Assembly (NCBI GenBank): GCA_964542315.1
Contig: CAZIUA010000003.1
Span: 3,679 to 67,678 of the forward strand
DNA: 64,000 bases
Direction of reading: 5' to 3'
Source of the DNA: an uncultured Faecalibacterium sp.
GTDB taxonomy: Bacteria > Bacillota > Clostridia > Christensenellales > Aristaeellaceae
Shown here: positions 1-64,000 of the stretch, one piece after another
Layout: each line of letters opens with the position of its first letter
Position numbering within the stretch: position 1 is the first letter of the stretch
The notes under the pieces: model-generated
What the model was told of the DNA's origin: nothing
What the model saw: the letters and a program-made list of their open reading frames with translations, nothing else
Database searches by the model: none
Program-made: the position numbers and the translations under genes

Positions 1-1
1 C

Positions 2-268
2 TGCGAAATGGCAGGCTTCGCGGTGGAAGGCGATGCGGTCATCCTGGAGACCATCAAGCCTGCGGACGATGGCAGCGGGGATATCATCCTCCGCCTGTAT
101 GAGAGCCTGCGCACCCATGCGCAGGCGACGCTGCACCTGCCTTTTGTGGCGAAGGTGTATGGATCCGCGATGGACGAGCGCGAAACGGACGGGCTGCTGG
201 GCGAGGGGAGCACCATCCGCCTGCATTTGAAGCCCTTTGAGATCCGGACGCTGCGGGTCAGAAGGTGA
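2..268 (+). CDS. C-terminal fragment of a glycoside hydrolase, probably GH38 alpha-mannosidase (5' end outside the window)
   Basis: The frame is open to the left edge. The tail ...GDIILRLYESL...LHLKPFEIRTLRV resembles the C-terminal beta-sandwich of bacterial GH38 enzymes from memory. Only about 88 aa are visible. Confidence 0.45.
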   Translation, partial: CEMAGFAVEGDAVILETIKPADDGSGDIILRLYESLRTHAQATLHLPFVAKVYGSAMDERETDGLLGEGSTIRLHLKPFEIRTLRVRR

Positions 269-353
269 TTTGCATCATCTGGTCAGATTCCTTCCGTGAA
301 ACGAATGATTAATTCTGAAATGAAAAAAATATTCGGAATTTTGCCGAAAAACC

Positions 354-382
354 TTGCAAATGGCGGCCATAAGCGTTATACT
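354..382 (+). promoter_or_regulatory. sigma-A type promoter for purC
   Basis: TTGCAA (354-359), 17-nt spacer, TATACT (377-382), in an AT-rich patch upstream of the 449 start. Confidence 0.5.
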
Positions 383-448
383 ATTCAGCGGTTCACCGAA
401 TGATGGCGGCGCATGGCGTCCGACACAGAGAAATGGAGAGGGCAATTC

Positions 449-1138
449 ATGGAGAATTTGAAGCTTCTTTACACCGGCAAGACCAAGAATGTCTACGCGC
501 TGGAAAATGGCAACTGCCTGCTGAAGTTCAAGGATGACTGCACCGGCAAGGACGGCGTGTTCGATCCCGGCGAGAACAGCGTCGGCCTGACCATCGAGGG
601 CGTGGGCGATGTGAACCTGCGCATGTCCATCTACTTCTTTGAGAAGATCAACGCTGCCGGCATCCGCACCCATTATGTGTCCGCCAACCTGGAGGATACC
701 ACCATGGAGGTCAAGGCCGCGAAGGTGTTCGGCAAGGGCCTGGAGGTCATCTGCCGCTATAAGGCGGTGGGCTCCTTCTATCGCCGCTATTCCGATTATT
801 GCACCCTGGGCCAGGATCTGCCTGCCTATGTGGAAACGACCTTCAAGAACGACGAGAAGGGCGATCCGCTCGTCACCAAGGACGGCCTGGTGGATCTGGG
901 TGTGATGACCGCTGCCCAGTATGACGACCTGAAGGCCATGACCCAGGCCATCACCAAGATCGTGGCGGATGACCTGAAGGAGAAGGGCCTGGATCTGTAC
1001 GACATCAAGTTCGAGTTCGGCTATGACGAGAACGGCAATGTCATGCTCATCGACGAGATCGCCTCCGGCAATATGCGCGTCTACAAGGACGGCGAATATG
1101 TCGATCCCATGACGCTGAACAAGCTCTTCTTCGCCTGA
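449..1138 (+). CDS. purC: phosphoribosylaminoimidazole-succinocarboxamide (SAICAR) synthase
   Basis: [16 protein letters not shown]..., LIDEI and overall length are typical of PurC. The start is moved to the internal ATG at 449, preceded by GGAGAGGG. The track ATG at 413 lies about 30 nt past the -10 and is not excluded. Confidence 0.9.
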
Positions 1139-1154
1139 TCGGGACAAAAAACAA

Positions 1155-1194
1155 GCGCTGCTGACTGAGTACATGCCGGTCAGCGGCGCTTTTT
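1155..1194. terminator. bidirectional rho-independent terminator between convergent genes
   Basis: GCGCTGCTGAC...GTCAGCGGCGC stem with an A-run on the left and a T-run on the right. Confidence 0.7.
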
Positions 1195-1231
1195 GATATG
1201 CGTTTTTATCGGCGGATGAAACCGGATGGTG

Positions 1232-2005
1232 TCAGTTTGTGAGGGTGTAGTCCGTCAGACGCCACTGATGCACCTGGAGCACCTCACTGCCCACCAGTTC
1301 CTCCCGGAAGGTGCTGTTGATGATCTCCGTGCGGTTCTTGTTCAGGGAGATGAAGTAGACGCGGACGGGTTCGCCGCGGAGGTAATAGGGGTTGGAGTCC
1401 ACGACGATGTAGCGCCCCTTCTCCGGGATAGTGGCGACCACCAGCAGCGCGTGATAATTGCCGCTGGGCTTGCGGATGTAGAGGTACACGGGGGAATAGC
1501 GTTCATCGGTCAGGTAATTCTCCATCATGGTGTTGAAAATCTGCGACCGGCGCTCGACACGCTCCACCCCGATGGCCTCGGAGATCATGTCATACGGCTC
1601 GTCCAGGTTGCGCTCGCCCGTCAGCGCGGACATCGCCCCGGGCGTCATATCGACACCGATGCAGCTCAGCGCCATGGAGTACACCGCACGCGTACACATA
1701 TTGCCCGCATGGAAGCCATACTCGTATCCATAGCGGCTCTTCACCGTCAGGTCGAGCATGGAGCCCTCTTCGCCGCCGAGCCAGTAGTCCGTCCGGAAGG
1801 AGGGATCGCGCCCGTTGACCTGCGAAATATAGCGGATGTATCCAGCCTGCACATCGGCCACGCCGTCTTCCGGCGGAAGGAGGAGGAATTGCTCCGCCTC
1901 TTCCACCGATGTGGCGGTGCGCAGCGTCAGCGCATCTTCCGCGCCGGCGAAGGATGCCGGCAGCAGCAAGAGCAGCAGCAAGGCGAGCATACGGCGCATG
2001 GGCAT
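1232..2005 (-). CDS. exported protein of unknown function
   Basis: A signal-peptide-like N-terminus (MPMRRMLALLLLLLLPASFAGAEDA) follows AAAGGAGGA. The start could be 2005 or 1999. No family recognised. Confidence 0.6.
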   Translation of the reverse strand: MPMRRMLALLLLLLLPASFAGAEDALTLRTATSVEEAEQFLLLPPEDGVADVQAGYIRYISQVNGRDPSFRTDYWLGGEEGSMLDLTVKSRYGYEYGFHAGNMCTRAVYSMALSCIGVDMTPGAMSALTGERNLDEPYDMISEAIGVERVERRSQIFNTMMENYLTDERYSPVYLYIRKPSGNYHALLVVATIPEKGRYIVVDSNPYYLRGEPVRVYFISLNKNRTEIINSTFREELVGSEVLQVHQWRLTDYTLTN

Positions 2006-2142
2006 CCTCCTTTCGGTGTGAGTTTCCCCTCTATTATACAGGAGAAATGGCTTCAGGGCAAGATGGGTGGAAAAAATTTCTGCAAAAAGGGGATCCGGCT
2101 GAAGCGGTCTGCAAAAACCGATTTCCGCATCCGCCCAAGGGC

Positions 2143-2171
2143 TTGACGGCGAATGCAAAAACCGCTATAAT
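2143..2171 (+). promoter_or_regulatory. sigma-A type promoter
   Basis: TTGACG, 17-nt spacer, TATAAT. Confidence 0.55.
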
Positions 2172-2194
2172 CAGCCGTAGGGAGGATGAACGGG

Positions 2195-2734
2195 ATGACA
2201 GCATGCATTGAGCAGTTCCGGATGCCGCGCTATCGGGAGATCCCCGATGTGGGGCTGTATCTGGATCAAACGGTGAAGTACATCAACCGGTATCTGGCGC
2301 CCCTGGGGTGCATGGAGATCACCACGTCGATGGTGTCCAACTATGTCAAGAAGGGCTATATCGCCAATCCGGTGCACAAGCAGTACAACGCGGAGCAGAT
2401 CGCGCATCTGTTCTTCATCAGCGTGGCGAAATCTGTTCTGGCGATGGACAATATCGCCCGGATGATCGACCGCCAGCGCCAGTATTATCCGGCGGAACGC
2501 GCGTATGACTACTTCTGCGACGAGCTGGAGAATCTGCTCCAGTGTACCTTCGGGCTGAAGGACAAGCCGGAGGAGACCGGATCTCCGGACGAGCAGTCCG
2601 AAACGAAGACCATGCTGCGATCCATCATCATCGCGGTGACGCATGTGATCTACCTCTCTAACCGCTTTGAATTGATGAAGGCGCGCGAGGAGAGCGAACA
2701 GGCTGCTGAGAACGCGGAAAAGCAGGAACCCTGA
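2195..2734 (+). CDS. DUF1836 domain protein (MerR-like HTH region)
   Basis: The YLDQTVKYINRYL...ITTSMVSNYVKKG pattern matches DUF1836 from memory. The ATG at 2186 abuts GGAGGA, so the ATG at 2195 (spacing about 9) is preferred. Confidence 0.7.
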   Translation: MTACIEQFRMPRYREIPDVGLYLDQTVKYINRYLAPLGCMEITTSMVSNYVKKGYIANPVHKQYNAEQIAHLFFISVAKSVLAMDNIARMIDRQRQYYPAERAYDYFCDELENLLQCTFGLKDKPEETGSPDEQSETKTMLRSIIIAVTHVIYLSNRFELMKAREESEQAAENAEKQEP

Positions 2735-2807
2735 TGGACTTGCTGCGGTCTCGTCGTGGCGTTTCGCGAACGAAGGCTCCTGAAAAAATCATGGATGGGA
2801 TATCTGT

Positions 2808-2836
2808 GCCGCAGCAAACAAGGCTGCGGCTTTTTT
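2808..2836 (+). terminator. rho-independent terminator
   Basis: GCCGCAGC-loop-GCTGCGGC followed by TTTTTT. Confidence 0.75.
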
Positions 2837-3012
2837 ATGCGGCGGTTTGTTAAGCACGTGTTAGGTTACATATAAAAAGAATGATAGGCATCTATGAGAA
2901 ATAAGCATCCGAAATAACGACAAAATCCGAATAATAGGCAAGGGAAGGCGGAAGAAAAGCCGTTTTCCCTTTGCTTTTTTTAGTAAAAACAGCCCAAATG
3001 AACCAAAAAGCC

Positions 3013-3041
3013 TTGCACAAAGGGGCAATGTGATGTATAAT
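3013..3041 (+). promoter_or_regulatory. sigma-A type promoter of the 3.0-17.5 kb operon
   Basis: TTGCAC, 17-nt spacer, TATAAT. It lies inside the track ORF start at 3030, which argues for the 3099 start. Confidence 0.55.
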
Positions 3042-3098
3042 AAAGAAAAAGTCACAATTCAAGCTAACAAGAAGTTAACGAGAGGGTGGGCGCAGTTT

Positions 3099-4568
3099 AT
3101 GGATCGAAGCAACCTGACGCGCGGCCTGGCGGCGTTGGCCGTGGCTGCAGGGGTATGCATAGGCAGCGGCCTGGCGGAGGACGCGTACATCGACAAGGTG
3201 GAGGCTGAGACCGGCACGCTGCTGGGACAGGCGCAGGTCGCCGCGACGGGCGTATCCGTCAGCAAGCTGGAGCATGACGGCGATGGCGTCGAGGTCACGC
3301 TGACCGTGCCGGAAGCAGGGCATTACGACATCATCGTGCATCAGGCCAGCATCGGCGGCACGGAAAAGATCAACTTCGTCTCCGCCAACGGGCAACGCGT
3401 GGGGGAGGTCACATCCCCTGGTTCCAAATGGAATGACGGCGTGGTCGAATACGTCTGGCTGGAGCAGGGCGAGAACAAGGTGTCCGTCACCAAGTCCTGG
3501 GGATGGATCACCATTGATTACATCGCTGTGAAAAAGAGCGCGCCCTTCCCGGCGGACGTCTACGATGTGGCGCCGACCCTCATCAACCCCAATGCCACCG
3601 TGGAGGCCAGGCGCCTGATGACCTTCCTCTGCGACAATTACGGCAAGAAGATCATCTCCGGCCAGCAGTGCCAGGAAGGCCCCTTCGGCATGAGCGTTGC
3701 CGGTGTGTGGCGCGGCCTGGGCGGCAGCGATTATCCCGCCGTCGTGGGCATGGACGTCATCTCCTATGCGCCGGCGCGCGTGGCCAAGGGCGATACGAGC
3801 AAGGTGACTGAATACGCCATCGAATATTGGGAGAAGGGCGGCATCGTTACCCTCTGCTGGCACTGGTGCCCGGATGGCAAATATGACAACGGCAAGAACA
3901 ACTGGGGCACCTTCTACACCGAATATACCAATTTCGACCTGGCCAAGGCCATGAGCGGTGAGGACGCATACGGCTATGAGCATCTGCTGGCGGACATCGA
4001 CGCCATCGCCGCGGAGCTCAAGAAACTCCAGGATGCGGGCGTGCCGGTGCTCTGGCGTCCCCTGCATGAGGCCAGCGGCGGCTGGTTCTGGTGGGGGGCA
4101 TCCGGCCCGGAACCCTATCTGGAATTGTACAAGCTCCTCTATGACCGGCTGACCAATGTCCACGGGCTGAACAACCTCATCTGGGTGTGGAATGGTCAGG
4201 ATGCGGCATGGTATCCAGGTGACGAATATGTGGATATCATCGGCGAGGACATCTATCCCGGCGAAAAGGTGTATACCTCGCAGGCGGCGCGCTTCCTCAA
4301 GGCGCTGAGCTACACCGATACGCGCAAGATCATCACCCTGTCGGAGAATGGCTGCATCCCCGATCCGGATCAGTGCCTGCGTGATGAGGCGGTGTGGAGC
4401 TGGTGGTGCACCTGGGAGGGCGAATTCGTCCTCAAGAGCGCCAGCTTCAACGATTACTCCGAGCGATACACCGAAAAGAGCATGCTCAACAAGGCCTACA
4501 AGCATGACAGCGTCATCACCCGCAAGACGCTGCCCGACCTCAAGAACTACCCGCTGCGGGATGAGTAA
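3099..4568 (+). CDS. secreted GH26 beta-mannanase with an N-terminal CBM-like beta-sandwich
   Basis: WRPLHEASGGWFWWG, IWVWNG and ITLSENG are classic GH26 blocks. There is a signal-like N-terminus (LAALAVAAGVCIGSGLAED). The N-terminal module shows the ...VEAETG...GWITIDYIAV pattern typical of CBM6/35-type modules. Confidence 0.85.
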   Translation: MDRSNLTRGLAALAVAAGVCIGSGLAEDAYIDKVEAETGTLLGQAQVAATGVSVSKLEHDGDGVEVTLTVPEAGHYDIIVHQASIGGTEKINFVSANGQRVGEVTSPGSKWNDGVVEYVWLEQGENKVSVTKSWGWITIDYIAVKKSAPFPADVYDVAPTLINPNATVEARRLMTFLCDNYGKKIISGQQCQEGPFGMSVAGVWRGLGGSDYPAVVGMDVISYAPARVAKGDTSKVTEYAIEYWEKGGIVTLCWHWCPDGKYDNGKNNWGTFYTEYTNFDLAKAMSGEDAYGYEHLLADIDAIAAELKKLQDAGVPVLWRPLHEASGGWFWWGASGPEPYLELYKLLYDRLTNVHGLNNLIWVWNGQDAAWYPGDEYVDIIGEDIYPGEKVYTSQAARFLKALSYTDTRKIITLSENGCIPDPDQCLRDEAVWSWWCTWEGEFVLKSASFNDYSERYTEKSMLNKAYKHDSVITRKTLPDLKNYPLRDE

Positions 4569-4582
4569 GATTCGATGATTGG

Positions 4583-7500
4583 ATGGTGAACACAGTGAAA
4601 AGGACAATCAGCCTGGTGGGTCTGCTTCTGGCCCTGCTTCTGGCCTGTACGGCGCTGGCGGACGCCAATGGTGCAACGGCACTGACGGCTGCCGATTACC
4701 AGAACATCGTCAGCACCTACTCCATCAATGCCGACATTCCCAGCTATGCGGACTATCTTGAGGCGCATGAGGAAGCGCAGCGCCCCGATGCCGCCGTGAC
4801 GATCGATGCGGACACCTTCGTCCGCTATGAGGACGCAGGCGAGGCGGTCGAGCCGTCCATCCTGGCGGACTATGACGGCGAAAAGGGCAATGCCGTGCTG
4901 ACCGGTGAGGAATCCCTCATCGAGTGGGTCGTTACCGTGCCGGAAAGCGGCCTGTATGACCTGAACGTGCGCTATTACCCCTATGAGGGAAAGAACGGCG
5001 CCATCCAGCGCGCCTTCTTCATCGACGGCGCCCTGCCCTATGATGAGCTGGCGCTGGTGGAATTCAACCGCGTGTGGCAGAATGGCGACTTCGCTGAATA
5101 TGTGGATGAAAACGGCGTGACCCTGCGCCAGTGGAACAAGGATAACCAGGGCAACGACCTGAAGCCCTCCGCCAAGGAAGCCCCCGAATGGCAGAGCAAG
5201 GGCCTCTACGATTCCAATGGCTACATCACCGAGCAGCTCAGCGTCTACCTGACGGAAGGCGAGCACACCCTGACCCTGCTGGCCATGCGCGAGCCGATGC
5301 TCATCCGCTCCATCACGCTGGAAAACGCCGAGCAGATCGCGTCCTATGCGGATGTGAAGGCGGCAGGCGATGCGGCCGGGCAGAAGGACACCTCCGGCGT
5401 GTCCGTCCGCTTTGAGGCGGAAAACGCGGTCAAGACCTCCTCTCAGATGCTCTATCCCGTGCAGGATCAGTCCTCCGCGGCGGTGTATCCGGCGTCCACC
5501 CGCTATCTGCTGAACAATGCCATCGGCGGCAACGGCTGGAAGAACGCCGGGCAGTGGATCGAGTGGCACTTCGAGGTGCCGGAGGATGGTTATTACGCTA
5601 TCTCCCTGTATGACAAGCAGAACTTTGTGCGCGGTATCAACTGCTACCGCAAGATCTATGTGGATGGCGCGGTGCCTTTTGCGGAATTCAACGCCTATGG
5701 CTTCGGCTATGACGCCAAGTGGCGCATGGAGACCCTGAAAGACGCAAGCGGCGAACCCTACCGCGTGTACCTGACCAAGGGCGAGCACACCCTGCGCATG
5801 GAGGTCGTCCTGGGCGACATGGCGCAGATCATCGCCGAGGTGCAGAACTGCGTCCAGCAGCTCAACGACATCTACCGTCAGGTGATCTACATCACCGGCG
5901 TTGCCCCTGACCAGTATCGCGATTACCAGATCGAGAGCTCCCTGCCCGGGCTGGAGGATGCACTCATCCAGGTGCAGGAGGACCTGCGCGTGGCCATGGC
6001 GGCGCTGGAGGTCACGGCGGGCTCCAACTCCGACAAGATGACCGTCCTGCGCACGATGGATGACCAGCTGACCGAGCTGATCAAGGATCAGGAGCGCTTC
6101 ACCGAGGTGCTGTCCTCCTACAAGACCAATGTGCGCGCCTGCGGCAACTGGATCACCCAGGTGCTGGGCATGCCCCTGCAGGTGGACCGCCTTTACATCC
6201 ACTCGGCGGATGTGTCCCCCAAGGCGGAGGGCGAGAACTGGCTCAATGGGCTCATCCATGAGGCCAAGCGCATGTACTATTCCTTCATCATCGACTACAA
6301 CCAGGTCGGCAACGTGGCTGACGAGGATGGCGAAAACGTGGTGCTGACGCTGTGGATCGGCACCGGCCGCGACCAGGCTAATGTCATCAAGGCGCTGATC
6401 GATGAGAAGTTCACGCCGGAGACGGGCATCTCCGTCAACGTGCAGCTGGTGGACATGAACACCCTTCTGCGCGCGACCCTGTCCGGCGAAGGCCCTGACG
6501 TGGCCATCCAGGTGGCGAATACCAACGGCATCGCCGGCGGCGTGCTCAATACCGGCAACGATACGCCGGTGAACTACGGCCTGCGTGAGGCGGTGCTGGA
6601 TCTGGCACAGTTCGACGATTTCGAGACGGTGGCCGACCGCTTCGCCCCGGCCTCCCTGGTGCCTTTCTCCTTCAACGGCGCGACCTACGCCCTGCCGGAC
6701 ACCATGACCTTCCCCATGATGTTCTACCGCAAGGACATCCTGGCTGAGATCGGTCTGGAAGTCCCCGCCACCTGGGATGAGGTCAAGGTCGCCATGACCA
6801 TCCTGGCCAAGAACCAGATGGAGTTCGGCATGCTGCCCTCCGAGCAGATCTTCGCCATGCTGCTGTTCCAGAACGGCGGCGAGTATTACACCGAGGGCGG
6901 TATGGCTTCCGCGCTGGATGACGATATCGCCATCAACGTGTTCAAGCGCTACTGCGAATACTACACAGACTACAAGCTGGACAAGGCCACCAGCGTGGAG
7001 GAACGCTTCCGCACGGGTGAATGTCCCATCATCATCTCCGACTACACCACCTACAACAACCTGCAGGTGTCCGCACCGGATATCAAGGGCCTGTGGGATT
7101 TCACCATCGTCCCCGGCACGGTGCAGGCGGATGGCAGCATCAACCACGCCACCGGTGCATCCGGCCTGGCGGATATCATCATGAGCGCCACGGAGCACCC
7201 CGCGGAGAGCTGGGAGTTCCTCAAGTGGTGGACCTCTGCTGAGATCCAGACCCTCTACGGCCGTGAGATGGAATCCCTCATGGGCGCCTCCGCCCGTGTG
7301 GCCACCGCCAACAAGGAAGCCTTGGCGAACCTCTCCTGGCCGATGAAGGACTACAAGGCCCTCGTCGCCCAGATGGAGCAGGTCAAGGGCATCCCCCAGG
7401 TGCCGGGCGGCTATTACACCTGGCGCAATGTCAACAATGCCTTCTACACCATCACCAACAATACGGCCACCAACAATACCACCCCGCGTGAAGCGCTGAT

Positions 7501-7594
7501 GGACAAGGTCTTCTACATCAACGCCGAGATCAACTACAAGCGGGCGGAGTTCGGGCTCCCGCTCGCCGCCGATGTGAAGGAGGAGCAGCAATGA
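4583..7594 (+). CDS. 1003-aa lipoprotein: two CBM-like modules fused to an ABC-transporter substrate-binding domain (family 1, LplA/YtcQ-like)
   Basis: Lipobox LLAC. Two modules resemble the CBM-like module of the GH26 gene (VTIDADTF...YDLNVRYY and VRFEAENAV...GEHTLRMEV). The C-terminal half shows SBP features (LTLWIGTGRDQ..., ALPDTMTFPMMFYRKDIL). Confidence 0.8.
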   Translation: MVNTVKRTISLVGLLLALLLACTALADANGATALTAADYQNIVSTYSINADIPSYADYLEAHEEAQRPDAAVTIDADTFVRYEDAGEAVEPSILADYDGEKGNAVLTGEESLIEWVVTVPESGLYDLNVRYYPYEGKNGAIQRAFFIDGALPYDELALVEFNRVWQNGDFAEYVDENGVTLRQWNKDNQGNDLKPSAKEAPEWQSKGLYDSNGYITEQLSVYLTEGEHTLTLLAMREPMLIRSITLENAEQIASYADVKAAGDAAGQKDTSGVSVRFEAENAVKTSSQMLYPVQDQSSAAVYPASTRYLLNNAIGGNGWKNAGQWIEWHFEVPEDGYYAISLYDKQNFVRGINCYRKIYVDGAVPFAEFNAYGFGYDAKWRMETLKDASGEPYRVYLTKGEHTLRMEVVLGDMAQIIAEVQNCVQQLNDIYRQVIYITGVAPDQYRDYQIESSLPGLEDALIQVQEDLRVAMAALEVTAGSNSDKMTVLRTMDDQLTELIKDQERFTEVLSSYKTNVRACGNWITQVLGMPLQVDRLYIHSADVSPKAEGENWLNGLIHEAKRMYYSFIIDYNQVGNVADEDGENVVLTLWIGTGRDQANVIKALIDEKFTPETGISVNVQLVDMNTLLRATLSGEGPDVAIQVANTNGIAGGVLNTGNDTPVNYGLREAVLDLAQFDDFETVADRFAPASLVPFSFNGATYALPDTMTFPMMFYRKDILAEIGLEVPATWDEVKVAMTILAKNQMEFGMLPSEQIFAMLLFQNGGEYYTEGGMASALDDDIAINVFKRYCEYYTDYKLDKATSVEERFRTGECPIIISDYTTYNNLQVSAPDIKGLWDFTIVPGTVQADGSINHATGASGLADIIMSATEHPAESWEFLKWWTSAEIQTLYGREMESLMGASARVATANKEALANLSWPMKDYKALVAQMEQVKGIPQVPGGYYTWRNVNNAFYTITNNTATNNTTPREALMDKVFYINAEINYKRAEFGLPLAADVKEEQQ

Positions 7595-8514
7595 CGGCAA
7601 TGAATCGCCCCGTGCAAAAGCGCACGCCCCTGCTCAAACAGGTGCAGCGCTCCTATGCGTCCTACCTGATGATAGCGCCCTATTTCATCCTGTTCTTCCT
7701 CTTCACCGTCCTGCCGGTGGTGATGGCCATCGTGGTCTCCTTCACCGACTGGAACATGCTTCAAATGCCGAATTTCGTCGGCTGGAACAACTATGTCAAG
7801 CTCATCCTGGATGACGATATCTTTATGATCTCCCTGAAGAACACGCTGATCTTCGCCGTCGTCACGGGCCCGGTGAGCTACATGCTCTGTCTGCTCTTTG
7901 CGTGGATCATCAACGAATTCAACCGCGGCCTGCGTACCGTGCTGACGCTGATCTTCTACGCGCCGTCCATCTGCGGCAACGCCTACATGGTCTGGAACCT
8001 CATCCTCACCGGCGACCGCTACGGCTACCTCAACGGCATCCTGCTCAAGCTGGACATCATCAACGAGCCGATCCTGTGGATGCAGACGGAACAGTATGTG
8101 CTGCCGGTGCTGATCATCGTGCAGCTGTGGCTGAGCCTTGGTACGGGCTTCCTGTCCTTCATCGCCGGTTTGCAGACGGTGGACAAGAATATGTATGAGG
8201 CCGCGGCCATCGACGGCATCAAGAACCGCTGGCAGGAGCTGTGGTATGTGACCCTGCCCGCGATGAAGCCCCAGCTGCTCTTCGGCGCGGTGATGCAGAT
8301 CACCCAGTCCTTCGCTGTGGCGGATATCTCCATCAACCTGGCGGGCAACCCCTCGGTCAACTACGCCGGCGCGACCATCGTCACCCACCTGCTGGACTAT
8401 GGCTCCACCAGGCTGGACATGGGCTATGCGTCCGCCATCGCCACCATCCTCTTCCTGCTGATGGTCGGCACGAATAAGCTGGTACAGAAACTGCTGGGAA
8501 GGGTGGGTGAGTAA
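7591..8514 (+). CDS. carbohydrate ABC transporter permease (LplB/YteP-like), pair 1
   Basis: Multi-TM protein with the EAA-type loop region (YEAAAIDGIKNRWQELWYVTLP). ATGA overlap with the upstream stop. Confidence 0.9.
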   Translation: MTAMNRPVQKRTPLLKQVQRSYASYLMIAPYFILFFLFTVLPVVMAIVVSFTDWNMLQMPNFVGWNNYVKLILDDDIFMISLKNTLIFAVVTGPVSYMLCLLFAWIINEFNRGLRTVLTLIFYAPSICGNAYMVWNLILTGDRYGYLNGILLKLDIINEPILWMQTEQYVLPVLIIVQLWLSLGTGFLSFIAGLQTVDKNMYEAAAIDGIKNRWQELWYVTLPAMKPQLLFGAVMQITQSFAVADISINLAGNPSVNYAGATIVTHLLDYGSTRLDMGYASAIATILFLLMVGTNKLVQKLLGRVGE

Positions 8515-8517
8515 GCC

Positions 8518-9456
8518 ATGAGTGAAATGCTGAAGGGTCAGGTCCGCGTCAAGGATCTTCCGCCCAAGCTGCAGAAGAAGCTCCGCCGGCAGAAGATCGT
8601 CCCCTCCCTCAAGTCCAAGAAGCTCAACCGCTCCGTGGCGGGCAACACGCTTCTGTTCACCCTGATGGGCATCTGCGCCGTGTTCATGGTGCTGCCCCTG
8701 GTGATGATCGTCAACAATGCCCTCAAGCCCCTGGACGAATTGTATCAGTATCCCCCGAAGATCTGGGTGCGCAATCCTCACCTGGAGAACTTCTCCGACC
8801 TGTTCAATCTGATGAATGACTCCTGGGTGCCGTTCTCCCGATATATGATGAACACCGTCATCATCACCGGCCTGGGCATGGTGGGTCACGTCGTGGTGGC
8901 GTCCCTGGCGGCGTATCCGCTGGCGAAGCACCACTTCCCCGGCAAGAACATCCTGTTCAGCATGGTCGTCCTGTCGATGATGTTCTCCTGGACGGTCACG
9001 CAGATCCCCCAGTATGCCATCATCTCCTGGCTGGGCATCAACAATACCTACTGGGCGCTGGTGCTGCCGGCCTTCGCATTCGGCATGGGCCTGTATCTGA
9101 TGAAGCAGTTCATGGAGCCCCTGCCGGATTCGCTGATGGAATCCGCACGCATCCAGGGTGCGAACGAGTGGCAGATCTTCTGGAAGATCGTCATGCCCAA
9201 TGTCAAGCCCGCGTGGCTGACGCTGGCCATCTTCCAGTTCCAGCAGATGTGGGGCAACACCGGCTCCCTCTTCCTGCGTGATGAGCAATTGAAGCCCATG
9301 CAGTTCGCCCTGCAGCAGATCACGGCAGGCGGCGTGTCCCGCGCGGGCGCGGCGGCAGCGGTGACCTTCATCATCGCGGCGGTGCCGATCGCGTTCTTCC
9401 TGCTGTGCCAGTCGTCCATTCTTGAGACCATGACCACATCCGGTATGAAGGACTAA
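8518..9456 (+). CDS. carbohydrate ABC transporter permease (LplC/YtcP-like), pair 1
   Basis: EAA-type loop (MESARIQGANEWQIFWKIVMPNVKP). Lies 3 nt after the upstream stop. Confidence 0.9.
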   Translation: MSEMLKGQVRVKDLPPKLQKKLRRQKIVPSLKSKKLNRSVAGNTLLFTLMGICAVFMVLPLVMIVNNALKPLDELYQYPPKIWVRNPHLENFSDLFNLMNDSWVPFSRYMMNTVIITGLGMVGHVVVASLAAYPLAKHHFPGKNILFSMVVLSMMFSWTVTQIPQYAIISWLGINNTYWALVLPAFAFGMGLYLMKQFMEPLPDSLMESARIQGANEWQIFWKIVMPNVKPAWLTLAIFQFQQMWGNTGSLFLRDEQLKPMQFALQQITAGGVSRAGAAAAVTFIIAAVPIAFFLLCQSSILETMTTSGMKD

Positions 9457-9468
9457 GGAGGGAGCGAT

Positions 9469-12219
9469 ATGAACAATATGAAGAGATCACTCCCGGCCCT
9501 GCTGCTGGCTGTGATGCTCCTGTGCAGCATGCTGCCCGCTTATGCGGAGGAGCTGCCCTACGACACCTACAACTACGACTACTGGAACGACATCTTCCGC
9601 ACGCCCGCGGCCTATGTGCCGGAGGGCAGCGTCCTGGGGACGAAGCTGACCTGGCAGGGTCAGCCCCTGGGGGCGTTCGTCGAGCCGCAGGATCTCTGCG
9701 TCGCGCCGGACGGCACCATCTATCTGGCGGACACCAACAACCACCGCATCGTCGTGCTGGATGCCAGCATGACCACGGTGCTCAATGTCATCAAGGACTT
9801 TGACAACGCCGGCAGCGCGGATGAATTCAACAAGCCCACGGGCGTGGCCGTCACCGAGAACGGCGATGTGTACATTGCCGACTCCCAGAACCACCGCGTC
9901 GTCATCCTGCATGCGGACGGTACGCTCAAGGCGATCATCGAGATCCCGGCGGCGGCCGCCAGCCAGAAGCTCGGCACGTCCACCTACACCGTCGGCACCT
10001 ACATCGAGGGGCTGGACGGCATGGGTGAGTCCGTCGCGGATGAAAACGGCGACACCTACGTCGTGGTGAACCTCACGGCGGAAGGCGCGCAGTCCGTCAC
10101 CGATGCGGACGGCATGACCTACACCCTCGCGGCGGAGAACGAGTGGCTCAAGCCCTTCCAGACCAGCTTCACCGCGGAAAACGGCGCGACCCTCACCCTC
10201 GCGGAGGACGCATCCAGCGTCACCTACACCGACGCGGATGGCAATGCGACCGTCATCGCGAATTACGACCCCATCCCGAACAAGGACATCTTCACCTACA
10301 TCGGCCGCCTGGTCAAGAAGCTCCAGGGCAGCAGCGTCAGCATGAGCAAGGTGTCCACGCTGAACGCCAAGGGCGTGTGGATCGACGACGACGGCGACCT
10401 GTACATCTGCGGCGCGAAGTCCATCACCCAGCTCAGCCCAGAGGGCAAGCTCATCCGCACCTACGCCAGCTACAAGCAGGCGGACGGCACGCAGGTCAGC
10501 CTGACGACCATCAGCGAGTTCTGCGTGCAGGATGGCAATCTGTACATCCGCGACGATGCGAACCGCATCATCGTTCTGAACGAGGACGGCAAGCTGGTGG
10601 AGATCTGCCGCAGCAATGTCATCCGCACGGCGGATGCGGCGGTGGACGCCAGTGCCGGCCAGGCGCAGGAGCAGTTCAGCGCTGTGGCCATCGACCTGGT
10701 GGGCGATTATCTGCTCTCCGGCCTGGGCGACACTGTGATCGTCATGCGCAAGGACGGTACCTTCGTCCGGACCATCGAGAACAATGCGGTGCTCCGCCTG
10801 AATGCGGACGGCGAGATCGTCGAGACCATCACCGAAGTCCAGAACGGCAAGACCACCGAGCGCTTCAACGGCGTCAGCGGTGTGGCGATGCTGGATGGCA
10901 AGCTCTGCGTGCAGGAGGCGGACAACCGCATCCTGGTCATCGAGGGCGGCAAGGCCGTTCAGATGGCGCAGAACAACGCCGTCATGGTCACCGACGGCCA
11001 GAATAACCTGATCCGCACCATCACCGGCTATGAGCAGGAGGGCGAATTCCATCCCTTCGCCACGGTGGATGGCGTGAAGGGTGTGGCCCTGGGCTATGTC
11101 TGTGACAGCACGAAGCCCGCGGCCCAGCGCGTCCAGCGCCAGATCTCCATCGCGGACAGCCTGGATCAGCTCATCACTCTCAACACGGCGGATGAGGTCA
11201 TCCGCATCAGCGTCAACCCCGACAGCGAGGTGCTGGAGGACGGCTACGTCTTCACCCCGCTGAAGGTGAGCGTCGATTACGCCGGACGCGTGTACTGCGT
11301 GGCGCAGAACATGTTCGAGGGCATCATGGTCTTTGAGACCAATGGTGAATTCACCGGTTTCTTTGGCACGATCCCTGTGAACCTCACCGCGTGGGAGAAG
11401 TTCTGGCGCAAGCTCGCCACGAAGGAGGAGCGCTCCCAGCAGCAGCTCTTCATCCCCACCGAATTCACCGGCATCGACATCGACGAGGAAGGCTTCGTCT
11501 ATGCGTCCAATGTGGACAGCACCGGCACGCAGGCCGTCCGCCGCCTGAACCCCAAGGGCGAGGACGTCATCCGCCTGGGCTGGAGCGAGAACCTCGGCGG
11601 CGACCTGTGGATCGAAGGCACCAGCCAGTATGCCGGCGCGAGCAAGATGATCGACGTCGTCTACCGCGAGAAGGGCATGTACAGCCTGCTGGACTCCAAG
11701 CGCGGACGCATCTTCACCTATGACCACGAGGGCAATCTGCTCTACATCTTCGGCAGCATCGGCAGCCAGGCTGGCACCATGACCGCGCCCGTCGCCATTG
11801 AATTCGCGGGCGACCGCATCCTGGCGCTGGACGCCAAGCAGGCCAGCATCATCATCTATCAGGAGACGGAATACGGTCGCCTGATCAACGAGGCCGTGGG
11901 CCTGCGCTATGACGGCGATGAATCCCAGGCCGTGGCGCTGTGGGAGCAGGTGCTCCGCATGGATGAGAACAACGAGCTGGCCAATATCGGCATCGGCAAG
12001 GCGTATCTCTCTGCCGGTGACAATGAGAAGGCCATGGAATACCTGAAGCGCGGCATGAGCCAGGATTACTACTCCGTGGCGTTCAAGCGCTACCGCAACG
12101 AGGTGCTCAAGGCGAACATCCAGTGGATCCTCACCGGCGTGGTGGTGCTGATCGCTGCGCTGTGGGCGTTCTTCAAATTCGTCAAGCCCCGCATGCACAA
12201 AAAGGAAAGGAGAGTGTGA
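9469..12219 (+). CDS. NHL-repeat beta-propeller protein with a C-terminal TPR segment and C-terminal TM anchor
   Basis: Signal peptide (...MLPAYAEE). NHL-type repeats (IYLADTNNHRIVVLD, VYIADSQNHRVVILH and later copies). TPR-like ...NIGIGKAYLSAGDNEKAMEYLKRG. Terminal TM segment ILTGVVVLIAALWAFFKFV followed by basic residues. Confidence 0.75.
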   Translation: MNNMKRSLPALLLAVMLLCSMLPAYAEELPYDTYNYDYWNDIFRTPAAYVPEGSVLGTKLTWQGQPLGAFVEPQDLCVAPDGTIYLADTNNHRIVVLDASMTTVLNVIKDFDNAGSADEFNKPTGVAVTENGDVYIADSQNHRVVILHADGTLKAIIEIPAAAASQKLGTSTYTVGTYIEGLDGMGESVADENGDTYVVVNLTAEGAQSVTDADGMTYTLAAENEWLKPFQTSFTAENGATLTLAEDASSVTYTDADGNATVIANYDPIPNKDIFTYIGRLVKKLQGSSVSMSKVSTLNAKGVWIDDDGDLYICGAKSITQLSPEGKLIRTYASYKQADGTQVSLTTISEFCVQDGNLYIRDDANRIIVLNEDGKLVEICRSNVIRTADAAVDASAGQAQEQFSAVAIDLVGDYLLSGLGDTVIVMRKDGTFVRTIENNAVLRLNADGEIVETITEVQNGKTTERFNGVSGVAMLDGKLCVQEADNRILVIEGGKAVQMAQNNAVMVTDGQNNLIRTITGYEQEGEFHPFATVDGVKGVALGYVCDSTKPAAQRVQRQISIADSLDQLITLNTADEVIRISVNPDSEVLEDGYVFTPLKVSVDYAGRVYCVAQNMFEGIMVFETNGEFTGFFGTIPVNLTAWEKFWRKLATKEERSQQQLFIPTEFTGIDIDEEGFVYASNVDSTGTQAVRRLNPKGEDVIRLGWSENLGGDLWIEGTSQYAGASKMIDVVYREKGMYSLLDSKRGRIFTYDHEGNLLYIFGSIGSQAGTMTAPVAIEFAGDRILALDAKQASIIIYQETEYGRLINEAVGLRYDGDESQAVALWEQVLRMDENNELANIGIGKAYLSAGDNEKAMEYLKRGMSQDYYSVAFKRYRNEVLKANIQWILTGVVVLIAALWAFFKFVKPRMHKKERRV

Positions 12220-12221
12220 CC

Positions 12222-12854
12222 ATGAAGGAGCTGTTTGGCAAGGAAAAGTGGAAATACCTCTTCTATACCGTGACCCATCCCAGTGACGGATACTACTGGA
12301 TCCGCCATAAGGAGAAGGGCAGCGTGGGCATCGCGATGGTGCTGGTGCTCCTCTTTGGTCTGTGCTTCACCCTCAACCGCCTGCTGACGTCCTTTGTGGT
12401 CAGCGCGATCAATGTCCGCCAGGTGGACCTGCTGCCCGAACTGGGCGGCGTGGTGCTGCTGTATCTGCTCCTGTGTGTGGGCAACTGGTCCATCACCTGC
12501 CTGATGGATGGCGAGGGGCGCTTCAAGGACATCATGATCGCCATCGGCTATGCCATGCTGCCCATGATCATCACCTATGTGCTGGCCACCATCGTCAGCC
12601 GCTTCCTGGCGGATAACGAGCAGGCCTTCTACACCATCATCATGGGCATCGGCATCGCCTACACGCTGATCATGGCGCTCACGGGCATCATGCAGATCCA
12701 CAATTACACCCTCGGCAAGACGCTGCTGACCCTCCTGCTGACGCTGGTGGCGGTGTTCATCATCATCTTCCTGACGATGCTGGTGGCCAGCTTCATCGGC
12801 CAGGTGGTGGCGTTCTTCCAGAGCATCTATACCGAATTGATCTTCAGATTCTAA
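12222..12854 (+). CDS. Yip1-family integral membrane protein
   Basis: About five TM segments after a soluble N-terminus (KYLFYTVTHPSDGYYWI), resembling bacterial Yip1-domain proteins. Preceded by AAAGGAAAGGAGAG; lies 2 nt after the upstream stop. Confidence 0.65.
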   Translation: MKELFGKEKWKYLFYTVTHPSDGYYWIRHKEKGSVGIAMVLVLLFGLCFTLNRLLTSFVVSAINVRQVDLLPELGGVVLLYLLLCVGNWSITCLMDGEGRFKDIMIAIGYAMLPMIITYVLATIVSRFLADNEQAFYTIIMGIGIAYTLIMALTGIMQIHNYTLGKTLLTLLLTLVAVFIIIFLTMLVASFIGQVVAFFQSIYTELIFRF

Positions 12855-12872
12855 AGCGGGAGGGAAGGAAGC

Positions 12873-15491
12873 ATGAAAAACAAGAAGAATCATCCTGCTC
12901 CCGCGGCACAGGGCAGGAAGGGCTGGCTGTGGATCGTGCTGATCGCCGTGCTGGTCGCGGCGGCGGCGCTCCTTGGCTGGTACCTGATGCGCTATCAGTT
13001 CAACCGGGATTACCTGGCCTTCATCACCGAGCCGGCCGCTGCGGTGGAAGGCATGGAATTCACGCCCCTGGCGGATGATGATCCCGCGGTGGAGGGCATG
13101 GCGCTGGCTGCTGAAAACGGCACGCTCAAGCTCTACGCCAACGCATCCACGGGCGAAGTCGCGGTGCATGACCTGCGCAGCGGACGGACGGTCTACTCCA
13201 ATCCGCCCCAGGCCAACAGCGACAAGATCGCCAACAAGACCAACAAGAACTACCTCAAGTCCCAGTTCCTGCTGGAGTATTTCAACTCCGGCCTGACCGC
13301 CAACACCTATGACAGCTACACCAAGAGCGTGGAGCTGGGCAATATCAAGGCGGAATCCATCCCGGACGGCGTGCGCTTCACCTATGAGGTGGGCGAAGAG
13401 GTGGAGGTCTACTACGTTCCGCATCTGCTGTCCGATGCGCGCTTCCAGGAGCTGTACAACGGCTCTTCCGCCACGGTGCAGAAGCTGATGACCGGCCAGG
13501 CGAATTCCTTCTATGCACAGGATGAGGAAGGCAACTGGCGCATCACCGAGAACGGCGTGAAGATGTCCATCCGCAACCTGAACCGCATGTCCGAGAGCTT
13601 CCTTGAGCTGGGCCTGACGGTCGAGGAATACTACGACTGGCAGGAGAAGGCGGAAGTGACCGTCAACGAGGCGCTGGGTTTCACCGTGGTGCTGGAATGG
13701 ACCCTGCGCGGCGACGGCGTGGAATGCACCGTCCCGGCGGACCGCATCCAGGAGCGCGGCGGCGGCATGGTGCGCCGCATCCAGCTGCTGCCCTACATGG
13801 GTGCGGCCAGCGCGGAGGAAGAGGGCTACATCGTCGTGCCCAATGGCTCCGGCGCGCTGATCGACTTCAACAACGGCAAGACCACCAGCGCGGTCTACAG
13901 CCAGTATGTCTACGACATGGATCTGGTGGATGCGGAATACACCAAGACGCAGACCATCCAGTCCGTTCGGCTGCCGCTCTTTGCGCTTTGCCGCAAGGAC
14001 AGCACCGTTCTGGCCACCATCGAGAAGGGCGCGTCCTTCGCGTCCATCACGGCGGACATCAGTGGCCGCAACAATTCCTACAACAATGCCTATGTCACCT
14101 TCACCCTGCGCGGCAGCGGGAAGCTCTCCATGTTCGGCGCGGGTGAAACGGCGGATATGCCCATCGTGGAGAGCAAGCTCTACGACGAAACGCTGACCGT
14201 CCGCTACACCCTCCTGAACGAGGAGAACACCGGCTACAGCGGTGTGGCGAATTACTACCGCGCGCGCCTGCTGGATGAAGGCGTGCTGACCGAAAAGGCG
14301 GAAGGCGGCGACATCCCCTTCTACTATGACGTGATCGGCGGCGTGAAGGAGCGTACCCACACCCTGGGCGTGCAGCACCTGCGCGTGATGGCCATGACCA
14401 CCTTTGATGAGGCGGCTGAAATGACCGGCATCCTGGCGGACAAGGGCGTGACCCATCAGGTCATGAACTTCCAGGGCTGGATGAACGGCGGCTACTATCA
14501 CGATGTGGCGGATGACATCCGCATCCAGCGCCAGCTGGGCAGCAAGAAGGATCTGGAGAAGCTCAGCGCCGGTCTGACGGCCATGGGCGGAGAACTGTAC
14601 GCCGATGTGGCCCTCCAGAATGTGACCTATGTGGCCAAGCACTACCGCTATCAGGAGGAAAGCTCCCGCTATTACGGCGCGGGCTATGCGGTGTCCTTCG
14701 GCGAGGTGAATCCGGCGAACTTCCGCCGCACCGCCTCCCTGGGCTATTCCGAGAACCTCTATGACCTGCTGTCCCCCAAGTTCCTGCCCCATTACGTCAG
14801 CCATTTCATCGATGAGATGGACGATATCGACATCACCGGCATCTCCCTGCGCGACCTGGGCAATGAGCTGCATTCGGACAAGAAGCGCACCAATATCATC
14901 AACCGCGAGGAAGCGCTGATGATCGTGGAGGCGCAGCTGGATGCCCTTCGCCAGAGCGGCAAGCGCCTGATGGTCTCAGGTGGCAACGACTACGCCCTGG
15001 AAGGCGTCAGCCATGTGCTGGCCGCTCCCATGCAGGCCACGGAATACTTCATCGTGGATGAGAGCATCCCGCTGTACCAGATGATCGTGCATGGCTGCCT
15101 GGATTACACCGGGCGCGCCATCAACACCCTGACCAGTAACGACATGCGCGCAGACCTGCTCCACCTGGTGGAGTACGGCGCATCCACCAGGTACACCTTC
15201 ACCTGGGAGGACGCGACGGACATGAAGTACACCGGTCTGAACAAGTTCTATGCCACGACCTTCGCCTCCTGGGCGGATGAAGCGGTGGAGAACTACCAGT
15301 ACGTCAACGGCGCGCTGAAATGCGTCAGCAATGCCCGGATGGTCAGCCACGAGGCCCTCACCGACACGGTGAAGAAGGTCGGCTATTCCAACGGCGTGAC
15401 CATCTACGTCAACTACGGCACGGCGGATGCGCAGGCGGACGGCTACACCATCCCTGCCAAGGACTATCTTGTGATCGGAGGCGTGAATTAA
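12873..15491 (+). CDS. N-terminally membrane-anchored DUF5696-like protein (unknown function)
   Basis: A single N-terminal TM segment (WLWIVLIAVLVAAAALLGWYL) followed by about 830 aa outside. The family is assigned from memory of this gene context, not from a search. Confidence 0.6.
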   Translation: MKNKKNHPAPAAQGRKGWLWIVLIAVLVAAAALLGWYLMRYQFNRDYLAFITEPAAAVEGMEFTPLADDDPAVEGMALAAENGTLKLYANASTGEVAVHDLRSGRTVYSNPPQANSDKIANKTNKNYLKSQFLLEYFNSGLTANTYDSYTKSVELGNIKAESIPDGVRFTYEVGEEVEVYYVPHLLSDARFQELYNGSSATVQKLMTGQANSFYAQDEEGNWRITENGVKMSIRNLNRMSESFLELGLTVEEYYDWQEKAEVTVNEALGFTVVLEWTLRGDGVECTVPADRIQERGGGMVRRIQLLPYMGAASAEEEGYIVVPNGSGALIDFNNGKTTSAVYSQYVYDMDLVDAEYTKTQTIQSVRLPLFALCRKDSTVLATIEKGASFASITADISGRNNSYNNAYVTFTLRGSGKLSMFGAGETADMPIVESKLYDETLTVRYTLLNEENTGYSGVANYYRARLLDEGVLTEKAEGGDIPFYYDVIGGVKERTHTLGVQHLRVMAMTTFDEAAEMTGILADKGVTHQVMNFQGWMNGGYYHDVADDIRIQRQLGSKKDLEKLSAGLTAMGGELYADVALQNVTYVAKHYRYQEESSRYYGAGYAVSFGEVNPANFRRTASLGYSENLYDLLSPKFLPHYVSHFIDEMDDIDITGISLRDLGNELHSDKKRTNIINREEALMIVEAQLDALRQSGKRLMVSGGNDYALEGVSHVLAAPMQATEYFIVDESIPLYQMIVHGCLDYTGRAINTLTSNDMRADLLHLVEYGASTRYTFTWEDATDMKYTGLNKFYATTFASWADEAVENYQYVNGALKCVSNARMVSHEALTDTVKKVGYSNGVTIYVNYGTADAQADGYTIPAKDYLVIGGVN

Positions 15492-16409
15492 ATGAGTAAG
15501 CTGCATGTCTCCATGAAGACCAAGCGGGCAGTGAATGGCTACCTGTTCATCCTGCCCTGGCTGATCGGCTTTGTGCTGTTCTATGTGCGCAGCCTGTATC
15601 AGACGGTGGAATTCTCCCTGTCCTCGCTGACGGTGCTGCCGGCCGGCGGCTACGAGCTGGACTTCGTCGGTTTTGCGAACTACATCACGGCCTTCACCGG
15701 ACACGGCACCTTCAAGCAGACGCTGACCACCTCCCTGATGAACATGGTGGTGGATGTGCCGCTGATCATCTTCTTCTCCTTGTTCGTGGCGATGCTGCTG
15801 AACAAGAAGATGAAGTGCCGCGGCCTGGTGCGCGCGATCTTCTTCCTGCCGGTGCTGATGAACTCCGAGGCCATTGCCGGCACGCTGGAATACGCTGCGC
15901 AGATGATGGCCGGCGGCCTGAGCGGCACCTCCGCCGAAATGGCGGAAGCCGCCTCCTCCGGTACGGCGGTCAACATGGCCTACTTCGTTGAGCTCTTCGG
16001 CGAGATCGCCCTGCCCGAGGCGGTGCTGGACTATGTGGTGGGTGCGGTCAGCCGCATCAGCGACATCATCCAGGCCTCTGGTGTGCAGATCGTGCTGTTC
16101 ATCGCGGCGCTGCAGTCCATCACCCCGTCCATGTACGAGGTGGCGAAGATCGAGGGCGCGACCGGCTATGAGACCTTCTGGAAGGTCACCTTCCCCATGG
16201 TCATGCCCCACATCATCACCAACACCATCTACACCATCGTGGATGCCTTCAGCCAGTCCGAAGTGGTCAACCTGGCCTACACCACCGCTTTCACAGAGAG
16301 CAAGTACGGCCTGTCCTCCGCGTTCAGCGTGATCTCGACGGTCATCACCTGTTCGCTGCTGGCGCTGGTGGTGTACCTGATGTCCAAGAAGACCTTCTAC
16401 TACAACTAA
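15492..16409 (+). CDS. carbohydrate ABC transporter permease, pair 2
   Basis: Multi-TM protein with loop YEVAKIEGATGYETFWKVTFP. The start is directly adjacent to the upstream stop. Confidence 0.9.
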   Translation: MSKLHVSMKTKRAVNGYLFILPWLIGFVLFYVRSLYQTVEFSLSSLTVLPAGGYELDFVGFANYITAFTGHGTFKQTLTTSLMNMVVDVPLIIFFSLFVAMLLNKKMKCRGLVRAIFFLPVLMNSEAIAGTLEYAAQMMAGGLSGTSAEMAEAASSGTAVNMAYFVELFGEIALPEAVLDYVVGAVSRISDIIQASGVQIVLFIAALQSITPSMYEVAKIEGATGYETFWKVTFPMVMPHIITNTIYTIVDAFSQSEVVNLAYTTAFTESKYGLSSAFSVISTVITCSLLALVVYLMSKKTFYYN

Positions 16410-16427
16410 AGGGGAGGAGAGGAAAAC

Positions 16428-17366
16428 ATGAAAGCAATGGAAAAATGGCATGCGTTCCGCAATTCTCCCCGGTATGAGGATCGCAAGGGCGCGGCCTCCA
16501 AGAAAACCAAGAGCCTGCTGATGACGCTGCTGCAGATCGTGCTGATCGTGGGCATTGCCTACGTCATCCTCAGCCCGGTGATCGGCATCATCTCCCAGTC
16601 CTTCTTCTCCGACAGCGACTCGGCCAACCCCATGGTCTTCACCATCCCGATGAAGCCGACGCTGGAACGCTACAAGGGGGCCTGGACGGAGCTGAAATAC
16701 CCCACCACCCTGGCCTGGACGCTGGCCTATACCGTCATCAACACCCTGTTCCAGGTGTTCATCTGCTCCATGGTCGGATACGGCTTTGCGCGCTTTGAGT
16801 TCCCGCTGAAGAAGGTGCTCTTCGCCTGCGTGGTGGTGATGATCGTCATCCCCAACCACACCATCATGCTCTCGCAGTACATGACCTTCCGCGCGATGGA
16901 GCTGATGCGCTCCCAGATGCCGGTGTACATCCTGACCATCTGCGGCGTCGGATTGCGGTCGGGTCTGTATATCTACATCTTCAACCAGTTCTTCCGCGGC
17001 TTGCCCAAGGAGATCGAGGAGGCCGCCTTCGTGGACGGCGCCGGCACCTGGTACACCTACTTCCGCATCATGCTGGTCAACGCCATGCCTGCGGTCATCA
17101 CGGTGACGGTGTTCTCCCTGGTGTGGCAGTATAACGACATGTTCTACGCCAAGCTGTTCCAGATCCCCAATGCGCAGCTGCTGGCGCGCCAGCTCTCCAC
17201 GCTGCAGAGCAATATCGGCGCGAACCTGAAGATCATGAACGTGCGTATCCAGAAGCTCTACGTCAACGCGGGTGTGGTGCTGACGATGCTGCCCATCCTG
17301 ATCATCTACCTCCTGCTGCAGAAGCGCTTTGTCGAGGGCGTGGAACGCTCCGGCATCGTCGGCTGA
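16428..17366 (+). CDS. carbohydrate ABC transporter permease, pair 2
   Basis: Loop EEAAFVDGAGTWYTYFRIMLVNAMP. Preceded by GGGGAGGAGAGG. Confidence 0.9.
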   Translation: MKAMEKWHAFRNSPRYEDRKGAASKKTKSLLMTLLQIVLIVGIAYVILSPVIGIISQSFFSDSDSANPMVFTIPMKPTLERYKGAWTELKYPTTLAWTLAYTVINTLFQVFICSMVGYGFARFEFPLKKVLFACVVVMIVIPNHTIMLSQYMTFRAMELMRSQMPVYILTICGVGLRSGLYIYIFNQFFRGLPKEIEEAAFVDGAGTWYTYFRIMLVNAMPAVITVTVFSLVWQYNDMFYAKLFQIPNAQLLARQLSTLQSNIGANLKIMNVRIQKLYVNAGVVLTMLPILIIYLLLQKRFVEGVERSGIVG

Positions 17367-17383
17367 TGCAGGCTTGACAGAAC

Positions 17384-17410
17384 GGCGCGGGTGCTTTCAC
17401 GGTATCCGCA
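17384..17410 (+). repeat. 27-nt direct repeat, copy 1 (GGCGCGGGTGCTTTCACGGTATCCGC)
   Basis: Near-identical to 17504-17530 (one T/C difference). Confidence 0.8.
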
Positions 17411-17503
17411 CTGAAAAAGGATGTCCCGAAGGTTCCCAAAGGGCGACCGGAAAGCCCTTTGGTCGCCTCCGCGAGGCAAGATCCGCAAGAGGCAGCAAGA
17501 TCC

Positions 17504-17530
17504 CGGCGCGGGTGCTTTCACGGCATCCGC
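17504..17530 (+). repeat. 27-nt direct repeat, copy 2 (forms the terminator stem)
   Basis: Same sequence as copy 1 but followed by TTTTTT. Confidence 0.8.
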
Positions 17531-17538
17531 GCTTTTTT
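17508..17538 (+). terminator. rho-independent terminator closing the 14.5-kb operon
   Basis: GCGGGTGC-loop-GCATCCGC followed by a T6 run. Confidence 0.65.
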
Positions 17539-17592
17539 GTGCCATCTCAGAAAATGAAGGGTGAAGCGCGGAAAATGGGTGCTATTCAGCCG

Positions 17593-17621
17593 TTGACGGC
17601 CTGTCCGCCGCGTGATACAAT
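17593..17621 (+). promoter_or_regulatory. sigma-A type promoter
   Basis: TTGACG, 17-nt spacer, TACAAT. Confidence 0.55.
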
Positions 17622-17645
17622 GAAGAAAAAACAAGGAGAACCGAT

Positions 17646-18590
17646 ATGGAAAAGATCGTTGTGCTGGACGGTGCGGTGGAGAACCCCGGCGACCTCTCCT
17701 GGGAGCCGCTGGCAGCCCTGGGCGCGCTGACCGTCCATGATTATACCGCGCCGGAGGATGTGCTCAGCTGCATGGGGGATGCCGCCATTGTGCTGACCAA
17801 CAAGACCGTCATCACGGCGGACATGATGGCGCAGTGCCCGAATCTGCGCTATATTGGCGTGCTGGCCACGGGCTATAACGTGGTGGATGTGGCCGAGGCG
17901 AAAAGGCGCAGCATCGTTGTGACCAATGTGCCGGCGTATTCCACGCCCACGGTGGCGCAGTTCACCATGGCACTGCTGCTGGAGATCGCCCTGCATGTGG
18001 GGCATCACAGCGAAGCGGTGCATGCGGGCAAGTGGAGCGCCTGCCGGGATTTCGCCTTCTGGGACTATCCGCTCATGGAGCTGCGCGGCAAGACCATGGG
18101 CATCGTGGGGTATGGCAGCATCGGGCAGGAGGTCGCCCGGCTGGCGAAGGCCTTCGGCATGCGCGTGCTGGCCTATTCACGCCATGGCTGCGCGGAGGAT
18201 TATGCGCCGCTGGATGAGCTCTATGCCCAGGCGGACATCGTGTCCCTGCACTGCCCGCTGACGGCGGAAAATGCAGGCATGATCGACAAACACACCATCG
18301 CGAAGATGAAGGACGGCGTCATCCTGCTGAACACGGCGCGGGGCGGCCTCATCAATGAGCAGGACCTGCGCGAGGCGCTGCTGTCCGGCAAGGTGTATGC
18401 GGCGGCGTCGGACGTGGTGTCCGCAGAACCCATCCGGGCGGACAATCCCCTTTTGGGGCTGAAGAATATGATCATCACGCCGCATATCGCGTGGGCGGCG
18501 ACGGAAGCCCGTCAGCGCCTGATGGACATTGCCACGGACAATGTCCGCCAATTCCTGGCCGGGCATGTGCAGAACAATGTGGCAAAATGA
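17646..18590 (+). CDS. D-isomer-specific 2-hydroxyacid dehydrogenase (glycerate/hydroxypyruvate reductase-like)
   Basis: NAD-binding GKTMGIVGYGSIGQEVA, plus the LNTARGGLI and ITPHIAWAT blocks typical of the family. Confidence 0.9.
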   Translation: MEKIVVLDGAVENPGDLSWEPLAALGALTVHDYTAPEDVLSCMGDAAIVLTNKTVITADMMAQCPNLRYIGVLATGYNVVDVAEAKRRSIVVTNVPAYSTPTVAQFTMALLLEIALHVGHHSEAVHAGKWSACRDFAFWDYPLMELRGKTMGIVGYGSIGQEVARLAKAFGMRVLAYSRHGCAEDYAPLDELYAQADIVSLHCPLTAENAGMIDKHTIAKMKDGVILLNTARGGLINEQDLREALLSGKVYAAASDVVSAEPIRADNPLLGLKNMIITPHIAWAATEARQRLMDIATDNVRQFLAGHVQNNVAK

Positions 18591-18602
18591 GGAGGGCTGA
18601 CG

Positions 18603-19007
18603 ATGCGTCCGACGATCCTGACCTTCAACCTGGCGGAGAGCCGCCTGTCAAAATTGCGCTTTTTGTGCATGAAGCTGGGCTGCGCGGTGAAGCCCGTGCC
18701 GGAAACGGACTGGGGACAGCCGCTGTCCGCGCTGTGCGGTTTGTCCGCTGCGGAAGAAAATGCCCCTGCGGAAGAAAATGCCCCTGCGGAACCCTTTGCC
18801 GGCGAGATGCTGGTCTTCTGCCACATGGACAATGCGGCCGTCAACCGCTTTCTACAAACGGCGAAGCAGATGCGCTTCCAGCCGGTGGCACTCAAGGCCA
18901 TCCTGACCCCGACCAACGCCGCGTGGACGCCAGTCCGCCTGCATGCGGAACTGTCGGCGGAACGCGAAGCCATCCTTCATGGCGGGACCGCTGACCATCC
19001 GGACTGA
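18603..19007 (+). CDS. DUF3783 domain protein
   Basis: Small protein with ...KAILTPTNAAWTPVRLHAELSAERE..., as remembered for DUF3783. Confidence 0.55.
   Translation: MRPTILTFNLAESRLSKLRFLCMKLGCAVKPVPETDWGQPLSALCGLSAAEENAPAEENAPAEPFAGEMLVFCHMDNAAVNRFLQTAKQMRFQPVALKAILTPTNAAWTPVRLHAELSAEREAILHGGTADHPD
18750..18791 (+). repeat. in-frame tandem duplication (18-nt unit x2 plus a partial copy) encoding AEENAP AEENAP AE
   Basis: GCGGAAGAAAATGCCCCT is repeated back to back. Confidence 0.9.
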
Positions 19008-19021
19008 AAGGAGCATGCGCC

Positions 19022-19972
19022 ATGCATGAGTTGACCATCCGCCCGGAGGACGGGTTGCAAGCCGCCATCGACCGCCTGCCTGCGGATGGCGAGAGCGCCG
19101 TCATCCGCCTGATGCCCGGCGAATACCGCGAGAAGGTCGAGCTGCGCCGTCCCCACACCACCATCGAGGGTGCCGGTGCGGACAAAACACGCATCGTCTG
19201 GGCGGATGCAGCCACAGCGCCCCATCCCGACGGGCTGAACATCGGCACCTTCCGCTCCTACACGCTGCTGATCCTGGCGGCGGACTGTCATCTGCGCGGG
19301 TTGACCATTCAGAATGTCGCTGGCCCCCGCGAGACCGTCGGACAGTGTGTGGCGCTCTTTGTGGATGGCGACGGCTTCACCTGTGAGGACTGCACGCTCC
19401 TGAGCCACCAGGATACGCTGTTCACTGCGCCCCTGCCTCCGAAGGAAGTGCTCAAAAACGGCTTCCTGGGGCCGACGCAGCTCCTGCCGCGCGTCCCCCA
19501 GCGCCAGACCTACCGCCGCTGCATCATCAAGGGCGATGTGGACTTCATCTTTGGCGGCGCGGCAGCGTGGTTCGAGGATTGCGACATAGTGTGCGTGGAC
19601 GGCTATGAGGGACGGCGCGCACCGGGCGGATACGCCACGGCGGCCTCCACGCCGGAAGGGCAGAAGTATGGCTATGTGTTCCGCCATTGCAGGTTTCTGG
19701 GGGAAAACGTGCCGGAGGCTTCCTTCTATTTGGGACGCCCCTGGCGGGAATTCGCCAAGACCATTCTGCTGGAATGCCATATCGGCGCACACATCAGGCC
19801 CGAAGGCTGGAATGACTGGGGCAAGGCGGATTTCGCACACACCGGGTTGTATGCCGAATACGGCTGCACCGGTGCGGGCAGCGACACAAGCGCCCGGGCG
19901 GAATTCTCCCGCACGCTGACGGCGGAGGAGGCCGCGGCCATCACCTATGAGGACTTTATGCAAAGCCTGTGA
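19022..19972 (+). CDS. pectinesterase (CE8), no signal peptide seen
   Basis: CE8 signatures are present: QCVALFV, SHQDTLF, GDVDFIFG, YLGRPW. Confidence 0.85.
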   Translation: MHELTIRPEDGLQAAIDRLPADGESAVIRLMPGEYREKVELRRPHTTIEGAGADKTRIVWADAATAPHPDGLNIGTFRSYTLLILAADCHLRGLTIQNVAGPRETVGQCVALFVDGDGFTCEDCTLLSHQDTLFTAPLPPKEVLKNGFLGPTQLLPRVPQRQTYRRCIIKGDVDFIFGGAAAWFEDCDIVCVDGYEGRRAPGGYATAASTPEGQKYGYVFRHCRFLGENVPEASFYLGRPWREFAKTILLECHIGAHIRPEGWNDWGKADFAHTGLYAEYGCTGAGSDTSARAEFSRTLTAEEAAAITYEDFMQSL

Positions 19973-19996
19973 GAAAACTGTGGATAACATAAAAGT

Positions 19997-20034
19997 GCGC
20001 AGCCATCGGACGGATCCGGTGTCTGCGCGTTTTT
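19997..20034. terminator. hairpin terminator between convergent genes
   Basis: GCGCAG...CTGCGC stem followed by TTTTT. Confidence 0.55.
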
Positions 20035-20045
20035 GTTACGCTCGA

Positions 20046-21404
20046 TCAGAAATAGTGATACTTGTTCCGCTTGGCGAACAGGAAGATGCCGCTGAAAATC
20101 ACAGCCATCAGCTCCGCGACGACGATGGAATACCAGATGCCGTCGATGTCCCAGATGAGCGGGAGGATCAGCACGGACGCGACCTGGAACACCAGCGTGC
20201 GCAGGAAGGAGATGAGCGCGGAGGTCAGGCCGTCGTTCAGGGCGGTGAAGAAGCTGGAGGCGAAAATGGCATAGCCCATGAAGAAGAACGACAGCGAGAA
20301 GATGCGGAAGCCGGACACGGTCATCTCCATCAGCGCCTGGTCGTAGCTGACGAAGAGCTTCGCCAGGGGCGTGGCCAGCAGTTCGGCATAGGCGAGCATG
20401 CTCACGCCGAAAATGCCGATGATGGTCAGGCTCTTTTTCAGCAGGCTCTTGAGCTCGGGATGATTCTGCGCGCCGTAATGATAGCCGATCACCGGCGCGG
20501 TGCCGATGGAATACCCCATGAATGCGGCGGAGAAGATCATGCTGACGTACATCATCACGCCGTAGGAGGCCACGCCGTTTTCCCCGGCATAGGCCATCAG
20601 CTGAACATTGTAGAGCATGCCCACCACGTTCATGGCGATGTTGCTCATGAACTCCGACGAGCCATTGGTGCAGGCATGGAGGAAGGCGCGGCCGTTCCAT
20701 TTCGTGCGGCAAAGACGTAGGATGCTGCTGTTTGGGCGTCCGAAGTAGATCAGCGGTACCACGCCACCTACCACCTGACTCAGGACAGTCGCCACGGCGG
20801 CACCGGCCAGCTTCCATTCCTGGGGGAGGAGGATCACCAGCACCGCATCCAGCACGATGTTCGTCATGCCGGCGGCGAAGGTCACGGCCAGGCCGAGGTT
20901 GGGCTTTTCCGCCGTGACGAAGAAGGACTGGAACATCACCTGCAGCACGTTGAAGGGCAGCGCCATCAGGATGATCCGTGCATAGAGCACCGCGTCGTCG
21001 AGCATCTGCCCTTCCGCCTTGAGGAGGATGGCGATCGGCCGGATGAAGACCATGCCCAGCACGGCAAAGACGATGCTCAGCCCAAAGGCCACATACACGA
21101 ACAGGGAGAAAAACTGGTTCGCCTGTTCCTTCTTGTGTTCGCCGAAGGACTTTGATACGATGGCGGAACCGCCCGTGCCCAGCATCAAGCCCACCGTGGA
21201 GAGGATCATCAGGAAGGGCATGATGAGGTTGATGGCCGCGAAGGGCGTCTTGCCTGCGAAGTTCGACACGAAGAAGCCGTCCACCACGCTATAGACGGAC
21301 GAGAAGATCATCATGCCGATGGACGGGAGCGTAAAGCGCATCAGCCGCCCGTAGGAAAAGTGGTCAGAAAGCTGAATGGGTCGTTTCATGTTGTTCACCT
21401 GCAT
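20046..21404 (-). CDS. MATE family efflux transporter
   Basis: 12-TM protein with an N-terminus (LMRFTLPSIGMMIFSSVYSVVDGFFVSNFAG) typical of MATE/NorM. The start is ambiguous between 21404 and 21389. The upstream extension to 21614 overlaps marR and is rejected. Confidence 0.85.
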   Translation of the reverse strand: MQVNNMKRPIQLSDHFSYGRLMRFTLPSIGMMIFSSVYSVVDGFFVSNFAGKTPFAAINLIMPFLMILSTVGLMLGTGGSAIVSKSFGEHKKEQANQFFSLFVYVAFGLSIVFAVLGMVFIRPIAILLKAEGQMLDDAVLYARIILMALPFNVLQVMFQSFFVTAEKPNLGLAVTFAAGMTNIVLDAVLVILLPQEWKLAGAAVATVLSQVVGGVVPLIYFGRPNSSILRLCRTKWNGRAFLHACTNGSSEFMSNIAMNVVGMLYNVQLMAYAGENGVASYGVMMYVSMIFSAAFMGYSIGTAPVIGYHYGAQNHPELKSLLKKSLTIIGIFGVSMLAYAELLATPLAKLFVSYDQALMEMTVSGFRIFSLSFFFMGYAIFASSFFTALNDGLTSALISFLRTLVFQVASVLILPLIWDIDGIWYSIVVAELMAVIFSGIFLFAKRNKYHYF

Positions 21405-21436
21405 CTTCTTTGGACGAAGCCCTGCACGGAAATGCG

Positions 21437-21886
21437 TCAGGGGTTCGCCGCCATTTGGTCGAGTTCTCTGCGGAAGGAGCGGTTGTACTTCTCCATCAGG
21501 GCCATATACTGCGCCAGCTCCTCGGCGGTCCAGCCAGCCAGGGCGCGGCATTCCGTTTCGTGCAGACGGCTGCCGGTCTGGCGGATGAAGTCCTTGCCGC
21601 TGTCCGTCAGCCACACGCGCTTCAACTTGCCCTTGTCCTGCGCCAGATAGAGCAGCCCGTCCGTCTCCAGCTTCCGCATGGCGGAATTGATGGTCTGCTT
21701 GCTGGCACCGCTCTCGTTATATATGTCGTAGAGCAGGCAGCCGTCGCCCTTTTCGTGCAGTGTGTAGGCCACGATCAGCACGCTGTCCGCCACGCCGAGC
21801 TGGCGCGCCGCCTGATGATACAGCGCGTCGAGGTCCTGGGCGAGGCAGTTGAGTTTGTGGATCACTTGCTGATGGTCGTTGCTCAT
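21437..21886 (-). CDS. MarR family transcriptional regulator
   Basis: 149 aa with a winged-helix region (SGASKQTINSAMRKLETDGLLY). Sits directly upstream of the MATE gene on the same strand. Confidence 0.85.
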   Translation of the reverse strand: MSNDHQQVIHKLNCLAQDLDALYHQAARQLGVADSVLIVAYTLHEKGDGCLLYDIYNESGASKQTINSAMRKLETDGLLYLAQDKGKLKRVWLTDSGKDFIRQTGSRLHETECRALAGWTAEELAQYMALMEKYNRSFRRELDQMAANP

Positions 21887-21905
21887 GGTTTCTCCTTCTT
21901 TAATG

Positions 21906-21956
21906 AGTATGATTTCGTACCTGGAGCAATATAGTATGATTTCGTACCAATGTCAA
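21906..21956 (-). promoter_or_regulatory. marR promoter with two 16-nt direct-repeat operator candidates
   Basis: Read on the minus strand: TTGACA (21951-21956), 17-nt spacer, TATATT (21928-21933). AGTATGATTTCGTACC (plus-strand reading) occurs at 21906-21921 and 21933-21948. One copy fills the spacer and the other covers the predicted transcription start. Confidence 0.6.
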
Positions 21957-21980
21957 GCCCTTTGGGAAGAAAAAGCGCGC

Positions 21981-22017
21981 AAAAAGAGCGCCTTCCGCGC
22001 ATGACCGCGGAAGGCGC
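21981..22017 (-). terminator. rho-independent terminator
   Basis: 12-bp stem GCGCCTTCCGCG/CGCGGAAGGCGC, with the T-run on the minus strand. Confidence 0.75.
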
Positions 22018-22040
22018 CCAGTCGTTATTGGGGAGAATGA

Positions 22041-22532
22041 TTAGCCCAGGGGCAGAACCTTGGTGATCTCGTAGAACATCGCACCCTGACGGGCATCCTT
22101 GGTCAGCTCAGCCAGGAGATCCGCATCTTCGATCGCCTCGAAGTAGAAGCGTGCGCCGGACATTGCGTAGGCCTTGTCGCCAGTGGGATTGGCAGCGTAT
22201 ACAGCCAGACCCTCACCATTGGCTTCCAGATTGAGCTTGGACTGGTTCGCGGCCAGACCCAGCTGCAGGTAGTACTTGTCATTCAGCTTCTTGATGGCGA
22301 AGATGAAGTAGCCCGCATTGGGGGTTCCGTCGGGGTTGGTGGTCATGATCAGGTAGCAGCCGGACTGGCTGTTGACCGCATTCATCAGGTCGTCGCCGGT
22401 CAGGCCATATGCCTCGTAGAAATTGGCAACGGACGCAGAGGTGAAGACATCCGCTTCGACGGCATCTTCCGCCAGAGCAGCTACGGGCAGGAACATCATC
22501 AGGGCCAGGAACAGAGCAGCAAACTTCTTCAT
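22041..22532 (-). CDS. small secreted protein of unknown function
   Basis: Signal peptide MKKFAALFLALMMFLPVAALAEDA after GAAAGGAAGG. No family recognised with confidence. Confidence 0.6.
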   Translation of the reverse strand: MKKFAALFLALMMFLPVAALAEDAVEADVFTSASVANFYEAYGLTGDDLMNAVNSQSGCYLIMTTNPDGTPNAGYFIFAIKKLNDKYYLQLGLAANQSKLNLEANGEGLAVYAANPTGDKAYAMSGARFYFEAIEDADLLAELTKDARQGAMFYEITKVLPLG

Positions 22533-22626
22533 GTGGATAACCTTCCTTTCTTGATGCGGATAGGATTGCTGGAACAAGGATACACCGCGGGGAAGTGGTT
22601 GTCAAGCAAAAATCATCGTGATTTCA

Positions 22627-23298
22627 TCACCGATCCGCCTTGGAGAACGATGCGCGCCCGGCCATCAGCGTCCGGACGAAACGGAAGCCGGCCTCCTCAT
22701 AGATGCGGCGCGGTGTGTCGCCATCCGGCCAGAGGGCGCAGGGCAGGGAAATTTGGCGGCAATGGGTGACGAACGCATGGGTCAGTGCGCGCCCCAGGCC
22801 GCGTCCTCGGTGCGCCGTGGCCACCAGCAGGTAGTCGATGCGGCAGATGCCCTCGTCATTGGCATGGCCGTAGATCGCGCCGACGGGCTTTTCGTCCACA
22901 TAGGCGGCGAAAAAGAGGGTGTTCGGGTTCTCCAGCTGACGCTTGGCCACGGCGATCTCCCAGGGCTCACCGGCGGCGCGGAAAAGGTGCTCTGCCAGGT
23001 CGTCCGTCCAGACGGTTACGCGGCGGATGTCCGCCTCCGCCCAGATGGTGCTGTCCGCCGTGAGCAGCATCCAATGCTGTGGCTCCTGCCAGGCGCGGAA
23101 GCCTGCTGCGGAAAGCTCGCCTTCGATCTCCCCGAACCAGCCGTCATCCAGAATGGATTGGTAGATCACCGGATGCGCGCCGATACCGCGGTAGAAATCC
23201 ACAATCTCATCAAGAATTGGGGATAACTTTTCCGTGCGGTAGAGCAGGGCGTGGTTGCTGTCGAAGGAGTCCGGGTTGTCGGCGTTATGGTAGAGCAT
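22627..23298 (-). CDS. GNAT family N-acetyltransferase
   Basis: Acetyl-CoA motif region ...LLVATAHRGRGLGRALTHAF.... Confidence 0.8.
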   Translation of the reverse strand: MLYHNADNPDSFDSNHALLYRTEKLSPILDEIVDFYRGIGAHPVIYQSILDDGWFGEIEGELSAAGFRAWQEPQHWMLLTADSTIWAEADIRRVTVWTDDLAEHLFRAAGEPWEIAVAKRQLENPNTLFFAAYVDEKPVGAIYGHANDEGICRIDYLLVATAHRGRGLGRALTHAFVTHCRQISLPCALWPDGDTPRRIYEEAGFRFVRTLMAGRASFSKADR

Positions 23299-23378
23299 GC
23301 CTCAGGGACGGGGCGTCACATGGGTGAACTCGCGGGGAAAGAGGTCCTCCTCGCGATAGAAGGGCGTCATATCCATAC

Positions 23379-23792
23379 TTACAGCACCATGATGAGCGTA
23401 CCGGCGGTGATGAGCGCCGCGCCGATGAAGGATTTGGTGGTGAAGGGCTCCCTGAGGAAAACGAAGGCCAGCACCAGCGTGATGACCACGCTGAGCTTGT
23501 CGATGGGGACGACCTTTGATGCATCGCCGAGCTGGAGAGCGCGGTAGTAGCACAGCCAGGATGCGCCGGTGGCCAGGCCGGAAAGGATGAGGAAGAGCCA
23601 GCTGCGGCGGCTGATCTCGCTCAGGCCGTGCTGGGCGTTGGTCAGGAAGACCATGCCCCAGGCCATGACCAGCACCACCATCGTGCGGATGGCCGTGCCG
23701 AGGTTGGAGTTCACACCCTCAATGCCGACCTTGGCCAGGATGGATGTCAGGGCCGCGAACACGGCGGAAAGCAGTGCAAGGATGAACCACAT
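23379..23792 (-). CDS. small EamA/DMT-type membrane transporter (single EamA domain)
   Basis: 137 aa with about 4-5 TM segments. ...ASKVVPIDKLSVVITLVLAFVFLRE... resembles single-domain EamA proteins. Confidence 0.75.
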   Translation of the reverse strand: MWFILALLSAVFAALTSILAKVGIEGVNSNLGTAIRTMVVLVMAWGMVFLTNAQHGLSEISRRSWLFLILSGLATGASWLCYYRALQLGDASKVVPIDKLSVVITLVLAFVFLREPFTTKSFIGAALITAGTLIMVL

Positions 23793-23841
23793 AGCACATT
23801 GCCTCTTTTCTGTTGCAGATCTGTCCGAAGGGGAGCAGGTG

Positions 23842-24342
23842 TCAGGGCATATCGGCGGAGGCCTCAGCTGCCAGCACGCCCTCGCCGTTCAGGGTCAGGG
23901 AAGTCAAGAGTGCGTCCAGCAGGAGCGCGGCGCTTTCCGTAGCGCCATCCATGTCATAGGCGGAGAGGATCAGCAGATCCCCCTGCGCGCTGAGCACCAT
24001 GACGATCTGCACATCCACGCCTTCGCCGAATTGGTTGGCATGGACGGCGGTCAGCCCGACACAGCCCTCCGTCACCGCGAGGTCATCGCCGATGATGGCT
24101 TCCGCATCGAACTGGCCCATCAGGCGGATGATGGCCTCTGCCGGGATCTCGTCCGGGACGCGGCTGATATACTGTGCGACGACACGGCTGCTGCCGCGCA
24201 CGAAGATGAAAACGCCCTCGTTGGGGAGGAGCTCGGCGTCCTCCGGAGCGGTCAGGGCATAGGGCGCAAGGGGCGCGGCGTCCTCCGCGATGGCTGGGAG
24301 GGCAAAGAGGAGCATCAGCAGGATGCAGACAAGTTTCTTCAT
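23842..24342 (-). CDS. small secreted protein of unknown function
   Basis: Signal peptide MKKLVCILLMLLFALPAIAEDA after AGGAGG. Confidence 0.55.
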   Translation of the reverse strand: MKKLVCILLMLLFALPAIAEDAAPLAPYALTAPEDAELLPNEGVFIFVRGSSRVVAQYISRVPDEIPAEAIIRLMGQFDAEAIIGDDLAVTEGCVGLTAVHANQFGEGVDVQIVMVLSAQGDLLILSAYDMDGATESAALLLDALLTSLTLNGEGVLAAEASADMP

Positions 24343-24494
24343 ATCGATCAGACCTCCTGTCTGGTTTTTATGATACATCAAGCGGCACGGGATGTCAATT
24401 CAGGATGTAACAAAAGAAATGTGCATCGTGTGCAGCAATCCGTCTGCCTGATACGTTATCATATTGGAAGGATCCCCCCCGAGGAGAAATGCAT

Positions 24495-26057
24495 ATGAAA
24501 CGCATGCTGCTGATGCTCTGCGTCCTGTTGGCGCTGCTGCCCCTGATGGCGCAGGGTGAGTCCGCCGAAGCGATCGTGACGGCGCAATATCCCGATGCGC
24601 AGGTGATCGCCTCCGCCCAGACGGCGGACGAGGCCTTCTTCGTGCTGGCGGACGCGGACGGCGCCCATCGCCTGTGCGGCGCGGCCCTAACCGATGGTGC
24701 GTGGTCGTTCTGGCTGGACAGTGTGGATGCCATTCGCCCCAGCGGGCTGGGGGATGGCTGGAACAGATGGAAATATCATGACGTTACCCTGACCCTGACG
24801 GCGGATGCGCTGTCCATCGGCTACCGGACCTATGGTGTGCAGGCCTGGCAATATGATTTCGCCAAGGATGCCGCAGGGACGTGGCGATTCGTCCGCCTTC
24901 GGACATTGCAGGGCAGCTTCGTGGACGAGCTGACCTTCGCAGAGGGCTGCGTTAACCAAACCAGCACGAAAACCTATGCCGATGGCGGCATGCGGGTGAA
25001 GGTGACGCCGCCCTGCCCCATGCCGTGGCTGACGGATTGCAAAACGCTGGCGGGCTTTGACGCATCGGCCTTCCCGATGGATCTGGGTTGGCTGTCCAGG
25101 GAGGAACTGGCGCGCGTTGCGGCGGAGCTGCTGCCCGGCTACACCCTGCTGGACGGCAAGTTCTCCTCCCGTGCCGTGACGTTCCTGATGGAAAACCCGT
25201 CGGGGGAGGTGGTCTTTCTGGGCGGCGTGCATGAAAACGGCGAATGGGTCTGGACGGAATCTGATCCCCTGCCCGAAAACGTCTGGTGCGACAGCTTCCA
25301 TGCCGGGGATGGCTGCCTGCTCATCGGCTATGAGCTTCCGGGCGAGCCGGACGAATGGGGCGATCTCCCTTGGGTGGAGTATTCGATCGACCTGCAGGAC
25401 GATGGCCGCTGGCTGGTCACTGGACTCTTTTGCTATGACATCTACGACAATGTTAGCTTCCAGCCGGAGGGGATGTACATCAGCATGAGCGGCTGGGTAT
25501 ACGGCACGTCCACACTGGAGAGGGACATCACGAAGATCGTCTGGGCGGACTATCCCGTGTCGCTGGCGGAGATCTTGCCGACCTGCGACCCCACCTGGGG
25601 GGTCGTCGGCGAAGAAAGTCTGCCCCTGTATGCGGACGCGGATGGCAGCGTCCTCCTGGCGGAATACTTCATGGCTACGCCGGTGCAGGTGCTCGATACG
25701 GCGGGCGAACTGGCGCAGGTGCGCATCGCGGACACGGACGTGACCGGTTGGATGCCCGTCGGCGGACTTTGGCTGGGGGCAGATCAGCTTTTTGAAGATG
25801 AGGAGGAGAACGTAGGAGGTGAATGGTACACCTACCTTTGCACGGCGGAATACAACGCCCCCTGGGCGGTCCTGACTGACGGGGCTCGCCTGTACACCGC
25901 CCCGCAGGAGGATGCACCTGCCGTCGAATGGGAAGGGTCGGACGTGTTCCTCATGGCTGACCTGGGCAATGGCTGGTATCACGTCCGAAATGTCTACGAG
26001 ATGGACTGCGCCTATGTTCGCGCAGGGGACTTCGTCCCATCTTTTGCAACTGAGTAA
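24495..26057 (+). CDS. secreted protein of unknown function (SH3-like segments near the C-terminus)
   Basis: Signal peptide MKRMLLMLCVLLALLPLMAQGES. GAGGAG spacing favours the ATG at 24495 over 24489. The last ~10 codons lie inside intergenic repeat family B. Confidence 0.6.
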   Translation: MKRMLLMLCVLLALLPLMAQGESAEAIVTAQYPDAQVIASAQTADEAFFVLADADGAHRLCGAALTDGAWSFWLDSVDAIRPSGLGDGWNRWKYHDVTLTLTADALSIGYRTYGVQAWQYDFAKDAAGTWRFVRLRTLQGSFVDELTFAEGCVNQTSTKTYADGGMRVKVTPPCPMPWLTDCKTLAGFDASAFPMDLGWLSREELARVAAELLPGYTLLDGKFSSRAVTFLMENPSGEVVFLGGVHENGEWVWTESDPLPENVWCDSFHAGDGCLLIGYELPGEPDEWGDLPWVEYSIDLQDDGRWLVTGLFCYDIYDNVSFQPEGMYISMSGWVYGTSTLERDITKIVWADYPVSLAEILPTCDPTWGVVGEESLPLYADADGSVLLAEYFMATPVQVLDTAGELAQVRIADTDVTGWMPVGGLWLGADQLFEDEEENVGGEWYTYLCTAEYNAPWAVLTDGARLYTAPQEDAPAVEWEGSDVFLMADLGNGWYHVRNVYEMDCAYVRAGDFVPSFATE

Positions 26058-26085
26058 ATGGGTCATCCATGCTATATGCGCGCGG
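26026..26085 (+). repeat. intergenic repeat family B, copy 1
   Basis: GGGACTTCGTCCC hairpin ...GAGTAAATGGGTCATCCATGCTATATGCGCGCGG. Aligns with 28651-28710. Confidence 0.8.
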
Positions 26086-26095
26086 TGCGATCTTT

Positions 26096-26142
26096 GGCTT
26101 CCCCTTGAGGGGAAGCTGTCGCCGCAGCGACTGATGAGGTGT
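26096..26142 (+). repeat. intergenic repeat family A, copy 1 (double hairpin)
   Basis: GGCTTCCCCTTGAGGGGAAGCTGTCGCCGCAGCGACTGATGAGGTGT. One mismatch to the inverted copy at 30224-30270. Confidence 0.9.
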
Positions 26143-26171
26143 TGGTTGGGCTTCGGGGTCTTTGCACCTTT

Positions 26172-26213
26172 TCACGCGATTGAATAAACGGCGCCTCGAT
26201 ATAATATACGCGC
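26172..26213 (+). repeat. intergenic repeat family B, partial copy
   Basis: TCACGCGATTGAATAAACGG... matches TCACGCGATTGAGTAAACGG at 28666 onward. Confidence 0.65.
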
Positions 26214-26257
26214 ATGTTTGGGGGTCGAACGGGGGATGCTTTCTGCGAGGTGATCGT

Positions 26258-26662
26258 ATGCGCAGAGAGCATCCCCTTTGGCGCGGGTTTTGGCTGGCAC
26301 TGGCCTGGACGGCGGTGCTGTATTTGCTGGGCGGCCTGGATACATGGCGGATCTTCCGCGGCGATGGAACCGCCCTGATCTATGCGGGCGGACTGCTGCT
26401 GGGCGGCTTGCTGGGGGCGCTGCCGTCCCTGCTGCGCAAGGGGTTGAAGTTCCGCCGGATGGGCGGTGCCGTCCATATCCGCCGCTTGGCGGTCTGCTTT
26501 GGCTGCGGTGCGCTCATGACGCTGGGATCGGGGCTGGCCGGGCGTGGCAGCGTGCTGACGGCCTTGCTGACCGGTTCCGCCGGGGCGTATGGCTTCTGCC
26601 TGATGGCGCTGACCGCAGGCTTTGCTGCCGTCCACCTGCTGGAAAGGAGGCCGAGGGCATGA
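26258..26662 (+). CDS. small polytopic membrane protein, tentatively YeeE/YedE-like half
   Basis: Glycine-rich TM segments (CGALMTLGSGLAG). The ATGA overlap with the next gene supports co-translation. Family assignment is weak. Confidence 0.4.
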   Translation: MRREHPLWRGFWLALAWTAVLYLLGGLDTWRIFRGDGTALIYAGGLLLGGLLGALPSLLRKGLKFRRMGGAVHIRRLAVCFGCGALMTLGSGLAGRGSVLTALLTGSAGAYGFCLMALTAGFAAVHLLERRPRA

Positions 26663-27420
26663 GCATCTGGCTGATCCCCGGTCTGCTGGGCCTGCTGACC
26701 GGCCTGCTGCTGCACTGGACGCAGCTCGACCGCCCCTTTCACCTGCGGCGCGCCATGGGATTCCGCTGCGAAAACGCCCTGCGCAGCGGCCTGACCGCAC
26801 TGGGGTGGGGGATGGCGCTGACGGCGCTGCTGTGCTGGCTGGCCGTCATTGATGTGGACACGATCACGGTGCTGCCGCTGTCGCTGGGGGCGCTGCTGGG
26901 CGGCGCATTGCTGGGCGCGGCGGTGGGGGTGTGCGGCTTCACCCCGGGGACGGCCTTTGCGGGGCTGGCCTGTTCGCCGCTGGAGGTCCTGTGCGTCCTG
27001 GCCGGATGCGCCGCCATGACCTGGCTCATGCCCCTGCTGGAGGGGCTTCTGCTTCCGCTGCGCTATGCGGCGCCCTTTGCCGATGCGACGGTGTTCAAGG
27101 TCACGCTGGATGAAAGCTACCTGCTGGGCGGCGGCTTTCTGGGGCAGGGCTGCGTCGGACTGCTGCTGGCTGTGATCGCCCTCTGCCTGCCTTCGCCCCA
27201 GACGATGCTCCTCACCGACGAGGACATTGCCCGCCGCGCGGCGGAAACGCCCCTGCCCGATAGCGATCCCCCTGCGCCGGATGCATCTGCCGTGCCGGAT
27301 GACACCTTCGTGGCGGCGCTGCCCGGCGAGGAGCTGCTGGTGGTGGATACGGCGCCGGACGCGGAGGAACCTTCCGCCGGGGAAGACGCGTTGGACGAGG
27401 TGGACGTGCCGGAAAAATAG
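26659..27420 (+). CDS. polytopic membrane protein, tentatively YeeE/YedE-like half, with an acidic proline-rich tail
   Basis: Preceded by GGAAAGGAGG. Contains GVCGFTPGTAFAG. The last ~70 aa are rich in D, E and P. The track ORF start at 26278 is rejected. Confidence 0.5.
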   Translation: MSIWLIPGLLGLLTGLLLHWTQLDRPFHLRRAMGFRCENALRSGLTALGWGMALTALLCWLAVIDVDTITVLPLSLGALLGGALLGAAVGVCGFTPGTAFAGLACSPLEVLCVLAGCAAMTWLMPLLEGLLLPLRYAAPFADATVFKVTLDESYLLGGGFLGQGCVGLLLAVIALCLPSPQTMLLTDEDIARRAAETPLPDSDPPAPDASAVPDDTFVAALPGEELLVVDTAPDAEEPSAGEDALDEVDVPEK

Positions 27421-27424
27421 CCCC

Positions 27425-27453
27425 TTGTCACCCTGCGGGATTTATGCTACAAT
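27425..27453 (+). promoter_or_regulatory. sigma-A type promoter
   Basis: TTGTCA, 17-nt spacer, TACAAT, with TGC immediately upstream (extended -10). Confidence 0.55.
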
Positions 27454-27484
27454 CCCCATGAAATCCATCATGGAGGACACACCA

Positions 27485-28678
27485 ATGACGAATCTGCTGC
27501 TGGCCGTGATCTACGCGGCCTTTATCAGCCTGGGACTGCCCGACGCACTGCTGGGTTCTGCCTGGCCGATCATGTATACCCGGATGGAGGTGCCGCTGTC
27601 CTATGCGGGGCTTGTGACCTTCACCATCGCCATGGGGACGGTGCTTTCCAGCCTGCAGAGCGACCGGCTGACGCGCCGTTTGGGTGCGGGCTGGGTGACG
27701 GCGATCTCCGTCGGCCTGACGGCACTGGCACTGCTGGGCTTTTCCATCTGCACTGAATTCTGGATGCTGCTGCTCTTTGCCATCCCCTATGGCCTGGGCG
27801 CGGGCAGCGTCGATGCGGCGCTGAACAACTATGTGGCGCTGCACTATTCCTCCCGGCACATGTCGTGGCTGCACTGCATGTGGGGCATCGGCGCATCTGT
27901 CGGGCCGTACATCATGGGCTGGGCGCTCTCCGGCGGGGACAACTGGCCCCTGGGCTATCGGACGGTCGGCGCGATCCAGGTCGGGCTGACGCTGCTCATC
28001 GTTTTCAGCCTGCCCCTGTGGAAAAAGCGCATCACCGTGCAGGCGGGCGAATCAACCCAGGAGGTCGCGCCTCAGGCCATTCCGCTGCGGACGCTCATCG
28101 CCCTTCCCGGTGCCAAGCAGGTCATGATGGCGTTCTTCTGCTACTGCGCGGTGGAATCCACGGCCGGCCTGTGGGCCAGCAGCTTTCTGGTGTTCCATCA
28201 CGGCCTGAGCGAGGGCACCGCTGCCGCCTGTGCGAGCCTGTTTTATCTGGGCATGACCGGCGGACGCGCGCTGAACGGCTTCGCAGCCGGACGCTTCAAC
28301 GACACGCAGCTGATCCGCGTGGGCCTGGGCGTGATGGTCGCGGGCGTCGTGGTGCTGCTGCTGCCGCTGGGCGAGACCGCGGCGAAGGCAGGGCTGCTGC
28401 TCTTTGGGCTGGGCTGTGCGCCGGTGTATCCGTGCATCATCCATTCCACGCCCCTGCGCTTTGGGGCGGAACGCAGCCAGGCCTTCATCGGGGTGCAGAT
28501 GGCCAGCGCGTACCTGGGCTCGACGTTCATGCCGCCGCTGTTCGGCCTGATCGCCAACCACATCTCCGCCGGACTCTACCCGGTCTATATCGGTGTGATC
28601 CTGCTGGTGCTGATCGTCATGCATGAGAGCCTTCGTCCCATTTCCCGCGAGGGACTTCGTCCCGATTCACGCGATTGA
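27485..28678 (+). CDS. MFS transporter
   Basis: 12-TM layout. GGAGGA lies 8 nt before the ATG at 27485. The longer track ORF from 27227 overlaps the previous gene and the promoter. The last codons lie in repeat family B. Confidence 0.85.
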   Translation: MTNLLLAVIYAAFISLGLPDALLGSAWPIMYTRMEVPLSYAGLVTFTIAMGTVLSSLQSDRLTRRLGAGWVTAISVGLTALALLGFSICTEFWMLLLFAIPYGLGAGSVDAALNNYVALHYSSRHMSWLHCMWGIGASVGPYIMGWALSGGDNWPLGYRTVGAIQVGLTLLIVFSLPLWKKRITVQAGESTQEVAPQAIPLRTLIALPGAKQVMMAFFCYCAVESTAGLWASSFLVFHHGLSEGTAAACASLFYLGMTGGRALNGFAAGRFNDTQLIRVGLGVMVAGVVVLLLPLGETAAKAGLLLFGLGCAPVYPCIIHSTPLRFGAERSQAFIGVQMASAYLGSTFMPPLFGLIANHISAGLYPVYIGVILLVLIVMHESLRPISREGLRPDSRD

Positions 28679-28710
28679 GTAAACGGATCATCCATGCAAT
28701 ATGCGCGTGG
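28651..28710 (+). repeat. intergenic repeat family B, copy 2
   Basis: GGGACTTCGTCCC...GAGTAAACGGATCATCCATGCAATATGCGCGTGG. An extra half-copy CCTTCGTCCCA lies at 28630-28640. Confidence 0.8.
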
Positions 28711-28826
28711 AGCAAGCTCTGCGAGGGCTTTCCGATCGCCCTCGCGCTCCTTCGGGGGGACCAAGTTGGTGAATTGCCATACAGCGCCCGCGCGGGGCAT
28801 GTCAAAGCAACAGGAGCGTGCAAAAA

Positions 28827-28871
28827 GGCTCCCTTGTGTAAAGGGAGCTGGCGCGCTCGCGCGACTGAGGG
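28827..28871 (+). repeat. intergenic repeat family A, diverged copy
   Basis: GGCTCCCTTGTGTAAAGGGAGCTGGCGCGCTCGCGCGACTGAGGG. It has the same two-hairpin layout, with both stems changed but still pairing. Confidence 0.6.
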
Positions 28872-28878
28872 ATTGATC

Positions 28879-28912
28879 AAAATGCCTCCGCCTTCCCTGG
28901 TGGGGGCATTTT
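28879..28912. terminator. bidirectional hairpin terminator
   Basis: AAAATGCC...GGCATTTT stem with flanking A and T runs. Confidence 0.65.
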
Positions 28913-28947
28913 GATGCGCCAAACCAGAAAAAATGTTCGCGCAGCCC

Positions 28948-28976
28948 TTGCGATTCATCCAGCAAGGCAGTATAAT
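28948..28976 (+). promoter_or_regulatory. sigma-A type promoter
   Basis: TTGCGA, 17-nt spacer, TATAAT. Confidence 0.55.
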
Positions 28977-29045
28977 GAAAGACAGAAACGATCTGTACAA
29001 AAGCTGTCCGCCATCCCCCTTGAACCGCCTCGGGAGGTCTTGCGA

Positions 29046-29603
29046 ATGAATGCAAAGGACGCATATACCCTGCTGGAAACCCTGTTGGATGGCATTGACC
29101 CCATCACGGGTGACATGCTCCCGGAGGAGCATGTCTGTCAGGAGCCGGCTGTGCTTCGGGCGCTGCACAGAGCGCTGGCGGCACTGCAAAATGACATGGA
29201 AAAGGCAGCCAATGCTGAATTCACCACTGACGCGGAACGAAAGTCACGCTATCCCCGAGCCGGAAAGCCTTGGACGGAGGAGGATGACGAAACACTGCTG
29301 GAAATGTGGAAACGCGGTGAAAGCACACACCGCATCGCCAAAACACTCCAGCGTTCTTCCTATGCGGTTTATCGTCGTATGGAACAGTTTTGCATGGATA
29401 CCACGCCGGACGCGCCGCCGCTTTTGCCGCCATGGTCACTGGCGGATGTGCAGAAGCTACAGCGGATGCATGCCAGCGGCTGCACTGCCGAGGAGATCGC
29501 CAAGGAGATGCGCCGCCCGGTGGAGAGCATCAGCGCTCGCCTGTTCTATATGGGGCTGTCCAAGAAAGCGCCCATTTCCCTCCAACCGCAGGAACCAACC
29601 TGA
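29046..29603 (+). CDS. protein with two Myb/SANT-like helix-turn-helix repeats
   Basis: Two internal repeats: KPWTEEDDETLLEMWKRGESTHRIAKTLQRSSYAVYRRM and PPWSLADVQKLQRMHASGCTAEEIAKEMRRPVESISARL. The start is placed downstream of the promoter. Confidence 0.55.
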   Translation: MNAKDAYTLLETLLDGIDPITGDMLPEEHVCQEPAVLRALHRALAALQNDMEKAANAEFTTDAERKSRYPRAGKPWTEEDDETLLEMWKRGESTHRIAKTLQRSSYAVYRRMEQFCMDTTPDAPPLLPPWSLADVQKLQRMHASGCTAEEIAKEMRRPVESISARLFYMGLSKKAPISLQPQEPT

Positions 29604-29728
29604 CCAGACCATCGCTCCGCCTTTTCCGGCGGAGTTTTCGTTTGCCGTGAATTGATGTGGCAGGGCATCCTGAACTGTGCTATAATAGAAGGAATGAATC
29701 CGGCGAGCAAATCATCGGGGAGGCCGAA

Positions 29729-30205
29729 ATGATGCATCTTGCTGAACAAACCATTGCTGTGCTGGCGGAGCGCAAGCTGACCTGCGCCGCCTGCGAGAGC
29801 CTGACCGGCGGATTGATCTGCGCCACGCTGGTGGATGTCCCCGGAGCATCCGCAGTCGTGCGCGGCGGACTGGTCACCTATCAGACGGACACAAAGACCC
29901 TGCTGGCGGGGGTGGACGCAGCGCTGATCGCCGAGAAGGGCGTCGTCAGCGTGGAGGTCGCCCGTGCCATGGCGGAAGGCACGCGCCTGCGCCTGGGGGT
30001 GGATATCGCCGTCAGCGCGACAGGGCTGGCCGGGCCGGGCGGCGGTACGCCCGAACTGCCCGTGGGAACGGTGTGCATCGGGATCAGCACGAGCCGCGAG
30101 ACCCGTGCGGTTCGCCTGCTTTTGTCCGGGGATCGCGCGGAGATCCGTCGTCAGGCCGTGGAGCATGCCATACAGACCATCTACGATGCGGCGATGGGGA
30201 TGTGA
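29729..30205 (+). CDS. pncC: CinA C-terminal domain protein / nicotinamide-nucleotide amidohydrolase
   Basis: LTCAACESLTGGLI...VSATGLAGPGGG...GTVCIG is the classic CinA_C pattern. GGGGAGG lies before the ATG. Confidence 0.85.
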   Translation: MMHLAEQTIAVLAERKLTCAACESLTGGLICATLVDVPGASAVVRGGLVTYQTDTKTLLAGVDAALIAEKGVVSVEVARAMAEGTRLRLGVDIAVSATGLAGPGGGTPELPVGTVCIGISTSRETRAVRLLLSGDRAEIRRQAVEHAIQTIYDAAMGM

Positions 30206-30223
30206 GGGGCGTTGCAGGAACGT

Positions 30224-30270
30224 ACACCTCATCAGTCGCTGCGGCGACAGCTTTCCCTCAAGGGGAAGCC
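30224..30270 (-). repeat. intergenic repeat family A, copy 2 (inverted)
   Basis: Its reverse complement matches 26096-26142 with one mismatch. Confidence 0.9.
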
Positions 30271-30391
30271 GAAGGTATGCCGCGCGTAGTCCTTGCCCTG
30301 TTTCCTGCCTGCAGGCGGTGATGAAGGGTACAGAGACGCTCAATTCATCATTCATCATGCCTAATTCCTCATTTTGTAAAGGGGTACTTTT

Positions 30392-31639
30392 ATGAACTGG
30401 AAACTCGTCTTCCTCATTCTGTTCACCCTGCAGCATGCCTACACGCTGGTGCTGAACATCGTCCAGCGGCGCAGCGCGAAGAATCCGACCCCTGCGAATG
30501 TGGCGGATGTCTACGACGCGGACACCTATCATCGCTGGCAGCGGTATCACGCCGAGAACAGCCGCCTGTCCATCCTGCGGACGCTGGTGTCCTGGGTGCT
30601 GACCATGGCGCTGCTGGGCTTTGATGTGTATGCGCGGGTGGCGGCGCATTTCCCGGCGAATGGCTTCATGCAGCTGCTTTCCGTGCTGCTGACGTCCTCC
30701 GTGGTGGAAACGGTGGCCTTCCTCGGCTTCAGCTGGGTGAACACGATGGTGATCGAGCAGAAATACGGCTTCAACCGCAGCACGGTCAAGACCTTCGTGA
30801 CCGACCAGATCCGCAGTTTCGTGCTGGAGCTGCTGCTGTCCGTCCTGCTGTCCTGGCTGCTGATGTGCATCCACCTGGCGCTGGGCGACTGGATGGCACT
30901 GGCCTTCACTGGTGCTGTGTTTGTGTTCACGCTGGCGATCTCCTTCCTGTATGGCCCTGTGTTCAGCCGCATGGGCAACAAATTCGTCCCCCTGGAGGAA
31001 GGCGAACTGCGCACGCGGCTGATGGCGCTGCTGGAGAAGCACGGCTATCAGGTCAAGGCCATCGAGGTGATGGATGCCTCCCGCCGCACGACGAAGCTCA
31101 ATGCGTACTTCACCGGATTCGGCAAGATGAAGCGCATTGTGCTGTATGACAACCTTGTCAACGCCATGAATACGGATGAGATCTGCGCGGTGTTCGCCCA
31201 TGAGCTGGGGCATGGCCTGCACAAGGATGTGCCCAAGCAGCAGATCATGAACCTGGGCAACCTGCTGCTGATGTCCGTGGTGCTGTGGCTTACCGTCCGC
31301 ACGCCCGCCATGCACACGGCCTTTGGCTTCAGTGCAGTGAACTACGGATTTGCGTTCGTCCTGTTCAGCGGATTGATGGGGCTGCTCCAGCCGCTGACGG
31401 GCATGGTGACGAATGCCTACAGCCGCCACGCGGAATTCCGCGCCGATGCGCAGGCCGTCAAGGAGGGCTACGGCGAGGCGATGGTCATCGGGCTGAAGAA
31501 GCTGGCGAAGGAGAACTTCTCCCACTTGGCGCCGTCTAAGGCACTGGTGGTGCTGGAATATAGCCATCCGCCGCTGAGTGAGCGTATCGCGGCCATCCAG
31601 CGGCAGGAGAAATCCGCCGGAACATCCGCTTCTGCTTGA
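30392..31639 (+). CDS. M48 family (Ste24/HtpX-like) membrane zinc metallopeptidase
   Basis: HELGH zinc motif, a multi-TM N-terminal half, and SHPPLSERI near the C-terminus. Confidence 0.85.
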
Positions 31640-31664
31640 CAAATCGGGCCGATGCGCCTATGAT
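31636..31664 (+). promoter_or_regulatory. sigma-A type promoter for glyQS
   Basis: TTGACA, 17-nt spacer, TATGAT. The M48 stop codon TGA lies inside the -35 hexamer. Confidence 0.55.
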
Positions 31665-31725
31665 AAAACGGTATGAAAATCGGGCGTGCCACGCCAGGCA
31701 CGTACCATCAAGGAGGAAATACACA

Positions 31726-33111
31726 ATGGCTGAACTGACGATGGACAAACTCAAGGCACTGTGCCAGAACCGCGGCTTCATCTTCGCCGGCTCCGAAATT
31801 TACGGTGGCCTGGCCAACACCTGGGACTTCGGCCCCCTGGGCGTGGAGTTCAAGAACAATATCAAGAAGGCCTGGTGGAAGAAATTCGTCCAGGAGAGCC
31901 CCTACAACACCGGCCTGGACTGCGGCATCCTCATGAACCGCGAGGTGTGGGTCGCTTCCGGCCATGTGGGCGGCTTCAACGATCCGCTGATGGACTGCAA
32001 GGCCTGCAAGGCGCGCTTCCGTGCCGATAAGCTCATCGAGGACTTCACCAAGGGCGCCGAGACCGGCGACGGCTGGAAGAACGAGGAGCTGGAAGCCTAC
32101 ATCAACGAGCATGACATCGTCTGCCCCGTCTGCGGCAAGAAGGATTTCACCGGCATCCGCCAGTTCAACCTGATGTTCAAGACCCACCTGGGCGTGAATG
32201 AGTCCAACGCCACCGAGGTGCTCCTGCGCCCCGAGACCGCCCAGGGCATCTTCGTCAACTTCCTCAACACCATGCGCACCACCCGCAAGAAGCTGCCTGC
32301 GGGCATCTGCCAGATCGGCAAGTCCTTCCGCAACGAGATCACCCCCGGCAACTTCATCTTCCGCGTGCTGGAATTCGAGCAGATGGAGCTGGAATTCTTC
32401 TGCAAGCCCGGTGAGGATCTGGAGTGGTTCCAGTATTGGCGCTCCTTCTGCAAGAACTGGCTGCTGAATCTGGGCCTGAAGGAAGAAAAGCTCCGCCTGC
32501 GCGACCATGAGCCGGAGAAGCTGGCCTTCTACTCCAAGGCAACCACTGACTTCGAGTACCTGTTCCCCTTCGGCTGGGGCGAGCTGTGGGGCATTGCCGA
32601 CCGCACTGATTATGACCTGAAGCAGCATCAGGAGCATTCTGGCAAGTCCATGGAATACCTCGATCCCGTCACCAATGAGCGCTACATCCCCTATTGTGTG
32701 GAGCCCTCCGTCGGCGTGGAGCGTCTGGTGCTGGCCTTCCTGTGCAATGCCTATGAGGAGCAGGTGCTGGATGCGGAGAAGAACGACGTCCGTACCGTGC
32801 TGCATCTGCATCCGGCGCTGGCGCCCTACAAGGCGGCCGTCCTGCCCCTGCAGAAGAACAAGCTGGGCGACAAGGCGCGCGAGGTGCATGCGCAGCTGGC
32901 GAAGTACTTCCCCGTGGAATACGACGAGACCGGCTCCATCGGCAAGCGTTATCGCCGTCAGGACGAGATCGGCACGCCCTTCTGCATCTGCGTGGACTTC
33001 GACACCGAGGAGACCGGCACCGTCACCGTCCGCGACCGCGACACCATGGAGCAGGAGCGCGTGGCCATCGCCGACCTGCGCCGCTACATCGAGGAGAAGA
33101 TGGAGTTCTGA
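31726..33111 (+). CDS. glyQS: glycine--tRNA ligase (alpha2 dimeric type)
   Basis: N-terminus ...[25 protein letters not shown], class II synthetase blocks and about 461 aa. AAGGAGGAAA lies before the ATG. Confidence 0.95.
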
Positions 33112-33134
33112 GGAGCGCCTGAGGAGGACATAAG

Positions 33135-34139
33135 ATGAAAAAACTGACTGCACTGCTGCTGACGTTCCTTTTCGCCCTGTCCGCCTGCACTGCTGCGCTG
33201 GCCTGGAGCTGCCCGTCCTGCGGCACGGAGGGCAACGGAAACTTCTGCGCCGAATGCGGCACGAAGCGCCCCGAGGAGAATATCTGCCCGAATTGCGGCA
33301 CGAATTATGGCAGCGAGAAGCCGAATTTCTGCATGGAATGCGGCACCCGTCTGACCGCTGCGGCCCCCACTGAGGCGCCTGCTGCTGCACCTACCGCAGC
33401 GCCCGCACCCGAGCAGAAGTACCTCGCGACCTCCAGCAGCGGGGTGAACATCGTCAGCGTCGAAACGCAGGAGAACGGCTTTGTTACCATCACCTGGGAC
33501 GACCTGAAAGACAACGGCCCGTACATGGCGCGCTTCGTGTCTGTGACCACCGGTGATTTCAACACCGACTGGAACAACAACGTCGCTCGCAGCGAGGCAT
33601 CCGATATCAGCGCGCTGAGCTACACCTATCAGTACCTCGTGCCGGGTGAGTCCTACTGGCTGGTCATCACCAACGCGGACAGGGACGGCGTGTACTACAA
33701 GTATGTTTCGCGCCCGGCCGAAGCCTTCGCGGATTTCGAGACCACTGTGTTCGTCAAGCCCCTCATGAGCCTGACGCTGGGGGATGTTTCCTCCCCGATG
33801 GAAGTGAGCAGCTTCTCTGCGGCGGAAATCGCCCTGCAGAACAGCGAACATGGCCTGTATGTGCAGCTGGATTACCCCGCACTGGACAGCGACATGGAAT
33901 ACGCCGCGCAGGAAGTGTTCACCGATCCGAACGGTTTCGCGCTGGTGGATGGCAGCCACACGCTCCCCTTCATCGCGTATGAAGAGGGCGGCTATCGCTA
34001 CTGGGACTTCTACGACCTGGCCTGGTACTTTAATGTCCTGAGCTATCAGTATGAGACCCTGCCCACGGGCACTTACACCATGAGCTTCTATCTGGATGGC
34101 GAGCTCGCGGCTGAAACGTCCTTCATCATCACGGACTAA
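33135..34139 (+). CDS. putative lipoprotein with two N-terminal zinc-ribbon motifs and a C-terminal domain of unknown function
   Basis: Signal plus lipobox-like LSAC. Then CPSCG...CAECG and CPNCG...CMECG, an Ala/Pro linker, and about 230 aa of unknown fold. Confidence 0.65.
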   Translation: MKKLTALLLTFLFALSACTAALAWSCPSCGTEGNGNFCAECGTKRPEENICPNCGTNYGSEKPNFCMECGTRLTAAAPTEAPAAAPTAAPAPEQKYLATSSSGVNIVSVETQENGFVTITWDDLKDNGPYMARFVSVTTGDFNTDWNNNVARSEASDISALSYTYQYLVPGESYWLVITNADRDGVYYKYVSRPAEAFADFETTVFVKPLMSLTLGDVSSPMEVSSFSAAEIALQNSEHGLYVQLDYPALDSDMEYAAQEVFTDPNGFALVDGSHTLPFIAYEEGGYRYWDFYDLAWYFNVLSYQYETLPTGTYTMSFYLDGELAAETSFIITD

Positions 34140-34184
34140 GCGAATATCATCAGGGCTTCCGCAGTGCAAAACTGCGGAAGCCCT

Positions 34185-34372
34185 CAGGGTGTCAAAAAAG
34201 TGGCGAAAGCCACTTTTTTGAGTTTGCACTCCGTCACTGTCAGGGCCGCAAGCAGCCCTGACGGCCGTTCCTCCGTGTAAAGAAGCGATTATTGCAAGCA
34301 AAATCGCCCGAAAATCGCCGCACATGTCGCTGATTTTCGATTTGCAGTCTGCCGACAGCGAGCAACTGACGC
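34185..34372 (-). repeat. 188-bp structured repeat family C, copy 1
   Basis: Its reverse complement aligns along its whole length with 50837-51024 (about nine positions in ten by manual alignment). Confidence 0.9.
34194..34219. terminator. bidirectional terminator embedded in repeat C
   Basis: AAAAAAGTGGC-GAAA-GCCACTTTTTT. Confidence 0.8.
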
Positions 34373-34577
34373 CCTCAGTTTGTCCCCTCTGCCCGATCGT
34401 GAAACGAGGCGAAACCACCGCGTGAAAACGAGGCGAAACCTCCGCCGGAAGGAGGGCGTTTCCTCCCCTTGGACACCATGTTAGTCGGATCGGGGCAATA
34501 TCTTTCCAATCGATGCAGGAAATGCATAGGTGAAGGGCGAATATGTTCATGACAATGCCGAAAAGGAGAACATCACG

Positions 34578-34817
34578 ATGAACGATATGCAAAAGCTGCT
34601 GACCATCCTTCGCGACGTAAACGAGGATGTGGACTTTGAGACCGAAAAGGCGCTGGTGGACGATGGGCTGATCGACTCCTTCGACATCAATGTGATGATT
34701 GGTGCGCTGGATGAAGCGTATGACATCCACATCGAGGTGGGGGACATCGAGCCGGAGAACTTCAACAGCGTGGAGGCCATTCTGGCGACGGTGAAGCGCT
34801 ATCAGGAGGCCAAATGA
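34578..34817 (+). CDS. D-alanyl carrier protein-like acyl carrier protein
   Basis: 79 aa. GLIDSFD carries the phosphopantetheine-serine context as in DltC (LLDSF). AAAAGGAGAA lies before the ATG. Confidence 0.75.
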   Translation: MNDMQKLLTILRDVNEDVDFETEKALVDDGLIDSFDINVMIGALDEAYDIHIEVGDIEPENFNSVEAILATVKRYQEAK

Positions 34818-36286
34818 TCCGCAATGTACTGCGCTGGCTGGAGGATACCGCGCAGCGCGATCCGCAGCACATCGCCTTTGCGGATGACCAGATGGCGCTG
34901 ACCTGGGAACAGGTGATGCAGCGCGCGCAGGAGATCGGCTCCTGCCTGCACCGGCTGATCCAGCCCCAGACCCCCGTGCTGGTGTATATGGACAAATCGC
35001 CGGATTGCATCGCGGCCATGCTCGGCGCGGTGTACGCGGGCTGCTTCTATACGCCCATTGACCCGGCCATGCCGGTCAGTCGCATGGAGCGGATCGTTTC
35101 CGTGCTTCAGCCGGGATGCATCCTCTGCCAGGGGCGGTACCGGGCGCAGGCGGAAGCACTGGGCAACGGGCGCAATGTGCTCACGGTGGAGGACATCGCC
35201 GCGCAGGTGGATCATGCCGGTCTGGCCGAGGTGCGCGCGCAGCATATGGACAACGACCTGCTGTATGTGCTCTTCACCAGCGGCTCTACCGGACTGCCCA
35301 AGGGCGTGGCCATCACCCACCGGTCGGTCATCGACTTTATCGAGTGGGCCTGCGAGACGCTGAATATCGATGCGGATTGCGTCTTTGGCAATCAGGCGCC
35401 GCTGTATTTTGATAATTCCGTGCTGGATATCTACTGCGCCGTCCGCATGGGCGCGGCGGTGCATTTTATTCCGCGGAAGTATTTCACCTTCCCCGGCAAA
35501 ATGACGGAATACCTGTCGGAAAAGGCGATCAACACCATCTTCTGGGTGCCGTCTGCGCTGACGGCGGTGGCGAATGCGGGTGCGCTGGAGAAGTGCGTCC
35601 CGGATGGGCTGGAGCGGGTCTTTTTCTGCGGCGAAGCCATGCCCTGCAAGACCCTCAACGCCTGGCGCGCTGCGCTGCCCGAGGCGCGCTATGTCAACAT
35701 GTATGGCCCGACGGAGATCACCGATGTGTGCACCTATTTCCCGGTGGCGCGCCCCTTTGCCGATGCGGAACCGCTGCCCATCGGCTTCCCCTGCGCCAAT
35801 GCGCGGGTGTTCCTGGTGGACGGGGAGATCTGCGTGGCAGGCACCTGCCTGTCACCGGGGTATTACAATGCGCCGGAAAAGACGGCGGAGGTCTTCGTGC
35901 GCAATCCGCTGCGCCGGGGCATCGACGAAACGATGTACCGCACGGGCGATCTGGGCGCGTATAACGACCGGGGAGAATTGATGTTCCTGGGGCGGAAAGA
36001 TTCGCAGATCAAGCGTCAGGGCTACCGGATCGAGCTGGGCGAGATCGAATGCGCCCTGTGCGCCCATCCTCAGGTGAAGGTCGGATGCTGCCTCTATGAC
36101 GCGCAGACGGAGCGCATTCTCGCGGTCTATACCGGGGATGCGGAGAGCAAGCAGCTCCTGCGCGCGATGAAGGAGCAGCTGCCGAAGTATATGCTGCCGG
36201 ATGCGCTGATCCAGCGGGAGGAGATGCCGCTGACGGGCAATGGCAAGATCGATCGTGTACGACTGAAAAACGAGGTCGTTGGCTGA
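34814..36286 (+). CDS. stand-alone adenylation enzyme, DltA-like (adenylase 1)
   Basis: LLYVLFTSGSTGLPKGV, YGPTE, YRTGDL, GRKDSQIKRQGYRIELGEIE, GNGKIDR. Retains FCGE at the position of the DltA pocket cysteine. ATGA overlap with the carrier gene. Confidence 0.85.
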   Translation: MIRNVLRWLEDTAQRDPQHIAFADDQMALTWEQVMQRAQEIGSCLHRLIQPQTPVLVYMDKSPDCIAAMLGAVYAGCFYTPIDPAMPVSRMERIVSVLQPGCILCQGRYRAQAEALGNGRNVLTVEDIAAQVDHAGLAEVRAQHMDNDLLYVLFTSGSTGLPKGVAITHRSVIDFIEWACETLNIDADCVFGNQAPLYFDNSVLDIYCAVRMGAAVHFIPRKYFTFPGKMTEYLSEKAINTIFWVPSALTAVANAGALEKCVPDGLERVFFCGEAMPCKTLNAWRAALPEARYVNMYGPTEITDVCTYFPVARPFADAEPLPIGFPCANARVFLVDGEICVAGTCLSPGYYNAPEKTAEVFVRNPLRRGIDETMYRTGDLGAYNDRGELMFLGRKDSQIKRQGYRIELGEIECALCAHPQVKVGCCLYDAQTERILAVYTGDAESKQLLRAMKEQLPKYMLPDALIQREEMPLTGNGKIDRVRLKNEVVG

Positions 36287-36309
36287 CCTCGGCGTGGAGG
36301 AGGCTGCGC

Positions 36310-37878
36310 ATGAGCATCCTGTCCCGGGATTTCCTCATTTTGGTCACGGTGCTGACCGCAGTGAACTACATCCTGCCTGTGCGATGGCGCTGGATGGCGT
36401 TGCTGGCGGGCAGCATGGTTTTTTATGCCGGTGCGGGCTGGCAGGGGCTGGCCTATCTGGGCGTGGTGACGCTGCTGACCTGGCTGGGCGGATGGTGTCT
36501 GGGCGCGAACTGCAAAAAGGAAAAGGCCGCGTCCCAGGAGGGCGACAAGGCAGAGGCGTACCGCATCAGGCGCCGCCGCAAATGGGCGCAGGCGCTCATC
36601 GTGACTCTCGTCATCGGCGGTATGGCCGTCATCAAGTATGCCGATCTGCTCCACGCAGGGGTGAATGCGCTGTACATGGCCCTTGTGGATGGCGCGAAGA
36701 CGCTGGACGCATGGTCACTCTTCGTCCCCCTGGGGCTGAGCTATTTCACCTTTCAGAGCGTGGGCTATGTGGTGGATTGCGCCCGGGGCAAGGTGCATCC
36801 GGAGAAAAATCCGCTGCGCTACCTGCTCTTTGTGTCCTTCTTTCCGCAGATCACCCAGGGCCCTATCACCACCTGGCAGCAGCTGGCGCCTCAGCTGCGC
36901 GAACCGGCGCGGTTTGAGCCGTCCGCCTTTGTGGCGGGCTTCCAGCTGGCGATGTGGGGCTATTTCAAAAAGCTGGTGCTGGCCGATCGTCTCGCCACGG
37001 TGACGGACTACATCACCAGGGGCAAGGCGATGCCCGGCTGGCTCATCCTGCTGGGTGTGGCGCTCTATACCATCCGCCTCTATGCGGATTTCTCCGGCGG
37101 CATGGATGTCATTCGCGGCGCGGCGAAGATGCTGGGCATCGACATGGCGGAGAACTTCCGCCGGCCGTTCTTCTCCACCAGCGTGGCGGAATACTGGCGG
37201 CGGTGGCATATCTCTCTGGGCACATGGTTCCGCACCTACCTGTTCTACCCGCTGACGACCTCGCGCTTCGGCCTGGCACTGTCCCGCGGGGGACAGAAGC
37301 TCTTCGGCAAGAAGGTCGGACGCATGCTGCCCGGCGCGATGGCGACCTTCATCATCTTCCTGCTCATCGGCATCTGGCATACCGCCAACTGGAACGCCGT
37401 GATCTACGGGGCGTATTTCGGCGTGCTGCTCAGTGCGGCGCTGCTGATCGAGCCGCTGCTGAAAAAGCTGCGGACGCGCCTGCACATCCCGGTCAAGAGC
37501 TGGTGGTGGAAGGGCATCGGGCTCATCCGCACCTGGCTGATGATCCTCCTGCCGCAGTATTTCGCCTTCACCGCCGGGCCGGAAAAGGGCTGGGGGCTGC
37601 TGTGCGCGACCTTCCGCAACTGGACGTTCACCGGCGCGGCAAAGGCCGTCAGCGCCGTCATGGATCCGCTGGAATGGTACATCGCCCTGATCGCGATGGG
37701 CATCGTGTTTGTTGTGGATCTGCTGTGTGAGCGCAAGGTGGATGTCAATGGGCGGCTGGCGCGCGGGAGCTTCCTCATCCGCTGGCCGATCCTCATCGCG
37801 CTGATCATGGCGACGCTGGTGTTCGGCTGCTACGGCGCGGGCTTTGATGCCTCCGCGTTCCTGTATACGCAATTTTAA
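36310..37878 (+). CDS. MBOAT family O-acyltransferase (DltB/AlgI-like, long form)
   Basis: Polytopic. RRWHISLGTWFRTYLFYPL and the conserved histidine context IGIWHTANWN. Confidence 0.85.
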   Translation: MSILSRDFLILVTVLTAVNYILPVRWRWMALLAGSMVFYAGAGWQGLAYLGVVTLLTWLGGWCLGANCKKEKAASQEGDKAEAYRIRRRRKWAQALIVTLVIGGMAVIKYADLLHAGVNALYMALVDGAKTLDAWSLFVPLGLSYFTFQSVGYVVDCARGKVHPEKNPLRYLLFVSFFPQITQGPITTWQQLAPQLREPARFEPSAFVAGFQLAMWGYFKKLVLADRLATVTDYITRGKAMPGWLILLGVALYTIRLYADFSGGMDVIRGAAKMLGIDMAENFRRPFFSTSVAEYWRRWHISLGTWFRTYLFYPLTTSRFGLALSRGGQKLFGKKVGRMLPGAMATFIIFLLIGIWHTANWNAVIYGAYFGVLLSAALLIEPLLKKLRTRLHIPVKSWWWKGIGLIRTWLMILLPQYFAFTAGPEKGWGLLCATFRNWTFTGAAKAVSAVMDPLEWYIALIAMGIVFVVDLLCERKVDVNGRLARGSFLIRWPILIALIMATLVFGCYGAGFDASAFLYTQF

Positions 37879-37890
37879 GGAGGGTCAAGG

Positions 37891-38931
37891 TTGGCACGAA
37901 TGAAAAAGATCATGGGCTTCTGGCTGCGGCTGGCGGCCTTCATGCTGCTGCTCCTCCTGACGATGGGCTATACGGTGTATGTCCTCACCCCCAAGCATGA
38001 TTACGGCATATGCCCGATCACCAACCTGTATCAGCAGGAGGCGGACACGGTGGATGTCCTCGTGCTGGGGACGAGCTGTGGATATTCGGGCGTGAACACC
38101 AATGTGCTCTGGACGGAATACGGCATTGCGGTGTATAACCTCTGCGGTGCTGAGCAGCCCTACTGGATCAGCTACTATTATCTGGAGGAGGCGCTGAAGA
38201 CGCAGACGCCCAAGCTGATCCTGGTGGACGCGAAGGCCTCCATCTATCAGGATGACTATTCCAAGCGCGGCCGGACGATCCTGTCCACCTACGGCATCCG
38301 CTCGCTGATCACGCGCATGAATGCCATTGCGGCCTGCGTCAGGGCGGAGGATTTCCTCGACTATGCCCTGGCCTTCCCCAAGCTGCACAGCTATTACAGC
38401 AATGTGAAGGCGGAGAACTTCGTCTATCCGCCGACGAACAGGGGACGCGGCGCGCACTGGAAGGGCTATATCGAGATGGACGCGACGCAGCAGCACGAGC
38501 GGCCGTCTCTGGTGTGGACGAACACCCGGCGCACCATCAATGCGCGCCAGAAGACGTATTTTGAAAAGCTGCTGACCCTCGCGCAGGCGCATGACATCCC
38601 CGTGATGCTGGTGGGCTTCCCGAATCCGGATTACGAGAACGACCACATGTACTTCAACACCCTGTGGAGCATCGCGGAGGAATACGGCATCCGCTGTGTG
38701 AATTACAACGATCCCGAAGAGGATCTGGATCTGCGCTATGCGTCGGATTTCGCGGACTGGCAGCACCTGAACGTCAAGGGCAGCGTGACCTTCTCGCGCC
38801 GCCTGGGCAGCGATCTGCGCGATATGTTCGACCTGCCCGACCGCCGGAACGATCCGGCCTATGATACCTGGCAGCAATGCGCGGACGACTGGTATGCCAA
38901 GTATCCCCAATACGCCCCGAAGGAGGAATAA
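37891..38931 (+). CDS. membrane-anchored DltD-like / SGNH-like protein
   Basis: N-terminal TM segment, VLVLGTS near the start, and C-terminal DWQHLNVKG resembling the DltD D-x-x-H-L-x-x-K-G block. The start is TTG at 37891 (8 nt after GGAGG) or ATG at 37900. Confidence 0.55.
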   Translation: MARMKKIMGFWLRLAAFMLLLLLTMGYTVYVLTPKHDYGICPITNLYQQEADTVDVLVLGTSCGYSGVNTNVLWTEYGIAVYNLCGAEQPYWISYYYLEEALKTQTPKLILVDAKASIYQDDYSKRGRTILSTYGIRSLITRMNAIAACVRAEDFLDYALAFPKLHSYYSNVKAENFVYPPTNRGRGAHWKGYIEMDATQQHERPSLVWTNTRRTINARQKTYFEKLLTLAQAHDIPVMLVGFPNPDYENDHMYFNTLWSIAEEYGIRCVNYNDPEEDLDLRYASDFADWQHLNVKGSVTFSRRLGSDLRDMFDLPDRRNDPAYDTWQQCADDWYAKYPQYAPKEE

Positions 38932-38934
38932 ACA

Positions 38935-40443
38935 ATGGTCGGCAATGTGCTGGAATATCTGGAGCATGCGGCGGTCACATGGCCGGATCGCGTGGCATTC
39001 GCGGACGAAAAGGAGCACCTGACCTTCGCCCGGCTGGAGGACACAGCGCGCCGGGTCGGCACGGCGGTGTCGGCGCATGCGCAGCAGCGTCAGCCGGTGG
39101 CGGTGGTGATGACGGACCGCAGCGTGCGCTGTGTGGCCGGGCTGCTGGGCGTGACGTATGCCGGCTGCCCCTATGCGCCGCTGGATGCGGCCATGCCGGC
39201 GGAGCGGCTGCAGATCATCCTTGATCAGCTGGAACCGGCGGCCATCCTTTGCGATGCGGACACCCGTCAGGTGGTGGAAAGCGTCCGCACGGCTTGTCCG
39301 GTGATCCTGTATGAGAAGGCAGCGGCATCCGAACGGGACGACGCGCGCCTGGCGGACATCCGCAGCCGGGACAGCGTGTATGACATCCTCTCCATCCTCT
39401 TCACCAGCGGCTCCACCGGCGTCCCCAAGGGCGTGGCGCAGAGCCAGTTCAGCTATGTGATGTACACCGAGGCCACGGTGGACAAGTATACCTTCACCCA
39501 TGATACGGTCTTTGGCAATCAGTCCCCGTTCTTCTATGCCAATTCCATCATCGATATCTTTCCGCCGCTTATGCTGGGCGCGAGGGTGTATATCCTGCCT
39601 GCACGCTGCCTGTCCTTCCCGCGCATGCTGGTGGAACAGCTCCGCGAGCAGCATATCACCGAGCTGACCATGACGCCCTCGAGCTATGTCAAGGCGGCGC
39701 AGGCCGGTGTGCTGGCGGAGAACAGCCTGCCCGAACTGGAATACATCATCCTTTCCGGTGAGGCGGCGCACTGGCAGACCCTCCAGTGCTGGATGAAGGC
39801 CGCTCCGAATGCAGGCGTGTGGAATTTCTACGGCTCGACGGAGGTGTTCTCCGTGGCGGTGTGGCGCATCGACCGTGAATTCGCCGAGGATGAGGTCATC
39901 CCCGTGGGCGTTCCCTTTGCCCCGGTGGAGGTACTGATCCTGGATGAGGACGGTCAGCCCGTTCTGCGCGGCGAGCGGGGGGAGATGTTCATCAGCAATC
40001 CCTGGCTGTGCTCCGGCTATTACCGGGACGAAACGCGCACGCAGGCGGCCTTTACGGTGGATCCGCTGGGACGCGGCTATCACACCCGGTATTACCGCAC
40101 GGGCGATATCGGCTGCATCGGTCAGGATGGCGTGCTGACTGTGCTGGGCCGCAAGGACAGCCAGATCAAGCGCGCGGGCTACCGCATGGAGATCGGCGAG
40201 GTGGAGGCTGCACTGCACAGCATCCCCGGCTGGGAGAACGGCTGCGTGCTGTATGACCGGGAGAGCGGCAAGCTCTGCTGCTTCTGGGAAGGTGCGCTGG
40301 GGCAGAAGGAAATCCAGGCGGCGCTGAAGAAGCAGCTGCCCCGTTACGCCCTGCCGGATACCTACATCCATGTGGATGAAATGCCCTACACGGCGAATAT
40401 GAAGATTGATCGCGTCCGGCTCAGGAAGATGATGCAGGCTTGA
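38935..40443 (+). CDS. second stand-alone adenylation enzyme (adenylase 2)
   Basis: ILSILFTSGSTGVPKGV, YGSTE, YRTGDI, GRKDSQIKRAGYRMEIGEVE, ANMKIDR. Has LSGE where adenylase 1 and DltA have FCGE. Confidence 0.85.
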   Translation: MVGNVLEYLEHAAVTWPDRVAFADEKEHLTFARLEDTARRVGTAVSAHAQQRQPVAVVMTDRSVRCVAGLLGVTYAGCPYAPLDAAMPAERLQIILDQLEPAAILCDADTRQVVESVRTACPVILYEKAAASERDDARLADIRSRDSVYDILSILFTSGSTGVPKGVAQSQFSYVMYTEATVDKYTFTHDTVFGNQSPFFYANSIIDIFPPLMLGARVYILPARCLSFPRMLVEQLREQHITELTMTPSSYVKAAQAGVLAENSLPELEYIILSGEAAHWQTLQCWMKAAPNAGVWNFYGSTEVFSVAVWRIDREFAEDEVIPVGVPFAPVEVLILDEDGQPVLRGERGEMFISNPWLCSGYYRDETRTQAAFTVDPLGRGYHTRYYRTGDIGCIGQDGVLTVLGRKDSQIKRAGYRMEIGEVEAALHSIPGWENGCVLYDRESGKLCCFWEGALGQKEIQAALKKQLPRYALPDTYIHVDEMPYTANMKIDRVRLRKMMQA

Positions 40444-40449
40444 TCGCAT

Positions 40450-40481
40450 GCGGCGGAGGAGAGATGCTTCCGCCGCTTTTT
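40450..40481 (+). terminator. rho-independent terminator of the Dlt-like operon
   Basis: GCGGCGGA-loop-TCCGCCGC followed by TTTTT. Confidence 0.75.
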
Positions 40482-40498
40482 ATGTTGCGCATTCCTGT

Positions 40499-40527
40499 TT
40501 GATAATGCGCGCGGAGTATGGTATAAT
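40499..40527 (+). promoter_or_regulatory. sigma-A type promoter with extended -10
   Basis: TTGATA, 17-nt spacer ending in TGG, TATAAT. Confidence 0.6.
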
Positions 40528-40575
40528 GGGCGTATCATCCGCCGGCGGATCGTGCCGGAGAGAAAATGGAGTTGA

Positions 40576-41481
40576 ATGAAAATGGCAGCATATCTTTTTG
40601 TGCATTTCACGGGAGAAAAACCCGGCGGCGAACAGGTGTATTTCGCCGTCAGCCGCGATGGCCTGCACTGGCAGGATCTCCATGGCGAACAGCCCGTCCT
40701 GCGCTCGGATCTGGGTGACAAGGGCGTCCGCGATCCCTATATCGTGCGGCATCCCGTGACGGGCATGTATCACCTGATCGCGACGGACCTGTGCATGCAC
40801 GCCCGTCAGCATGACTGGAACGGCGCTGTGCATGCCGGCAGCCGCGACGTGATCATCTGGGATTCGCCCGACCTGGTGAACTGGTCTGCGCCGCGTGCGG
40901 TGACGGTCGCGCCGGAGGGGGCCGGATGCGCCTGGGCGCCCGAGGCGGTCTGGGATGCCGACAAGCAGGCCTTCCTGCTGTTCTTCGCCTCCTATACCGA
41001 GGAGGCGGATGGCGGACGGCATCGCATCTATGCGGCCTATACCGCGGATTTCGTCACCTTCGAGCTGACCTTCAAGTACATCGAGCGCGCGTGCAGCGTC
41101 ATCGATACCACCATCGTGTGGGAAAACGGCATGTACTACCGCTTCTCCAAGAATGAGGTGAGCAAGCACATCCAGGTGGATCAGGGCGCACAGCTGACGG
41201 GCGACTTCACGCTGGTGGACTGCCCCGTGCTGGATGCCATGCCCGGCCTGGAAGGCCCGGAGTGCTATCAGCTGCCCGATGGCCGCTGGTGCCTGATCTG
41301 CGACCAGTATGCGGCCGGCAAGGGCTATCTGCCCATCCTCATCGATGACCTGACCCGCATGGATCCCAAGCCCATGCAGCCCGGCGAATACGACCTGGGG
41401 CATGCGCTCAAGCGCCATGGCGGCGTGCTGCAGATCGATGACGAGGCGTATGAGCGCCTGGTGCGGCATTACGGCCTGTGA
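40576..41481 (+). CDS. GH43 family glycoside hydrolase, cytoplasmic (no signal peptide)
   Basis: Five-bladed propeller hallmarks: VRDPYI (catalytic Asp context), AWAPEAVW, LEGPECY (catalytic Glu context). Confidence 0.75.
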   Translation: MKMAAYLFVHFTGEKPGGEQVYFAVSRDGLHWQDLHGEQPVLRSDLGDKGVRDPYIVRHPVTGMYHLIATDLCMHARQHDWNGAVHAGSRDVIIWDSPDLVNWSAPRAVTVAPEGAGCAWAPEAVWDADKQAFLLFFASYTEEADGGRHRIYAAYTADFVTFELTFKYIERACSVIDTTIVWENGMYYRFSKNEVSKHIQVDQGAQLTGDFTLVDCPVLDAMPGLEGPECYQLPDGRWCLICDQYAAGKGYLPILIDDLTRMDPKPMQPGEYDLGHALKRHGGVLQIDDEAYERLVRHYGL

Positions 41482-41496
41482 CGGAGGACAAAACGG

Positions 41497-43671
41497 ATGT
41501 ACACGCTGGATCTGCGCCGGATGGCGCCGAAAATGATCGAACCGCTGGGGGAGAAGTTCTCCGGATGCGCGCCGGATGGCCGGGAGATCGGCTTCACCAA
41601 TTATTACATGACCCGCAAGGACTGCGGCGCATCCGGTATGAGCCCCTTCTACGGCATCAGCGGCGAAATGCATTATTGCCGCGTGTCCCCCGACCAGTGG
41701 GAGGACGCGGTCATCAAGATGAAATGCGGCGGCATCAACATCATCAGCACCTATGCGTTTTGGATCGTCCACGAGGAGGAGGAAGGCGTCTTCCGCTTCG
41801 ATGGCTGCCGCGATGTGCGGCGCTTCCTGAGCATCTGCCAGAAGCACGGGATGATGGTCATTATGCGGATGGGGCCGTTCTGCCACGGCGAATTCCGCAA
41901 TGGCGGCCTGCCGGACTGGCTGTATGGCAAGCCCTATGACGTGCGCGACACCGATCCGGGATTCCTGGAGGCGGTGCGGCGGTATTTCCGCGCCATGCAC
42001 GCGCAGATGGACGGATACTACTACGCGCAGGGCGGATGCATCATCGCCGCGCAGATCGAGAATGAATACCGGCATTCCTCCGCACCGTGGGAGATCACCA
42101 CGGGCATTTCGTCCGAATGGGTCAATGGCGGGCATTCCGGGGAGGAATATCTGCTGGCCCTCAAGCGGATCATGCAGGAGGAGGGCATCGTCACGCCGTT
42201 CTATACCGTCACGGCCTGGGGCGGTGCGGTCACGCCGGTGGAGGAGGCACTGCCCTTGTGGGGCGGGTATTCCTACTGGCCGTGGATCTTCTACAACAAA
42301 ACGGGGCCGCATCCCGCGACGGATTCCTACATCTACCGCGACTATCATAACAATGCCGTCGCCTGGCCGGGCGAAACGCTGACCTATCCGCCGGAATCGC
42401 GTCCCTTTGCCTGCTGCGAGATGATGGGCGGCATGATGTGCTCCTACAACTACCGCTTCCAGCTGGATATGCGTGCGGTGGATGCCATGGCCAACATCAA
42501 GCTCGGCAGCGGCTGCAATCTCCTGGGGTATTACATGTACAAGGGCGGCACGCATCCCACCGGCCGGCGGACACCCTTCCTCAACGAGGGGCAGGTCAGC
42601 AAGCGCAGCTATGATTATCAGGCGGCACTGGGGGAATTCGGCCAGGTGCGGGAGAGCTACGGCAGGCTGAAGGCGCTGCATGCCTTCTGCCAGACCTTCT
42701 CCGGCCTGCTGGAGGAAACGAAGACCGTCCTGCCGGAGCACCTCGCGGCCCTTCAGCCTGAGGATCTGACGCCCCTGCGCTTTGCCGTGCGCGTCAAGGG
42801 GGACAGCGGCTTCCTGTTCGTGAACAATTTCCAGGATCACATCGATATGCACGACCGTCACGGCGATGAAGTATGCCTGCAGCTGCCCGGCGGGGATGTG
42901 ACGTTCCGCTTTGACATCGCGGCGAGGGAAAACGCCGTGCTGCCCTTTGGGGTGATGCTGGGGGATGTGCGGCTGGATCTGGCTACCGCCCAGCCGATCA
43001 CACATATCGGCAGCACCTGGTTCTTCATGGCGCCGGATGGCATGCAGCCTGTGTATGTGATCGGCGGACGCGAATACGCCGTCCAGCCCGGTGAGACGCT
43101 GACGGTGGATGACCTGTGCATCGTCACGCTGACGCGTGCGCAGAGCTGCGGCTTCAGCGTGTATGGGGGAGAGGCGTACCTGTGCGAGCAGCCGCTCCTG
43201 TGGGACGGCCAGAACCTGACGGTGGAAACCGAAACCGGCACGGCTGTCGTGCGGCACTGGGAAAAAGGCGCGTGGCATGCGCGCGTGCTGGGACAGGCGC
43301 ATCCGCAGCAGGACGCGGCCTTCCGCCAGACCGGCGTCGGACGCTATGTGGTGGATGTGCCGCAGGAGGCGCTGACCGGGCATAAGCAGGTGCTGCTGCG
43401 CGTCACCTATCGCGGCGATATCGGGCATGCGTTCATCAACGGGCAGATGATCAGCGACAATTTCAGCAATGGCGCGGTATGGGATGTCCGCCTGGACTGT
43501 TACCGCGAGGAACTCCAGCGCGATCCGCTGACGATCTACATCACCCCCATCAAGGAGCACGTCACGGTGGATGTATCCTCCGCGATGGCCGGGCGGATGG
43601 AGAAGGCCGATGGCCTCAAGGCGGAATTGATCCGCGCAGAGATCGTGCAGGTGGACGAGCTGGAAGGGTGA
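41497..43671 (+). CDS. GH35 beta-galactosidase, cytoplasmic
   Basis: GGINIISTYAFWIVHE, MRMGPFCHGEFRNGGLPDWL, IAAQIENEY (acid/base Glu context). Confidence 0.85.
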   Translation: MYTLDLRRMAPKMIEPLGEKFSGCAPDGREIGFTNYYMTRKDCGASGMSPFYGISGEMHYCRVSPDQWEDAVIKMKCGGINIISTYAFWIVHEEEEGVFRFDGCRDVRRFLSICQKHGMMVIMRMGPFCHGEFRNGGLPDWLYGKPYDVRDTDPGFLEAVRRYFRAMHAQMDGYYYAQGGCIIAAQIENEYRHSSAPWEITTGISSEWVNGGHSGEEYLLALKRIMQEEGIVTPFYTVTAWGGAVTPVEEALPLWGGYSYWPWIFYNKTGPHPATDSYIYRDYHNNAVAWPGETLTYPPESRPFACCEMMGGMMCSYNYRFQLDMRAVDAMANIKLGSGCNLLGYYMYKGGTHPTGRRTPFLNEGQVSKRSYDYQAALGEFGQVRESYGRLKALHAFCQTFSGLLEETKTVLPEHLAALQPEDLTPLRFAVRVKGDSGFLFVNNFQDHIDMHDRHGDEVCLQLPGGDVTFRFDIAARENAVLPFGVMLGDVRLDLATAQPITHIGSTWFFMAPDGMQPVYVIGGREYAVQPGETLTVDDLCIVTLTRAQSCGFSVYGGEAYLCEQPLLWDGQNLTVETETGTAVVRHWEKGAWHARVLGQAHPQQDAAFRQTGVGRYVVDVPQEALTGHKQVLLRVTYRGDIGHAFINGQMISDNFSNGAVWDVRLDCYREELQRDPLTIYITPIKEHVTVDVSSAMAGRMEKADGLKAELIRAEIVQVDELEG

Positions 43672-43747
43672 AGCGGCTCTCCGCCGTTCCACCAAAATAA
43701 ACGAAATCTCCCTCCGGAATCATCATGGTTCCGGAGGGAGGCATTTT

Positions 43748-44851
43748 TTACAGGCTGCCGACGGACAGCAGATCGCCCGAGGCGGTGCTGTACAGGAGCA
43801 TATCCGTGCCGTGGAAGGCCAGGGACACCTCTGTGTCGATGGGGAAGTCCACACTGCCGAAGATCACGCTGGTGACGATCTCGCCGCCCAGGCGCAGCTT
43901 GACGGTGGTCTCCATGCCGGAGGGCAGGGTCGAGTAGACCGAGGCCTTCACGTCGCTGCCGGGGGCGATGGAGATGAACTCCGGGCGCACGCCCAGGGTG
44001 ACTTCCGCCGGGATGTCGCCCAGGGGCTTGTTGCTGGTGAAGGTGCGGGTCAGCCCGCAGAACTGCACCTCGCAGGCGTTTTCGCCGGTCTTGCGCGCCG
44101 TGCCCTTGAGGAAGTTCATCGTGGGGCTGCCCATGAAGTCCGCCACGAAGAGGTTCGCGGGGCGCAGATACATCTCCAACGGCGCAGCGTACTGCTGCAG
44201 CAGGCCCTTTTCCATCAGGCAGACCTTGGTGGAGAGGGTCATGGCTTCCAGCTGGTCATGGGTGACGTAGACGAAGGTGGAATCCGTGTCCACATGGAGG
44301 CGCTTGAGCTCGGTGCGCATCTCGGTGCGCAGCTTGGCATCCAGGTTGGACAGCGGCTCGTCCATGAAGAGCACCTTGGGGTTGGGCGCCAGGGTGCGGG
44401 CGATGGCCACACGCTGCTGCTGACCGCCGGAAAGCTCGCTGGGATAGCGCTTTTCGAATTCCTCGATCTTCAGCATCTTCAGCAGCTCATTGACGCGCTC
44501 GCGGATGCGCTTTTTGTCCCACTTCAGGTTCTCCAGGCCAAAGGCGATGTTCTGGTAGACCGTCATGTGCGGCCACAGGGCGTAATTCTGGAAGAGGAAG
44601 CCCACATCGCGCTTGTTTGGGGGGACGTTGATGCCCTTTTCGGCGGAGAAGACGGTGACGCCGTCGATGAGGATTTCGCCCTCGGTGGGGGTCTCCAGGC
44701 CGGCGATCATACGCAGCGTGGTGGTCTTGCCGCAGCCGGACGGGCCCAGCAGGGTGATGAAGGAGCGCGTGGGGATCGTCAGGTTCAGGTTGTCCACCGC
44801 GACGAACTTGCCAAAGCGCTTCGTGACATTTTTCAGGATGATCTCAGGCAT
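43748..44851 (-). CDS. ABC transporter ATP-binding protein (MalK/UgpC/PotA-like, with a C-terminal regulatory/TOBE-type domain)
   Basis: Walker A GPSGCGKTT, signature LSGGQQQRV, Walker B LFMDEPLSNLD. Confidence 0.9.
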   Translation of the reverse strand: MPEIILKNVTKRFGKFVAVDNLNLTIPTRSFITLLGPSGCGKTTTLRMIAGLETPTEGEILIDGVTVFSAEKGINVPPNKRDVGFLFQNYALWPHMTVYQNIAFGLENLKWDKKRIRERVNELLKMLKIEEFEKRYPSELSGGQQQRVAIARTLAPNPKVLFMDEPLSNLDAKLRTEMRTELKRLHVDTDSTFVYVTHDQLEAMTLSTKVCLMEKGLLQQYAAPLEMYLRPANLFVADFMGSPTMNFLKGTARKTGENACEVQFCGLTRTFTSNKPLGDIPAEVTLGVRPEFISIAPGSDVKASVYSTLPSGMETTVKLRLGGEIVTSVIFGSVDFPIDTEVSLAFHGTDMLLYSTASGDLLSVGSL

Positions 44852-44854
44852 GGC

Positions 44855-46663
44855 TTAACCTCCTACGCCTTTGTCGATGGATGCGCCGGTGAGCTTGTTC
44901 ACGGCGAAATTGACCAGCAGCACGACCACGATGATCAGCAGGTTGATCGCGTTGCCGAACTGGGCCCAGCCCTTCTCGGAATACTGCATGAGCATGGTGG
45001 TCAGCAGCGTATTGCTGGTGGGGACCAGCAGCACGAACAGGGACAGCTCGCGCATGCAGGACACCATCGGCAGCAGATAGCCGGAGAGGAAGCTGCTCTT
45101 CTGGATGGGGAAGATGATGCGGAGCATCCGCTTGTACCACGGCACGCCGACGATGACGGCGGCCTCCTCGATCTCGCCGGACAGCTGGAGCATGGCGTTC
45201 ACGCCCGAGCGGGATGCAAAGGGCAGATATTTCACCGAGCCGACCAGCGCCAGCACCATGAAGCCCTGCAGGCCCGGCACGCGGGTGCTCATGGCCAGGT
45301 AGATCGCGCCGAAAGCCAGCGACGGCATCAGGTACGGGAAGAAGGACAGGTTGCTGACCAGGGTGGCCAGCTTGCTGTTGCGGCGCTTGACGATGCCATA
45401 GCCCACCAGCACGCCGCAGGTGCCTGCCACCAGCGCGCAGGTGATGGCCAGCAGCAGGCTGAAGCCCAGCGCCTTGAGCACCTTGGTGCTCAGCAGGATG
45501 CCGGTGGAGTCGCCCTGGTCCAGGTAATCCAGATTAGTGCCGATCCAGAAATCCAGCGTCATGTTGGACAGGGAGTAATCACCCGCCTTGATGATGATGG
45601 ATTCCAGCGCGAAGGTGATCAGCGGCACGACGGCCACCAGGATCATCACGATGGTGAGGATGATGGCGATGGGCCGGTTGAAGTGGCGCAGATTCACCAG
45701 GGAGATCTGGGAGGACTTGCCCGTGACGGTGGTGTAGCTCTTGCGGCTGCCGGTGATCTTCTGGTTGATGGCCAGGATCGTCACGCCGAAGACGATCATC
45801 ACCGCCGCGATGATGTAGCCCTGACCGGGATAGTTGTTGATCAGCGACATCATCTTGGTGGAGAGGACGTAATACCGGACCGGACTGCCCAGGAACACCG
45901 GCACGGAGTAGGCGCTCATGGAGCTGGCGAAAACCAGCAGGAGCGTGGAGAGCAGGGCCGGCTTGACGATGGGCAGCGTGATGCGCAGCATCGTGCGCCA
46001 GCGCGGCGTCTTGAGGATGGTGGCGGCTTCCTCCAGGTTGGCATCCATATTGCGCAGGATGCCGCCGATGAGGATGTAGGCAAAGGAGGCATAGTGCAGG
46101 CCGAGCACCAGCGCGATGGGGAAGAAGCCATACACGAACCACTCGGGCATGTACACCCCGAACACCGCTGCCATGATGCCGTTAGAGGTGCCGGCGCCCA
46201 CGTTGACATTCTTGAAGAAGGTCTGCCAGAAGGTCGCCAGCGTCCACGCGGGCATGATGTAGGGGAAGACGAAGACGGTCGAGATGAATTTCTTGTACTT
46301 CAGGTTGGTGCGCGTGATGAGCCAGGCCACCGTGCCGCCAAAGAGGATGGCGATGAAGGACGCCGTCAGTGCCACGGCGAGCGTGTTGAGCAGCGGCTCG
46401 TAGAAGGTGAGCTGACTATACTGATATTTGGCGGTGGCGAAGATCTGTTTGAAGCTGTACAGGGAGAAGGAGCCCACAGGGAGCTTGGTCGCGCGGACTT
46501 CCTTGCCCGCATGCACCGTGACGGTCTCCAGGAAGAGGAGGATCAGCGGATACAGCGTCAGCACACAGAGCACCACACAGAATGTGACCAGGATGATATT
46601 GGCCGGTTTGCTGAAGAAGGCACGCACACGCGCGCGCTGCTTAGCAGAGAACGGATTGCTCAT
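44855..46663 (-). CDS. fused double-domain ABC permease (FbpB/ThiP/AfuB-like)
   Basis: 602 aa with two tandem permease halves, each carrying an EAA-type loop (LEEAATILKTPRWRTMLRITLP and IEEAAVIVGVPWYKRMLRIIFP). Confidence 0.85.
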   Translation of the reverse strand: MSNPFSAKQRARVRAFFSKPANIILVTFCVVLCVLTLYPLILLFLETVTVHAGKEVRATKLPVGSFSLYSFKQIFATAKYQYSQLTFYEPLLNTLAVALTASFIAILFGGTVAWLITRTNLKYKKFISTVFVFPYIMPAWTLATFWQTFFKNVNVGAGTSNGIMAAVFGVYMPEWFVYGFFPIALVLGLHYASFAYILIGGILRNMDANLEEAATILKTPRWRTMLRITLPIVKPALLSTLLLVFASSMSAYSVPVFLGSPVRYYVLSTKMMSLINNYPGQGYIIAAVMIVFGVTILAINQKITGSRKSYTTVTGKSSQISLVNLRHFNRPIAIILTIVMILVAVVPLITFALESIIIKAGDYSLSNMTLDFWIGTNLDYLDQGDSTGILLSTKVLKALGFSLLLAITCALVAGTCGVLVGYGIVKRRNSKLATLVSNLSFFPYLMPSLAFGAIYLAMSTRVPGLQGFMVLALVGSVKYLPFASRSGVNAMLQLSGEIEEAAVIVGVPWYKRMLRIIFPIQKSSFLSGYLLPMVSCMRELSLFVLLVPTSNTLLTTMLMQYSEKGWAQFGNAINLLIIVVVLLVNFAVNKLTGASIDKGVGG

Positions 46664-46762
46664 AGGTTCACCTCAGCTTTTGCAGGATCGGGGGGATCAT
46701 GGCTGAAAAAGGGCTGTAAAGCTGCCGCTTTACAGCCCGGGAGCACATGAACGGGGAGAAAC

Positions 46763-47911
46763 TTACTGCAGGTACATGTTGACGAAGGCGTAGACGTCCT
46801 CATAGTGGTCGAGGATGAACTCGGGGTCTTCCATGACCAGGGAAGCCTTCCAGTCCGCCAGGGGCAGGTCGCCCTCCAGAGGAGCGATCTCAGTGTTGGT
46901 GGAGTAAGCGCCGATGGACTTGCCCCAGGGCTTGAAGCCGTCCGCACCCATCAGGTACTCGATGAAGAGCATCGCGGTGTAGGGACGCTGGGCATTGGCG
47001 GACACCATGGCATACATGGGATACATGAAGCCGGAGAAGGGCTCGATGGGGGTGCCGGTCTCAGCGGCCTGATACTGGCCGACGGTCAGGTTCTCGGTGT
47101 AGACGGAGGAGGAACGCAGCTTGGACAGCACGAACAGGCCGACCTTGCCCTGCGCGGTCTCCTGGGAGACTTCCTCGGCCAGGGTCGTGTCGGACTTGCC
47201 GAACACGCAGTTGCCCAGGAACTCGGCGATCCACTTGTAGCCGGCGTTCTCGTATTCGCCCAGCTCGATCTCCTTGCCGTAGAGGTTCTTGTACGCCTCA
47301 GCCAGCTTCGTGGACCATTCGTCATTGGTCAGCATCACCAGGAAGTTCATGTTGACCTGCTCCTGGTCGGGGGACTTGAAGACGATGTTGCCCTTGAACT
47401 GCTCTTCCGTCAGCTGCCACACGTTGGTGATGGCGGGGACGTTGTCGCCCTTGTTGTTCCAGATGAAGACCTTGTTGATGAACTGCTGGATGAGGGGATT
47501 CTGATCACCCTCGGCGATCTGGTCCTTGACGGATGCAGGCACGAAGTTGACCAGGTAGCCCTGGGCGATGGCCACATCCTGCAGGGACGCGCCGTCCTGG
47601 ATCATGACCATGTCAGCGCCCTTCACCTTGCCGCCGATCTCGTTTTCCAGCTTGGTGTAGATCTCCTGATCCTTCAGGTTGCTGCCTTCGATGGTGATGC
47701 CGTACAGCTGGCCGAAATTCTCCGCAGCGGTGACGATACGGCTGGTGTTGCCGTACACCACGAAGGTGCCTTCCTCAGCCAGCGCCTTGGCGACCAGCTC
47801 GTCATGGGTCATGGATTCGGCCGCCTTGGCCAGATCCGCCACGGATTCCGCCATGGCGCAGGTGCCTGCCAGCATCATCAGGGCCAGCAGCAGGGAAATG
47901 AGTTTCTTCAT
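46763..47911 (-). CDS. ABC substrate-binding protein (iron / thiamine / sugar-phosphate type cluster)
   Basis: Signal peptide MKKLISLLLALMMLAGTCAMAES after AAGGAGG. The layout resembles SBP_bac_6/8-type proteins. Substrate unknown. Confidence 0.8.
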   Translation of the reverse strand: MKKLISLLLALMMLAGTCAMAESVADLAKAAESMTHDELVAKALAEEGTFVVYGNTSRIVTAAENFGQLYGITIEGSNLKDQEIYTKLENEIGGKVKGADMVMIQDGASLQDVAIAQGYLVNFVPASVKDQIAEGDQNPLIQQFINKVFIWNNKGDNVPAITNVWQLTEEQFKGNIVFKSPDQEQVNMNFLVMLTNDEWSTKLAEAYKNLYGKEIELGEYENAGYKWIAEFLGNCVFGKSDTTLAEEVSQETAQGKVGLFVLSKLRSSSVYTENLTVGQYQAAETGTPIEPFSGFMYPMYAMVSANAQRPYTAMLFIEYLMGADGFKPWGKSIGAYSTNTEIAPLEGDLPLADWKASLVMEDPEFILDHYEDVYAFVNMYLQ

Positions 47912-47959
47912 ACAGGGAAACCTCCTTACCATATTGAACGAACGAATGCCGTTGCCTAT

Positions 47960-47988
47960 AATATACTCTTTTAAGGCCAGATTGTCAA
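47960..47988 (-). promoter_or_regulatory. sigma-A type promoter of the ABC importer operon
   Basis: Read on the minus strand: TTGACA, 17-nt spacer, TATATT. Confidence 0.55.
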
Positions 47989-48152
47989 TTTGTTTCGGCA
48001 ATAAAATGGAGAGAAAGTGAACGGGAAGGCGTCCGTCCGCCCCTGCGGAAAATCCTGACCCTCGTTTTGCCCCCCATGACTACCGTTTTGACTACCACAG
48101 CATGTTATTTCTGGTCATTTCAGCGCAGATGCGCAAGCTGCGATGATACAAC

Positions 48153-48183
48153 AAAACCCCTGCAATCCTTGGAATTGCAGGGG
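48153..48183 (-). terminator. rho-independent terminator after tRNA-Arg
   Basis: 10-bp stem CCCCTGCAAT/ATTGCAGGGG, with the T-run on the minus strand. Confidence 0.8.
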
Positions 48184-48192
48184 TTTCAAGCG

Positions 48193-48266
48193 TACGCCCG
48201 GCAGGATTCGAACCTGTGACCTTCAGAGTCGGAGTCTGACACTCTATCCAACTGAGCTACGAGCGC
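48193..48266 (-). tRNA. tRNA-Arg (anticodon CCG)
   Basis: Manual cloverleaf: GCGCTCG acceptor, GCTC/GAGT D-stem, TCAGA-CTCCGAC-TCTGA anticodon arm, TTCGAAT T-loop. 74 nt, no encoded CCA. One A-C mismatch in the T-stem. Confidence 0.85.
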
Positions 48267-48277
48267 TCACAACGGAT

Positions 48278-48306
48278 ATCATACCACAGAAGGGGCGGAA
48301 AATCAA
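48278..48306 (-). promoter_or_regulatory. sigma-A type promoter for tRNA-Arg (extended -10)
   Basis: Read on the minus strand: TTGATT, 17-nt spacer ending in TGG, TATGAT. The tRNA 5' end lies about 11 nt downstream. Confidence 0.6.
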
Positions 48307-48420
48307 GGGGTGAAGGCTGTTTCTTTTCGGCGGAAGCGCGCGATGCGGAAGCAAGGATCCGCCGCAGTTGTGAACAAAATGAAAAAAATGCAAAAAGACA
48401 GGCTGCAGGGGCAAACACCT

Positions 48421-48449
48421 TTGCAATTTGGCGAGAAATATGCTACAAT
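48421..48449 (+). promoter_or_regulatory. sigma-A type promoter
   Basis: TTGCAA, 17-nt spacer, TACAAT. Confidence 0.55.
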
Positions 48450-48471
48450 GATGACAAATATTCCTGTCTGC

Positions 48472-48936
48472 ATGAAAGGAGGCGTTCCCGCCGTGCATCA
48501 GCCCATATCCCGTTCGTTTGCCGCGCTGTTCATCGCGGTGATGCTCCTGTGCGCTGTGACCGTTGCAGGCACGCTGTTCCAGCAGGCGTCCACCGCGGAG
48601 GAGATCACGCAGGTGTCCGCCAATCTGGAGGCCGTCTCGCAGCGGCTGAAGAAGCAGCAGGTGGAGTATGCCCAGGTGCAGGAGAAACTGCCGCAGGTGC
48701 AGGCGGAGCTGGCGCTCATGCAGCCCCAGGCGGATGAGATCCAGACCGAAGAAAAGGAACTGCGACAGCAGCGGAAGGATCTGCGTGCGGAAAACGCAGC
48801 CCTGGCGGAGGAGATCGCGCAGCTGCAGGCGCAGGTGGCGGAGGCCGATGCGGAAGCCGCCCAGACGGCGGAGACCATCGACCACCTGAATGACGCCCTT
48901 GCGCAGCTGCAGGCCGGTATGCCCCTGGCGGAATGA
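48472..48936 (+). CDS. membrane-anchored coiled-coil protein
   Basis: TM segment FAALFIAVMLLCAVTVAGTLF followed by about 110 aa of heptad-like Q/E/A/L sequence. The start is ATG at 48472 or, better placed after GAAAGGAGG, GTG at 48493. The track start at 48310 is upstream of the promoter. Confidence 0.55.
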   Translation: MKGGVPAVHQPISRSFAALFIAVMLLCAVTVAGTLFQQASTAEEITQVSANLEAVSQRLKKQQVEYAQVQEKLPQVQAELALMQPQADEIQTEEKELRQQRKDLRAENAALAEEIAQLQAQVAEADAEAAQTAETIDHLNDALAQLQAGMPLAE

Positions 48937-48996
48937 GTCATCTGCGCGTCCGTGCGGCGCGTTGAATAATTCGATCATTGAAGGAGGAATCCACTT

Positions 48997-50109
48997 ATGG
49001 ACCAGAACGAACAGAAGGCATCTGTCCCTGTCACTCAGCCCGAAGCAGCGGCTAAGAAGAACGCGCCCCTTATCGCGCTGATCGCTGTGCTGGTGGTGGC
49101 TGTTGCGCTGATCGTGGTGCTCTTTGCCCGCTCCAACAACCTGAACTCCCAGCTGGATAACCTGAACAATGAGCTGACGTCCACCAATGCGACCCTGCAT
49201 CAGACCGTCACCGACAAGGAGGCCGTCCAGGCCCAGCTGACCGCTGCGGAGGCGGATCTGCGCGAGGCCAAGCTGACCCTGGAAGAATCCACCCAGAAGG
49301 TGGCGGAACTGGAAGGCCAGCTGACCACCCTGACCGAGGAAAACAACGCCAACAAGGCGCAGATCGCCGTCCTGACGGCGGATCTGGAGACCGCCAAGGC
49401 CAACAAGGCCGCCGCGGAGGTCTACCTGGCCGATGTGGAGACCAGCATCCAGATGGCGCTGGCGGCCCTGAACGGCGAGACCTATGTCCCCGAAACCTCC
49501 GAGGAGCCCGAAGTCGTGGCTGAGCCCGTGGCCGAAGAGCCTGTGACCGAGGAGCCCGTGGCTGAGGAGCCCGTGGCCGAAGAGCCCGTCACCGAAGAAC
49601 CCGTCACCGAAGAGCCCGTGGCCGAAGAGCCTGTTGCTGAGGAGCCCGTGGCCGAAGAGCCCGTCACCGAAGAGCCCGTCACCGAAGAGCCCGTGGCCGA
49701 AGAGCCTGTTGCTGAGGAGCCTGTGACCGAGGAGCCCGTGGCTGAGGAGCCTGTTGCAGAGGAGCCTGTTGCTGAGGAGCCCGAAGTGCCTGCTGAGCAG
49801 CCCGTGGTTGTCGATGAGGTCGTCGGCGAAGTGAAGACTGCGACGGCGAAGGGCTTCAATGGCGATGTGACTGTGACCGTCACCCTGAATGCGGATGGTA
49901 CCATCGTCGCCCTGACGGTGGATGTTTCCGGCGAGACCGTCGGCTATGGCCAGAAGTGCGGCAAGGCGGACTTCCTGGATCAGTTCATCGGTCTGACCCT
50001 GCCCGTGGCGCTGACCACTGCGGACGTCCCCGGGATCGACGCTGTTTCCGGCGCCACCGTGACCTCCCAGGCCATCATCGATGCGCTGAACAGCCTGGTC
50101 GCGGAGTGA
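48997..50109 (+). CDS. membrane-anchored coiled-coil / EEPV-repeat stalk protein with a C-terminal FMN-binding domain
   Basis: TM segment LIALIAVLVVAVALIVVLF, then a coiled-coil segment and 16 x EEPV[AT]. The C-terminus carries DAVSGATVTSQAI, which matches the D-x-x-[ST]-G-A-[ST] flavinylation motif of FMN_bind domains. Confidence 0.7.
   Translation: MDQNEQKASVPVTQPEAAAKKNAPLIALIAVLVVAVALIVVLFARSNNLNSQLDNLNNELTSTNATLHQTVTDKEAVQAQLTAAEADLREAKLTLEESTQKVAELEGQLTTLTEENNANKAQIAVLTADLETAKANKAAAEVYLADVETSIQMALAALNGETYVPETSEEPEVVAEPVAEEPVTEEPVAEEPVAEEPVTEEPVTEEPVAEEPVAEEPVAEEPVTEEPVTEEPVAEEPVAEEPVTEEPVAEEPVAEEPVAEEPEVPAEQPVVVDEVVGEVKTATAKGFNGDVTVTVTLNADGTIVALTVDVSGETVGYGQKCGKADFLDQFIGLTLPVALTTADVPGIDAVSGATVTSQAIIDALNSLVAE
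49534..49773 (+). repeat. in-frame tandem repeat, 16 x 15 nt (EEPVA/EEPVT)
   Basis: GAAGAGCCCGTGGCC-type units. Contains a near-identical duplication of about 75 nt, giving higher-order periodicity. Confidence 0.95.
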
Positions 50110-50133
50110 CGATCTCTCCCCACACAACACATA

Positions 50134-50164
50134 GCCCCCGAGCCGCATATGGCCCGGGGGTTTT
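50134..50164 (+). terminator. rho-independent terminator
   Basis: GCCCCCG...CGGGGG followed by TTTT. Confidence 0.6.
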
Positions 50165-50186
50165 CTCAAGAAAGGAGTTGCCAAGC

Positions 50187-50807
50187 ATGAAACGATGTCT
50201 TTGCCTGCTGCTCTGCCTGCTGATGTGCCCCTTTGCGCTGGCGGAAAGCGAATTCAAGGAGGAAGCGCTGCGCCAGATGGAGAACATCAGCACCTACCTG
50301 GAGCCGGGTACGTCCAGCACCGTGTACCGCCTGGTGAATCAGCCCTACCGCGGCCAGGTGGATGCACCGTATGACGGCTACCTGGTGGCGTATGTGGATT
50401 TCGTGACCCTGCCGGATCATGGCGTGACCCTTCCGCGTCTGCTGATCTCCATCGAGGCGTATGAGCCGGTCTCGGCGGACGCGATGCGCGTCACCGTCGG
50501 CGGCAAGGCGTATACCTTCGCCGTGCAGGGCGATCAGTCCGAATACGACGATGTGTATATGGAGGATTACGCCGTGTGCCTGAGCGCGGCCAGCCTGCCT
50601 CTGCTGAAGAACATCGCCCAGCAGAAGAAGGACAAGCCCGTCACGGTGGAGTTCCTCGTGCAGGACGAGGTGATGTTCGCAGGCGAGGTGGTCATTCCCG
50701 GCGCGGAAGCTGCCACGCTCTACGATGCCTTCATCAACTGTGGCGGCAAGCGGCAGGATCTGACCTGGTTTGACGAGATCTGGCCGCTGATCACCGATGC
50801 GAAATGA
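50187..50807 (+). CDS. secreted protein of unknown function
   Basis: Signal peptide MKRCLCLLLCLLMCPFALAESE after AAAGGAG. Confidence 0.55.
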   Translation: MKRCLCLLLCLLMCPFALAESEFKEEALRQMENISTYLEPGTSSTVYRLVNQPYRGQVDAPYDGYLVAYVDFVTLPDHGVTLPRLLISIEAYEPVSADAMRVTVGGKAYTFAVQGDQSEYDDVYMEDYAVCLSAASLPLLKNIAQQKKDKPVTVEFLVQDEVMFAGEVVIPGAEAATLYDAFINCGGKRQDLTWFDEIWPLITDAK

Positions 50808-50836
50808 TCCGCAGGCTGCCAAATTATAAGCTGTTC

Positions 50837-51024
50837 GCGTCAGATGCTCGCCGTCGGCAGACTGCAAATCGAAAATCGGCGACATACGCGGCGATTTTCG
50901 GGCGATCTTGCTTGCAATAATCGCTTCATCACACGGAGGAACGGCCGTCAGGCTGCTTGTAGCCCTGACAGTGACGGAGTGCAAAACTCAAAAAAGTGGC
51001 TTTCGCCACTTTTTTGATACCCTG
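50837..51024 (+). repeat. 188-bp structured repeat family C, copy 2
   Basis: Aligns with the reverse complement of 34185-34372. Contains the AAAAAAGTGGCTTTCGCCACTTTTTT terminator hairpin (50990-51015). Confidence 0.9.
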
Positions 51025-51106
51025 CGGAACGAGCATTCATCGTGCCCGTTCCGCTTTTTGTATGCTCATCTTTGGTCCGTTCCGCAGTGAAACAGGCAGT
51101 CCACCG

Positions 51107-53113
51107 TCAATGGGCGGCGCTGTTGCCTTCGATCTCCTCCAGCTGCTCATACACGCGCAGCATTTCGCCGACGCTCCACGCCTGTGCGAAGCATCCGCGG
51201 GACGCCGAGGGCGTCAGGCCGTCGTAAATTTCGGGCAGCTGACCGATGCAGCCCTCGTGCAGGGCGGCCTCCATGGGGGCGAGCGCCTCCCGGACGTCCG
51301 CCGCGGCCTGCCGGGTATGCCCATGCACCTTCAAATACGCCGAATAGTACGCGCCCAGCGGGAAGACCCACACCGTGCCCTGATGATAGGCCATGTCGCG
51401 TACCTTCTGTTCGCCGCTGTAGACCGGGTGGAACTGCGCATCCTCCGGCGAGAGCGTCCGCAGGCCGCAGGGCGTGTACAGGTGCGCATACACCGTATCC
51501 AGCACGGCGCGCTCCTGCTCCGGGGTGAGCATGGTGAAGGGCTGCGTCAGCGCCCAGATCTGATTGCAGCGGATCTGCTCATCCGCCGCCGTGCCGGAAA
51601 TGACATCGCGCAGGCAGGCTTTGTCCGCCATCCAGAACGCATCGACGAACGATGCGCGCACCTGCCCGGCCAGCTCGGCGTAATCCCGGCGATCCAGCCC
51701 CATTTCCTCCGCCAGCGCATCCATCACGCGCAGCGCGCTGTACCAGTAGGCGTTGATCTCCACGGGCTTGCCGTGACGCGGCGTCGGCAGGATCTCTCCC
51801 ACGCGCACGTCCATCCACGTCACCTGATCCAGCCCTTCGCCCGCGCAGATCAGCCCATCGGCATCCATGTGAATGCCATGCTGCGTCCCCTTGCGGTAGC
51901 AGGCGATGATATGCTCCAGCACCGGCCAGGCTTCCCGGGCGAAGTCCAGGTCATCCGTCTTGCGCACATACTGCCAGAGGACGTTCACCATGAGCAGCGC
52001 CGCATCTGCCGTGTTGTACATCGGCTGCGATTCGCCCTCAGGGAAGAGGTTCGGCACCAGGCCATCCTTTTCATAGGTCAGGAAGGTCCGCAGGATGCTC
52101 TTTGCATCCTTGAAGCGTCCGGCGGACAGCGTGCAGCCTGCCATGGCGATCATCGTGTCGCGTCCCCAGTCGCCAAAGAAGGGGTAGCCGGCCAGCAGCG
52201 TCTTGCCGCCGGTGGACGCACGCAGCGCCACATAGGCATCCGCCGCGCTGACAAGCTGGAGCGCCGTGGCATCCGTCAGGCCGGAAAGCCCGCGCAGGAT
52301 CGTCATGCGCGTCCGGTGCGCCTGGAGGATCGCCTCGGCATCCATGTCGCACGGCACATCGGAGAACACCGCCCAGAGGGTGCGCTTTTCACCCGGCGCA
52401 ACGCTGATGCTGATGCTGCATGCGCTGCCCGTCAGGCCGAAACCGGGGCGGCCGTCCGGCGCATCATGACGGTAGGCATGCATGGCGTAGCGCGCAGGCT
52501 CCTGCTGGATGGCGCCGTTGGTGCGGACACGGATCGCGGTATCATTGGTGATGATGCAGCCCTTGCCCCACCGGATGGGCCAGCGGCGCTGGGGCGCTTC
52601 GCCCTTGGGGAAGCCCAGCACAAAGGGGCGGATGCGCAGCTCGCAGGGCGATGCGGTGCGGTTCTCCACCGTGTAGCGGATCGCCACGGCATTCTGCCCC
52701 TGCGCCATGGCGGCCTCACGGGTGACGCATACGCCGCGTGCGTCATAGCGCCAGCAGGGGACATCCTCCACCGTCAGGGAGGACAGCAGGCGATAGCCCT
52801 CCTCGGGGGGCGTGCCGTCGCCGAATTGCTGGGTGGAGAGGAATTCCTCCCGACCGGCATGGGAAAGGGTCTCCTGCAGGCGCGCCAGAAGCGCCACGCG
52901 GTCATTGGGCGCGGTGCGCGCAGAAACGAGCAGCCCCTGATCCGCCCGCGTCATGGAAAACGCGGCCGACAGCGAACTGTATCCGCCAAGGCCATTGGTC
53001 AGCAGGAAGCAATTCTCCTGCGCGCGCATGAGGGTCGGCATATCCTGCCGTCCATAAACAAATTTCACGGTTGCGTCCTCCATTCCGGGGTGATGATGCA
53101 GGGGCTGCTGCAT
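51107..53113 (-). CDS. glycogen-debranching-enzyme-like protein (amylo-alpha-1,6-glucosidase / GDE_C family)
   Basis: N-terminus ...NCFLLTNGLGGYSS... with an (alpha/alpha)6-type C-terminal half (GYPFFGDWGRDTMIA, FPEGESQPMYNTADAALL), as remembered for bacterial/archaeal GDE proteins. The start is uncertain (ATG at 53113 or 53083; the track start at 53125 is TTG). Confidence 0.75.
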   Translation of the reverse strand: MQQPLHHHPGMEDATVKFVYGRQDMPTLMRAQENCFLLTNGLGGYSSLSAAFSMTRADQGLLVSARTAPNDRVALLARLQETLSHAGREEFLSTQQFGDGTPPEEGYRLLSSLTVEDVPCWRYDARGVCVTREAAMAQGQNAVAIRYTVENRTASPCELRIRPFVLGFPKGEAPQRRWPIRWGKGCIITNDTAIRVRTNGAIQQEPARYAMHAYRHDAPDGRPGFGLTGSACSISISVAPGEKRTLWAVFSDVPCDMDAEAILQAHRTRMTILRGLSGLTDATALQLVSAADAYVALRASTGGKTLLAGYPFFGDWGRDTMIAMAGCTLSAGRFKDAKSILRTFLTYEKDGLVPNLFPEGESQPMYNTADAALLMVNVLWQYVRKTDDLDFAREAWPVLEHIIACYRKGTQHGIHMDADGLICAGEGLDQVTWMDVRVGEILPTPRHGKPVEINAYWYSALRVMDALAEEMGLDRRDYAELAGQVRASFVDAFWMADKACLRDVISGTAADEQIRCNQIWALTQPFTMLTPEQERAVLDTVYAHLYTPCGLRTLSPEDAQFHPVYSGEQKVRDMAYHQGTVWVFPLGAYYSAYLKVHGHTRQAAADVREALAPMEAALHEGCIGQLPEIYDGLTPSASRGCFAQAWSVGEMLRVYEQLEEIEGNSAAH

Positions 53114-53114
53114 T

Positions 53115-54383
53115 TTAGTTGGCAAAGGTGTCCATGTCGATCAGCTGGCCGCCCTGCACGCGGGATTCCTCTGCGGCCAGCGCCACCAGATGGCTCTCCA
53201 CGCTGCGGCCGATGGTCGTCATGGCGGTGGGCATGGGCTTGCCCTCCAGCACGTCCAGATAGTCCCCGACCATGCGGATGTCGCCGCCGCCATGCCCGGA
53301 CAGATCCGTCGTCATCTTGCGGATGTCATACGTTTCCTGTTCGCCGCCAAAGGGCATCATCGTCACCAGCTGCTTCTCCATATCCGCATAGATCTCGCCC
53401 TTGGTGCCCATCAGGCGGATGCAGCGTCCGCCCGTGGCGGAGAAGGCGGACATGGTCAGCACGGCGGTGGTATCATCCGCCAGCTGGAGGCTGACCACCT
53501 GATGATCCACCACGTCGTTGTTCATGCGATAGACGCAGCGGCCGTAATCGCCCGTGGCGAGCGCCTCGCGGATTTTCTCCTCCGTGGGTTCGGGCGCCAC
53601 GACATTGACCGGCCAGCAGTCGCCGCAGCGGTGATACAGGTCAAGGTAGTACCGCTGGGCCTGATAGGGGCAGGTGGCGGACACGGGGCAGTCCTCCGAG
53701 CAGCGCTCCGGCGCGCCCTGGGGTATGTTCTCATGGCGGAAATGCGTCAGGTGGCCAAAGGACGTGACCTTCTCGCAATGCTTGCCCGTCAGCCACAGCA
53801 GGATGTCCATATCATGGCAGCACTTGGCCAGGATCATGGGCGTGGTGTCCGCCGCCACATGCCAGTTGCCGCGCACGAAGGAATGCGCCTGATGCCAGTA
53901 GCCCACACGCTCGATGGCTTCAATGTTCATCACATCGCCGATGCGCCCCTGGTCGATCAGCTGCTTGATGGTCTGGTAGAACACGGTGTAGCGCAGCACA
54001 TGGCACACCACGACGTTCAGGCCCTTTTCCTCCGCGAGGGAGGCGATGTGGCGGCATTCCTCAGCGGTGCGCGCCGCGGGCTTTTCCAGCAGCAGGTGAT
54101 AGCCCAGGTTCAGCGCCTGGATGGCCGGCTGATAATGGACGTCATCCGGGGTGCAGATGAAGAGCACATCCGCCAGGCGGGGGACTTGCAGCATGTGCTC
54201 CACGCTGTCAAAGCACATCTCCGCAGGGATGTTGTAGCGCTGGGCGGCCACCTGGACGCGGTCCGGGCGGATGTCGGCCACGGCGACGATCCTGGCGCGG
54301 TCGGCGAATTTCTCCAGGCAGTGGGCATAAGTCTGCAGGCCGCGCGAGCCGAGACCCGCGATGGCCACGGTGATCTGAGACAT
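53115..54383 (-). CDS. Gfo/Idh/MocA family oxidoreductase
   Basis: Rossmann N-terminus ITVAIAGLGSRGLQTY. EKP motif (LLLEKPAA). GGAGGAAGAA lies before the ATG at 54383. Confidence 0.9.
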   Translation of the reverse strand: MSQITVAIAGLGSRGLQTYAHCLEKFADRARIVAVADIRPDRVQVAAQRYNIPAEMCFDSVEHMLQVPRLADVLFICTPDDVHYQPAIQALNLGYHLLLEKPAARTAEECRHIASLAEEKGLNVVVCHVLRYTVFYQTIKQLIDQGRIGDVMNIEAIERVGYWHQAHSFVRGNWHVAADTTPMILAKCCHDMDILLWLTGKHCEKVTSFGHLTHFRHENIPQGAPERCSEDCPVSATCPYQAQRYYLDLYHRCGDCWPVNVVAPEPTEEKIREALATGDYGRCVYRMNNDVVDHQVVSLQLADDTTAVLTMSAFSATGGRCIRLMGTKGEIYADMEKQLVTMMPFGGEQETYDIRKMTTDLSGHGGGDIRMVGDYLDVLEGKPMPTAMTTIGRSVESHLVALAAEESRVQGGQLIDMDTFAN

Positions 54384-54499
54384 ATTTGTTCTTCCTCCAT
54401 ATCGAAAGACTTTTTCCTTTTTCATTCGCCAAGAAAGCGGAAAATCCCTGCACGGATGCAAAAAAGCAGAGGAAGTGCAGCCAGCGGCCGCCTCAGCCC

Positions 54500-54528
54500 T
54501 TGAAAACCGCCGCCATCCGTCCTATAAT
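54500..54528 (+). promoter_or_regulatory. sigma-A type promoter for ilvE
   Basis: TTGAAA, 17-nt spacer, TATAAT. Confidence 0.6.
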
Positions 54529-54564
54529 GGACAAAAAGATGACGCAGCAAAGGAGAGATCCCCC

Positions 54565-55587
54565 ATGAGCAAGAACATCGACTGGGCCAGCCTTGGCTTT
54601 GGATATATTCAGACGGACTATCGCTATGTCTGCCGCTACAAGGACGGCAAATGGGACGAAGGCGGCCTGGAAACGGACGCGAACATCACCCTGAATGAGT
54701 GCGCCTGCGTCTTTCAGTATTGCCAGGCCTGCTTTGAGGGCCTGAAGGCGTATTACACCCGCGACGGGCGGATCGTGACCTTCCGTCCGGAGCTGAACGC
54801 CCAGCGCATGGCGGACAGCTGCACGCGGCTGGAGATGCCGCCCTTCCCGGTGGAGAAATTCGTGGAGGCCATCAAGATGGTGGTCGCCGCCAACGCGGAT
54901 TATGTTCCGCCCTATGGCAGCGGCGCGAGCCTCTACCTGCGCCCGTTCATGATCGGCACCAATCCGGTCATCGGCGTCAAGCCTGCGACGGAATTCGAAT
55001 TCCGCATCTTCGCCACGCCCGTCGGCGCGTATTTCAAGGGCGGCGTGAAGCCCATTACCCTGACGGTGTCCGACTATGACCGCGCCGCGCCCCATGGCAC
55101 CGGTGCCATCAAGGCCGGATTGAACTACGCCATGTCCCTGCATCCCATCATGGAGGCTCACCGCGCCGGCTTTGCGGAGAACATGTATCTGGACGCGGCT
55201 ACTCGCACCAAGGTGGAGGAGACCGGCGGCGCGAACTTCATCTTCGTCACCAGGGACGGCAAGCTCGTCACGCCCAAGTCGGATTCCATCCTGCCCTCCA
55301 TCACCCGCCGGAGCATCATGACCGTGGCGGAAAACTATCTGGGCATGCCGGTGGAGCATCGCGAGGTGCCTTTCGCCGAGGTGGAGACCTTCGCCGAATG
55401 CGGCCTGTGCGGCACGGCAGCGGTCATCAGCCCCGTCGGCGCCATCAATGACCACGGGCGCGAGATCGTTTTCCCCTCCGGCAAGGAGGAGATGGGCCCC
55501 GTGCTGACCAAGCTCTACACCACCCTGCGCGGCATCCAGATGGGCGAGATCGACGCCCCCGAGGGCTGGCTCGTCCAGGTGAAATAA
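54565..55587 (+). CDS. ilvE: branched-chain amino acid aminotransferase (class IV)
   Basis: ...CQACFEGLKAYYTRDGRIVTFRP..., GTGAIKAGLNY and LPSITRRS blocks are typical of the long form of IlvE. Confidence 0.9.
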   Translation: MSKNIDWASLGFGYIQTDYRYVCRYKDGKWDEGGLETDANITLNECACVFQYCQACFEGLKAYYTRDGRIVTFRPELNAQRMADSCTRLEMPPFPVEKFVEAIKMVVAANADYVPPYGSGASLYLRPFMIGTNPVIGVKPATEFEFRIFATPVGAYFKGGVKPITLTVSDYDRAAPHGTGAIKAGLNYAMSLHPIMEAHRAGFAENMYLDAATRTKVEETGGANFIFVTRDGKLVTPKSDSILPSITRRSIMTVAENYLGMPVEHREVPFAEVETFAECGLCGTAAVISPVGAINDHGREIVFPSGKEEMGPVLTKLYTTLRGIQMGEIDAPEGWLVQVK

Positions 55588-55678
55588 GAAGAACGATCCT
55601 TCACGCCCCGGGACAGGATGAATGCACCGCCCCGGGGCGATTTCAGTGAAGGGGAATGCTGGACAAGGAGACCCGATC

Positions 55679-55897
55679 ATGTCAGGAACCTATTACAAGC
55701 CTTGCAGAGAGCTTGATATCTGCAACGCGCTGATCGAGAAATACTTTCAGGCGCAGCAATATGAAAAGTGCTTTTCCGGGCACTTGGCACTTGCCGAGCA
55801 GGGCTATCCGCTGGCCGAATGCCAGACCGGCTACTTCTATTATGAAAGCTTGGGTGTGGAGAAAGACCTTGCAAAAGCTGTCTGCCCTGGTTTTTGA
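55679..55897 (+). pseudogene. short Sel1/TPR-like ORF, possibly a truncated remnant
   Basis: 72 aa ending right after one Sel1-like repeat (GYFYYESLGVEKDLAKAV). No convincing RBS, and it runs toward the 5S promoter. Confidence 0.3.
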
Positions 55898-55983
55898 CGC
55901 CCTGGGCGGATCGTCCCAGTGGGAAGCCGGAATCGTCCCGCAGGGGTGGCGGCGGATTTTTTCGCCAAATGCGGGAAAATGCC

Positions 55984-56012
55984 TTGACAGCCGCTGCAAA
56001 CGGTGATAAAAT
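55984..56012 (+). promoter_or_regulatory. consensus sigma-A promoter driving 5S rRNA and tRNA-Asn
   Basis: TTGACA, exactly 17 nt, TAAAAT. The predicted start site coincides with the 5S 5' end. Confidence 0.7.
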
Positions 56013-56017
56013 AATCA

Positions 56018-56138
56018 GGTCCGGTGGTAATGACGAAGAGGTTCCACCTGTTCCCATTCCGAACACAGCAGTTAAGCTCTTCAGTGCCGAAAGTACTTGG
56101 CTGGACACGGCCTGGAAGGATAGGTCGCTGCCGGACAC
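56018..56138 (+). rRNA. rrf: 5S ribosomal RNA (not linked to 16S/23S in this window)
   Basis: ...GAAGAGGTTCCACCTGTTCCCATTCCGAACACAGCAGTTAAGCTCTTCAGTGCCGA...GGATAGGTCGCTGCCGGAC aligns block by block with Bacillus/Clostridium 5S. The ends pair (GTCCGG/CCGGAC). Confidence 0.85.
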
Positions 56139-56143
56139 CATAT

Positions 56144-56215
56144 TCCTCAGTAGCTCAATGGCAGAGCACCCGGCTGTTAACCGGGTTGTTGTAGGTTCGA
56201 GCCCTACCTGGGGAG
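56144..56215 (+). tRNA. tRNA-Asn (anticodon GTT)
   Basis: Manual cloverleaf: TCCTCAG acceptor, CCCGG-CTGTTAA-CCGGG anticodon arm, GTAGG-TTCGAGC-CCTAC T-arm. 72 nt, no encoded CCA. Confidence 0.9.
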
Positions 56216-56221
56216 CGCTTG

Positions 56222-56249
56222 GCCGATCGATGTTCGATCGGCTTTTTTT
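56222..56249 (+). terminator. rho-independent terminator of the 5S-tRNA unit
   Basis: GCCGATCGA-TGT-TCGATCGGC followed by T7. Confidence 0.85.
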
Positions 56250-56282
56250 GTTGTATTCGGGCGATCAGGCGCAAAAAAGGGC

Positions 56283-56325
56283 GGACGCTCCGCAGAGAGA
56301 GCAGTCCGCCCTTTTATGATGCAAG
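56283..56325. terminator. bidirectional terminator (serves the minus-strand M16 gene)
   Basis: AAAAAA-GGGCGGAC...GTCCGCCC-TTTT. Confidence 0.7.
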
Positions 56326-56331
56326 GGAAGA

Positions 56332-59205
56332 TCAGTCCGCGATGACGAGCTCCTCCGCCGCGCAGGCCTTGAGGGCTTCGTCATGCGCCACGACGCAGAC
56401 CACGCCGTCCTTGGCCATGCGTTCGAGAGTGCCGCACCAGCCCAGGAGCTTTCCACTGTCCGTGGCGAGGATCTCCGCGCGCTCCTTGCGCTGGAGGTCA
56501 GCCGTCATGCCGGAGAACCAGCGGCCGTCCGCCACACGGCCCTCGTCGCGGGGGCTCATCAGCGGTTCAGTATCGGAAATGGTGGAGATGATGAACTTGT
56601 CGATGCGCTCGCCGCTGTCCACGAAGGTGCGCAGGAAGTCCGCCGCACCGCGGTACATCTGCAAGGTGCGTGCGGGGGTGGGGTCGCGGTAGGAATAGGT
56701 CCCGATGGCGGAACGCCCGGACAGCATGCCGCAGCCATACGCGCCGCCCTGCACGCGCACCACGTTCCACAGGTAGCTCAGGCTGATGATCTTGGCGGCC
56801 ACGCGTGCCGAGCCATCCCATTCGCGGCCCAGATCCGCCGCGATGGTGGCATAGCTGACCTGCGCGGGGATGCGGATGCCCTGCTTGGCAGGCAGGTCGA
56901 TGGTGTAGGCTGCATCGGGGGCGCAGCCTTCGCCATGGGGGATGGCCGCGATCAGGGCGGACACATCCACCGGGGCATTCGCGGTGACGGACAGCACCAG
57001 GCGCTCCTTGCAGACCGCCGCAGCCAGCTTCTGCTGGAGCAGCGCAGTCAGACCGCCGATCTTCTCGTCAAAGTGGGCAACAAAGTCATGCATCCACTGC
57101 ACGCCGGAATAGCCGCTCAGCATCTCGTTCGCCGCGCCGGCAGCGGAGAAATGCGCATTCGCCGCGGTGATGGCGAGGGCATGACCGGACATGATGCACA
57201 TCTGCTTGGCCTGCTCATCGGCCTGCAGGGAGATCTCGCGGATGCGGGTGGTATCGGAGAAGTCGGTGGTGGTGAGGATCTCGCAGATCAGGTCGCGTGC
57301 GATATCGAGCTTGTCCGCCATGACGGAGCAGGTGACATGCATCACGGGCGTGCAGTGGGTCAGGTCAGCGACCTTCTCCTTGGCCTCCACGCTGAAGGTC
57401 AGGCGACCCAGGTGGGTCTTGACGGCCTGCTGCAATTCCGCCGTGGTGTGCTTCGCCGTAGGCAGCACGCCCAGCAGACGGGTCAGGCTGTTCAGCGGGC
57501 AAAGATCATCGAGGATGCAGTCGCTCAGGTTGAGGTACAGGTGCAGGTGGACGATGCCGTTGGCCGCCGCCTTGTGATACAGCACGGTCACGCCATCCAC
57601 GGTGGTCTCCACGGTGGGGATGACGGTCGGTTCGGGGCTGACCTCGCTCAGGTCGAGCACGGGCAGGGTCGCCAGCTGCTCGGGGGAGTCGGGGGTCTGT
57701 TGCCAGGCGTGGAGCTTCTCGTTCAGGTCGAGGATGGCCTGCTTTTCCTCCGCCGTCCAGGACGCCTGCGCCTTGGCCAGCTTGTCGGCCTCCGCCTGAC
57801 GCATTTCCTCGCCCAGGGTGGTGGAGGGCAGCGTGTGCAGCACCACCATGTCGGATTCATCCAGCAGCAGGTCGTGCAGCAGCTTCTCAAAGCCGCCGTT
57901 TTCAGCCATCGCGCGGACTTCCGCCATCGTCTCGTCATGCACCAGGCAGGTCAGCGGGTCGCCGTCATGCAGCCAGGTGTTCAGCGCGTTGATGCAGCGG
58001 ATGAGGCCGGCGGGCTCGTTGGGCTCGCGGACGCGGAACTCATAGCGGTTGATGCACGCGGCCAGATCAGCCTTGTCGATGCCCTTTTCGCACAGCTCGG
58101 TGCAGGTCTTGCGGATGACCTCGCGGATGGTCTCGGCGTTGGCGGGGTCGATATTGCGGACGGTCAGCGTGAAGCCGTTCTGCGCGATGGAGTCATCCAC
58201 CTGCATGTTCACATCCTGGCACAGCCCGGAGGAGAGCAGCGCGCGCGTGAGGGGCGCTTCGTTCGTGCCGGCCACCACATCGGAGAGGATCTGCGCGGCG
58301 GTGGTGCGGGTCACATCCTGCCAGGTGCCGATGATCTTACCCAGGGTCAGCATGGCCTTGTTCTCCGTGCCATCCTCGGCGGACACCTCATAATACTGGG
58401 TGGTCTCGACGGCATGGGGCTGCTGCATGGCGATCTCGTGCTTTTCGTCCGAGCGCTCGAAGCGGCTGAGGTAGCCGTCGATCATGGGCAGCACGCGATC
58501 CAGCGGCACCGCGCCATCCAGCCAGATGCGGCTGTTGGAGGGGTGATAATAGCGGCGGTACATGCTCATGTACTTTTCGTAGGTCAGTTCGGGGATGACG
58601 CGCGGATCGCCGCCGGAATTGAAGCCATAGCAGTTATCCGGGAAGGTGGCGGCCAGCATGCCCTGGCTGATGACCTCATCCACGGAGGACATCGCGCCCT
58701 TCATCTCGTTGAACACCACGCCCTTGTAGGTCGGCGTGCTGTCCGCGTTCTCCATCTCGGTGTGCCAGCCCTCCTGATAGAAGATGTTGGGGTCGTGGCG
58801 GATGGCAGGGGCGAACACCGCGTCCAGATACACCTCGGTCAGGTTCATGAAGTCCTGCTCGTTGCGGGAGGATACGGGGTACATGGTCTTATCCGGGAAG
58901 GTCATGGCGTTGAGGAAGGTGTTCATGGAGGACTTCATCAGCTCCACGAAGGGCTCCTTCACCGGGAACTTATCGCTGCCGCACAGCACGGAATGCTCCA
59001 GGATATGGAACACGCCGGTGGAATCCTCCGGCAGGGTCTTGAAGGCGATGGAGAACAGCTTGTTGGATTCGCCATTATCCACCCAGCAGAGCTGCGCGCC
59101 GGTCTTGTCGTGGGACATTTCCACCAGATCGGCGTTCAGCTCCGCCACATGGCGGACGCGGGTGACGGTGAAGCCATGCAGCTTCGCTCCGGCAGTCAGG
59201 GACAT
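56332..59205 (-). CDS. M16C family (PreP-like) insulinase-type zinc metallopeptidase
   Basis: HILEH (HxxEH) zinc motif near the N-terminus, about 958 aa. AAGGAGTGA lies before the ATG at 59205. Confidence 0.85.
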   Translation of the reverse strand: MSLTAGAKLHGFTVTRVRHVAELNADLVEMSHDKTGAQLCWVDNGESNKLFSIAFKTLPEDSTGVFHILEHSVLCGSDKFPVKEPFVELMKSSMNTFLNAMTFPDKTMYPVSSRNEQDFMNLTEVYLDAVFAPAIRHDPNIFYQEGWHTEMENADSTPTYKGVVFNEMKGAMSSVDEVISQGMLAATFPDNCYGFNSGGDPRVIPELTYEKYMSMYRRYYHPSNSRIWLDGAVPLDRVLPMIDGYLSRFERSDEKHEIAMQQPHAVETTQYYEVSAEDGTENKAMLTLGKIIGTWQDVTRTTAAQILSDVVAGTNEAPLTRALLSSGLCQDVNMQVDDSIAQNGFTLTVRNIDPANAETIREVIRKTCTELCEKGIDKADLAACINRYEFRVREPNEPAGLIRCINALNTWLHDGDPLTCLVHDETMAEVRAMAENGGFEKLLHDLLLDESDMVVLHTLPSTTLGEEMRQAEADKLAKAQASWTAEEKQAILDLNEKLHAWQQTPDSPEQLATLPVLDLSEVSPEPTVIPTVETTVDGVTVLYHKAAANGIVHLHLYLNLSDCILDDLCPLNSLTRLLGVLPTAKHTTAELQQAVKTHLGRLTFSVEAKEKVADLTHCTPVMHVTCSVMADKLDIARDLICEILTTTDFSDTTRIREISLQADEQAKQMCIMSGHALAITAANAHFSAAGAANEMLSGYSGVQWMHDFVAHFDEKIGGLTALLQQKLAAAVCKERLVLSVTANAPVDVSALIAAIPHGEGCAPDAAYTIDLPAKQGIRIPAQVSYATIAADLGREWDGSARVAAKIISLSYLWNVVRVQGGAYGCGMLSGRSAIGTYSYRDPTPARTLQMYRGAADFLRTFVDSGERIDKFIISTISDTEPLMSPRDEGRVADGRWFSGMTADLQRKERAEILATDSGKLLGWCGTLERMAKDGVVCVVAHDEALKACAAEELVIAD

Positions 59206-59436
59206 AAATGGGTCACTCCTTCTGATCGTATTTCGCATACGCATATTTGGCACAAATGGTCTGTTTATGCTGATTCGATAAAGCGAACGCCTTTTCCTGC
59301 CCGAAAGGATGAGAATTTGATGAGGGCGGAGCTTCGCGACCTTTCAGATCGTCACAGACAGGGCTTTTGACACGATGGATCCATGCTTTGCAGGCATATG
59401 GGCAAAGTTTTCTACCGCATCCGGCCTTACGGCTAC

Positions 59437-59479
59437 CTTCCCCATGAGGGGAAGCTGTCCCGAAGGGACTGATGAGGTG
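59437..59479 (+). repeat. intergenic repeat family A, copy 3 (compensatory variant)
   Basis: CTTCCCCATGAGGGGAAGCTGTCCCGAAGGGACTGATGAGGTG. The second stem is GTCCC/GGGAC instead of GTCGC/GCGAC. Confidence 0.8.
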
Positions 59480-59658
59480 GACACTACGGGCAAAAACTGT
59501 CACTTGGTTGAGATACGACCCGCTTTTTTGTAAAAAAAATCCGAAAAAATTGGCCGGAAAAACTCGCCGCATCCGCCCTGCGCACGGGTGGAAAAAACAC
59601 CCGCAGAGAGGGACGCTTTGTGATGATTGTAAATTGTAGGGAAGTTCCGTGACGATTC

Positions 59659-59687
59659 TTGACAGGGGGAGTGTTTTGAGATAGAAT
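59659..59687 (+). promoter_or_regulatory. sigma-A type promoter
   Basis: TTGACA, 17-nt spacer, TAGAAT. Confidence 0.6.
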
Positions 59688-59787
59688 GTATTCAGATTTC
59701 TCTTGCCTTTTTTGAGGTGGGGGAACTGTCGGGATCGCCCGGCAGGACTGCTCGCTCCCACCGGGGCGAAGAACTGAGGTGACAAAG

Positions 59788-62772
59788 ATGAAGCATATCC
59801 GAACGCTGCTGACGGCCGCTGTGCTGGTGCTGGCGCTGCTGCTGCCGACGCTGTGCGCCGCGCAGGAGGCTGCGGACAAGGTCTACGGCGTGTGCCTGGC
59901 GGATCAGGTGCGCCTGCGCAAACAGCCGAACACGGGCGCGAATATATGGTTCTATATCGATCGGGGGTTTGCGGCTGAGATCCTCGATGTGATCACGGAT
60001 GGCAGCGGCGATCCGACCTGGTATAAGGTCAACTCCGAACATCCTGTGCCCAATGGCCGCACCTATATCGGCTATGTCAGCGCGGCGTTTTTCCGCCCCA
60101 TGACGGAGCAGGAGACCGCGGATTACCTCGCCGGTCTGGGCGTGACCGTCCCGACCAAGGCGCCGGAAGCCACGGCGGAACCCGGCACCCCTGTGACGGG
60201 CATGAAGGGCGAGATCACGGCGGATGGCGTGGCGCTGCGCGATGGCGCGAGCACCGAATCCAACGTGCTGGCCCGCCTGAATGAGGGCACCGAGGTCGAG
60301 ATCCTCACCGTGCCGGATCAGATCGGCGCGAAGTATTGGTATTCCGTGCGCTATAACAGCCAGGTCGGCTATGTGCAGTCCAACTACATCCGTGTGACCA
60401 CGGGCGGCAGCGATACGCCCACCGCCGTGCCGACGGCGACCGCGACGCAGATGGCCACCGGCATGATCACCGCGGATGGCGTGAACTTCCGCGTCGGCCC
60501 CGGCGAAGAGTATGGCTCCATGGGCAAGCTCAACAGCCAGACCGTGGTGGAGCTGCTGACCATTCCGGATACCATCGATGCGAATCACTGGTATCTGGTG
60601 CGCTATAACGGTCAGCGCGGCTACATCCAGGCGCCGTACATCCGCGTGCTGACCCTGGGCGCGGATGCGCTGCCGGATGCAGGCGTGTACGGCTATGCGG
60701 AACTGACGCAGTCCTCCGCGAACCTGCGCGATGTCCCCGGCGGCAGCACGAAGGTGCAGTGGACGGGCAAGGGCTCCCGCCTGCGCATCACCGGCGAAGC
60801 GGTGAAGAAGGGCTCCTTTGAGTGGTATCCCGTGTATTACGAAGCCACCGCGACCATCTACTATGTCCGCGGCGACCTGATCACGGTGGTGGACCGCAAC
60901 ACCAGCACCGTCGTGACGCCCACCCCTGCGCCCCAGAGCCAATACGGCTATGTCATCACCACCACCTATGGCGTGAACCTGCGCATCCAGCCCGGCGGAG
61001 AGAGCGTGGATCAGATCCCGCGCAACACCATCCTGGCCTGTGTGGGTCAGCCCGTGTCCCCTAAGGACAGCGGCACCAGCTACACCTGGTATTATGTCCG
61101 CTATAACGGCATGTACGGCTATCTGCGCGGCGACTGCGTCCGCGTGTGCACCGCGACCGGCGGTGAAATGGCCGCAACGCCCACCCCGGCGCCGGAACAG
61201 ACGCCCTCTGTGACGACCGTCGGCTATATCAAGCTCATCAAGGGCGGCGTGAACCTGCGCGCCACGCCCCAGGGCACCTCGAAGGTGCAGCTCCAGCGCG
61301 GCCTGATCCTCCCCGTGGTGGGCGATATCGTCCCGGCGGGCAAGGCCGGCAAGTATTGCTGGTATCCCGTGCGCACGGCGGACGGCATGACCGGCTACAT
61401 CCGCGGCGATTGCGCCATGTGGTGCGATGCCAACGGCAACGAAGTGGCGGCGACGCCCAAGCCTACCTCCGGCACCAATGTGACGACGCCTACCCCCACG
61501 CCCACGCCGGCGGACACGCTGTCCTCCTACGTCAGAATCACCGCCAATGCGGTCAACCTGCGCCAGAGCTATTCGACGGATTCCGAGCGGCTCTATCAGG
61601 TCAGCAAGAACACGGTGATGCCCTGCAGCGGCTATAAGGATCAGGGTTCCGTCCGCTGGTATTGCGTGGTCTACAACCATGAAGAGGTGTGGGTGCATGG
61701 CAGCTACGCCAAGGTGATGACCGCGGCGGAATACCAGTCCTGGCTGGCCTCCAACCCCGGCAAGGAACCCGATGTCACCGCCAACCTCGGCTACCTCAAG
61801 CTGGTGAAGGACAAGGTGTACATCCGCAATGCGGCCAATGGCTCTGCCACCATCGATCAGCTGGCCAAGGGCACGGTCATCCGCTATTATTCCGAGAAGA
61901 TCGCCGCTGGCAACTATGACTGGTACCGCGTGCTGACCCCGAATGGTCAGTTTGGCTACATCCGCGCGGATATGGTCGAGCTTTGCGACCAGTACGGCAA
62001 TGCCCTGCCGGAGAATACGCCCATCATCGGCGGTAACACCAGCAGCGCACCCGACAGCCAGCAGGAGACCTCCTACAGCCAGCTCAGCCTGGGCAGCACC
62101 GGCGAAAAGGTCGCCAACCTCGTCGCTGAGCTGATCAACCAGGGCTATTACACCGGCGCGCAGACCAGCACCTACACCAGCGCGGTGCAGGCGGCTGTCA
62201 AGGCGTTCCAGGCGACCAAGGGCCTGACGGTGGACGGCATCGCCGGCAGCGCGACCCAGCATGCGCTCTTCGGCACCAAGCCCATTGGCTCCGGCAACAC
62301 CAGCAACCTGGATTTCGCCATCTATCCGGTTGAGAAGATCGACTGGTACACCGGCGGCATCCAGCAGATGATCCCGCGCGGCTCGAACTTCAAGGTCTAC
62401 GACGTGAAGACGGGCATCGTCTGGTGGGCGCACCGCTGGGCAGGCAGCGATCACGCTGATATCGAGACCCTCACCGCGGCGGATTCCGCGCGCCTGTGCG
62501 AGATCTACGGTGTGAAGAACCTGCAGGAGGTCGTGGACAAGAACCTCTGGCAGCGTCGCCCCTGCCTGGTGACCATCGGCACGCGTACCTTCGCCTGCTC
62601 GCTGGACGGCATGCAGCACGGCACCGATACCATCCCCAACAATGGCATGGACGGTCAGATCTGCTTGCACTTCACCAACTCCAAGGGACATGCGTCCCAG
62701 GCGGTCAGCTCCTCTCATAAGGAAGCGATCGAATACGCCTACAACAACTGCCCTGCGGGACAGAAAAAGTAA
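59788..62772 (+). CDS. secreted protein with eight SH3b-like repeats, a peptidoglycan-binding (PG_binding_1) domain and a C-terminal domain of unknown function
   Basis: Signal peptide. Repeats of the form G-[YM]-[IV]...VN[LF]R...WY.V.YNG..GY[IL]... occur eight times. Contains LGSTGEKVANLVAELINQGYY...KGLTVDGIAGSATQHALFG. GAGGTG lies 6 nt before the ATG at 59788. Confidence 0.75.
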   Translation: MKHIRTLLTAAVLVLALLLPTLCAAQEAADKVYGVCLADQVRLRKQPNTGANIWFYIDRGFAAEILDVITDGSGDPTWYKVNSEHPVPNGRTYIGYVSAAFFRPMTEQETADYLAGLGVTVPTKAPEATAEPGTPVTGMKGEITADGVALRDGASTESNVLARLNEGTEVEILTVPDQIGAKYWYSVRYNSQVGYVQSNYIRVTTGGSDTPTAVPTATATQMATGMITADGVNFRVGPGEEYGSMGKLNSQTVVELLTIPDTIDANHWYLVRYNGQRGYIQAPYIRVLTLGADALPDAGVYGYAELTQSSANLRDVPGGSTKVQWTGKGSRLRITGEAVKKGSFEWYPVYYEATATIYYVRGDLITVVDRNTSTVVTPTPAPQSQYGYVITTTYGVNLRIQPGGESVDQIPRNTILACVGQPVSPKDSGTSYTWYYVRYNGMYGYLRGDCVRVCTATGGEMAATPTPAPEQTPSVTTVGYIKLIKGGVNLRATPQGTSKVQLQRGLILPVVGDIVPAGKAGKYCWYPVRTADGMTGYIRGDCAMWCDANGNEVAATPKPTSGTNVTTPTPTPTPADTLSSYVRITANAVNLRQSYSTDSERLYQVSKNTVMPCSGYKDQGSVRWYCVVYNHEEVWVHGSYAKVMTAAEYQSWLASNPGKEPDVTANLGYLKLVKDKVYIRNAANGSATIDQLAKGTVIRYYSEKIAAGNYDWYRVLTPNGQFGYIRADMVELCDQYGNALPENTPIIGGNTSSAPDSQQETSYSQLSLGSTGEKVANLVAELINQGYYTGAQTSTYTSAVQAAVKAFQATKGLTVDGIAGSATQHALFGTKPIGSGNTSNLDFAIYPVEKIDWYTGGIQQMIPRGSNFKVYDVKTGIVWWAHRWAGSDHADIETLTAADSARLCEIYGVKNLQEVVDKNLWQRRPCLVTIGTRTFACSLDGMQHGTDTIPNNGMDGQICLHFTNSKGHASQAVSSSHKEAIEYAYNNCPAGQKK

Positions 62773-62783
62773 CAGCAACGCAC

Positions 62784-62818
62784 GAGGCCGCATCCGGAAG
62801 GATGCGGCCTCTCTTGTC
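62784..62818 (+). terminator. hairpin terminator
   Basis: 12-bp stem GAGGCCGCATCC/GGATGCGGCCTC with a weak T-tract. Confidence 0.6.
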
Positions 62819-62840
62819 TGCGGCTGCTGTTCTGCCATGC

Positions 62841-62872
62841 AAAAAGGCCACCCCGTGTCGTACGGAGTGGCC
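62841..62872 (-). terminator. rho-independent terminator of the Big_2 gene
   Basis: GGCCAC...GTGGCC stem, with the T-run on the minus strand (AAAAA on plus). Confidence 0.6.
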
Positions 62873-62888
62873 TTGCTTCATCGTGGGA

Positions 62889-64000
62889 TCATTCGCCCAG
62901 CACTTTCACCTTCCAGGTCTTTTCCACCTGGTTGGCGCGCTTGATGGTCACGCGGTCGCCATCGGCGGTCTGATAGCCGGTGATGCGCATCTTCACCATG
63001 CCGATGCTGCCTGGGCGGTTGAATTCGCCGCCGAAGGAGAAGCGGCCGTGGCGCGTGGCGGCGCCAGGGGCCAGGGTGTAGGAGTAGGAGCCCTCGAAGT
63101 CGTTGGAGCGACCGTCGTCATTGCAGACGACCGGCTTGCCCCATGCGTCGTAGGTCTCGATGACGAAGTAGAACTTGGTGATGGTCAGGTTGGAGGCGTT
63201 GTACACCTGGATGCGGATGACATTGTCGTCCTCCACATAGAGGTTGGAGATGGTCAGGGGTTTGTTGGCGTCGCCGACCTTGACCTTGAAGGTCGTGACG
63301 TAGGAGCCGTCCTCCGTGACGCCGATGATGGTCGTTTCGCCCCAGTTGCGTCCGGTGACGGTGGCTTTCTTGCCCGTGCCGGCGACGGTGGCAATGGTGG
63401 CATCCTCGGTGTACCAGGTCATGTTGGTGATGGAGGCATTATCCGGGTAGAAGATGGCGCTGTTGGTGGTCTTGCTGCCCACGCCGACGGTGCATTCCTC
63501 ATACTTGATGCTCACGCCTTCCACCGCCTGGGTGACCTGCACCTTGATGGTGGCCTTCTGGCCGGAGCCGTCATTGGCGGTGGCGTAGACATAGCATTCG
63601 CCGCGCTTGAGGCCGGTGACGGTGCCATCCTGGCTGACGCTGACGATCTCAGTCTTGTTGGTGGAGAAGGTGACGGACGTGTCCGTTGCGGTGGACGGCG
63701 TGACCGTCCAGGACAGGCGGATGCTCTCACCCACGGCGACGTAGGGGTTCTTGTCGTTGAAGGCGACCTTCTGCACGGGCTGATAGACGCGGACGATGGC
63801 CTGCGCGTACACCTGGGGATGGGTCTTGCTCCGGCAGGTGACGATGGCCGTGCCCGCATTGACCGCCGTGACGCGTCCCTCATAGTTGACCTTGACCACC
63901 GACGTGTCGGAGGAAAGCCATTCCACGCTCTTGTCATTGGTCGTGTCGGGGGACACCGTCGGCCACAGGGTGATGTAATTGCCCGCCTTGATGGAGTATT
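62889..64000 (-). CDS. C-terminal part of a cell-surface protein with bacterial Ig-like (Big_2) repeats (5' end outside the window)
   Basis: Repeats of ...SSDTSVVKVNYEGRVTAVNAGTAIVT..., ...EIVSVSQDGTVTGLKRGECYVYA... and ...ATIATVAGTGKKATVTGRNWGETTI.... The frame stays open to the right edge. Confidence 0.7.
   Translation of the reverse strand, partial: YSIKAGNYITLWPTVSPDTTNDKSVEWLSSDTSVVKVNYEGRVTAVNAGTAIVTCRSKTHPQVYAQAIVRVYQPVQKVAFNDKNPYVAVGESIRLSWTVTPSTATDTSVTFSTNKTEIVSVSQDGTVTGLKRGECYVYATANDGSGQKATIKVQVTQAVEGVSIKYEECTVGVGSKTTNSAIFYPDNASITNMTWYTEDATIATVAGTGKKATVTGRNWGETTIIGVTEDGSYVTTFKVKVGDANKPLTISNLYVEDDNVIRIQVYNASNLTITKFYFVIETYDAWGKPVVCNDDGRSNDFEGSYSYTLAPGAATRHGRFSFGGEFNRPGSIGMVKMRITGYQTADGDRVTIKRANQVEKTWKVKVLGE

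Follow-up and report, generated by a model that had tools for sequence, protein, structure and literature searches.

Does a single solute-binding protein (SBP) serve two different ABC permease pairs, or has a second binding protein been lost? This question is raised by a nine-gene cluster in the window (the whole 64-kb stretch of DNA analyzed here), in which one giant SBP is encoded together with two permease pairs. We propose that this operon-like cluster is probably a truncated copy of a Bacillota-wide two-importer locus that captures β-mannan oligosaccharides at the surface, trims them and imports them through two channels, from which a tail has been deleted and in which the second permease pair would still be functional. 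All coordinates refer to the window, and features lie on the plus strand unless indicated otherwise.

Organization of the cluster

The nine co-directional genes span positions 3099-17366, with intergenic distances of -4 to +18 nt. Open reading frames (ORFs) were confirmed at every junction (4568/4583, 7594/7591, 8514/8518, 9456/9469, 12219/12222, 12854/12873, 15491/15492 and 16409/16428); thus, the nine tightly packed genes described in an earlier note on this DNA are present, the short gaps and common direction bear out their operon-like arrangement, and Pfam searches reproduced the domain content described there. The promoter and terminator that the note placed at the limits of the cluster were also found, with the correction that the last gene stops at 17366 and the terminator hairpin occupies 17504-17533. 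Upstream, two terminator-like hairpins (2808-2830 and 2940-2971, region 2808..2971), detected in a terminator scan, are predicted to insulate the cluster from a DUF1836 gene. The promoter-like site TGCACA-16-TATAAT lies at 3014..3041; a promoter scan alone performs no better than on shuffled sequence, and the site is additionally marked by an alignment in which five relatives share its -35/-10 elements (columns CTTGC and TATA.T) without any change. The same site can also be read with TTGCAC as the -35 element and a 17-nt spacer. A conserved motif in the 5'-UTR, CTAAC followed 7 nt on by TAAC (3064..3079), consists of invariant columns in alignment A6 and may be an operator. The scan found no strong terminator inside the cluster. 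With one promoter, kept in relatives, and one terminator, a single-operon layout is predicted from sequence.

The first gene (3099..4568) encodes a predicted secreted endo-β-1,4-mannanase with CBM35 (Pfam, 8e-13) and GH26 (PF02156, 1e-72) domains. Its closest match in the PDB is the GH26-CBM35 mannanase 3zm8 (3e-90), other solved endo-mannanases match as well, and both catalytic glutamates are retained in their motifs, PLHE and LSENG; we therefore assign the product, by sequence, to the GH26 endo-β-mannanases. The ORF opens at GTG 3030; ATG 3099 is the more likely start, because the GTG sits within the promoter-like site.

The second gene (4583..7594) encodes the giant lipoprotein SBP1, 1003 aa in length. 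An N-terminal hydrophobic segment with a lipobox-like LLAC is followed by two β-sandwiches (residues ~72-247 and 274-409), a helical stalk (413-528) and the SBP_bac_1 domain (~585-900), the Pfam match to which (PF01547, 4e-19) is restricted to residues 601-889 of 1003. In the AF2 model the sandwiches have the CBM6/CBM35 fold (Foldseek, target-normalised TM 0.65-0.73), in agreement with the carbohydrate-binding modules previously ascribed to this protein. The best solved match to the binding domain is the β-1,2-gluco-oligosaccharide SBP Lin1841 of Listeria innocua (PDB 5ysb; 2e-16, residues 584-898). Lin1841 has ~400 aa and neither CBM modules nor a stalk, whereas SBP1 has both, and the similarity is too low for ligand specificity to be transferred from one to the other.

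The first permease pair comprises P1a (7591..8514), whose start overlaps the SBP1 stop codon in an ATGA, and P1b (8518..9456); the second comprises P2a (15492..16409), which directly abuts the stop codon of the preceding gene with zero gap, and P2b (16428..17366). All four proteins match BPD_transp_1 (PF00528) and UgpA/UgpE/MalG-like NCBIfam models, P1a being MalF/UgpA-like (NCBIfam UgpA/GlcT-like) and P1b MalG/UgpE-like. EAA loops were located by motif search in P1b, P2a and P2b, and by eye in P1a (YEAAAIDG). Thus, each pair has the make-up of CUT1 permeases, i.e., a MalF/UgpA-like and a MalG/UgpE-like BPD_transp_1 protein with EAA loops, and pair 1 is joined by SBP1, a solute-binding domain with a secretion/lipoprotein signal that matches sugar-binding SBPs in the PDB. 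The two pairs are strongly diverged, with 24% identity between P2a and P1a and 23-24% between P2b and P1b.

As the earlier note stated, the cluster contains no ATPase gene, and no nucleotide-binding subunit was found in any of 79 related loci either. The sole ATPase-gene ABC signature (Walker A or LSGGQ) in the 64 kb, at 43748-44851 on the minus strand, lies within another transporter operon. Bacillota CUT1 importers commonly rely on one shared MsmX/MsmK ATPase; the missing gene is usual for such systems and leaves the CUT1 assignment standing, and the suggestion of a shared MsmX-type ATPase fits the absence from all 79 loci. The reported absence of a regulator was likewise confirmed, as neither the cluster nor the scanned ORFs of the window yielded a regulator domain.

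Conservation of the locus and of a second binding protein

The gene order recurs in ~80 loci of Oscillospirales, Lachnospiraceae and Bacilli. All nine genes occur in identical order in 50 of the 70 loci from the genome collection; in the remaining 20, the contig is short or truncated or one gene is matched weakly, and none has a different order. Hence synteny is strongly conserved in relatives, and the lack of conservation that the earlier note had considered as an objection was not seen.

These relatives differ from the window in one respect. An ordinary SBP_bac_1 protein, SBP2, is encoded in all 46 informative loci of the genome collection, defined as those that extend for 3.7 kb or more beyond a genuine pair 2, and a protein with three CBM65 modules in 45 of the 46. 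Four more loci flagged as devoid of SBP2 are contigs that end ahead of pair 2. SBP2-type proteins were also found in loci L071, L074-L079 and L081. In Clostridia, SBP2 follows pair 2, usually behind the CBM65 protein, whereas in Bacilli it precedes the giant SBP: the loci of Paenibacillus, Lederbergia and Evansella have the order small SBP, giant SBP, two permeases, NHL, Yip1, DUF5696, two permeases, with GH26 or GH113 in two cases. In an unclassified Bacillota metagenome bin (L077), the order is giant SBP, two permeases, NHL, Yip1, DUF5696, two permeases, small SBP, without an adjoining glycosidase gene. P1a is 57-62% identical to its orthologues in the Bacilli and in L077. Many relatives also have a LacI or AraC regulator, GH130, CE2 or GH5 beside the cluster.

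A reduced type of locus, which we call single, consists of an NHL-Yip1 fusion, DUF5696, one permease pair and an SBP2-like protein. Its permeases are nearer to P2 (35-39% identity) than to P1 (24-26%). Because single loci hold the orthologue of pair 2 together with SBP2, and because the two are adjacent in full loci, SBP2 is likely to be the native partner of pair 2. Thus, the observation that pair 2 has no SBP in cis is correct for the window; the view that this represents a design with one SBP for two translocators does not agree with the homologous loci, which normally carry a separate second SBP, lost here, a situation that the earlier note had itself named as an objection.

Probable loss of the distal genes

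Behind pair 2, at the place where relatives have CBM65 and SBP2, scanning and comparison reveal in the window a deletion junction (17383..17539) with a 30-nt hairpin-forming repeat at 17383-17412 and 17504-17533, the latter copy and its T-run being the terminator. This tail is kept in L071, L081 and L003, at 72-80% identity of DUF5696, and is missing in the window and in its 88-91% relatives; every informative locus outside that clade has two SBPs. The comparison indicates that the CBM65-SBP2 tail was deleted in the lineage of the window, the one-SBP state being derived and recent; one SBP with two transporters would, thus, result from this deletion and not from design. The Bacilli and single loci argue against the converse, a recent insertion of CBM65-SBP2 in the 72-80% relatives.

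Selection on pair 2 in the tail-less lineage is strongly purifying. The dN/dS values are 0.06-0.07 for P2a and 0.02-0.03 for P2b, at dS of ~0.24-0.30, and pair 1 is equally constrained; P2a and P2b are 96% and 99% identical to the copies in L001 and L072, and the reading frames are intact. If pair 2 is still functional in the absence of SBP2 in cis, either the gene of its binding protein must lie at another site, or SBP1 takes the place of that protein.

The first of these options, in which SBP2, perhaps with the CBM65 protein, GH130, CE2 and a regulator, has been relocated and acts in trans from elsewhere in the genome, is in our view a realistic possibility, albeit a tentative one. The constraint on P2a and P2b implies a working importer, normally dependent on an SBP, the position of SBP2 already varies between Clostridia and Bacilli, and a mannan pathway, if there is one, must have its intracellular enzymes, absent from the window, encoded outside it; conversely, SBP2, the CBM65 protein, LacI, GH130, CE2 and GH5 had no match anywhere in the 64-kb window. 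We consider it unlikely that one giant SBP serves both translocators by native design, a reading suggested by the earlier note. Behind pair 2 there is no further SBP in the window or L072, nor in L001 and L080 as far as their contigs reach, pair 2 remains constrained in these tail-less loci, and SBP1 is highly conserved (68-95% identity among the 120 homologues listed), all of which would suit such a design. However, besides the informative loci, SBP2-type proteins occur in four Bacillota loci outside Clostridia and in two single loci, and the tail-less state is restricted to the closest relatives.

That pair 2 is instead a decaying, non-functional remnant appears very improbable. The SBP in cis is indeed missing, and the deletion also took the CBM65 protein together with a CE2 gene, which is located behind SBP2 in close relatives (L003-L009); nevertheless, intact frames and EAA loops, together with dN/dS as low as in pair 1, are not what decay would leave. 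Least probable of all, with hardly any weight in our estimate, is an assembly artefact, e.g., a chimeric join behind P2b. The source of the window is draft or MAG-like, and the contigs of L001 and L080 break near the same point, but both share the hairpin junction after P2b with the window before they end, and the independent Logan assembly L072 crosses it, P2b being followed by the hairpin and then by the same 2-Hacid_dh and DUF3783 genes. Deletion of the tail is the reading that we prefer.

Proteins between the permease pairs

Three conserved proteins are encoded between the pairs. The NHL β-propeller/TPR surface protein (9469..12219; 916 aa) matches NHL (5e-17) and TPR_19 in Pfam, and hydropathy peaks at residues 4-22 and 879-897 correspond to a signal peptide and a C-terminal membrane anchor. 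The Yip1-family membrane protein (12222..12854; Pfam Yip1, 5e-14) has five hydrophobic, predicted transmembrane segments; in L076 and L078 the NHL protein and Yip1 form one fused protein. The literature searched contained no paper that combines Yip1 with NHL, permease, mannan or binding protein.

The DUF5696 protein (12873..15491; Pfam, 1e-192) has an N-terminal membrane anchor and models as a membrane-anchored protein with an extracellular GH129/GH101-like glycosidase fold (AF2; pLDDT 86.7, pTM 0.84). Foldseek ranked GH129 first (5opq and 5wzn; E 1e-30 to 1e-25, target-normalised TM 0.69-0.72), ahead of GH101, GH36 and GH31. The model shares the N-terminal β-sandwich and (β/α)8 architecture with GH129 (NagBb, 5wzn; ZgGH129, 5opq) and GH101 (Foldseek E 1e-30 to 1e-15), whereas sequence identity is 10-13%, and DUF5696 is distinguished by its membrane anchor and its genetic association with ABC permeases. 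In a profile search of the PDB, GH129 NagBb was the sole match, a marginal one (E=0.03, ~130 residues). Across the family, E384 is invariant, and D350, D669, D729 and E767 are conserved at 90% or above; an equivalence between these acids and the catalytic residues of known enzymes could not be established. The family comprises 4757 clusters at 50% identity (E ≤ 1e-3), and DUF5696 was not mentioned in the literature searched.

A more far-reaching reading, which we regard as quite speculative, takes the trio for a hitherto undescribed accessory apparatus on the ABC importers of Gram-positive bacteria: a membrane-anchored enzyme, representing a new GH family, and a scaffold of propeller and Yip1 would dock on the translocon and couple extracellular glycan trimming directly to uptake, with CBM-bearing SBP1 or the trio feeding both translocons in the tail-less lineage. 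If true, two different permease pairs would here share a single binding protein.

Proposed function and relation to known systems

In the full locus, SBP1, with its CBM6/35-like modules, would form importer 1 with P1a and P1b, P2a and P2b would form importer 2 with the ordinary SBP2, and the three membrane-anchored surface proteins would stand between both. We envisage that secreted GH26 cleaves β-mannan, that the CBM-like modules of SBP1 hold the glycan on the surface while oligosaccharides pass to pair 1, and that the NHL-Yip1-DUF5696 unit handles a second, perhaps decorated, class of oligosaccharides at the membrane, the products of which pair 2 would import; an MsmX-type ATPase encoded elsewhere would power both translocons. 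Full-form loci are usually accompanied by β-mannan enzymes (e.g., GH26, GH113, GH130, CE2, GH5), and import of β-mannan oligosaccharides is the likeliest function. The substrate may differ between loci, as L077 has the core locus without a mannanase; CBM65 is known for binding β-glucan and xyloglucan and is not strictly a mannan module. The 64 kb of the window contain neither GH130 nor CE2 nor a regulator, and the intracellular half of a mannan pathway is thus not seen there.

AraNPQ and GanSPQ of B. subtilis are CUT1 (TC 3.A.1.1) importers that use the shared MsmX/MsmK ATPase. The cluster is similar to them in its SBP_bac_1 protein, MalF-/MalG-like permeases with EAA loops and lack of an operon ATPase, and differs in having two diverged translocons (23-24% identity), the ~1000-aa SBP1 with two CBM6/35-like modules and a stalk, and the three membrane-anchored proteins between the pairs. 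Beta-mannan utilisation loci of Roseburia intestinalis and Faecalibacterium prausnitzii were reportedly described by La Rosa in 2019; they are not known to carry DUF5696, Yip1 or NHL genes. Such loci combine an extracellular GH26 with an ABC importer (PMC8262883), as does this one, with GH130, CE2 and LacI in its relatives; however, they have one SBP and one permease pair, and the window copy is devoid of intracellular enzymes and a regulator. The β-mannan ABC transporter of Bifidobacterium animalis subsp. lactis is reported to have two SBPs for one permease pair (Ejby 2019, via PMC13278490). That locus likewise devotes more than one SBP to manno-oligosaccharide uptake, with the reverse stoichiometry, compared with two SBPs and two pairs in the full locus here, and one SBP and two pairs in the window.

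The locus type appears to be uncharacterised and is very common in Clostridia and Bacilli. It offers a candidate new glycosidase family, a CBM-fused binding protein and a conserved two-channel importer design, features that could explain uptake of β-mannan-type dietary fibre by abundant gut Firmicutes. The tail-less lineage, in which SBP2 is lost and its permease pair constrained, is a natural experiment on how strict SBP-translocon pairing is. It should be noted that individual clusters at 90% identity, for DUF5696 as well as for SBP1, comprise over 12,000 sequences drawn from public sequencing runs.

Organization of the cluster and conservation of gene order

The nine plus-strand ORFs (3099-17366) that the earlier note had described are present in the sequence, with all the junctions that it quoted, and a Pfam run on the cluster proteins bore out its domain content: CBM35 and GH26 in the product of the GH26 gene; SBP_bac_1, restricted to residues 601-889, in the 1003-aa binding protein SBP1; BPD_transp_1 in each permease of pair 1 (P1a, P1b) and pair 2 (P2a, P2b); NHL and TPR in the NHL/TPR protein; Yip1 in the Yip1 protein; and DUF5696 (1e-192) in the DUF5696 protein. 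In this 60% G+C sequence, codon usage, scored after training on the cluster, favoured the cluster frames over many spurious antisense ORFs. The exception was Yip1, for which a longer GTG-started ORF overlapping the NHL gene was removed by the overlap filter.

For gene 1, ATG 3099 is a more plausible start than GTG 3030, because GAGAGGG is found upstream of the former, while the latter is inside a promoter-like site, TGCACA-16-TATAAT at 3014-3041. It should be noted that the scan returned as many promoter-like matches as it did in shuffled sequence, and such a match alone is weak proof; the -35 and -10 columns of this site are invariant across the alignment of the window with four relatives. 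Scanning also revealed two terminator-like hairpins upstream of the cluster (2808-2830 and 2940-2971) and one strong terminator past it (17505-17533), with no terminator of comparable strength inside the cluster. At 3064-3079, downstream of the -10 element and ahead of the ribosome-binding site, CTAAC is followed 7 nt on by TAAC; this arrangement is invariant in five relatives and could serve as the operator of a regulator whose gene is elsewhere. Rfam detected neither a riboswitch nor a leader RNA in 2000-19000.

Using the DUF5696 protein as a query against one genome per species, we obtained 70 loci, in Faecalibacterium-like and other Oscillospirales as well as many Lachnospiraceae. When the nine window proteins were compared to these loci by tblastn, the order GH26, SBP1, P1a, P1b, NHL, Yip1, DUF5696, P2a, P2b was identical wherever the locus length sufficed, and all nine genes were present in 50 loci. 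A lack of conserved synteny in related genomes, which the earlier note had named as a refuting finding, is thus decisively excluded. The Lachnospiraceae loci have an extra DUF624/YesL gene between GH26 and SBP1. The DUF5696 family as a whole comprises 4757 clusters at 50% identity (E ≤ 1e-3). Among 90%-identity clusters from Logan assemblies, P0051 (DUF5696) has 14,105 members and P0153 (SBP1) has 12,647; given these sizes, public sequencing runs contain the locus of one relative, with 59% (DUF5696) and 77% (SBP1) identity to the proteins of the window, extremely often.

Nothing relevant was found in the literature on DUF5696, on Yip1 in combination with ABC, mannan or NHL, or on CBM65 together with GH26, and the locus is not shown in the passages available from PMC13278490 (β-mannan metabolism) or PMC5320581 (Gram-positive PULs). 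The elements are ordinary CUT1 components and a GH26; for their assembly, in which the NHL-Yip1-DUF5696 trio is combined with two translocons and a giant SBP fused to CBMs, we found no description in the literature.

Loss of the second binding protein from the cluster

One binding protein for two permease pairs had been taken as the design of this system; the related loci do not support this reading. Clustering of flanking ORFs revealed two further conserved genes directly 3' of P2b in relatives: the first encodes a secreted protein with three CBM65_1 modules (3e-75), and the second, SBP2, a 465-495-aa SBP_bac_1 protein. In 46 genome-collection loci, the sequence extends at least 3.7 kb past a genuine P2b; SBP2 was present in all 46 and the CBM65 protein in 45. 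Four loci apparently without SBP2 (L010, L040, L045 and L067) were dropped, as their contigs stop before pair 2 and the apparent P2b match is a cross-match to P1b. Farther downstream, the gene content differs between relatives and includes CE2, GH130, a LacI regulator, GH5 and CE4. None of these proteins of relatives, including SBP2 and the CBM65 protein, has a match within the 64-kb window.

The tail, i.e., the CBM65 protein and SBP2, is kept in the related loci L003, L081 and L071, with DUF5696 identities to the window of 72%, 77% and 80%, respectively. An assembly artefact at the post-P2b junction was ruled out: in L072 (91%), an independent Logan assembly, P2b is followed by the same hairpin and the same 2-Hacid_dh and DUF3783 genes as in the window, and L001 (91%) and L080 (88%) have the post-P2b hairpin sequence in common with the window, their contigs ending after it. 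The junction is therefore real and inherited, and pair 2 is an “orphan” through a deletion specific to this lineage, which makes the puzzle of a permease pair without a binding protein less surprising. Related loci in which the second pair has an SBP of its own, lost here, are among the findings that the earlier note had named as refuting.

Pair 2 is clearly maintained after this deletion. We calculated dN/dS by the Nei-Gojobori method for the window versus the tail-less relatives L001 and L072 (dS of about 0.24-0.30), and obtained 0.06-0.07 for P2a and 0.02-0.03 for P2b, with 0.015-0.04 for P1a and P1b and 0.16-0.19 for DUF5696 and NHL; both pair-2 permeases retain intact EAA loops. In the window, pair 2 could be fed by SBP1, by a relocated SBP2 or by something else. 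The tail-less lineage is thus a natural experiment on the specificity of SBP-translocon pairing.

Two side observations concern the region 3' of P2b. A 30-nt hairpin-forming sequence occurs there twice in the window (17383-17412 and 17504-17533; 93% identical, 121 nt apart), with a T-run only on the second copy. One copy is found in L072 and L001, and L080 shares the first copy together with the beginning of the insert; at the deletion junction, the repeated hairpin may represent a scar or a small duplication. In the tail-bearing locus L003, the gap of ~330 nt before the CBM65 gene contains a promoter-like site (14644-14673), TTGACG-18-TATCAT with TG upstream, so that the CBM65-SBP2 tail of relatives may be a transcription unit of its own.

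Double and single loci

The contexts of DUF5696 members at 30% identity fell into two groups, double loci and single loci, with two permease pairs and one, respectively. The double locus of Paenibacillus amylolyticus contains, in this order, LacI (minus strand), SBP460, the giant SBP975, two permeases, NHL488, Yip1, DUF5696, two permeases and GH26; Lederbergia and Evansella share this core, to which AraC and DUF624, or GH113, are added. In L077, a Bacillota MAG, the order is giant SBP, two permeases, NHL, Yip1, DUF5696, two permeases and SBP473, with no other glycosidase. Two single loci (L076 and L078) encode one NHL-(TPR)-Yip1 polypeptide, a DUF5696 protein of 920-1000 aa, one permease pair and a small SBP. 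This permease pair is 35-39% identical to P2a/P2b versus 24-26% to P1a/P1b, and the small SBP is SBP2-like (tblastn). These comparisons indicate that NHL, Yip1, DUF5696, P2 and SBP2 are a self-standing module, to which the giant SBP and P1 are joined as a second module. The SBP lost in the window is that of this apparent core module.

The fusion (L076, 7908-9986, 692 aa; L078, 7809-9971, 720 aa) joins two proteins that the window encodes separately, and it argues for NHL/TPR and Yip1 acting as one unit. A recent duplication as the source of pair 2 was ruled out by the identity of 23-24% between the P1 and P2 pairs, which are ancient paralogues. In L049, a second giant-SBP paralogue (19353-22286, 977 aa, 37% identical to SBP1) was found ~5 kb downstream of the first locus, so that the giant SBP family has several members per genome.

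Proteins of the cluster

The closest solved relatives of the GH26 protein are endo-β-1,4-mannanases, including the CBM35-GH26 enzyme 3zm8 (3e-90) and a GH26 from the rumen; the protein keeps the catalytic motifs PLHE and LSENG and has a signal peptide. SBP1 has a lipobox-like LLAC and is unusually conserved (68-95% identity among the best 120 homologues); Lin1841 is closest to its SBP domain. The AF2 model of SBP1 (pLDDT 60 overall) is confident at residues 30-560 and poor for the SBP domain, and only the N-terminal half was used. Residues 30-560 are modelled as two β-sandwiches and a helical bundle of ~115 residues, the sandwiches matching CBM6 and CBM35, including the CBM35 of 3zm8 (Foldseek, target-normalised TM 0.65-0.73).

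The DUF5696 protein has a single N-terminal transmembrane helix and a confident model (pLDDT 86.7), for which the top structural matches are GH129 (E 1e-30 to 1e-25, target-normalised TM ~0.7), followed by GH101, GH36 and GH31. A sequence search against PDB gave no significant match, and the only profile match, to GH129, was marginal (E=0.03). Across members of 26-60% identity, E384 never varies, and conservation reaches at least 90% at D350, D669, D729 and E767. The modelled fold and these conserved acidic residues would fit an enzyme.

The NHL/TPR protein has a signal peptide and is anchored by its C terminus, and Yip1 has five hydrophobic segments. The length of NHL/TPR is 916 aa in the window and close Oscillospirales relatives and ~490 aa in Lachnospiraceae and Bacilli; the additional ~420 residues (about 165-585) have no Pfam match.

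Energization, proposed function and neighbourhood

As the earlier note stated, the cluster encodes no ATPase or regulator, and neither do its immediate neighbours (DUF1836, 2-hydroxyacid dehydrogenase, DUF3783, pectinesterase and MatE); an ATPase gene is absent from all 79 loci. Within the 64 kb, Walker-A and LSGGQ signatures mark a single ATPase gene, 43748-44851 on the minus strand, which was considered as a possible energiser of the cluster. It belongs to an operon of its own, a context that speaks neither for nor against this role. The operon is a separate complete ABC system (43748-48001, minus strand), in which this UgpC/MalK-like ATPase, carrying an OB_MalK domain, is encoded with a fused double permease of 602 aa and a weak SBP_bac_8 protein. 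In Bacillota CUT1 systems, an ATPase of the MsmX type is commonly shared by several importers, and a shared ATPase of this type would energise both translocons.

The recurrent GH26, GH113, GH130 and CE2 neighbours point to β-mannan as the probable substrate class. SBP1 would pair with P1 and SBP2 with P2, and DUF5696, the stop codon of which abuts the P2a start, may trim oligosaccharides at the membrane beside pair 2. It should be noted that L077 has the core locus without a mannanase, that single loci have different enzyme neighbours (FAD oxidoreductases, NanE and DUF1861), and that the best-known ligands of CBM65 are β-glucan and xyloglucan; the module may thus be flexible in its substrate.

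GH130, CE2 and GH113 are absent from the window; its other carbohydrate-active genes encode a pectinesterase (19022-19972), a GH35 β-galactosidase (41497-43671) and a glycogen debranching enzyme (51107-53125). The window also contains a dlt-like acylation cluster (34530-40443) with two AMP-binding enzymes, an MBOAT acyltransferase and a small 95-aa ORF.

Follow-up and report, generated by a model that had tools for sequence, protein, structure and literature searches.

ABC importers are the main uptake route for plant-fibre fragments in gut Firmicutes and in soil Paenibacillus, and the usual scheme shows an ATPase, two permeases and a single binding protein. The mannan model from Roseburia intestinalis is said to have one binding protein and one permease pair. 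In Bacteroidota, Sus-like 'utilisomes' combine a glycan transporter with surface glycan-binding proteins and enzymes. Here we analysed a window of 64,000 nucleotides from an uncultured Faecalibacterium sp., in which three consecutive genes, referred to below as the trio (an NHL propeller/TPR protein, a Yip1-family protein and a DUF5696 protein), sit between two MalF/MalG-type permease pairs, with a GH26 beta-mannanase and a 1003-aa binding lipoprotein encoded at the operon head. Our best reading is that the trio serves a two-translocator ABC glycan importer as a substrate-independent accessory module, extracellular and membrane-borne, with an inferred mechanism.

Firmicute beta-mannan loci, for which PMC13278490 cites the R. 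intestinalis model, resemble the present locus in pairing an extracellular GH26 with a binding-protein-dependent ABC importer, but the present locus departs from that model by its second permease pair, the 1000-aa size of its binding protein and the presence of the trio. Likeness to the Sus-like utilisomes is one of concept and analogy only, in that outward binding or enzyme-like proteins are coupled genetically, and presumably also physically, to the glycan transporter of a polysaccharide locus. Unlike those complexes, the present system has no SusC or SusD, belongs to the cytoplasmic membrane of monoderms, is energised by ABC ATPases and is a putative complex.

A Yip1-family protein of Bacillus, YknW, reportedly modulates how the YknXYZ ABC transporter is assembled (PMC4887032, citing Yamada et al. 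2012), so the original prediction went too far in calling the bacterial role of Yip1 proteins essentially unknown. In both YknWXYZ and the present locus, the gene for a bacterial Yip1-domain membrane protein accompanies those of an ABC transporter. YknYZ, however, is a MacB-type exporter that acts with a membrane-fusion protein and guards against a peptide toxin, whereas the Yip1 protein of the trio is partnered by MalF/MalG-type importer permeases, a GH-like ectodomain and a propeller/TPR protein in polysaccharide loci. The neighbours of the trio are BPD_transp_1 importer permeases, and neither MacB nor membrane-fusion-protein genes were found among them. Only the general idea of Yip1 as an ABC accessory would transfer from YknW.

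The predicted fold of DUF5696, a beta-sandwich/(beta/alpha)8/beta-sandwich, is shared with GH129, for which the points of comparison are the alpha-N-acetylgalactosaminidase NagBb of Bifidobacterium bifidum and the GH129-like 3,6-anhydro-D-galactosidase ZGAL_3152 of Zobellia. DUF5696 proteins differ from GH129 in their length of 750-980 aa, in an extra N-terminal domain with a membrane anchor, signal peptide or lipobox, and in being encoded within ABC-importer operons beside Yip1. Our literature search returned no account of DUF5696, or of Yip1 or NHL proteins in mannan, Paenibacillus, GH130 or carbohydrate-ABC settings.

Operon layout

The operon comprises nine genes with intergenic gaps of -4 to +18 nt and terminators on both sides:

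2808-2830 and 2940-2971, + strand: two upstream terminator-like hairpins, with 8-pair and 12-pair stems and T runs after them
3030-4568, + strand: secreted CBM35 + GH26 endo-beta-1,4-mannanase, first operon gene (Pfam Glyco_hydro_26 E 1e-72, CBM_35 E 8e-13)
4583-7594, + strand: giant solute-binding protein, 1003 aa, with a lipoprotein-like signal (SBP_bac_1, residues 601-889 only)
7591-8514, + strand: permease A1, MalF/UgpA-type ABC importer membrane subunit (BPD_transp_1; NCBIfam UgpA, GlcT, MalF; EAA-loop motif YEAAAIDG)
8518-9456, + strand: permease A2, MalG/UgpE-type subunit (BPD_transp_1; NCBIfam GlcU, UgpE, MalG)
9469-12219, + strand: NHL propeller/TPR/TM-anchor protein, 916 aa (Pfam NHL E 5e-17; TPR_19 E 5e-6, residues 815-866)
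12222-12854, + strand: Yip1-family membrane protein, 210 aa (Pfam Yip1, PF04893, E 5.5e-14, profile positions 2-171 of 173)
12873-15491, + strand: membrane-anchored DUF5696 protein, 872 aa (Pfam DUF5696, PF18952, E 1e-192, 642 bits, profile positions 8-612 of 612)
15492-16409, + strand: permease B1, divergent MalF/UgpA-type subunit (BPD_transp_1 E 1e-9; NCBIfam UgpA; EAA-like motif YEVAKIEG)
16428-17366, + strand: permease B2, MalG/UgpE-type subunit and final operon gene in the present genome (BPD_transp_1; NCBIfam MalG, GlcU)
17505-17533, + strand: strong downstream terminator-like hairpin ending the nine-gene operon, with a 12-pair stem (8 G-C pairs) followed by TTTTTGT

The two upstream hairpins end the preceding unit and thus mark the 5' edge of the operon. 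Junction gaps of 2, 18 and 0 nt, as originally proposed for the trio, were recovered when we re-derived them from the ORFs (ATG of the Yip1 gene at 12222). Permease A2 and the NHL gene are spaced by 12 nt, the DUF5696 stop codon abuts the permease B1 start codon, and GGAGG runs resembling ribosome-binding sites lie upstream of each start.

The best solved relative of the first gene product is 3zm8, a GH26 endo-beta-1,4-mannanase (E 4e-90), and the gene was found in 61 of 64 related loci. Since a GH26 mannanase opens the operon, its substrate context is mannan. Related loci add GH130, GH5, esterases, GH36 and LacI.

The importer is of the CUT1 type, with MalF/MalG-type permeases carrying EAA loops and a family-1 binding protein; it has two permease pairs and one large binding protein. 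The family-1 sugar-binding domain forms the C-terminal part of the 1003-aa protein, where PDB sugar-binding proteins match residues 584-898 only, and its translation includes an LLAC motif. No Pfam match above threshold was obtained for the first ~580 residues. Two weak CBM35-like stretches were seen in the N-terminal half, but because these CBM_35 matches are sub-threshold (E 0.045 here and 5e-4 in locus L084) we treat them as a hint only. The protein is conserved over its full length with Paenibacillus (29% identity over 1003 aa). A second binding protein, encoded 3' of permease B2 in most relatives, is missing from the present operon.

The NHL/TPR protein and its fusion to Yip1 in other lineages

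The original prediction described the 916-aa protein as having a signal peptide, NHL repeats at both ends, a TPR segment and a C-terminal TM anchor with a basic tail, and both Pfam and hydropathy agree. The signal peptide covers residues 1-26, core NHL blades occupy ~28-162 and ~560-800, TPR-like helices follow at 801-861, and a TM segment at 879-897 precedes a basic tail of ~19 residues, including KPRMHKKERRV, that hydropathy and charge predict to be cytoplasmic. The AF2 model (pLDDT 84.7) is all-beta from 34 to 800 with helices thereafter, and PDB NHL domains match at E 3e-30. A second propeller inserted at ~163-560 is lineage-specific; most orthologues are ~500 aa long and lack residues ~163-500. 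Foldseek also returned coatomer, IFT-A and Utp21-like proteins, but these E-values are propeller-driven and the helical part spans ~60 residues; we rejected this identity because the TM-scores are only 0.12-0.2.

The 210-aa protein is Yip1-like with about five TM segments, as had been proposed: hydropathy gives five hydrophobic segments, and the N-terminus is predicted to be cytoplasmic. The NHL/TPR and Yip1 parts are a single fused protein in P0350, P0351, P0355, P0357, P0362, P0367 and locus L084. The joint is topologically consistent, as the cytoplasmic C-terminal tail of the NHL part continues into the Yip1 N-terminus.

DUF5696 is a homologue of GH129

The DUF5696 score of the 872-aa protein exceeds the PF18952 gathering cutoff, and the family is very large, with 5,917 representatives after clustering at 50% identity. 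Topology prediction from hydropathy and charge agrees with the single N-terminal TM segment and large external body described for it, placing a basic N-tail before one TM segment at 21-39. Among 56 diverse DUF5696 representatives, all 56 carry an export or anchor signal (TM anchor, signal peptide or lipobox) at the N-terminus. The AF2 model (pLDDT 86, pTM 0.84) comprises a variable N-domain (~60-260), a beta-sandwich (~260-450), a (beta/alpha)8 barrel (~483-818) and a C-terminal beta-sandwich (823-868). The alternating beta/alpha look that had been noticed in the second half of the protein was a correct impression, since the motif cited for it, VTHQVMNFQGWMNGGYYHD (residues 526-544), is strand beta2 of the predicted barrel.

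A fold search, which had been suggested as a check, ranked GH129 first, GH101 next and then GH36 and GH31; two GH129 structures were matched by Foldseek, 5opq with E 8e-33 (TM by target 0.68) and 5wzn with E 7e-29 (TM 0.71-0.73). A search for NagBb homologues gave only shortened, frameshifted genes, from which two GH129 sequences (L086, L087) were rebuilt by hand in three frames. The alignment of the DUF5696 family to these NagBb-like sequences by hhalign had a probability of 98.5% (E 3e-14, 569 columns). In the reverse direction, NagBb-like GH129 fragments match PF18952 at 57 bits (cutoff 25.6), and the GH101 model was matched too. DUF5696 is therefore a homologue of GH129 and a distant relative of sugar-cleaving enzymes, and the statement that none of the trio is recognisable as a glycoside hydrolase does not hold once profiles or structure are applied. 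Nevertheless, identity to GH129 is ~12-17%, far under the CAZy level for family assignment. The kinship is visible only through structure, profile-profile comparison and the reverse search: a single-sequence DUF5696 search of the PDB gave nothing meaningful, a single search of the profile against PDB sequences reached E 0.03, and a Pfam scan of the 56 diverse members at E <= 1 returned zero GH families. The hhalign comparison with GH36 genes of related loci was not significant (probability 0.4%) and was left unused for placing catalytic residues.

Conservation of putative active-site residues

Key residues of DUF5696 are a GW motif (534-541), Asp661 at the end of beta4, Asp669, Arg678, Asp729 and Asn751. 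A G-W motif following strand beta2 is common to DUF5696 and GH129. The polar residues conserved family-wide (W536, D578, D669, R678, N705, D729, H740, N751 and K785) each come directly after a barrel strand, which places them on what would be the canonical TIM-barrel ligand face; this placement uses secondary-structure positions rather than coordinates.

In GH129 the nucleophile is Asp435 of NagBb and Asp486 of ZGAL_3152, and the acid/base residue is Glu478 of NagBb (PMC5698469). GH129-derived residue numbering is approximate at the frameshift joints of the rebuilt sequences. Asp661, the putative counterpart of the nucleophile in an ambiguous local alignment, is present in 38/38 orthologues and in 40 of the 56 family representatives; the other 16 have T, S, N, Y, H, K, F or A instead. 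One DUF5696 protein without Asp661 (P0218, locus L084) comes from a GH130-containing locus, and the Paenibacillus homologue has Ala at 661 and Asn at 729. NagBb Glu478 aligns to a non-acidic VSGGN(705)D segment (Ser702 by hhalign), and at position 706 only 22 of the 38 orthologues have Asp, with Ala predominating family-wide, so that, in contrast to NagBb, the DUF5696 family has no conserved acid/base Glu. ZGAL_3152 likewise does without the NagBb acid/base residue (PMC5698469).

Since the GH129 catalytic pair is not kept throughout the family, enzymatic activity of DUF5696 is unproven. The suggestion that it might be an unrecognised carbohydrate-active enzyme is favoured by GH fold and homology but not by catalytic conservation. 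From these alignments, such an enzyme is possible, and a non-catalytic sugar-binding role for the family overall appears at least as likely.

Linkage of the core across genomes

The core that we propose would comprise eight genes: the ~1000-aa binding protein, with its lipoprotein-like signal and putative additional sugar-binding-like N-terminal domains; a permease pair; the NHL/TPR, Yip1 and DUF5696 genes; and a second permease pair. In 57 of 80 related loci all nine operon genes are colinear, and wherever the contig reaches in these 80 orthologous loci no gene is missing among NHL (73/73 loci), Yip1 (77/77), the large binding protein (67/67) and the permeases (A1 69/69, A2 70/70, B1 77/77, B2 72/72). 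This colinearity without missing genes indicates that the gene set is not due to chance.

Eight much more distant contexts keep the core as far as each contig holds it, with DUF5696 ~24-31% identical where measured:

L081: Yip1, DUF5696 and two permeases, then GH43, GH3, xylose genes and GH30
L082 and L083: partial contigs with Yip1 immediately 5' of DUF5696; L082 also with NHL and flanking permeases
L084/L085: complete core with NHL and Yip1 fused, plus GH130
L088 (Paenibacillus tarimensis, complete genome): MalK-like ATPase, 1003-aa binding protein, two permeases, the fusion, DUF5696, two permeases and GH43
L089: core alongside GH51
L090/L091: core alongside a GFO/IDH/MocA oxidoreductase
L092: core alongside GH16

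Every DUF5696 context examined is of the same two-translocator type. Yip1 lies directly 5' of DUF5696 in each distant context, either as a separate protein or fused behind the NHL/TPR anchor, and the fusion occurs in five of the eight, including the complete Paenibacillus genome. The core spans two Bacillota classes, Clostridia and Bacilli. Carriers include Clostridium sp. KNHs205, a non-MAG assembly.

The co-occurrence check that had been recommended thus shows the trio and both permease pairs staying together in the 80 orthologous loci and the eight distant contexts, as far as the contigs reach. We found no characterised homologue of unrelated function, no loss of co-occurrence and no cytoplasmic placement of the large domains, all three of which are predicted to face outward. 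The original prediction of a surface capture or processing module at the permeases is therefore partly backed, by outward topology, linkage and fusion; specificity for mannan is not, given the loci with GH43, GH51, GH3, GH30, GH16 or an oxidoreductase.

A proposed multi-component importer and its alternatives

Recurrent linkage, the NHL/Yip1 fusion and the kinship of DUF5696 to glycoside hydrolases together make the trio look like part of an undescribed fibre-import machine, and we consider it probable that its proteins are conserved accessory subunits of an undescribed multi-component sugar ABC importer of Bacillota. The core would be independent of substrate, with enzymes varying around it by locus, here the GH26 mannanase. 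Mannan would be cut by the secreted GH26. The NHL/TPR anchor and Yip1, proposed as a single membrane unit because they are fused in other lineages, might organise transporter assembly, by analogy with the Yip1 protein YknW. The GH129-like ectodomain may hold oligosaccharides in its conserved barrel pocket beside the second translocator, and perhaps trims them in some lineages, while the giant binding protein would supply the first translocator. The sequences show gene content, predicted topology, homology, strict linkage and the fusion; a physical complex of the trio proteins, sugar binding and any enzymatic step are inferences.

Alternatively, DUF5696 could be catalytically active as a retaining glycosidase, founding a new GH129-related family, and could trim or debranch hemicellulose oligosaccharides at the surface before uptake, NHL and Yip1 merely tethering it close to the transporters. 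We regard this as rather unlikely. GH129 and the other close structural relatives, GH101, GH36 and GH31, are retaining enzymes that mostly act on alpha-linkages. Beyond fold and profile homology to GH129, the conserved polar residues are grouped on the catalytic face of the modelled barrel, and both Asp661 and Asp729 (after beta6) occur without exception in the window protein and in 38/38 orthologues, separated by 68 residues, a distance that we take to be close to the GH31/GH36 nucleophile-acid/base spacing. Nevertheless, Asp661 is often substituted family-wide amid an ambiguous alignment, the Paenibacillus homologue lacks both aspartates, NagBb Glu478 faces the non-acidic SGGN segment, and the family is present in loci for chemically different polymers. 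Under this alternative the task in mannan loci might be removal of alpha-linked galactose, an idea that we downgraded because non-mannan loci carry the family and some mannan loci already contain a GH36 alpha-galactosidase.

The propeller might instead be an extracellular sensor, as in PknD or the propellers of Bacteroides hybrid two-component systems, such that the trio regulates the locus and takes no part in transport. The PknD NHL sensor domain does match the NHL protein (E 4e-14) and the glycan-sensing propellers BT4663 and BT4673 are among its fold matches, but the latter have TM-scores of only 0.1-0.2, the short cytoplasmic tail has no kinase, histidine-kinase or DNA-binding domain, and the partner in fusions is Yip1 rather than a signalling module. 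As the NHL gene always lies within the permease block and LacI or AraC regulators are encoded separately, a sensor role is very unlikely. That two ordinary CUT1 importers flank three unrelated envelope genes by chance is extremely improbable. Each permease pair does resemble standard MalF/MalG, and in many loci an ordinary second binding protein follows pair B. However, the genes overlap or abut, the NHL-Yip1 fusion recurs, and content and order are invariant in the 80 loci and the eight distant contexts alongside unrelated enzymes; such constancy over very deep divergence argues against chance adjacency.

A bolder form of the accessory-subunit reading is a monoderm 'utilisome', a stoichiometric surface supercomplex built on a propeller/TPR-Yip1 scaffold that would link a GH129-derived, sugar-holding (pseudo)enzyme and a giant, CBM-bearing binding protein to two translocators, so as to capture long hemicellulose oligosaccharides and thread them inward. 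Its core would be reused for mannan, xylan, arabinan and beta-glucan loci through swapped enzymes. We hold this bolder form to be doubtful.

What is new here is a very widespread importer variant, recurring in hundreds of Firmicute genomes, that combines two translocators and a 1000-aa binding protein with three more conserved outward or membrane components, for which our literature search found no description. If these parts do form a machine, models of glycan capture in monoderm fibre degraders would have to change, bacterial Yip1 proteins would gain a concrete function, and DUF5696 would be assigned to a new glycosidase family or a glycosidase-derived binding module.

Since all four permeases have EAA-type loops, both translocators should couple to an ATPase. 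Neither the operon nor the annotated flanking genes include a cognate ATPase gene; in Firmicutes, importers commonly share an ATPase that is encoded elsewhere. The Paenibacillus version of the locus is headed by its MalK-like ATPase.

Organization of the operon

Nine closely spaced genes on the + strand (window 3030-17366) form a terminator-bounded operon, at the center of which lies a trio encoding an NHL/TPR/TM protein (916 aa), a Yip1 protein (210 aa) and a DUF5696 protein (872 aa) between two MalF/MalG-type permease pairs (A1/A2 and B1/B2).

Table. Features of the operon and its flanks (window coordinates, strand, feature)
275-1174, -, ORF without Pfam match (upstream)
1226-2146, ORF without Pfam match (upstream)
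2186-2734, DUF1836 protein (upstream)
2808-2830 and 2940-2971, terminator-like hairpins 5' of the operon
3030-4568, +, CBM35-GH26 mannanase
4583-7594, +, 1003-aa solute-binding protein with a lipoprotein-like signal
7591-8514, +, permease A1
8518-9456, +, permease A2
9469-12219, +, NHL/TPR/TM protein
12222-12854, +, Yip1 protein
12873-15491, +, DUF5696 protein
15492-16409, +, permease B1
16428-17366, +, permease B2
17505-17533, terminator-like hairpin 3' of the operon
17646-18590, D-2-hydroxyacid dehydrogenase (downstream)
19022-19972, pectinesterase (downstream)
20046-21614, -, MATE transporter (downstream)
22627-23298, -, GNAT acetyltransferase (downstream)
23569-24498 and 24489-26057, ORFs without Pfam match (downstream)

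The trio junctions have gaps of 12, 2, 18 and 0 nt, and GGAGG-like ribosome-binding sites lie just 5' of the gene starts in this region. Coordinates, lengths, domain calls and gaps in the original prediction for the trio were all correct on re-check. A hairpin scan inside the operon found none of strength comparable to the boundary terminators, and the flanking genes (275-2734 and 17646-26057) appear unrelated to the operon.

The GH26 ORF was called from a GTG at 3030 that is directly followed by an ATG (3030-3035); the promoter-like match that overlaps this start (3014-3041) is probably due to chance. Long antisense ORFs of 584-1017 aa (9487-12198, 12090-14873, 4547-7600 and 14976-16859, all on the - strand) mirror real genes and were rejected as genes, being shadow ORFs of G+C-rich coding sequence (60% G+C). 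In some high-G+C loci (cluster '7-'), such shadow ORFs displaced real genes during automatic ORF picking.

Linkage of the trio to two permease pairs and a giant binding protein

A scan with the DUF5696 alignment, limited to one genome per species, returned at least 493 relatives, of which the best 80 loci were kept. Gene presence was scored by tblastn of the nine window proteins, with loci whose contig extends far enough as denominators. The trio genes co-occur outside the window genome, as the original prediction required: NHL was found in 73/73 and Yip1 in 77/77 reachable loci. The same was true of permeases B1 (77/77), B2 (72/72), A2 (70/70) and A1 (69/69) and of the large binding protein (67/67). 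GH26 (61/64) was the sole gene ever missing within contig reach among these best 80 of at least 493 relatives, and in 57 of them all nine genes are colinear on a single strand. Carriers include Lachnospiraceae, Oscillospiraceae, Christensenellales and other Clostridia, among them a non-MAG assembly, that of Clostridium sp. KNHs205 (locus L052). Two complete nine-gene loci, L006 (CAVEOA010000004.1) and L007 (CAVIHU010000003.1), are on contigs labelled Alloprevotella sp. and Bacteroidaceae bacterium; their proteins are 53-88% identical to those of the window and all other carriers are Bacillota. Mis-binning seems more likely here than transfer into Bacteroidota.

An exhaustive profile search put the DUF5696 family at 5,917 members (50%-identity representatives) at E <= 1e-3 and 3,540 at E <= 1e-30. 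Distant members are 24% (the Paenibacillus homolog) or about 25-31% (the 56-member family alignment) identical to the window protein, and the genes around several of them are listed here.

Table. Gene content of distant loci
L081: Yip1, DUF5696, 2 permeases, GH43, GH3, xylose isomerase, xylulokinase, GH30
L082: permease, NHL (496 aa), Yip1, DUF5696, permease
L083: Yip1, DUF5696
L084/L085: GH130, 1000-aa binding protein, 2 permeases, 722-aa NHL + TPR + Yip1 protein, DUF5696, 2 permeases, LacI
L088 (Paenibacillus tarimensis, complete genome): AraC, MalK-like ATPase, 1003-aa binding protein, 2 permeases, 705-aa NHL/TPR/Yip1 fusion, DUF5696, 2 permeases, GH43
L089: fusion, DUF5696, 2 permeases, binding protein, GH51
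L090/L091: AraC, GFO/IDH/MocA oxidoreductase, 1013-aa binding protein, 2 permeases, fusion, DUF5696, 2 permeases
L092: fusion, DUF5696, 2 permeases, GH16

The large binding protein is conserved end to end over its 1003 residues between the window and Paenibacillus (29% identity), and its architecture of extension plus binding domain is retained as far as Paenibacillus. Because the same core recurs in distant contexts together with a whole-length binding protein, the co-travelling unit is an eight-gene core, around which the enzymes vary with the polymer. In two Bacillota classes and in loci for several polymer types, the trio keeps strict linkage to both importer permease pairs and to the giant binding protein. 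EAA-type loops are kept in all four permeases, so both translocators should be ATPase-driven; an ATPase gene is absent from the window operon and present (MalK-like) in that of Paenibacillus.

The first ~580 residues of the binding protein (window 4583-6322) are a large N-terminal extension in which no Pfam model scores above threshold. Two repeats within it bear a weak CBM35-like signature (…VPESGLYDLNVRYY… and …VPEDGYYAISLY…), and a long helical stretch lies between these and the binding domain.

Fusion of NHL/TPR to Yip1 recurs repeatedly: a search for NHL homologs independently recovered six fusion proteins (P0350, P0351, P0355, P0357, P0362 and P0367). In the alignment the NHL TM segment and basic tail run directly into the Yip1 N-terminus, a junction compatible with the topology predicted for each protein on its own.

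DUF5696 is a distant homolog of GH129

The AlphaFold2 model of DUF5696 (38-sequence alignment; pLDDT 86, pTM 0.84) comprises, in order, a TM helix, an N-terminal mixed domain, a beta-sandwich, a (beta/alpha)8 barrel (about 483-818) and a C-terminal beta-sandwich. A Foldseek search of the PDB placed GH129 enzymes at the top, namely the 3,6-anhydro-D-galactosidase ZGAL_3152 of Zobellia (5opq, E 8e-33) and the alpha-N-acetylgalactosaminidase NagBb of Bifidobacterium bifidum (5wzn, E 7e-29; TM-score by target 0.71-0.73), followed by GH101, GH36 and GH31. When the family profile was compared with PDB sequences, NagBb was the best match at an E of only 0.03, with QGWMNGGY aligned to DGWAQPGY. The link is clear in the reverse direction, where NagBb-like fragments score 57 bits on the DUF5696 model PF18952 (cutoff 25.6) and also match the GH101 model. 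Two GH129 sequences were rebuilt from frameshifted contigs for hhalign, which aligned rebuilt GH129 with the 56-member family alignment over 569 columns (probability 98.5%, E 3e-14). From the Foldseek, reverse Pfam and hhalign results, DUF5696 is therefore a distant homolog of GH129 (GH101 ranks next by structure), in agreement with the original guess that it is related to carbohydrate-active proteins.

The protein collection returned only GH129 fragments because the Bifidobacterium-type NagBb-like genes on two ENA metagenome contigs (L086 94-1721 and L087 4214-6104) are interrupted by frameshifts, so that each was called as several short genes. Among the Pfam labels precomputed for these fragments are both Glyco_hydro_101 and DUF5696.

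Conservation of the putative active site

In the rebuilt NagBb-like sequence, Asp435 lies in GIKLDCAYLD(435)VF and Glu478, which we take to be the acid/base of NagBb, in GILSSSE(478)EV. NagBb has two catalytic residues, of which ZGAL_3152 retains just one, Asp435, as its Asp486 (PMC5698469). The DUF5696 counterpart of the Asp435 region is GISLRD(661)LGNELHSD(669)KKRTNIINR(678), where strand beta4 ends. All 38 orthologs have Asp661, against only 40/56 family representatives, and its replacements are not alignment artefacts; in the Paenibacillus homolog, positions 661 and 729 are Ala and Asn, respectively. Glu478 aligns with a non-acidic segment, VSGGN(705)D.

Other positions are nearly or fully invariant among the 56 representatives: Asp350, Arg678 and Asn751 (56/56), Asp729 and Trp536 (54/56), Glu767 and Asn404 (53/56) and Asp669 (52/56). 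Most of these, together with Asp578, Asn705, His740 and Lys785, sit just past the barrel strands in the predicted model, on the side where TIM barrels usually bind their ligands. We conclude that the family probably conserves a pocket and that the GH129-type catalytic pair is not conserved. The window protein itself could be active, since Asp661 and Asp729 are both present in its sequence. For the family as a whole, the more likely common function is to bind sugars, or to carry out catalysis through other residues.

Topology and possible role of the trio

Topology was predicted by manual application of the positive-inside rule to hydropathy and charge. The NHL protein has an apparently cleavable signal (…LPAYA|EE) and, toward its C-terminus, a single TM segment (879-897) followed by a basic tail; the DUF5696 protein has a basic N-tail (MKNKKNH…GRKG) and a single TM segment (21-39); Yip1 has five TM segments by hydropathy. 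The predicted topology is outward-facing rather than cytoplasmic, in agreement with the original prediction. A TM anchor, signal peptide or lipobox stands at the N-terminus of each of the 56 diverse DUF5696 representatives, and extracytoplasmic location is therefore a family property.

Most NHL orthologs are ~500 aa long, equivalent to window residues ~24-162 plus ~500-916. An insertion at residues ~163-560 (window 9955-11148) adds ~340-400 residues within the propeller and is confined to the window and the relatives nearest to it (L001, L002, L004-L007 and L078); longer relatives reach 1310-1325 aa (P0327, P0328 and P0330). The AF2 model (pLDDT 84.7) is all-beta over 34-800, which fits a core propeller with a second one inserted into it; TPR-like helices occupy 801-861, and the long helix after them contains the TM segment. 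Fold matches are varied tandem-propeller proteins, including glycan-sensing domains of Bacteroides hybrid two-component systems and coatomer/IFT proteins, at TM-scores of only 0.1-0.2, so we read them no further than propellers and a short helical repeat. The NHL sequence has no cytoplasmic output domain, which argues against a sensor role.

The original prediction held the role of bacterial Yip1 proteins to be essentially unknown; according to a passage of PMC4887032 that cites Yamada et al. 2012, however, the Bacillus Yip1-family protein YknW modulates assembly of the ABC transporter YknXYZ. By analogy, YknW is a precedent for a bacterial Yip1 as an ABC-transporter accessory, although YknXYZ is an exporter, of a type other than the window's importers.

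We read the trio as a genuine and widespread accessory module within a known class of transporter. Its proteins may associate into a complex in which NHL/TPR-Yip1 would serve as a membrane scaffold and DUF5696 would hold or trim oligosaccharides near the second translocator. The earlier picture of a surface complex capturing or processing a polymer for the flanking permeases is supported in part: the linkage to permeases, outward topology and GH129 homology stand, but the enzymes vary with the polymer and the catalytic pair is not conserved family-wide. Our literature search found no paper on DUF5696 or the trio/permease gene arrangement and no prior description of such a module with a two-translocator importer, the transporter class itself being known.

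Substrate context and the second translocator

The best solved relatives of the GH26 protein are endo-beta-1,4-mannanases (3zm8, E 4e-90, then 6hpf and 6ueh). In most related loci the operon extends past permease B2 with a lipoprotein bearing three CBM65 repeats, a second binding protein of ~490 aa, DUF624, LacI, GH130 and GH5; some add CE2 or GDSL esterases, GH36 or a GH1 fused to phosphomannose isomerase. This gene set is that of acetylated (galacto)glucomannan loci. No homolog of any of these post-B2 or additional genes was found in the 64-kb window, where the operon stops at a terminator right 3' of permease B2, within the stretch 17367-17645, followed by the 2-hydroxyacid dehydrogenase and pectinesterase. 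The second translocator is therefore without a nearby binding protein.

In mannan loci the position after the second permease pair holds the CBM65 and binding proteins. In distant loci the gene at this position encodes a 258-446-aa protein without a Pfam match (L084 14765-16042, L090 16860-18200 and L088 16294-17070), and these proteins could be divergent binding proteins.

Follow-up and report, generated by a model that had tools for sequence, protein, structure and literature searches.

A five-gene operon in the 64,000-nucleotide stretch of DNA analyzed here (the window) is best explained as a carrier-dependent MBOAT–SGNH system that acylates an extracytoplasmic envelope polymer and uses two adenylases as donors, a reading to which we assign a probability of about 0.55. 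Judged from the protein sequences, the operon is a hybrid, in which a Dlt-like cytoplasmic half, namely a DltC-like carrier and stand-alone adenylases (A1 and A2), is joined to a membrane half resembling PatAB and AlgIJ. An earlier note on this DNA had suggested that two different acyl or aminoacyl groups are handled by the system, which is still the best reading given the conserved difference between the adenylase pockets and the synteny of A2, and two chemically different ester groups are probably placed on a cell-surface polymer. A literature search for a two-adenylase Dlt-like operon or for a carrier-dependent long MBOAT found neither.

Organization and conservation of the cassette

An ORF check confirmed all five genes on the plus strand between 34578 and 40443, in the order carrier, A1, MBOAT, SGNH protein and A2, each with an upstream Shine-Dalgarno sequence. 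The tight coupling described in the earlier note holds, as the A1 gene starts at 34814 in an ATGA overlap with the carrier gene, which runs to 34817, and is followed by gaps of 23 nt (A1-MBOAT), 12 nt (MBOAT-SGNH) and 3 nt (SGNH-A2). The strong terminator described there was also recovered, and closes the operon at 40450-40486 on the plus strand with a GC-rich hairpin (10-bp stem, 8 GC pairs) followed by the T-run TTTTTATGTT. No hydrophobic DltX-like mini-ORF lies upstream of the operon, in agreement with the earlier observation. When the entire window and its 440-nt leader were compared with Rfam, neither a riboswitch nor a T-box that might hint at the substrate of A1 came up, and a sigma-70 scan of the leader gave no promoter. 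The neighboring genes have housekeeping and sugar uptake functions and offer no clue to the acceptor polymer, with no polymer-synthesis genes nearby.

The cassette occurs in uncultured Clostridia of the gut and rumen, and all genomes that carry it are uncultured MAGs. A survey of the five-gene order, which the earlier note had proposed, showed it again in some 30 species-level genomes of Clostridia/Christensenellales; among 34 such genomes and further metagenome contigs, every locus that has sufficient flanking sequence displays the order of the window, and stop and start codons often overlap within these cassettes. The A2 gene directly follows the SGNH gene in 31 of the 33 assessable loci, hence it is not merely adjacent, and its synteny and translational coupling in relatives down to ~50% identity identify it as a member of the cassette rather than a chance neighbor. 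All loci have one carrier per cassette, and a second carrier gene is absent even where three adenylases are present. The four-gene core is constant, whereas the copy number of A2 varies from zero (L024 and L033, the latter with a core that looks intact) to two copies with different pockets (L003/L009), which fits a role of A2 as an add-on donor enzyme.

The carrier and the two adenylases

The carrier (34578-34817, plus strand; 79 aa) was assigned from its ORF, its ribosome-binding site and a weak DltC match, and has a phosphopantetheine-attachment serine, Ser34, in the motif LIDSFD (encoded at 34677-34679). Its best NCBIfam match is the DltC equivalog NF003464, although at 32.2 bits it does not reach the cut-off of 68, and phmmer gives a weak yet specific match to real DltC (E 4e-7).

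A1 (34814-36286, plus strand; 490 aa) is a stand-alone NRPS-type amino-acid adenylating enzyme, as its AMP-binding domain assignment holds and its score against the amino-acid adenylation family TIGR01733 (346.3 bits) is above the cut-off of 317.4. Against the DltA equivalog TIGR01734 it scores 297.2 bits, short of the cut-off of 559.85, and it is 30-31% identical to real DltA. The A1 pocket, DNLF(F/L)CMDVK, is near-invariant, with 9 of 10 positions the same in 32/32 orthologs, and the Asp equivalent to GrsA Asp235 is likewise present in 32/32 (Asp200 in A1, 35411-35413); Cys272, the equivalent of the DltA cysteine, is encoded at 35627-35629 and Lys478 at 36245-36247. The motifs quoted for A1 in the earlier note (FFCGE, YGPTE and FGNQAPLYFD) were all found, and A1 shares with DltA the Asp235, the cysteine and the NQAP...FD..S..D context. 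The D-Ala pocket of DltA reads D-L-M-x-L-C-T-V-A-K and includes the cysteine that selects the enantiomer (PMC8972799). With the A1 pocket of the window, DNLFFCMDVK, it has 3 of 10 positions in common (D, C and K only), so that the DltA-type cysteine to which attention had been drawn is indeed present but does not suffice to class A1 as a D-Ala enzyme. Among plasmid-borne relatives of A1, the best one, from Paenibacillus cellulosilyticus, is encoded in an adenylase/ACP/KAS III cluster that is unrelated and has no MBOAT, and it was used as an outgroup only.

A2 (38935-40443, plus strand; 502 aa) was assigned from its motifs and synteny as an adenylate-forming enzyme that lacks the Asp for binding of the alpha-amino group. 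The position of GrsA Asp235 is occupied by Ala202 (39538-39540) and is an alanine in 152/152 A2 orthologs, with Ser274 encoded at 39754-39756 and Lys490 at 40402-40404. Its AMP-binding domain assignment holds as well, the motifs ILSGE, YGSTE and FGNQSPFFYA were found as quoted earlier, and the core motifs A3, A5, A7, A8 and A10 (P-loop, TE, GD, GRxDxQxKxxGYR and Lys) are conserved in the 152 sequences, from which A2 is predicted to be catalytically intact. The loss of Asp235 together with a full set of catalytic motifs makes it probable that A2 takes a non-amino carboxylic acid as its substrate, and not another amino acid, although this loss by itself names no substrate. An aliphatic residue in place of Asp235 is a recognized signature of keto-acid-activating A domains (PMC10949194). 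A2 resembles the keto- and hydroxy-acid NRPS A domains of the cereulide and valinomycin synthetases in combining such a residue with an intact catalytic core; however, those domains reside in depsipeptide assembly lines with ketoreductase partners, whereas A2 stands alone and is encoded in an envelope-acylation operon that lacks a reductase. Its score against the DltA equivalog TIGR01734 is 259.9 bits (cut-off 559.85), the two adenylases being 27-31% identical to DltA, and its pocket, ANITISFSVK, has only the K in common with that of DltA. In a library-wide representative search with A2, the matches were dominated by giant multi-module NRPSs.

The earlier note had named identical pockets as an outcome that would speak against two substrates, but extraction of the pockets showed that A1 and A2, which are 39% identical, differ at 8 of 10 positions, a difference that includes Asp235 and is conserved across 152 sequences. 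That the two adenylases differ in the pocket had thus been recognized correctly, while the decisive change from Asp235 to Ala in A2 had been overlooked. A1 and A2 fall into separate clades in a neighbor-joining tree (bootstrap 100 and 96 of 100), as far as the proposed phylogeny goes; with few outgroups, the two clades are sisters in only 49/100 bootstraps, and we therefore do not propose that A2 was derived from A1 by gene duplication. The pocket is fixed in A1, while in A2 it occurs in three or more subtypes. The view that A1 and A2 are redundant D-alanine paralogs could draw on DltA being the best named stand-alone family of both, and a variant of it takes A2 as an unrelated neighbor; the conserved pocket difference and the separate clades oppose the former and the synteny in 31/33 loci the latter, so that simple redundancy and chance adjacency are ruled out or, at the least, already close to refuted.

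The presence of one carrier and two adenylases could also reflect sequential action, in which A1 would load an amino acid on the carrier, A2 would N-acylate the free amine of this amino acid by way of an acyl-adenylate, and a single N-acyl-aminoacyl ester would be exported. Some adenylate-forming enzymes make amides directly, and the missing amine-binding Asp of A2 would be expected of an acyl donor. Nevertheless, the cassette revealed no feature of a condensation domain or an amide synthetase, the core of L033 looks intact without A2, and the genome with two A2 subtypes better fits alternative donors, which makes sequential action quite improbable.

The membrane half

The MBOAT (36310-37878, plus strand; 522 aa) was recognized by its Pfam domain (PF03062, 49.6 bits, cut-off 27), a core that aligns with DltB structures (residues 110-415) and its C-terminal end. 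The conserved and presumably catalytic His300, in WRRWH (37207-37209), aligns with the WNRWH of DltB. Beyond the DltB-aligned core, hydropathy indicates two extra C-terminal TM helices (approximately residues 455-475 and 487-508), after which the protein terminates in FLYTQF (37858-37875), with Tyr519 encoded at 37864-37866; FxYxxF forms the C-terminus in 35/35 orthologs. As summarized in PMC12148441, DltX and PatA shuttle the acyl group on the Tyr of FxYxxF, a motif that in PatA is carried on two additional TM helices. The great length of the MBOAT and the absence of DltX, both correctly observed in the earlier note, are hence not unexplained, since the protein bears a DltX-type motif of its own, fused on two extra TM helices. 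The score against the DltB equivalog TIGR04091 is 145.9 bits, below the cut-off of 375, and in phmmer searches the MBOAT scored 82-85 bits against DltB and about 150-251 bits against non-Dlt long MBOATs, which places it nearer to long MBOATs that have no carrier than to DltB.

The gene downstream (37891-38931, plus strand) encodes a predicted membrane-anchored SGNH-fold acyltransferase, assigned from an AF2 model, Foldseek and invariant residues, with 346 aa from a TTG start or 343 aa from an ATG at 37900. An N-terminal TM helix (residues 14-32) forms an N-in anchor, and the predicted catalytic residues are Ser62 in GTS (38074-38076), Asp289 (38755-38757) and His292 (38764-38766); these three and G60 are invariant in 24 homologs. 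The protein has no qualifying match in Pfam or NCBIfam, DltD included. Its AF2 model (pLDDT 80) has DltD (6pfx), TesA and PatB as top Foldseek matches, with moderate support (best E 2.4e-3 for 6pfx, query-normalized TM 0.34-0.38). A search of PDB sequences with the SGNH-family profile revealed no sequence homology to DltD, and hhalign against DltD aligned the TM helix alone, so the label "DltD-like" given earlier stands only as an analogy of fold and role. By contrast, the protein shows homology with the one that accompanies a carrier-less MBOAT in L042 (E 2e-35), and the nearest homologs of the MBOAT and the SGNH protein are MBOAT–SGNH pairs in Oscillospiraceae. The membrane half is therefore not Dlt-type, as had been thought, but groups with MBOAT–SGNH pairs of the PatA/AlgI type rather than with DltB and DltD.

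With the pairs PatA/PatB, AlgI/AlgJ and WssH/WssI the cassette shares a long MBOAT, extended at its C-terminus by two TM helices and a final FxYxxF, and a separate, N-terminally anchored extracytoplasmic SGNH partner with a predicted Ser-Asp-His triad. These pairs use acetyl-CoA as donor and have no carrier or adenylase (PMC12148441), whereas the pair of the window shows translational coupling with a carrier and two adenylases, and carrier and adenylases are linked to the MBOAT in all loci. A partial parallel is found on the Metabacillus plasmid pB218, where an uncharacterized ACP/AMP-binding/long-MBOAT/hypothetical cassette also has a carrier and an adenylate-forming enzyme upstream of an MBOAT (503 aa, C-terminus FIYGGF), which indicates that carrier-linked long MBOATs exist outside Dlt. 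However, it encodes only one adenylase, whose subtype is unrelated (33 bits with A1; the pocket reads SYSGTAMARK), and its fourth gene has no homology to the SGNH protein of the window.

Operon linkage suggests that the carrier is the donor to the MBOAT, and it is the only basis for this role because the closest MBOAT relatives are carrier-less and presumably use acyl-CoA. That these relatives function without a carrier could also mean that A2, though part of the system, does not act on its carrier and instead makes acyl-CoA or loads an unlinked carrier, with a product that either goes straight to the same PatA-like MBOAT or is destined for a second acceptor. A2 falls just under the amino-acid adenylation cut-off (296.8 against 317.4 bits for TIGR01733), is encoded last in the operon and is missing from two genomes. 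Yet it is most closely related to A1 and to the A domains of NRPSs, which load phosphopantetheine arms, rather than to acyl-CoA synthetases, its gene is translationally coupled to the SGNH gene, and three-adenylase loci have no additional carrier gene, hence we consider an A2 that bypasses the carrier unlikely.

Little weight is given to the idea that the product is a membrane lipid, or a small metabolite that is secreted, in place of a decorated envelope polymer. The lack of polymer-synthesis genes nearby and the small-molecule-type cluster of the Paenibacillus A1 relative would be compatible with such a product, but systems for polymer O-acylation are built in just this way, from an FxYxxF MBOAT and an anchored extracytoplasmic SGNH protein, and related MBOAT–SGNH pairs are located in polysaccharide loci.

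Proposed acyl transfer and its significance

For the preferred reading, acylation of an envelope polymer from two donors, the chemical steps, substrates, shared carrier and acceptor are proposed by analogy with characterized systems. A1 would adenylate a small alpha-amino acid, with D-Ala as the default guess, and thioesterify it to the phosphopantetheine arm of the carrier, while A2 would do likewise with a carboxylic acid lacking an alpha-amino group, candidates being an alpha-hydroxy, an alpha-keto or a short acyl acid, so that both acyl groups may be loaded on the single carrier. The MBOAT would dock the loaded carrier and, via His300, transfer the acyl group onto Tyr519 in the FLYTQF tail that it carries itself, on the outer side of the membrane, from where Ser62 of the anchored SGNH protein would take it and esterify a glycopolymer.

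Such a route would share with Dlt (dltXABCD, teichoic acid D-alanylation) a stand-alone adenylase that loads a small DltC-like carrier, transfer by an MBOAT to the Tyr of FxYxxF and onward transfer to the polymer by an anchored SGNH protein. In contrast to Dlt, there are two adenylases instead of one, the gene order differs, no component attains the curated Dlt cut-offs, the shuttle motif is fused to the MBOAT with no separate DltX gene, and the SGNH protein is without sequence homology to DltD. Tentatively, and at somewhat less than even odds, one carrier and one MBOAT–SGNH exporter may equip a surface polymer of these gut and rumen Clostridia with two kinds of ester, a cationic aminoacyl ester supplied by A1 and, supplied by A2, a neutral one that is either hydroxyacyl or acyl, with the A2 paralogs (0-2 copies, at least three subtypes) as swappable modules of strain-specific surface chemistry.

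To our knowledge, Dlt-type D-alanylation is the only characterized export of carrier-bound acyl groups to envelope polymers, and the other MBOAT–SGNH systems we know of are all thought to be acyl-CoA dependent. The cassette combines both layouts and includes, as a second adenylase, an enzyme that is apparently unable to bind an alpha-amino group; if this holds true, no carrier-dependent MBOAT with its acyl-shuttle tail fused to it would have been known before, nor any Dlt-type system that handles a non-amino acid. It also offers a natural test of how two kinds of acyl group are accommodated by one MBOAT tunnel. Confirmation would widen the range of ester chemistry on surface polymers, would mean that the MBOAT-fused FxYxxF shuttle works with carrier-protein donors, and would provide a tractable route to the surface charge and immunochemistry of abundant uncultured gut Christensenellales-like bacteria.

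Layout and conservation of the cassette

The operon comprises five co-directional ORFs on the forward strand, each with a Shine-Dalgarno sequence, and their lengths, overlaps and gaps are as described in the earlier note, which had proposed a Dlt-like operon with one carrier and two adenylases. The carrier gene (CP; 34578-34817), with a weak DltC-like match, is joined by an ATGA overlap to the gene for adenylase A1 (34814-36286), followed after 23 nt by an MBOAT gene (36310-37878), after 12 nt by the gene for a 346-aa membrane protein (SGNH; 37891-38931, TTG start, alternative ATG at 37900) and after 3 nt by adenylase A2 (38935-40443); both adenylases match AMP-binding and the third protein the MBOAT domain (Pfam/NCBIfam). 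A GC-rich 10-bp hairpin and a T-run follow on the same strand (40450-40486). The 440-nt leader holds no hydrophobic mini-ORF of the DltX kind, as had been stated, and no RNA element was found there (Rfam), nor did a sigma-70 promoter scan of 34140-34577 give a match. A tandem imperfect 23-24-nt repeat (tgaaacgaggcgaaaccaccgcg / tgaaaacgaggcgaaacctccgcc) lies at 34400-34446.

The identical five-gene order surrounds A2 orthologues of 73%, 64% and 53% identity. A profile built on the fourth protein, run against one genome per species, picked out 34 loci, whose ORFs were classified by phmmer; all derive from uncultured Clostridia/Christensenellales-type MAGs of gut, rumen and digesters, and every cassette-bearing genome is a MAG. 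The order CP-A1-MBOAT-SGNH-A2 is found on every contig long enough to show it, and the stop codon of one gene often overlaps the start codon of the next. In 31 of the 33 loci that could be assessed, A2 comes directly after the fourth gene; it is absent from two related rumen MAGs (loci L024 and L033) that keep the four-gene core intact. Two more A2 relatives, at 52-54% identity, likewise lie within the cassette. A2 is therefore retained across relatives, and the alternative raised earlier, that it belongs to an unrelated pathway and is merely adjacent, fails. At one locus (L016 10056-11578), A2 is split over two overlapping reading frames, reflecting a pseudogene with a frameshift or else a fault in the assembly.

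The neighbouring genes in the window (CinA, M48 peptidase, GlyRS, a lipoprotein, GH35 and a MalK-type sugar ABC transporter) gave no clue to an acceptor. The flanks of relatives' loci (L001-L006, L024, L033, L049, L050) repeatedly carry a sugar ABC transporter together with genes for MalK and GH3, often with a convergent AraC-type response regulator downstream. At L050 (6481-8559; also at L051), a secreted lipoprotein of 692 aa begins 22 nt after A2; its repeats are Gly/Pro-rich, and a Pfam scan gave it no match. Immediately upstream of the leader in the window, a 334-aa protein (33135-34139) has a lipoprotein-type signal (LSAC) with a double zinc-ribbon right behind it (a sub-threshold Pfam DZR match), an odd pairing in an exported protein. 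Elsewhere, a 5S rRNA gene with a tRNA directly after it (56020-56215) looks like an orphan unit between protein-coding genes, since 23S and 16S rRNA have no match across the 64-kb window.

Two adenylases with different pockets

A1 and A2 are 39% identical to each other and share 30-31% and 27-28% identity, respectively, with genuine DltA from the plasmid-borne dltXABCD operons of B. thuringiensis and L. monocytogenes. In a neighbor-joining tree they form separate clades (bootstrap 100 and 96 of 100), and a possible sister grouping of the two receives 49 of 100. The ten specificity positions (GrsA numbering) were mapped via HMMER alignments to LgrA and alignment with DltA, for which the resulting code, DLM(T/V)LCTVAK, matches the published D-Ala pocket of Asp, Leu, Met and Cys (PMC8972799). 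The pockets of A1 (DNLFFCMDVK) and A2 (ANITISFSVK) differ, as the earlier note had claimed.

The A1 code is invariant at nine of ten positions among 32 orthologues. Because A1 retains Asp235 and the enantiomer-selecting Cys, its substrate is likely a small alpha-amino acid, although two of the three methyl-cavity residues differ from DltA; D-Ala itself is only a guess. In A2, Ala replaces Asp235 in 152 of 152 sequences, alongside a conserved P-loop, TE, GD, GRxDxQxKxxGYR and the catalytic Lys, and an aliphatic residue at this position is a signature of keto-acid-activating A domains (PMC10949194). At least three A2 pocket subtypes exist (ANITISFSVK, ANTC(V/I)SFGVK and AN(L/F)C(I/V)S(F/Y)SVK), and one genome has two of them.

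Extra A2-type genes were also observed. In the L003/L009 lineage (L003 10785-12305; also L004 and L009), the A2 gene of the cassette is followed some 280 nt downstream by a third adenylase, with the pocket ANITISFSVK versus ANTCVSFGVK in the cassette, and the L003 carrier gene is still single despite three adenylases. One MAG, Bacillota bacterium OH_HBB_103, which is possibly chimeric, has two complete cassettes on separate contigs (L014 and L037) with A2 pockets ANITISFSVK and ANLCISFSVK.

The membrane module

Residues 110-415 of the MBOAT align with DltB structures, WRRWH standing opposite WNRWH, and beyond this core lie two more hydrophobic helices and a terminal hexapeptide, FLYTQF. The C-terminal end is FxYxxF in 35 of 35 orthologues, and DltX ends in FIYNEF in both reference dlt operons. 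FxYxxF is an acyl-shuttle motif, the Tyr of which carries D-Ala in DltX and acetyl in PatA; in PatA the motif forms part of the MBOAT itself, borne on two additional TM helices (PMC12148441). Since the motif sits on two extra helices at the MBOAT's own C-terminus, the fused tail accounts for both the length of the MBOAT and the missing DltX. By phmmer, the MBOAT scores 82-85 bits against the two reference DltBs, 151-251 bits against long MBOATs of Subdoligranulum and 189 bits against that of the Metabacillus plasmid pB218, all these long MBOATs ending in FxYxxF; orthology to DltB was rejected on the scores of 82-85 versus 151-251 bits.

The fourth protein, previously called DltD-like, has no qualifying match in Pfam or NCBIfam, its family profile has none among PDB sequences, and hhalign against DltD aligns the TM helix only. 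Its AF2 model (pLDDT 80) matches SGNH-fold proteins, with DltD 6pfx at the top (E 2.4e-3), then TesA and PatB. Members of the family are anchored by an N-terminal TM helix, and G-T-S62 and D289-x-x-H292 do not vary among them. The name thus holds as an analogy of fold and role, and not as family membership. The closest relative outside the cassette (E 2e-35) is encoded after a carrier-less long MBOAT in Subdoligranulum. It lies in an S. variabile record (OY725857.1; L042 7734-10977), where a long MBOAT ending in FIYFQF precedes this 492-aa SGNH homologue, with neither carrier nor adenylase; among carrier-less systems, this pair is the one nearest to the membrane module.

A probable hybrid carrier-dependent system

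In the most likely mechanism, A1 would load an amino acid and A2 a non-amino acid onto the single, putatively shared carrier, the MBOAT would transfer either group to Tyr519 in its own tail as an acyl-Tyr intermediate, and the SGNH protein would esterify an envelope polymer, which we infer to be the acceptor. What the analysis itself demonstrates is the gene content, its conservation, the pocket residues, the motifs and the fold. The observation behind the earlier note is confirmed, and its reading that two different acyl or aminoacyl groups are loaded onto one carrier is supported in part.

The carrier, A1 and A2 form a cytoplasmic module with DltC-like and DltA-like sequence features, and the membrane module belongs to the PatAB/AlgIJ type. 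Apart from Dlt, MBOAT–SGNH systems are described as carrier-less and using acyl-CoA (PMC12148441), so this combination goes beyond that description; the literature searched, with incomplete coverage, yielded no precedent. On Metabacillus sp. plasmid pB218 (L045 6126-10454), an annotated ACP, an AMP-binding protein (464 aa, of an unrelated subtype without Asp235), an MBOAT (503 aa, C-terminus FIYGGF) and a hypothetical protein are encoded. The cassette described here probably encodes a hybrid MBOAT–SGNH system that depends on a carrier and has two adenylases, one lacking the amino-binding Asp, and that of pB218, which appears to be another carrier-linked long-MBOAT system, suggests that such carrier-linked MBOATs may be a wider class.
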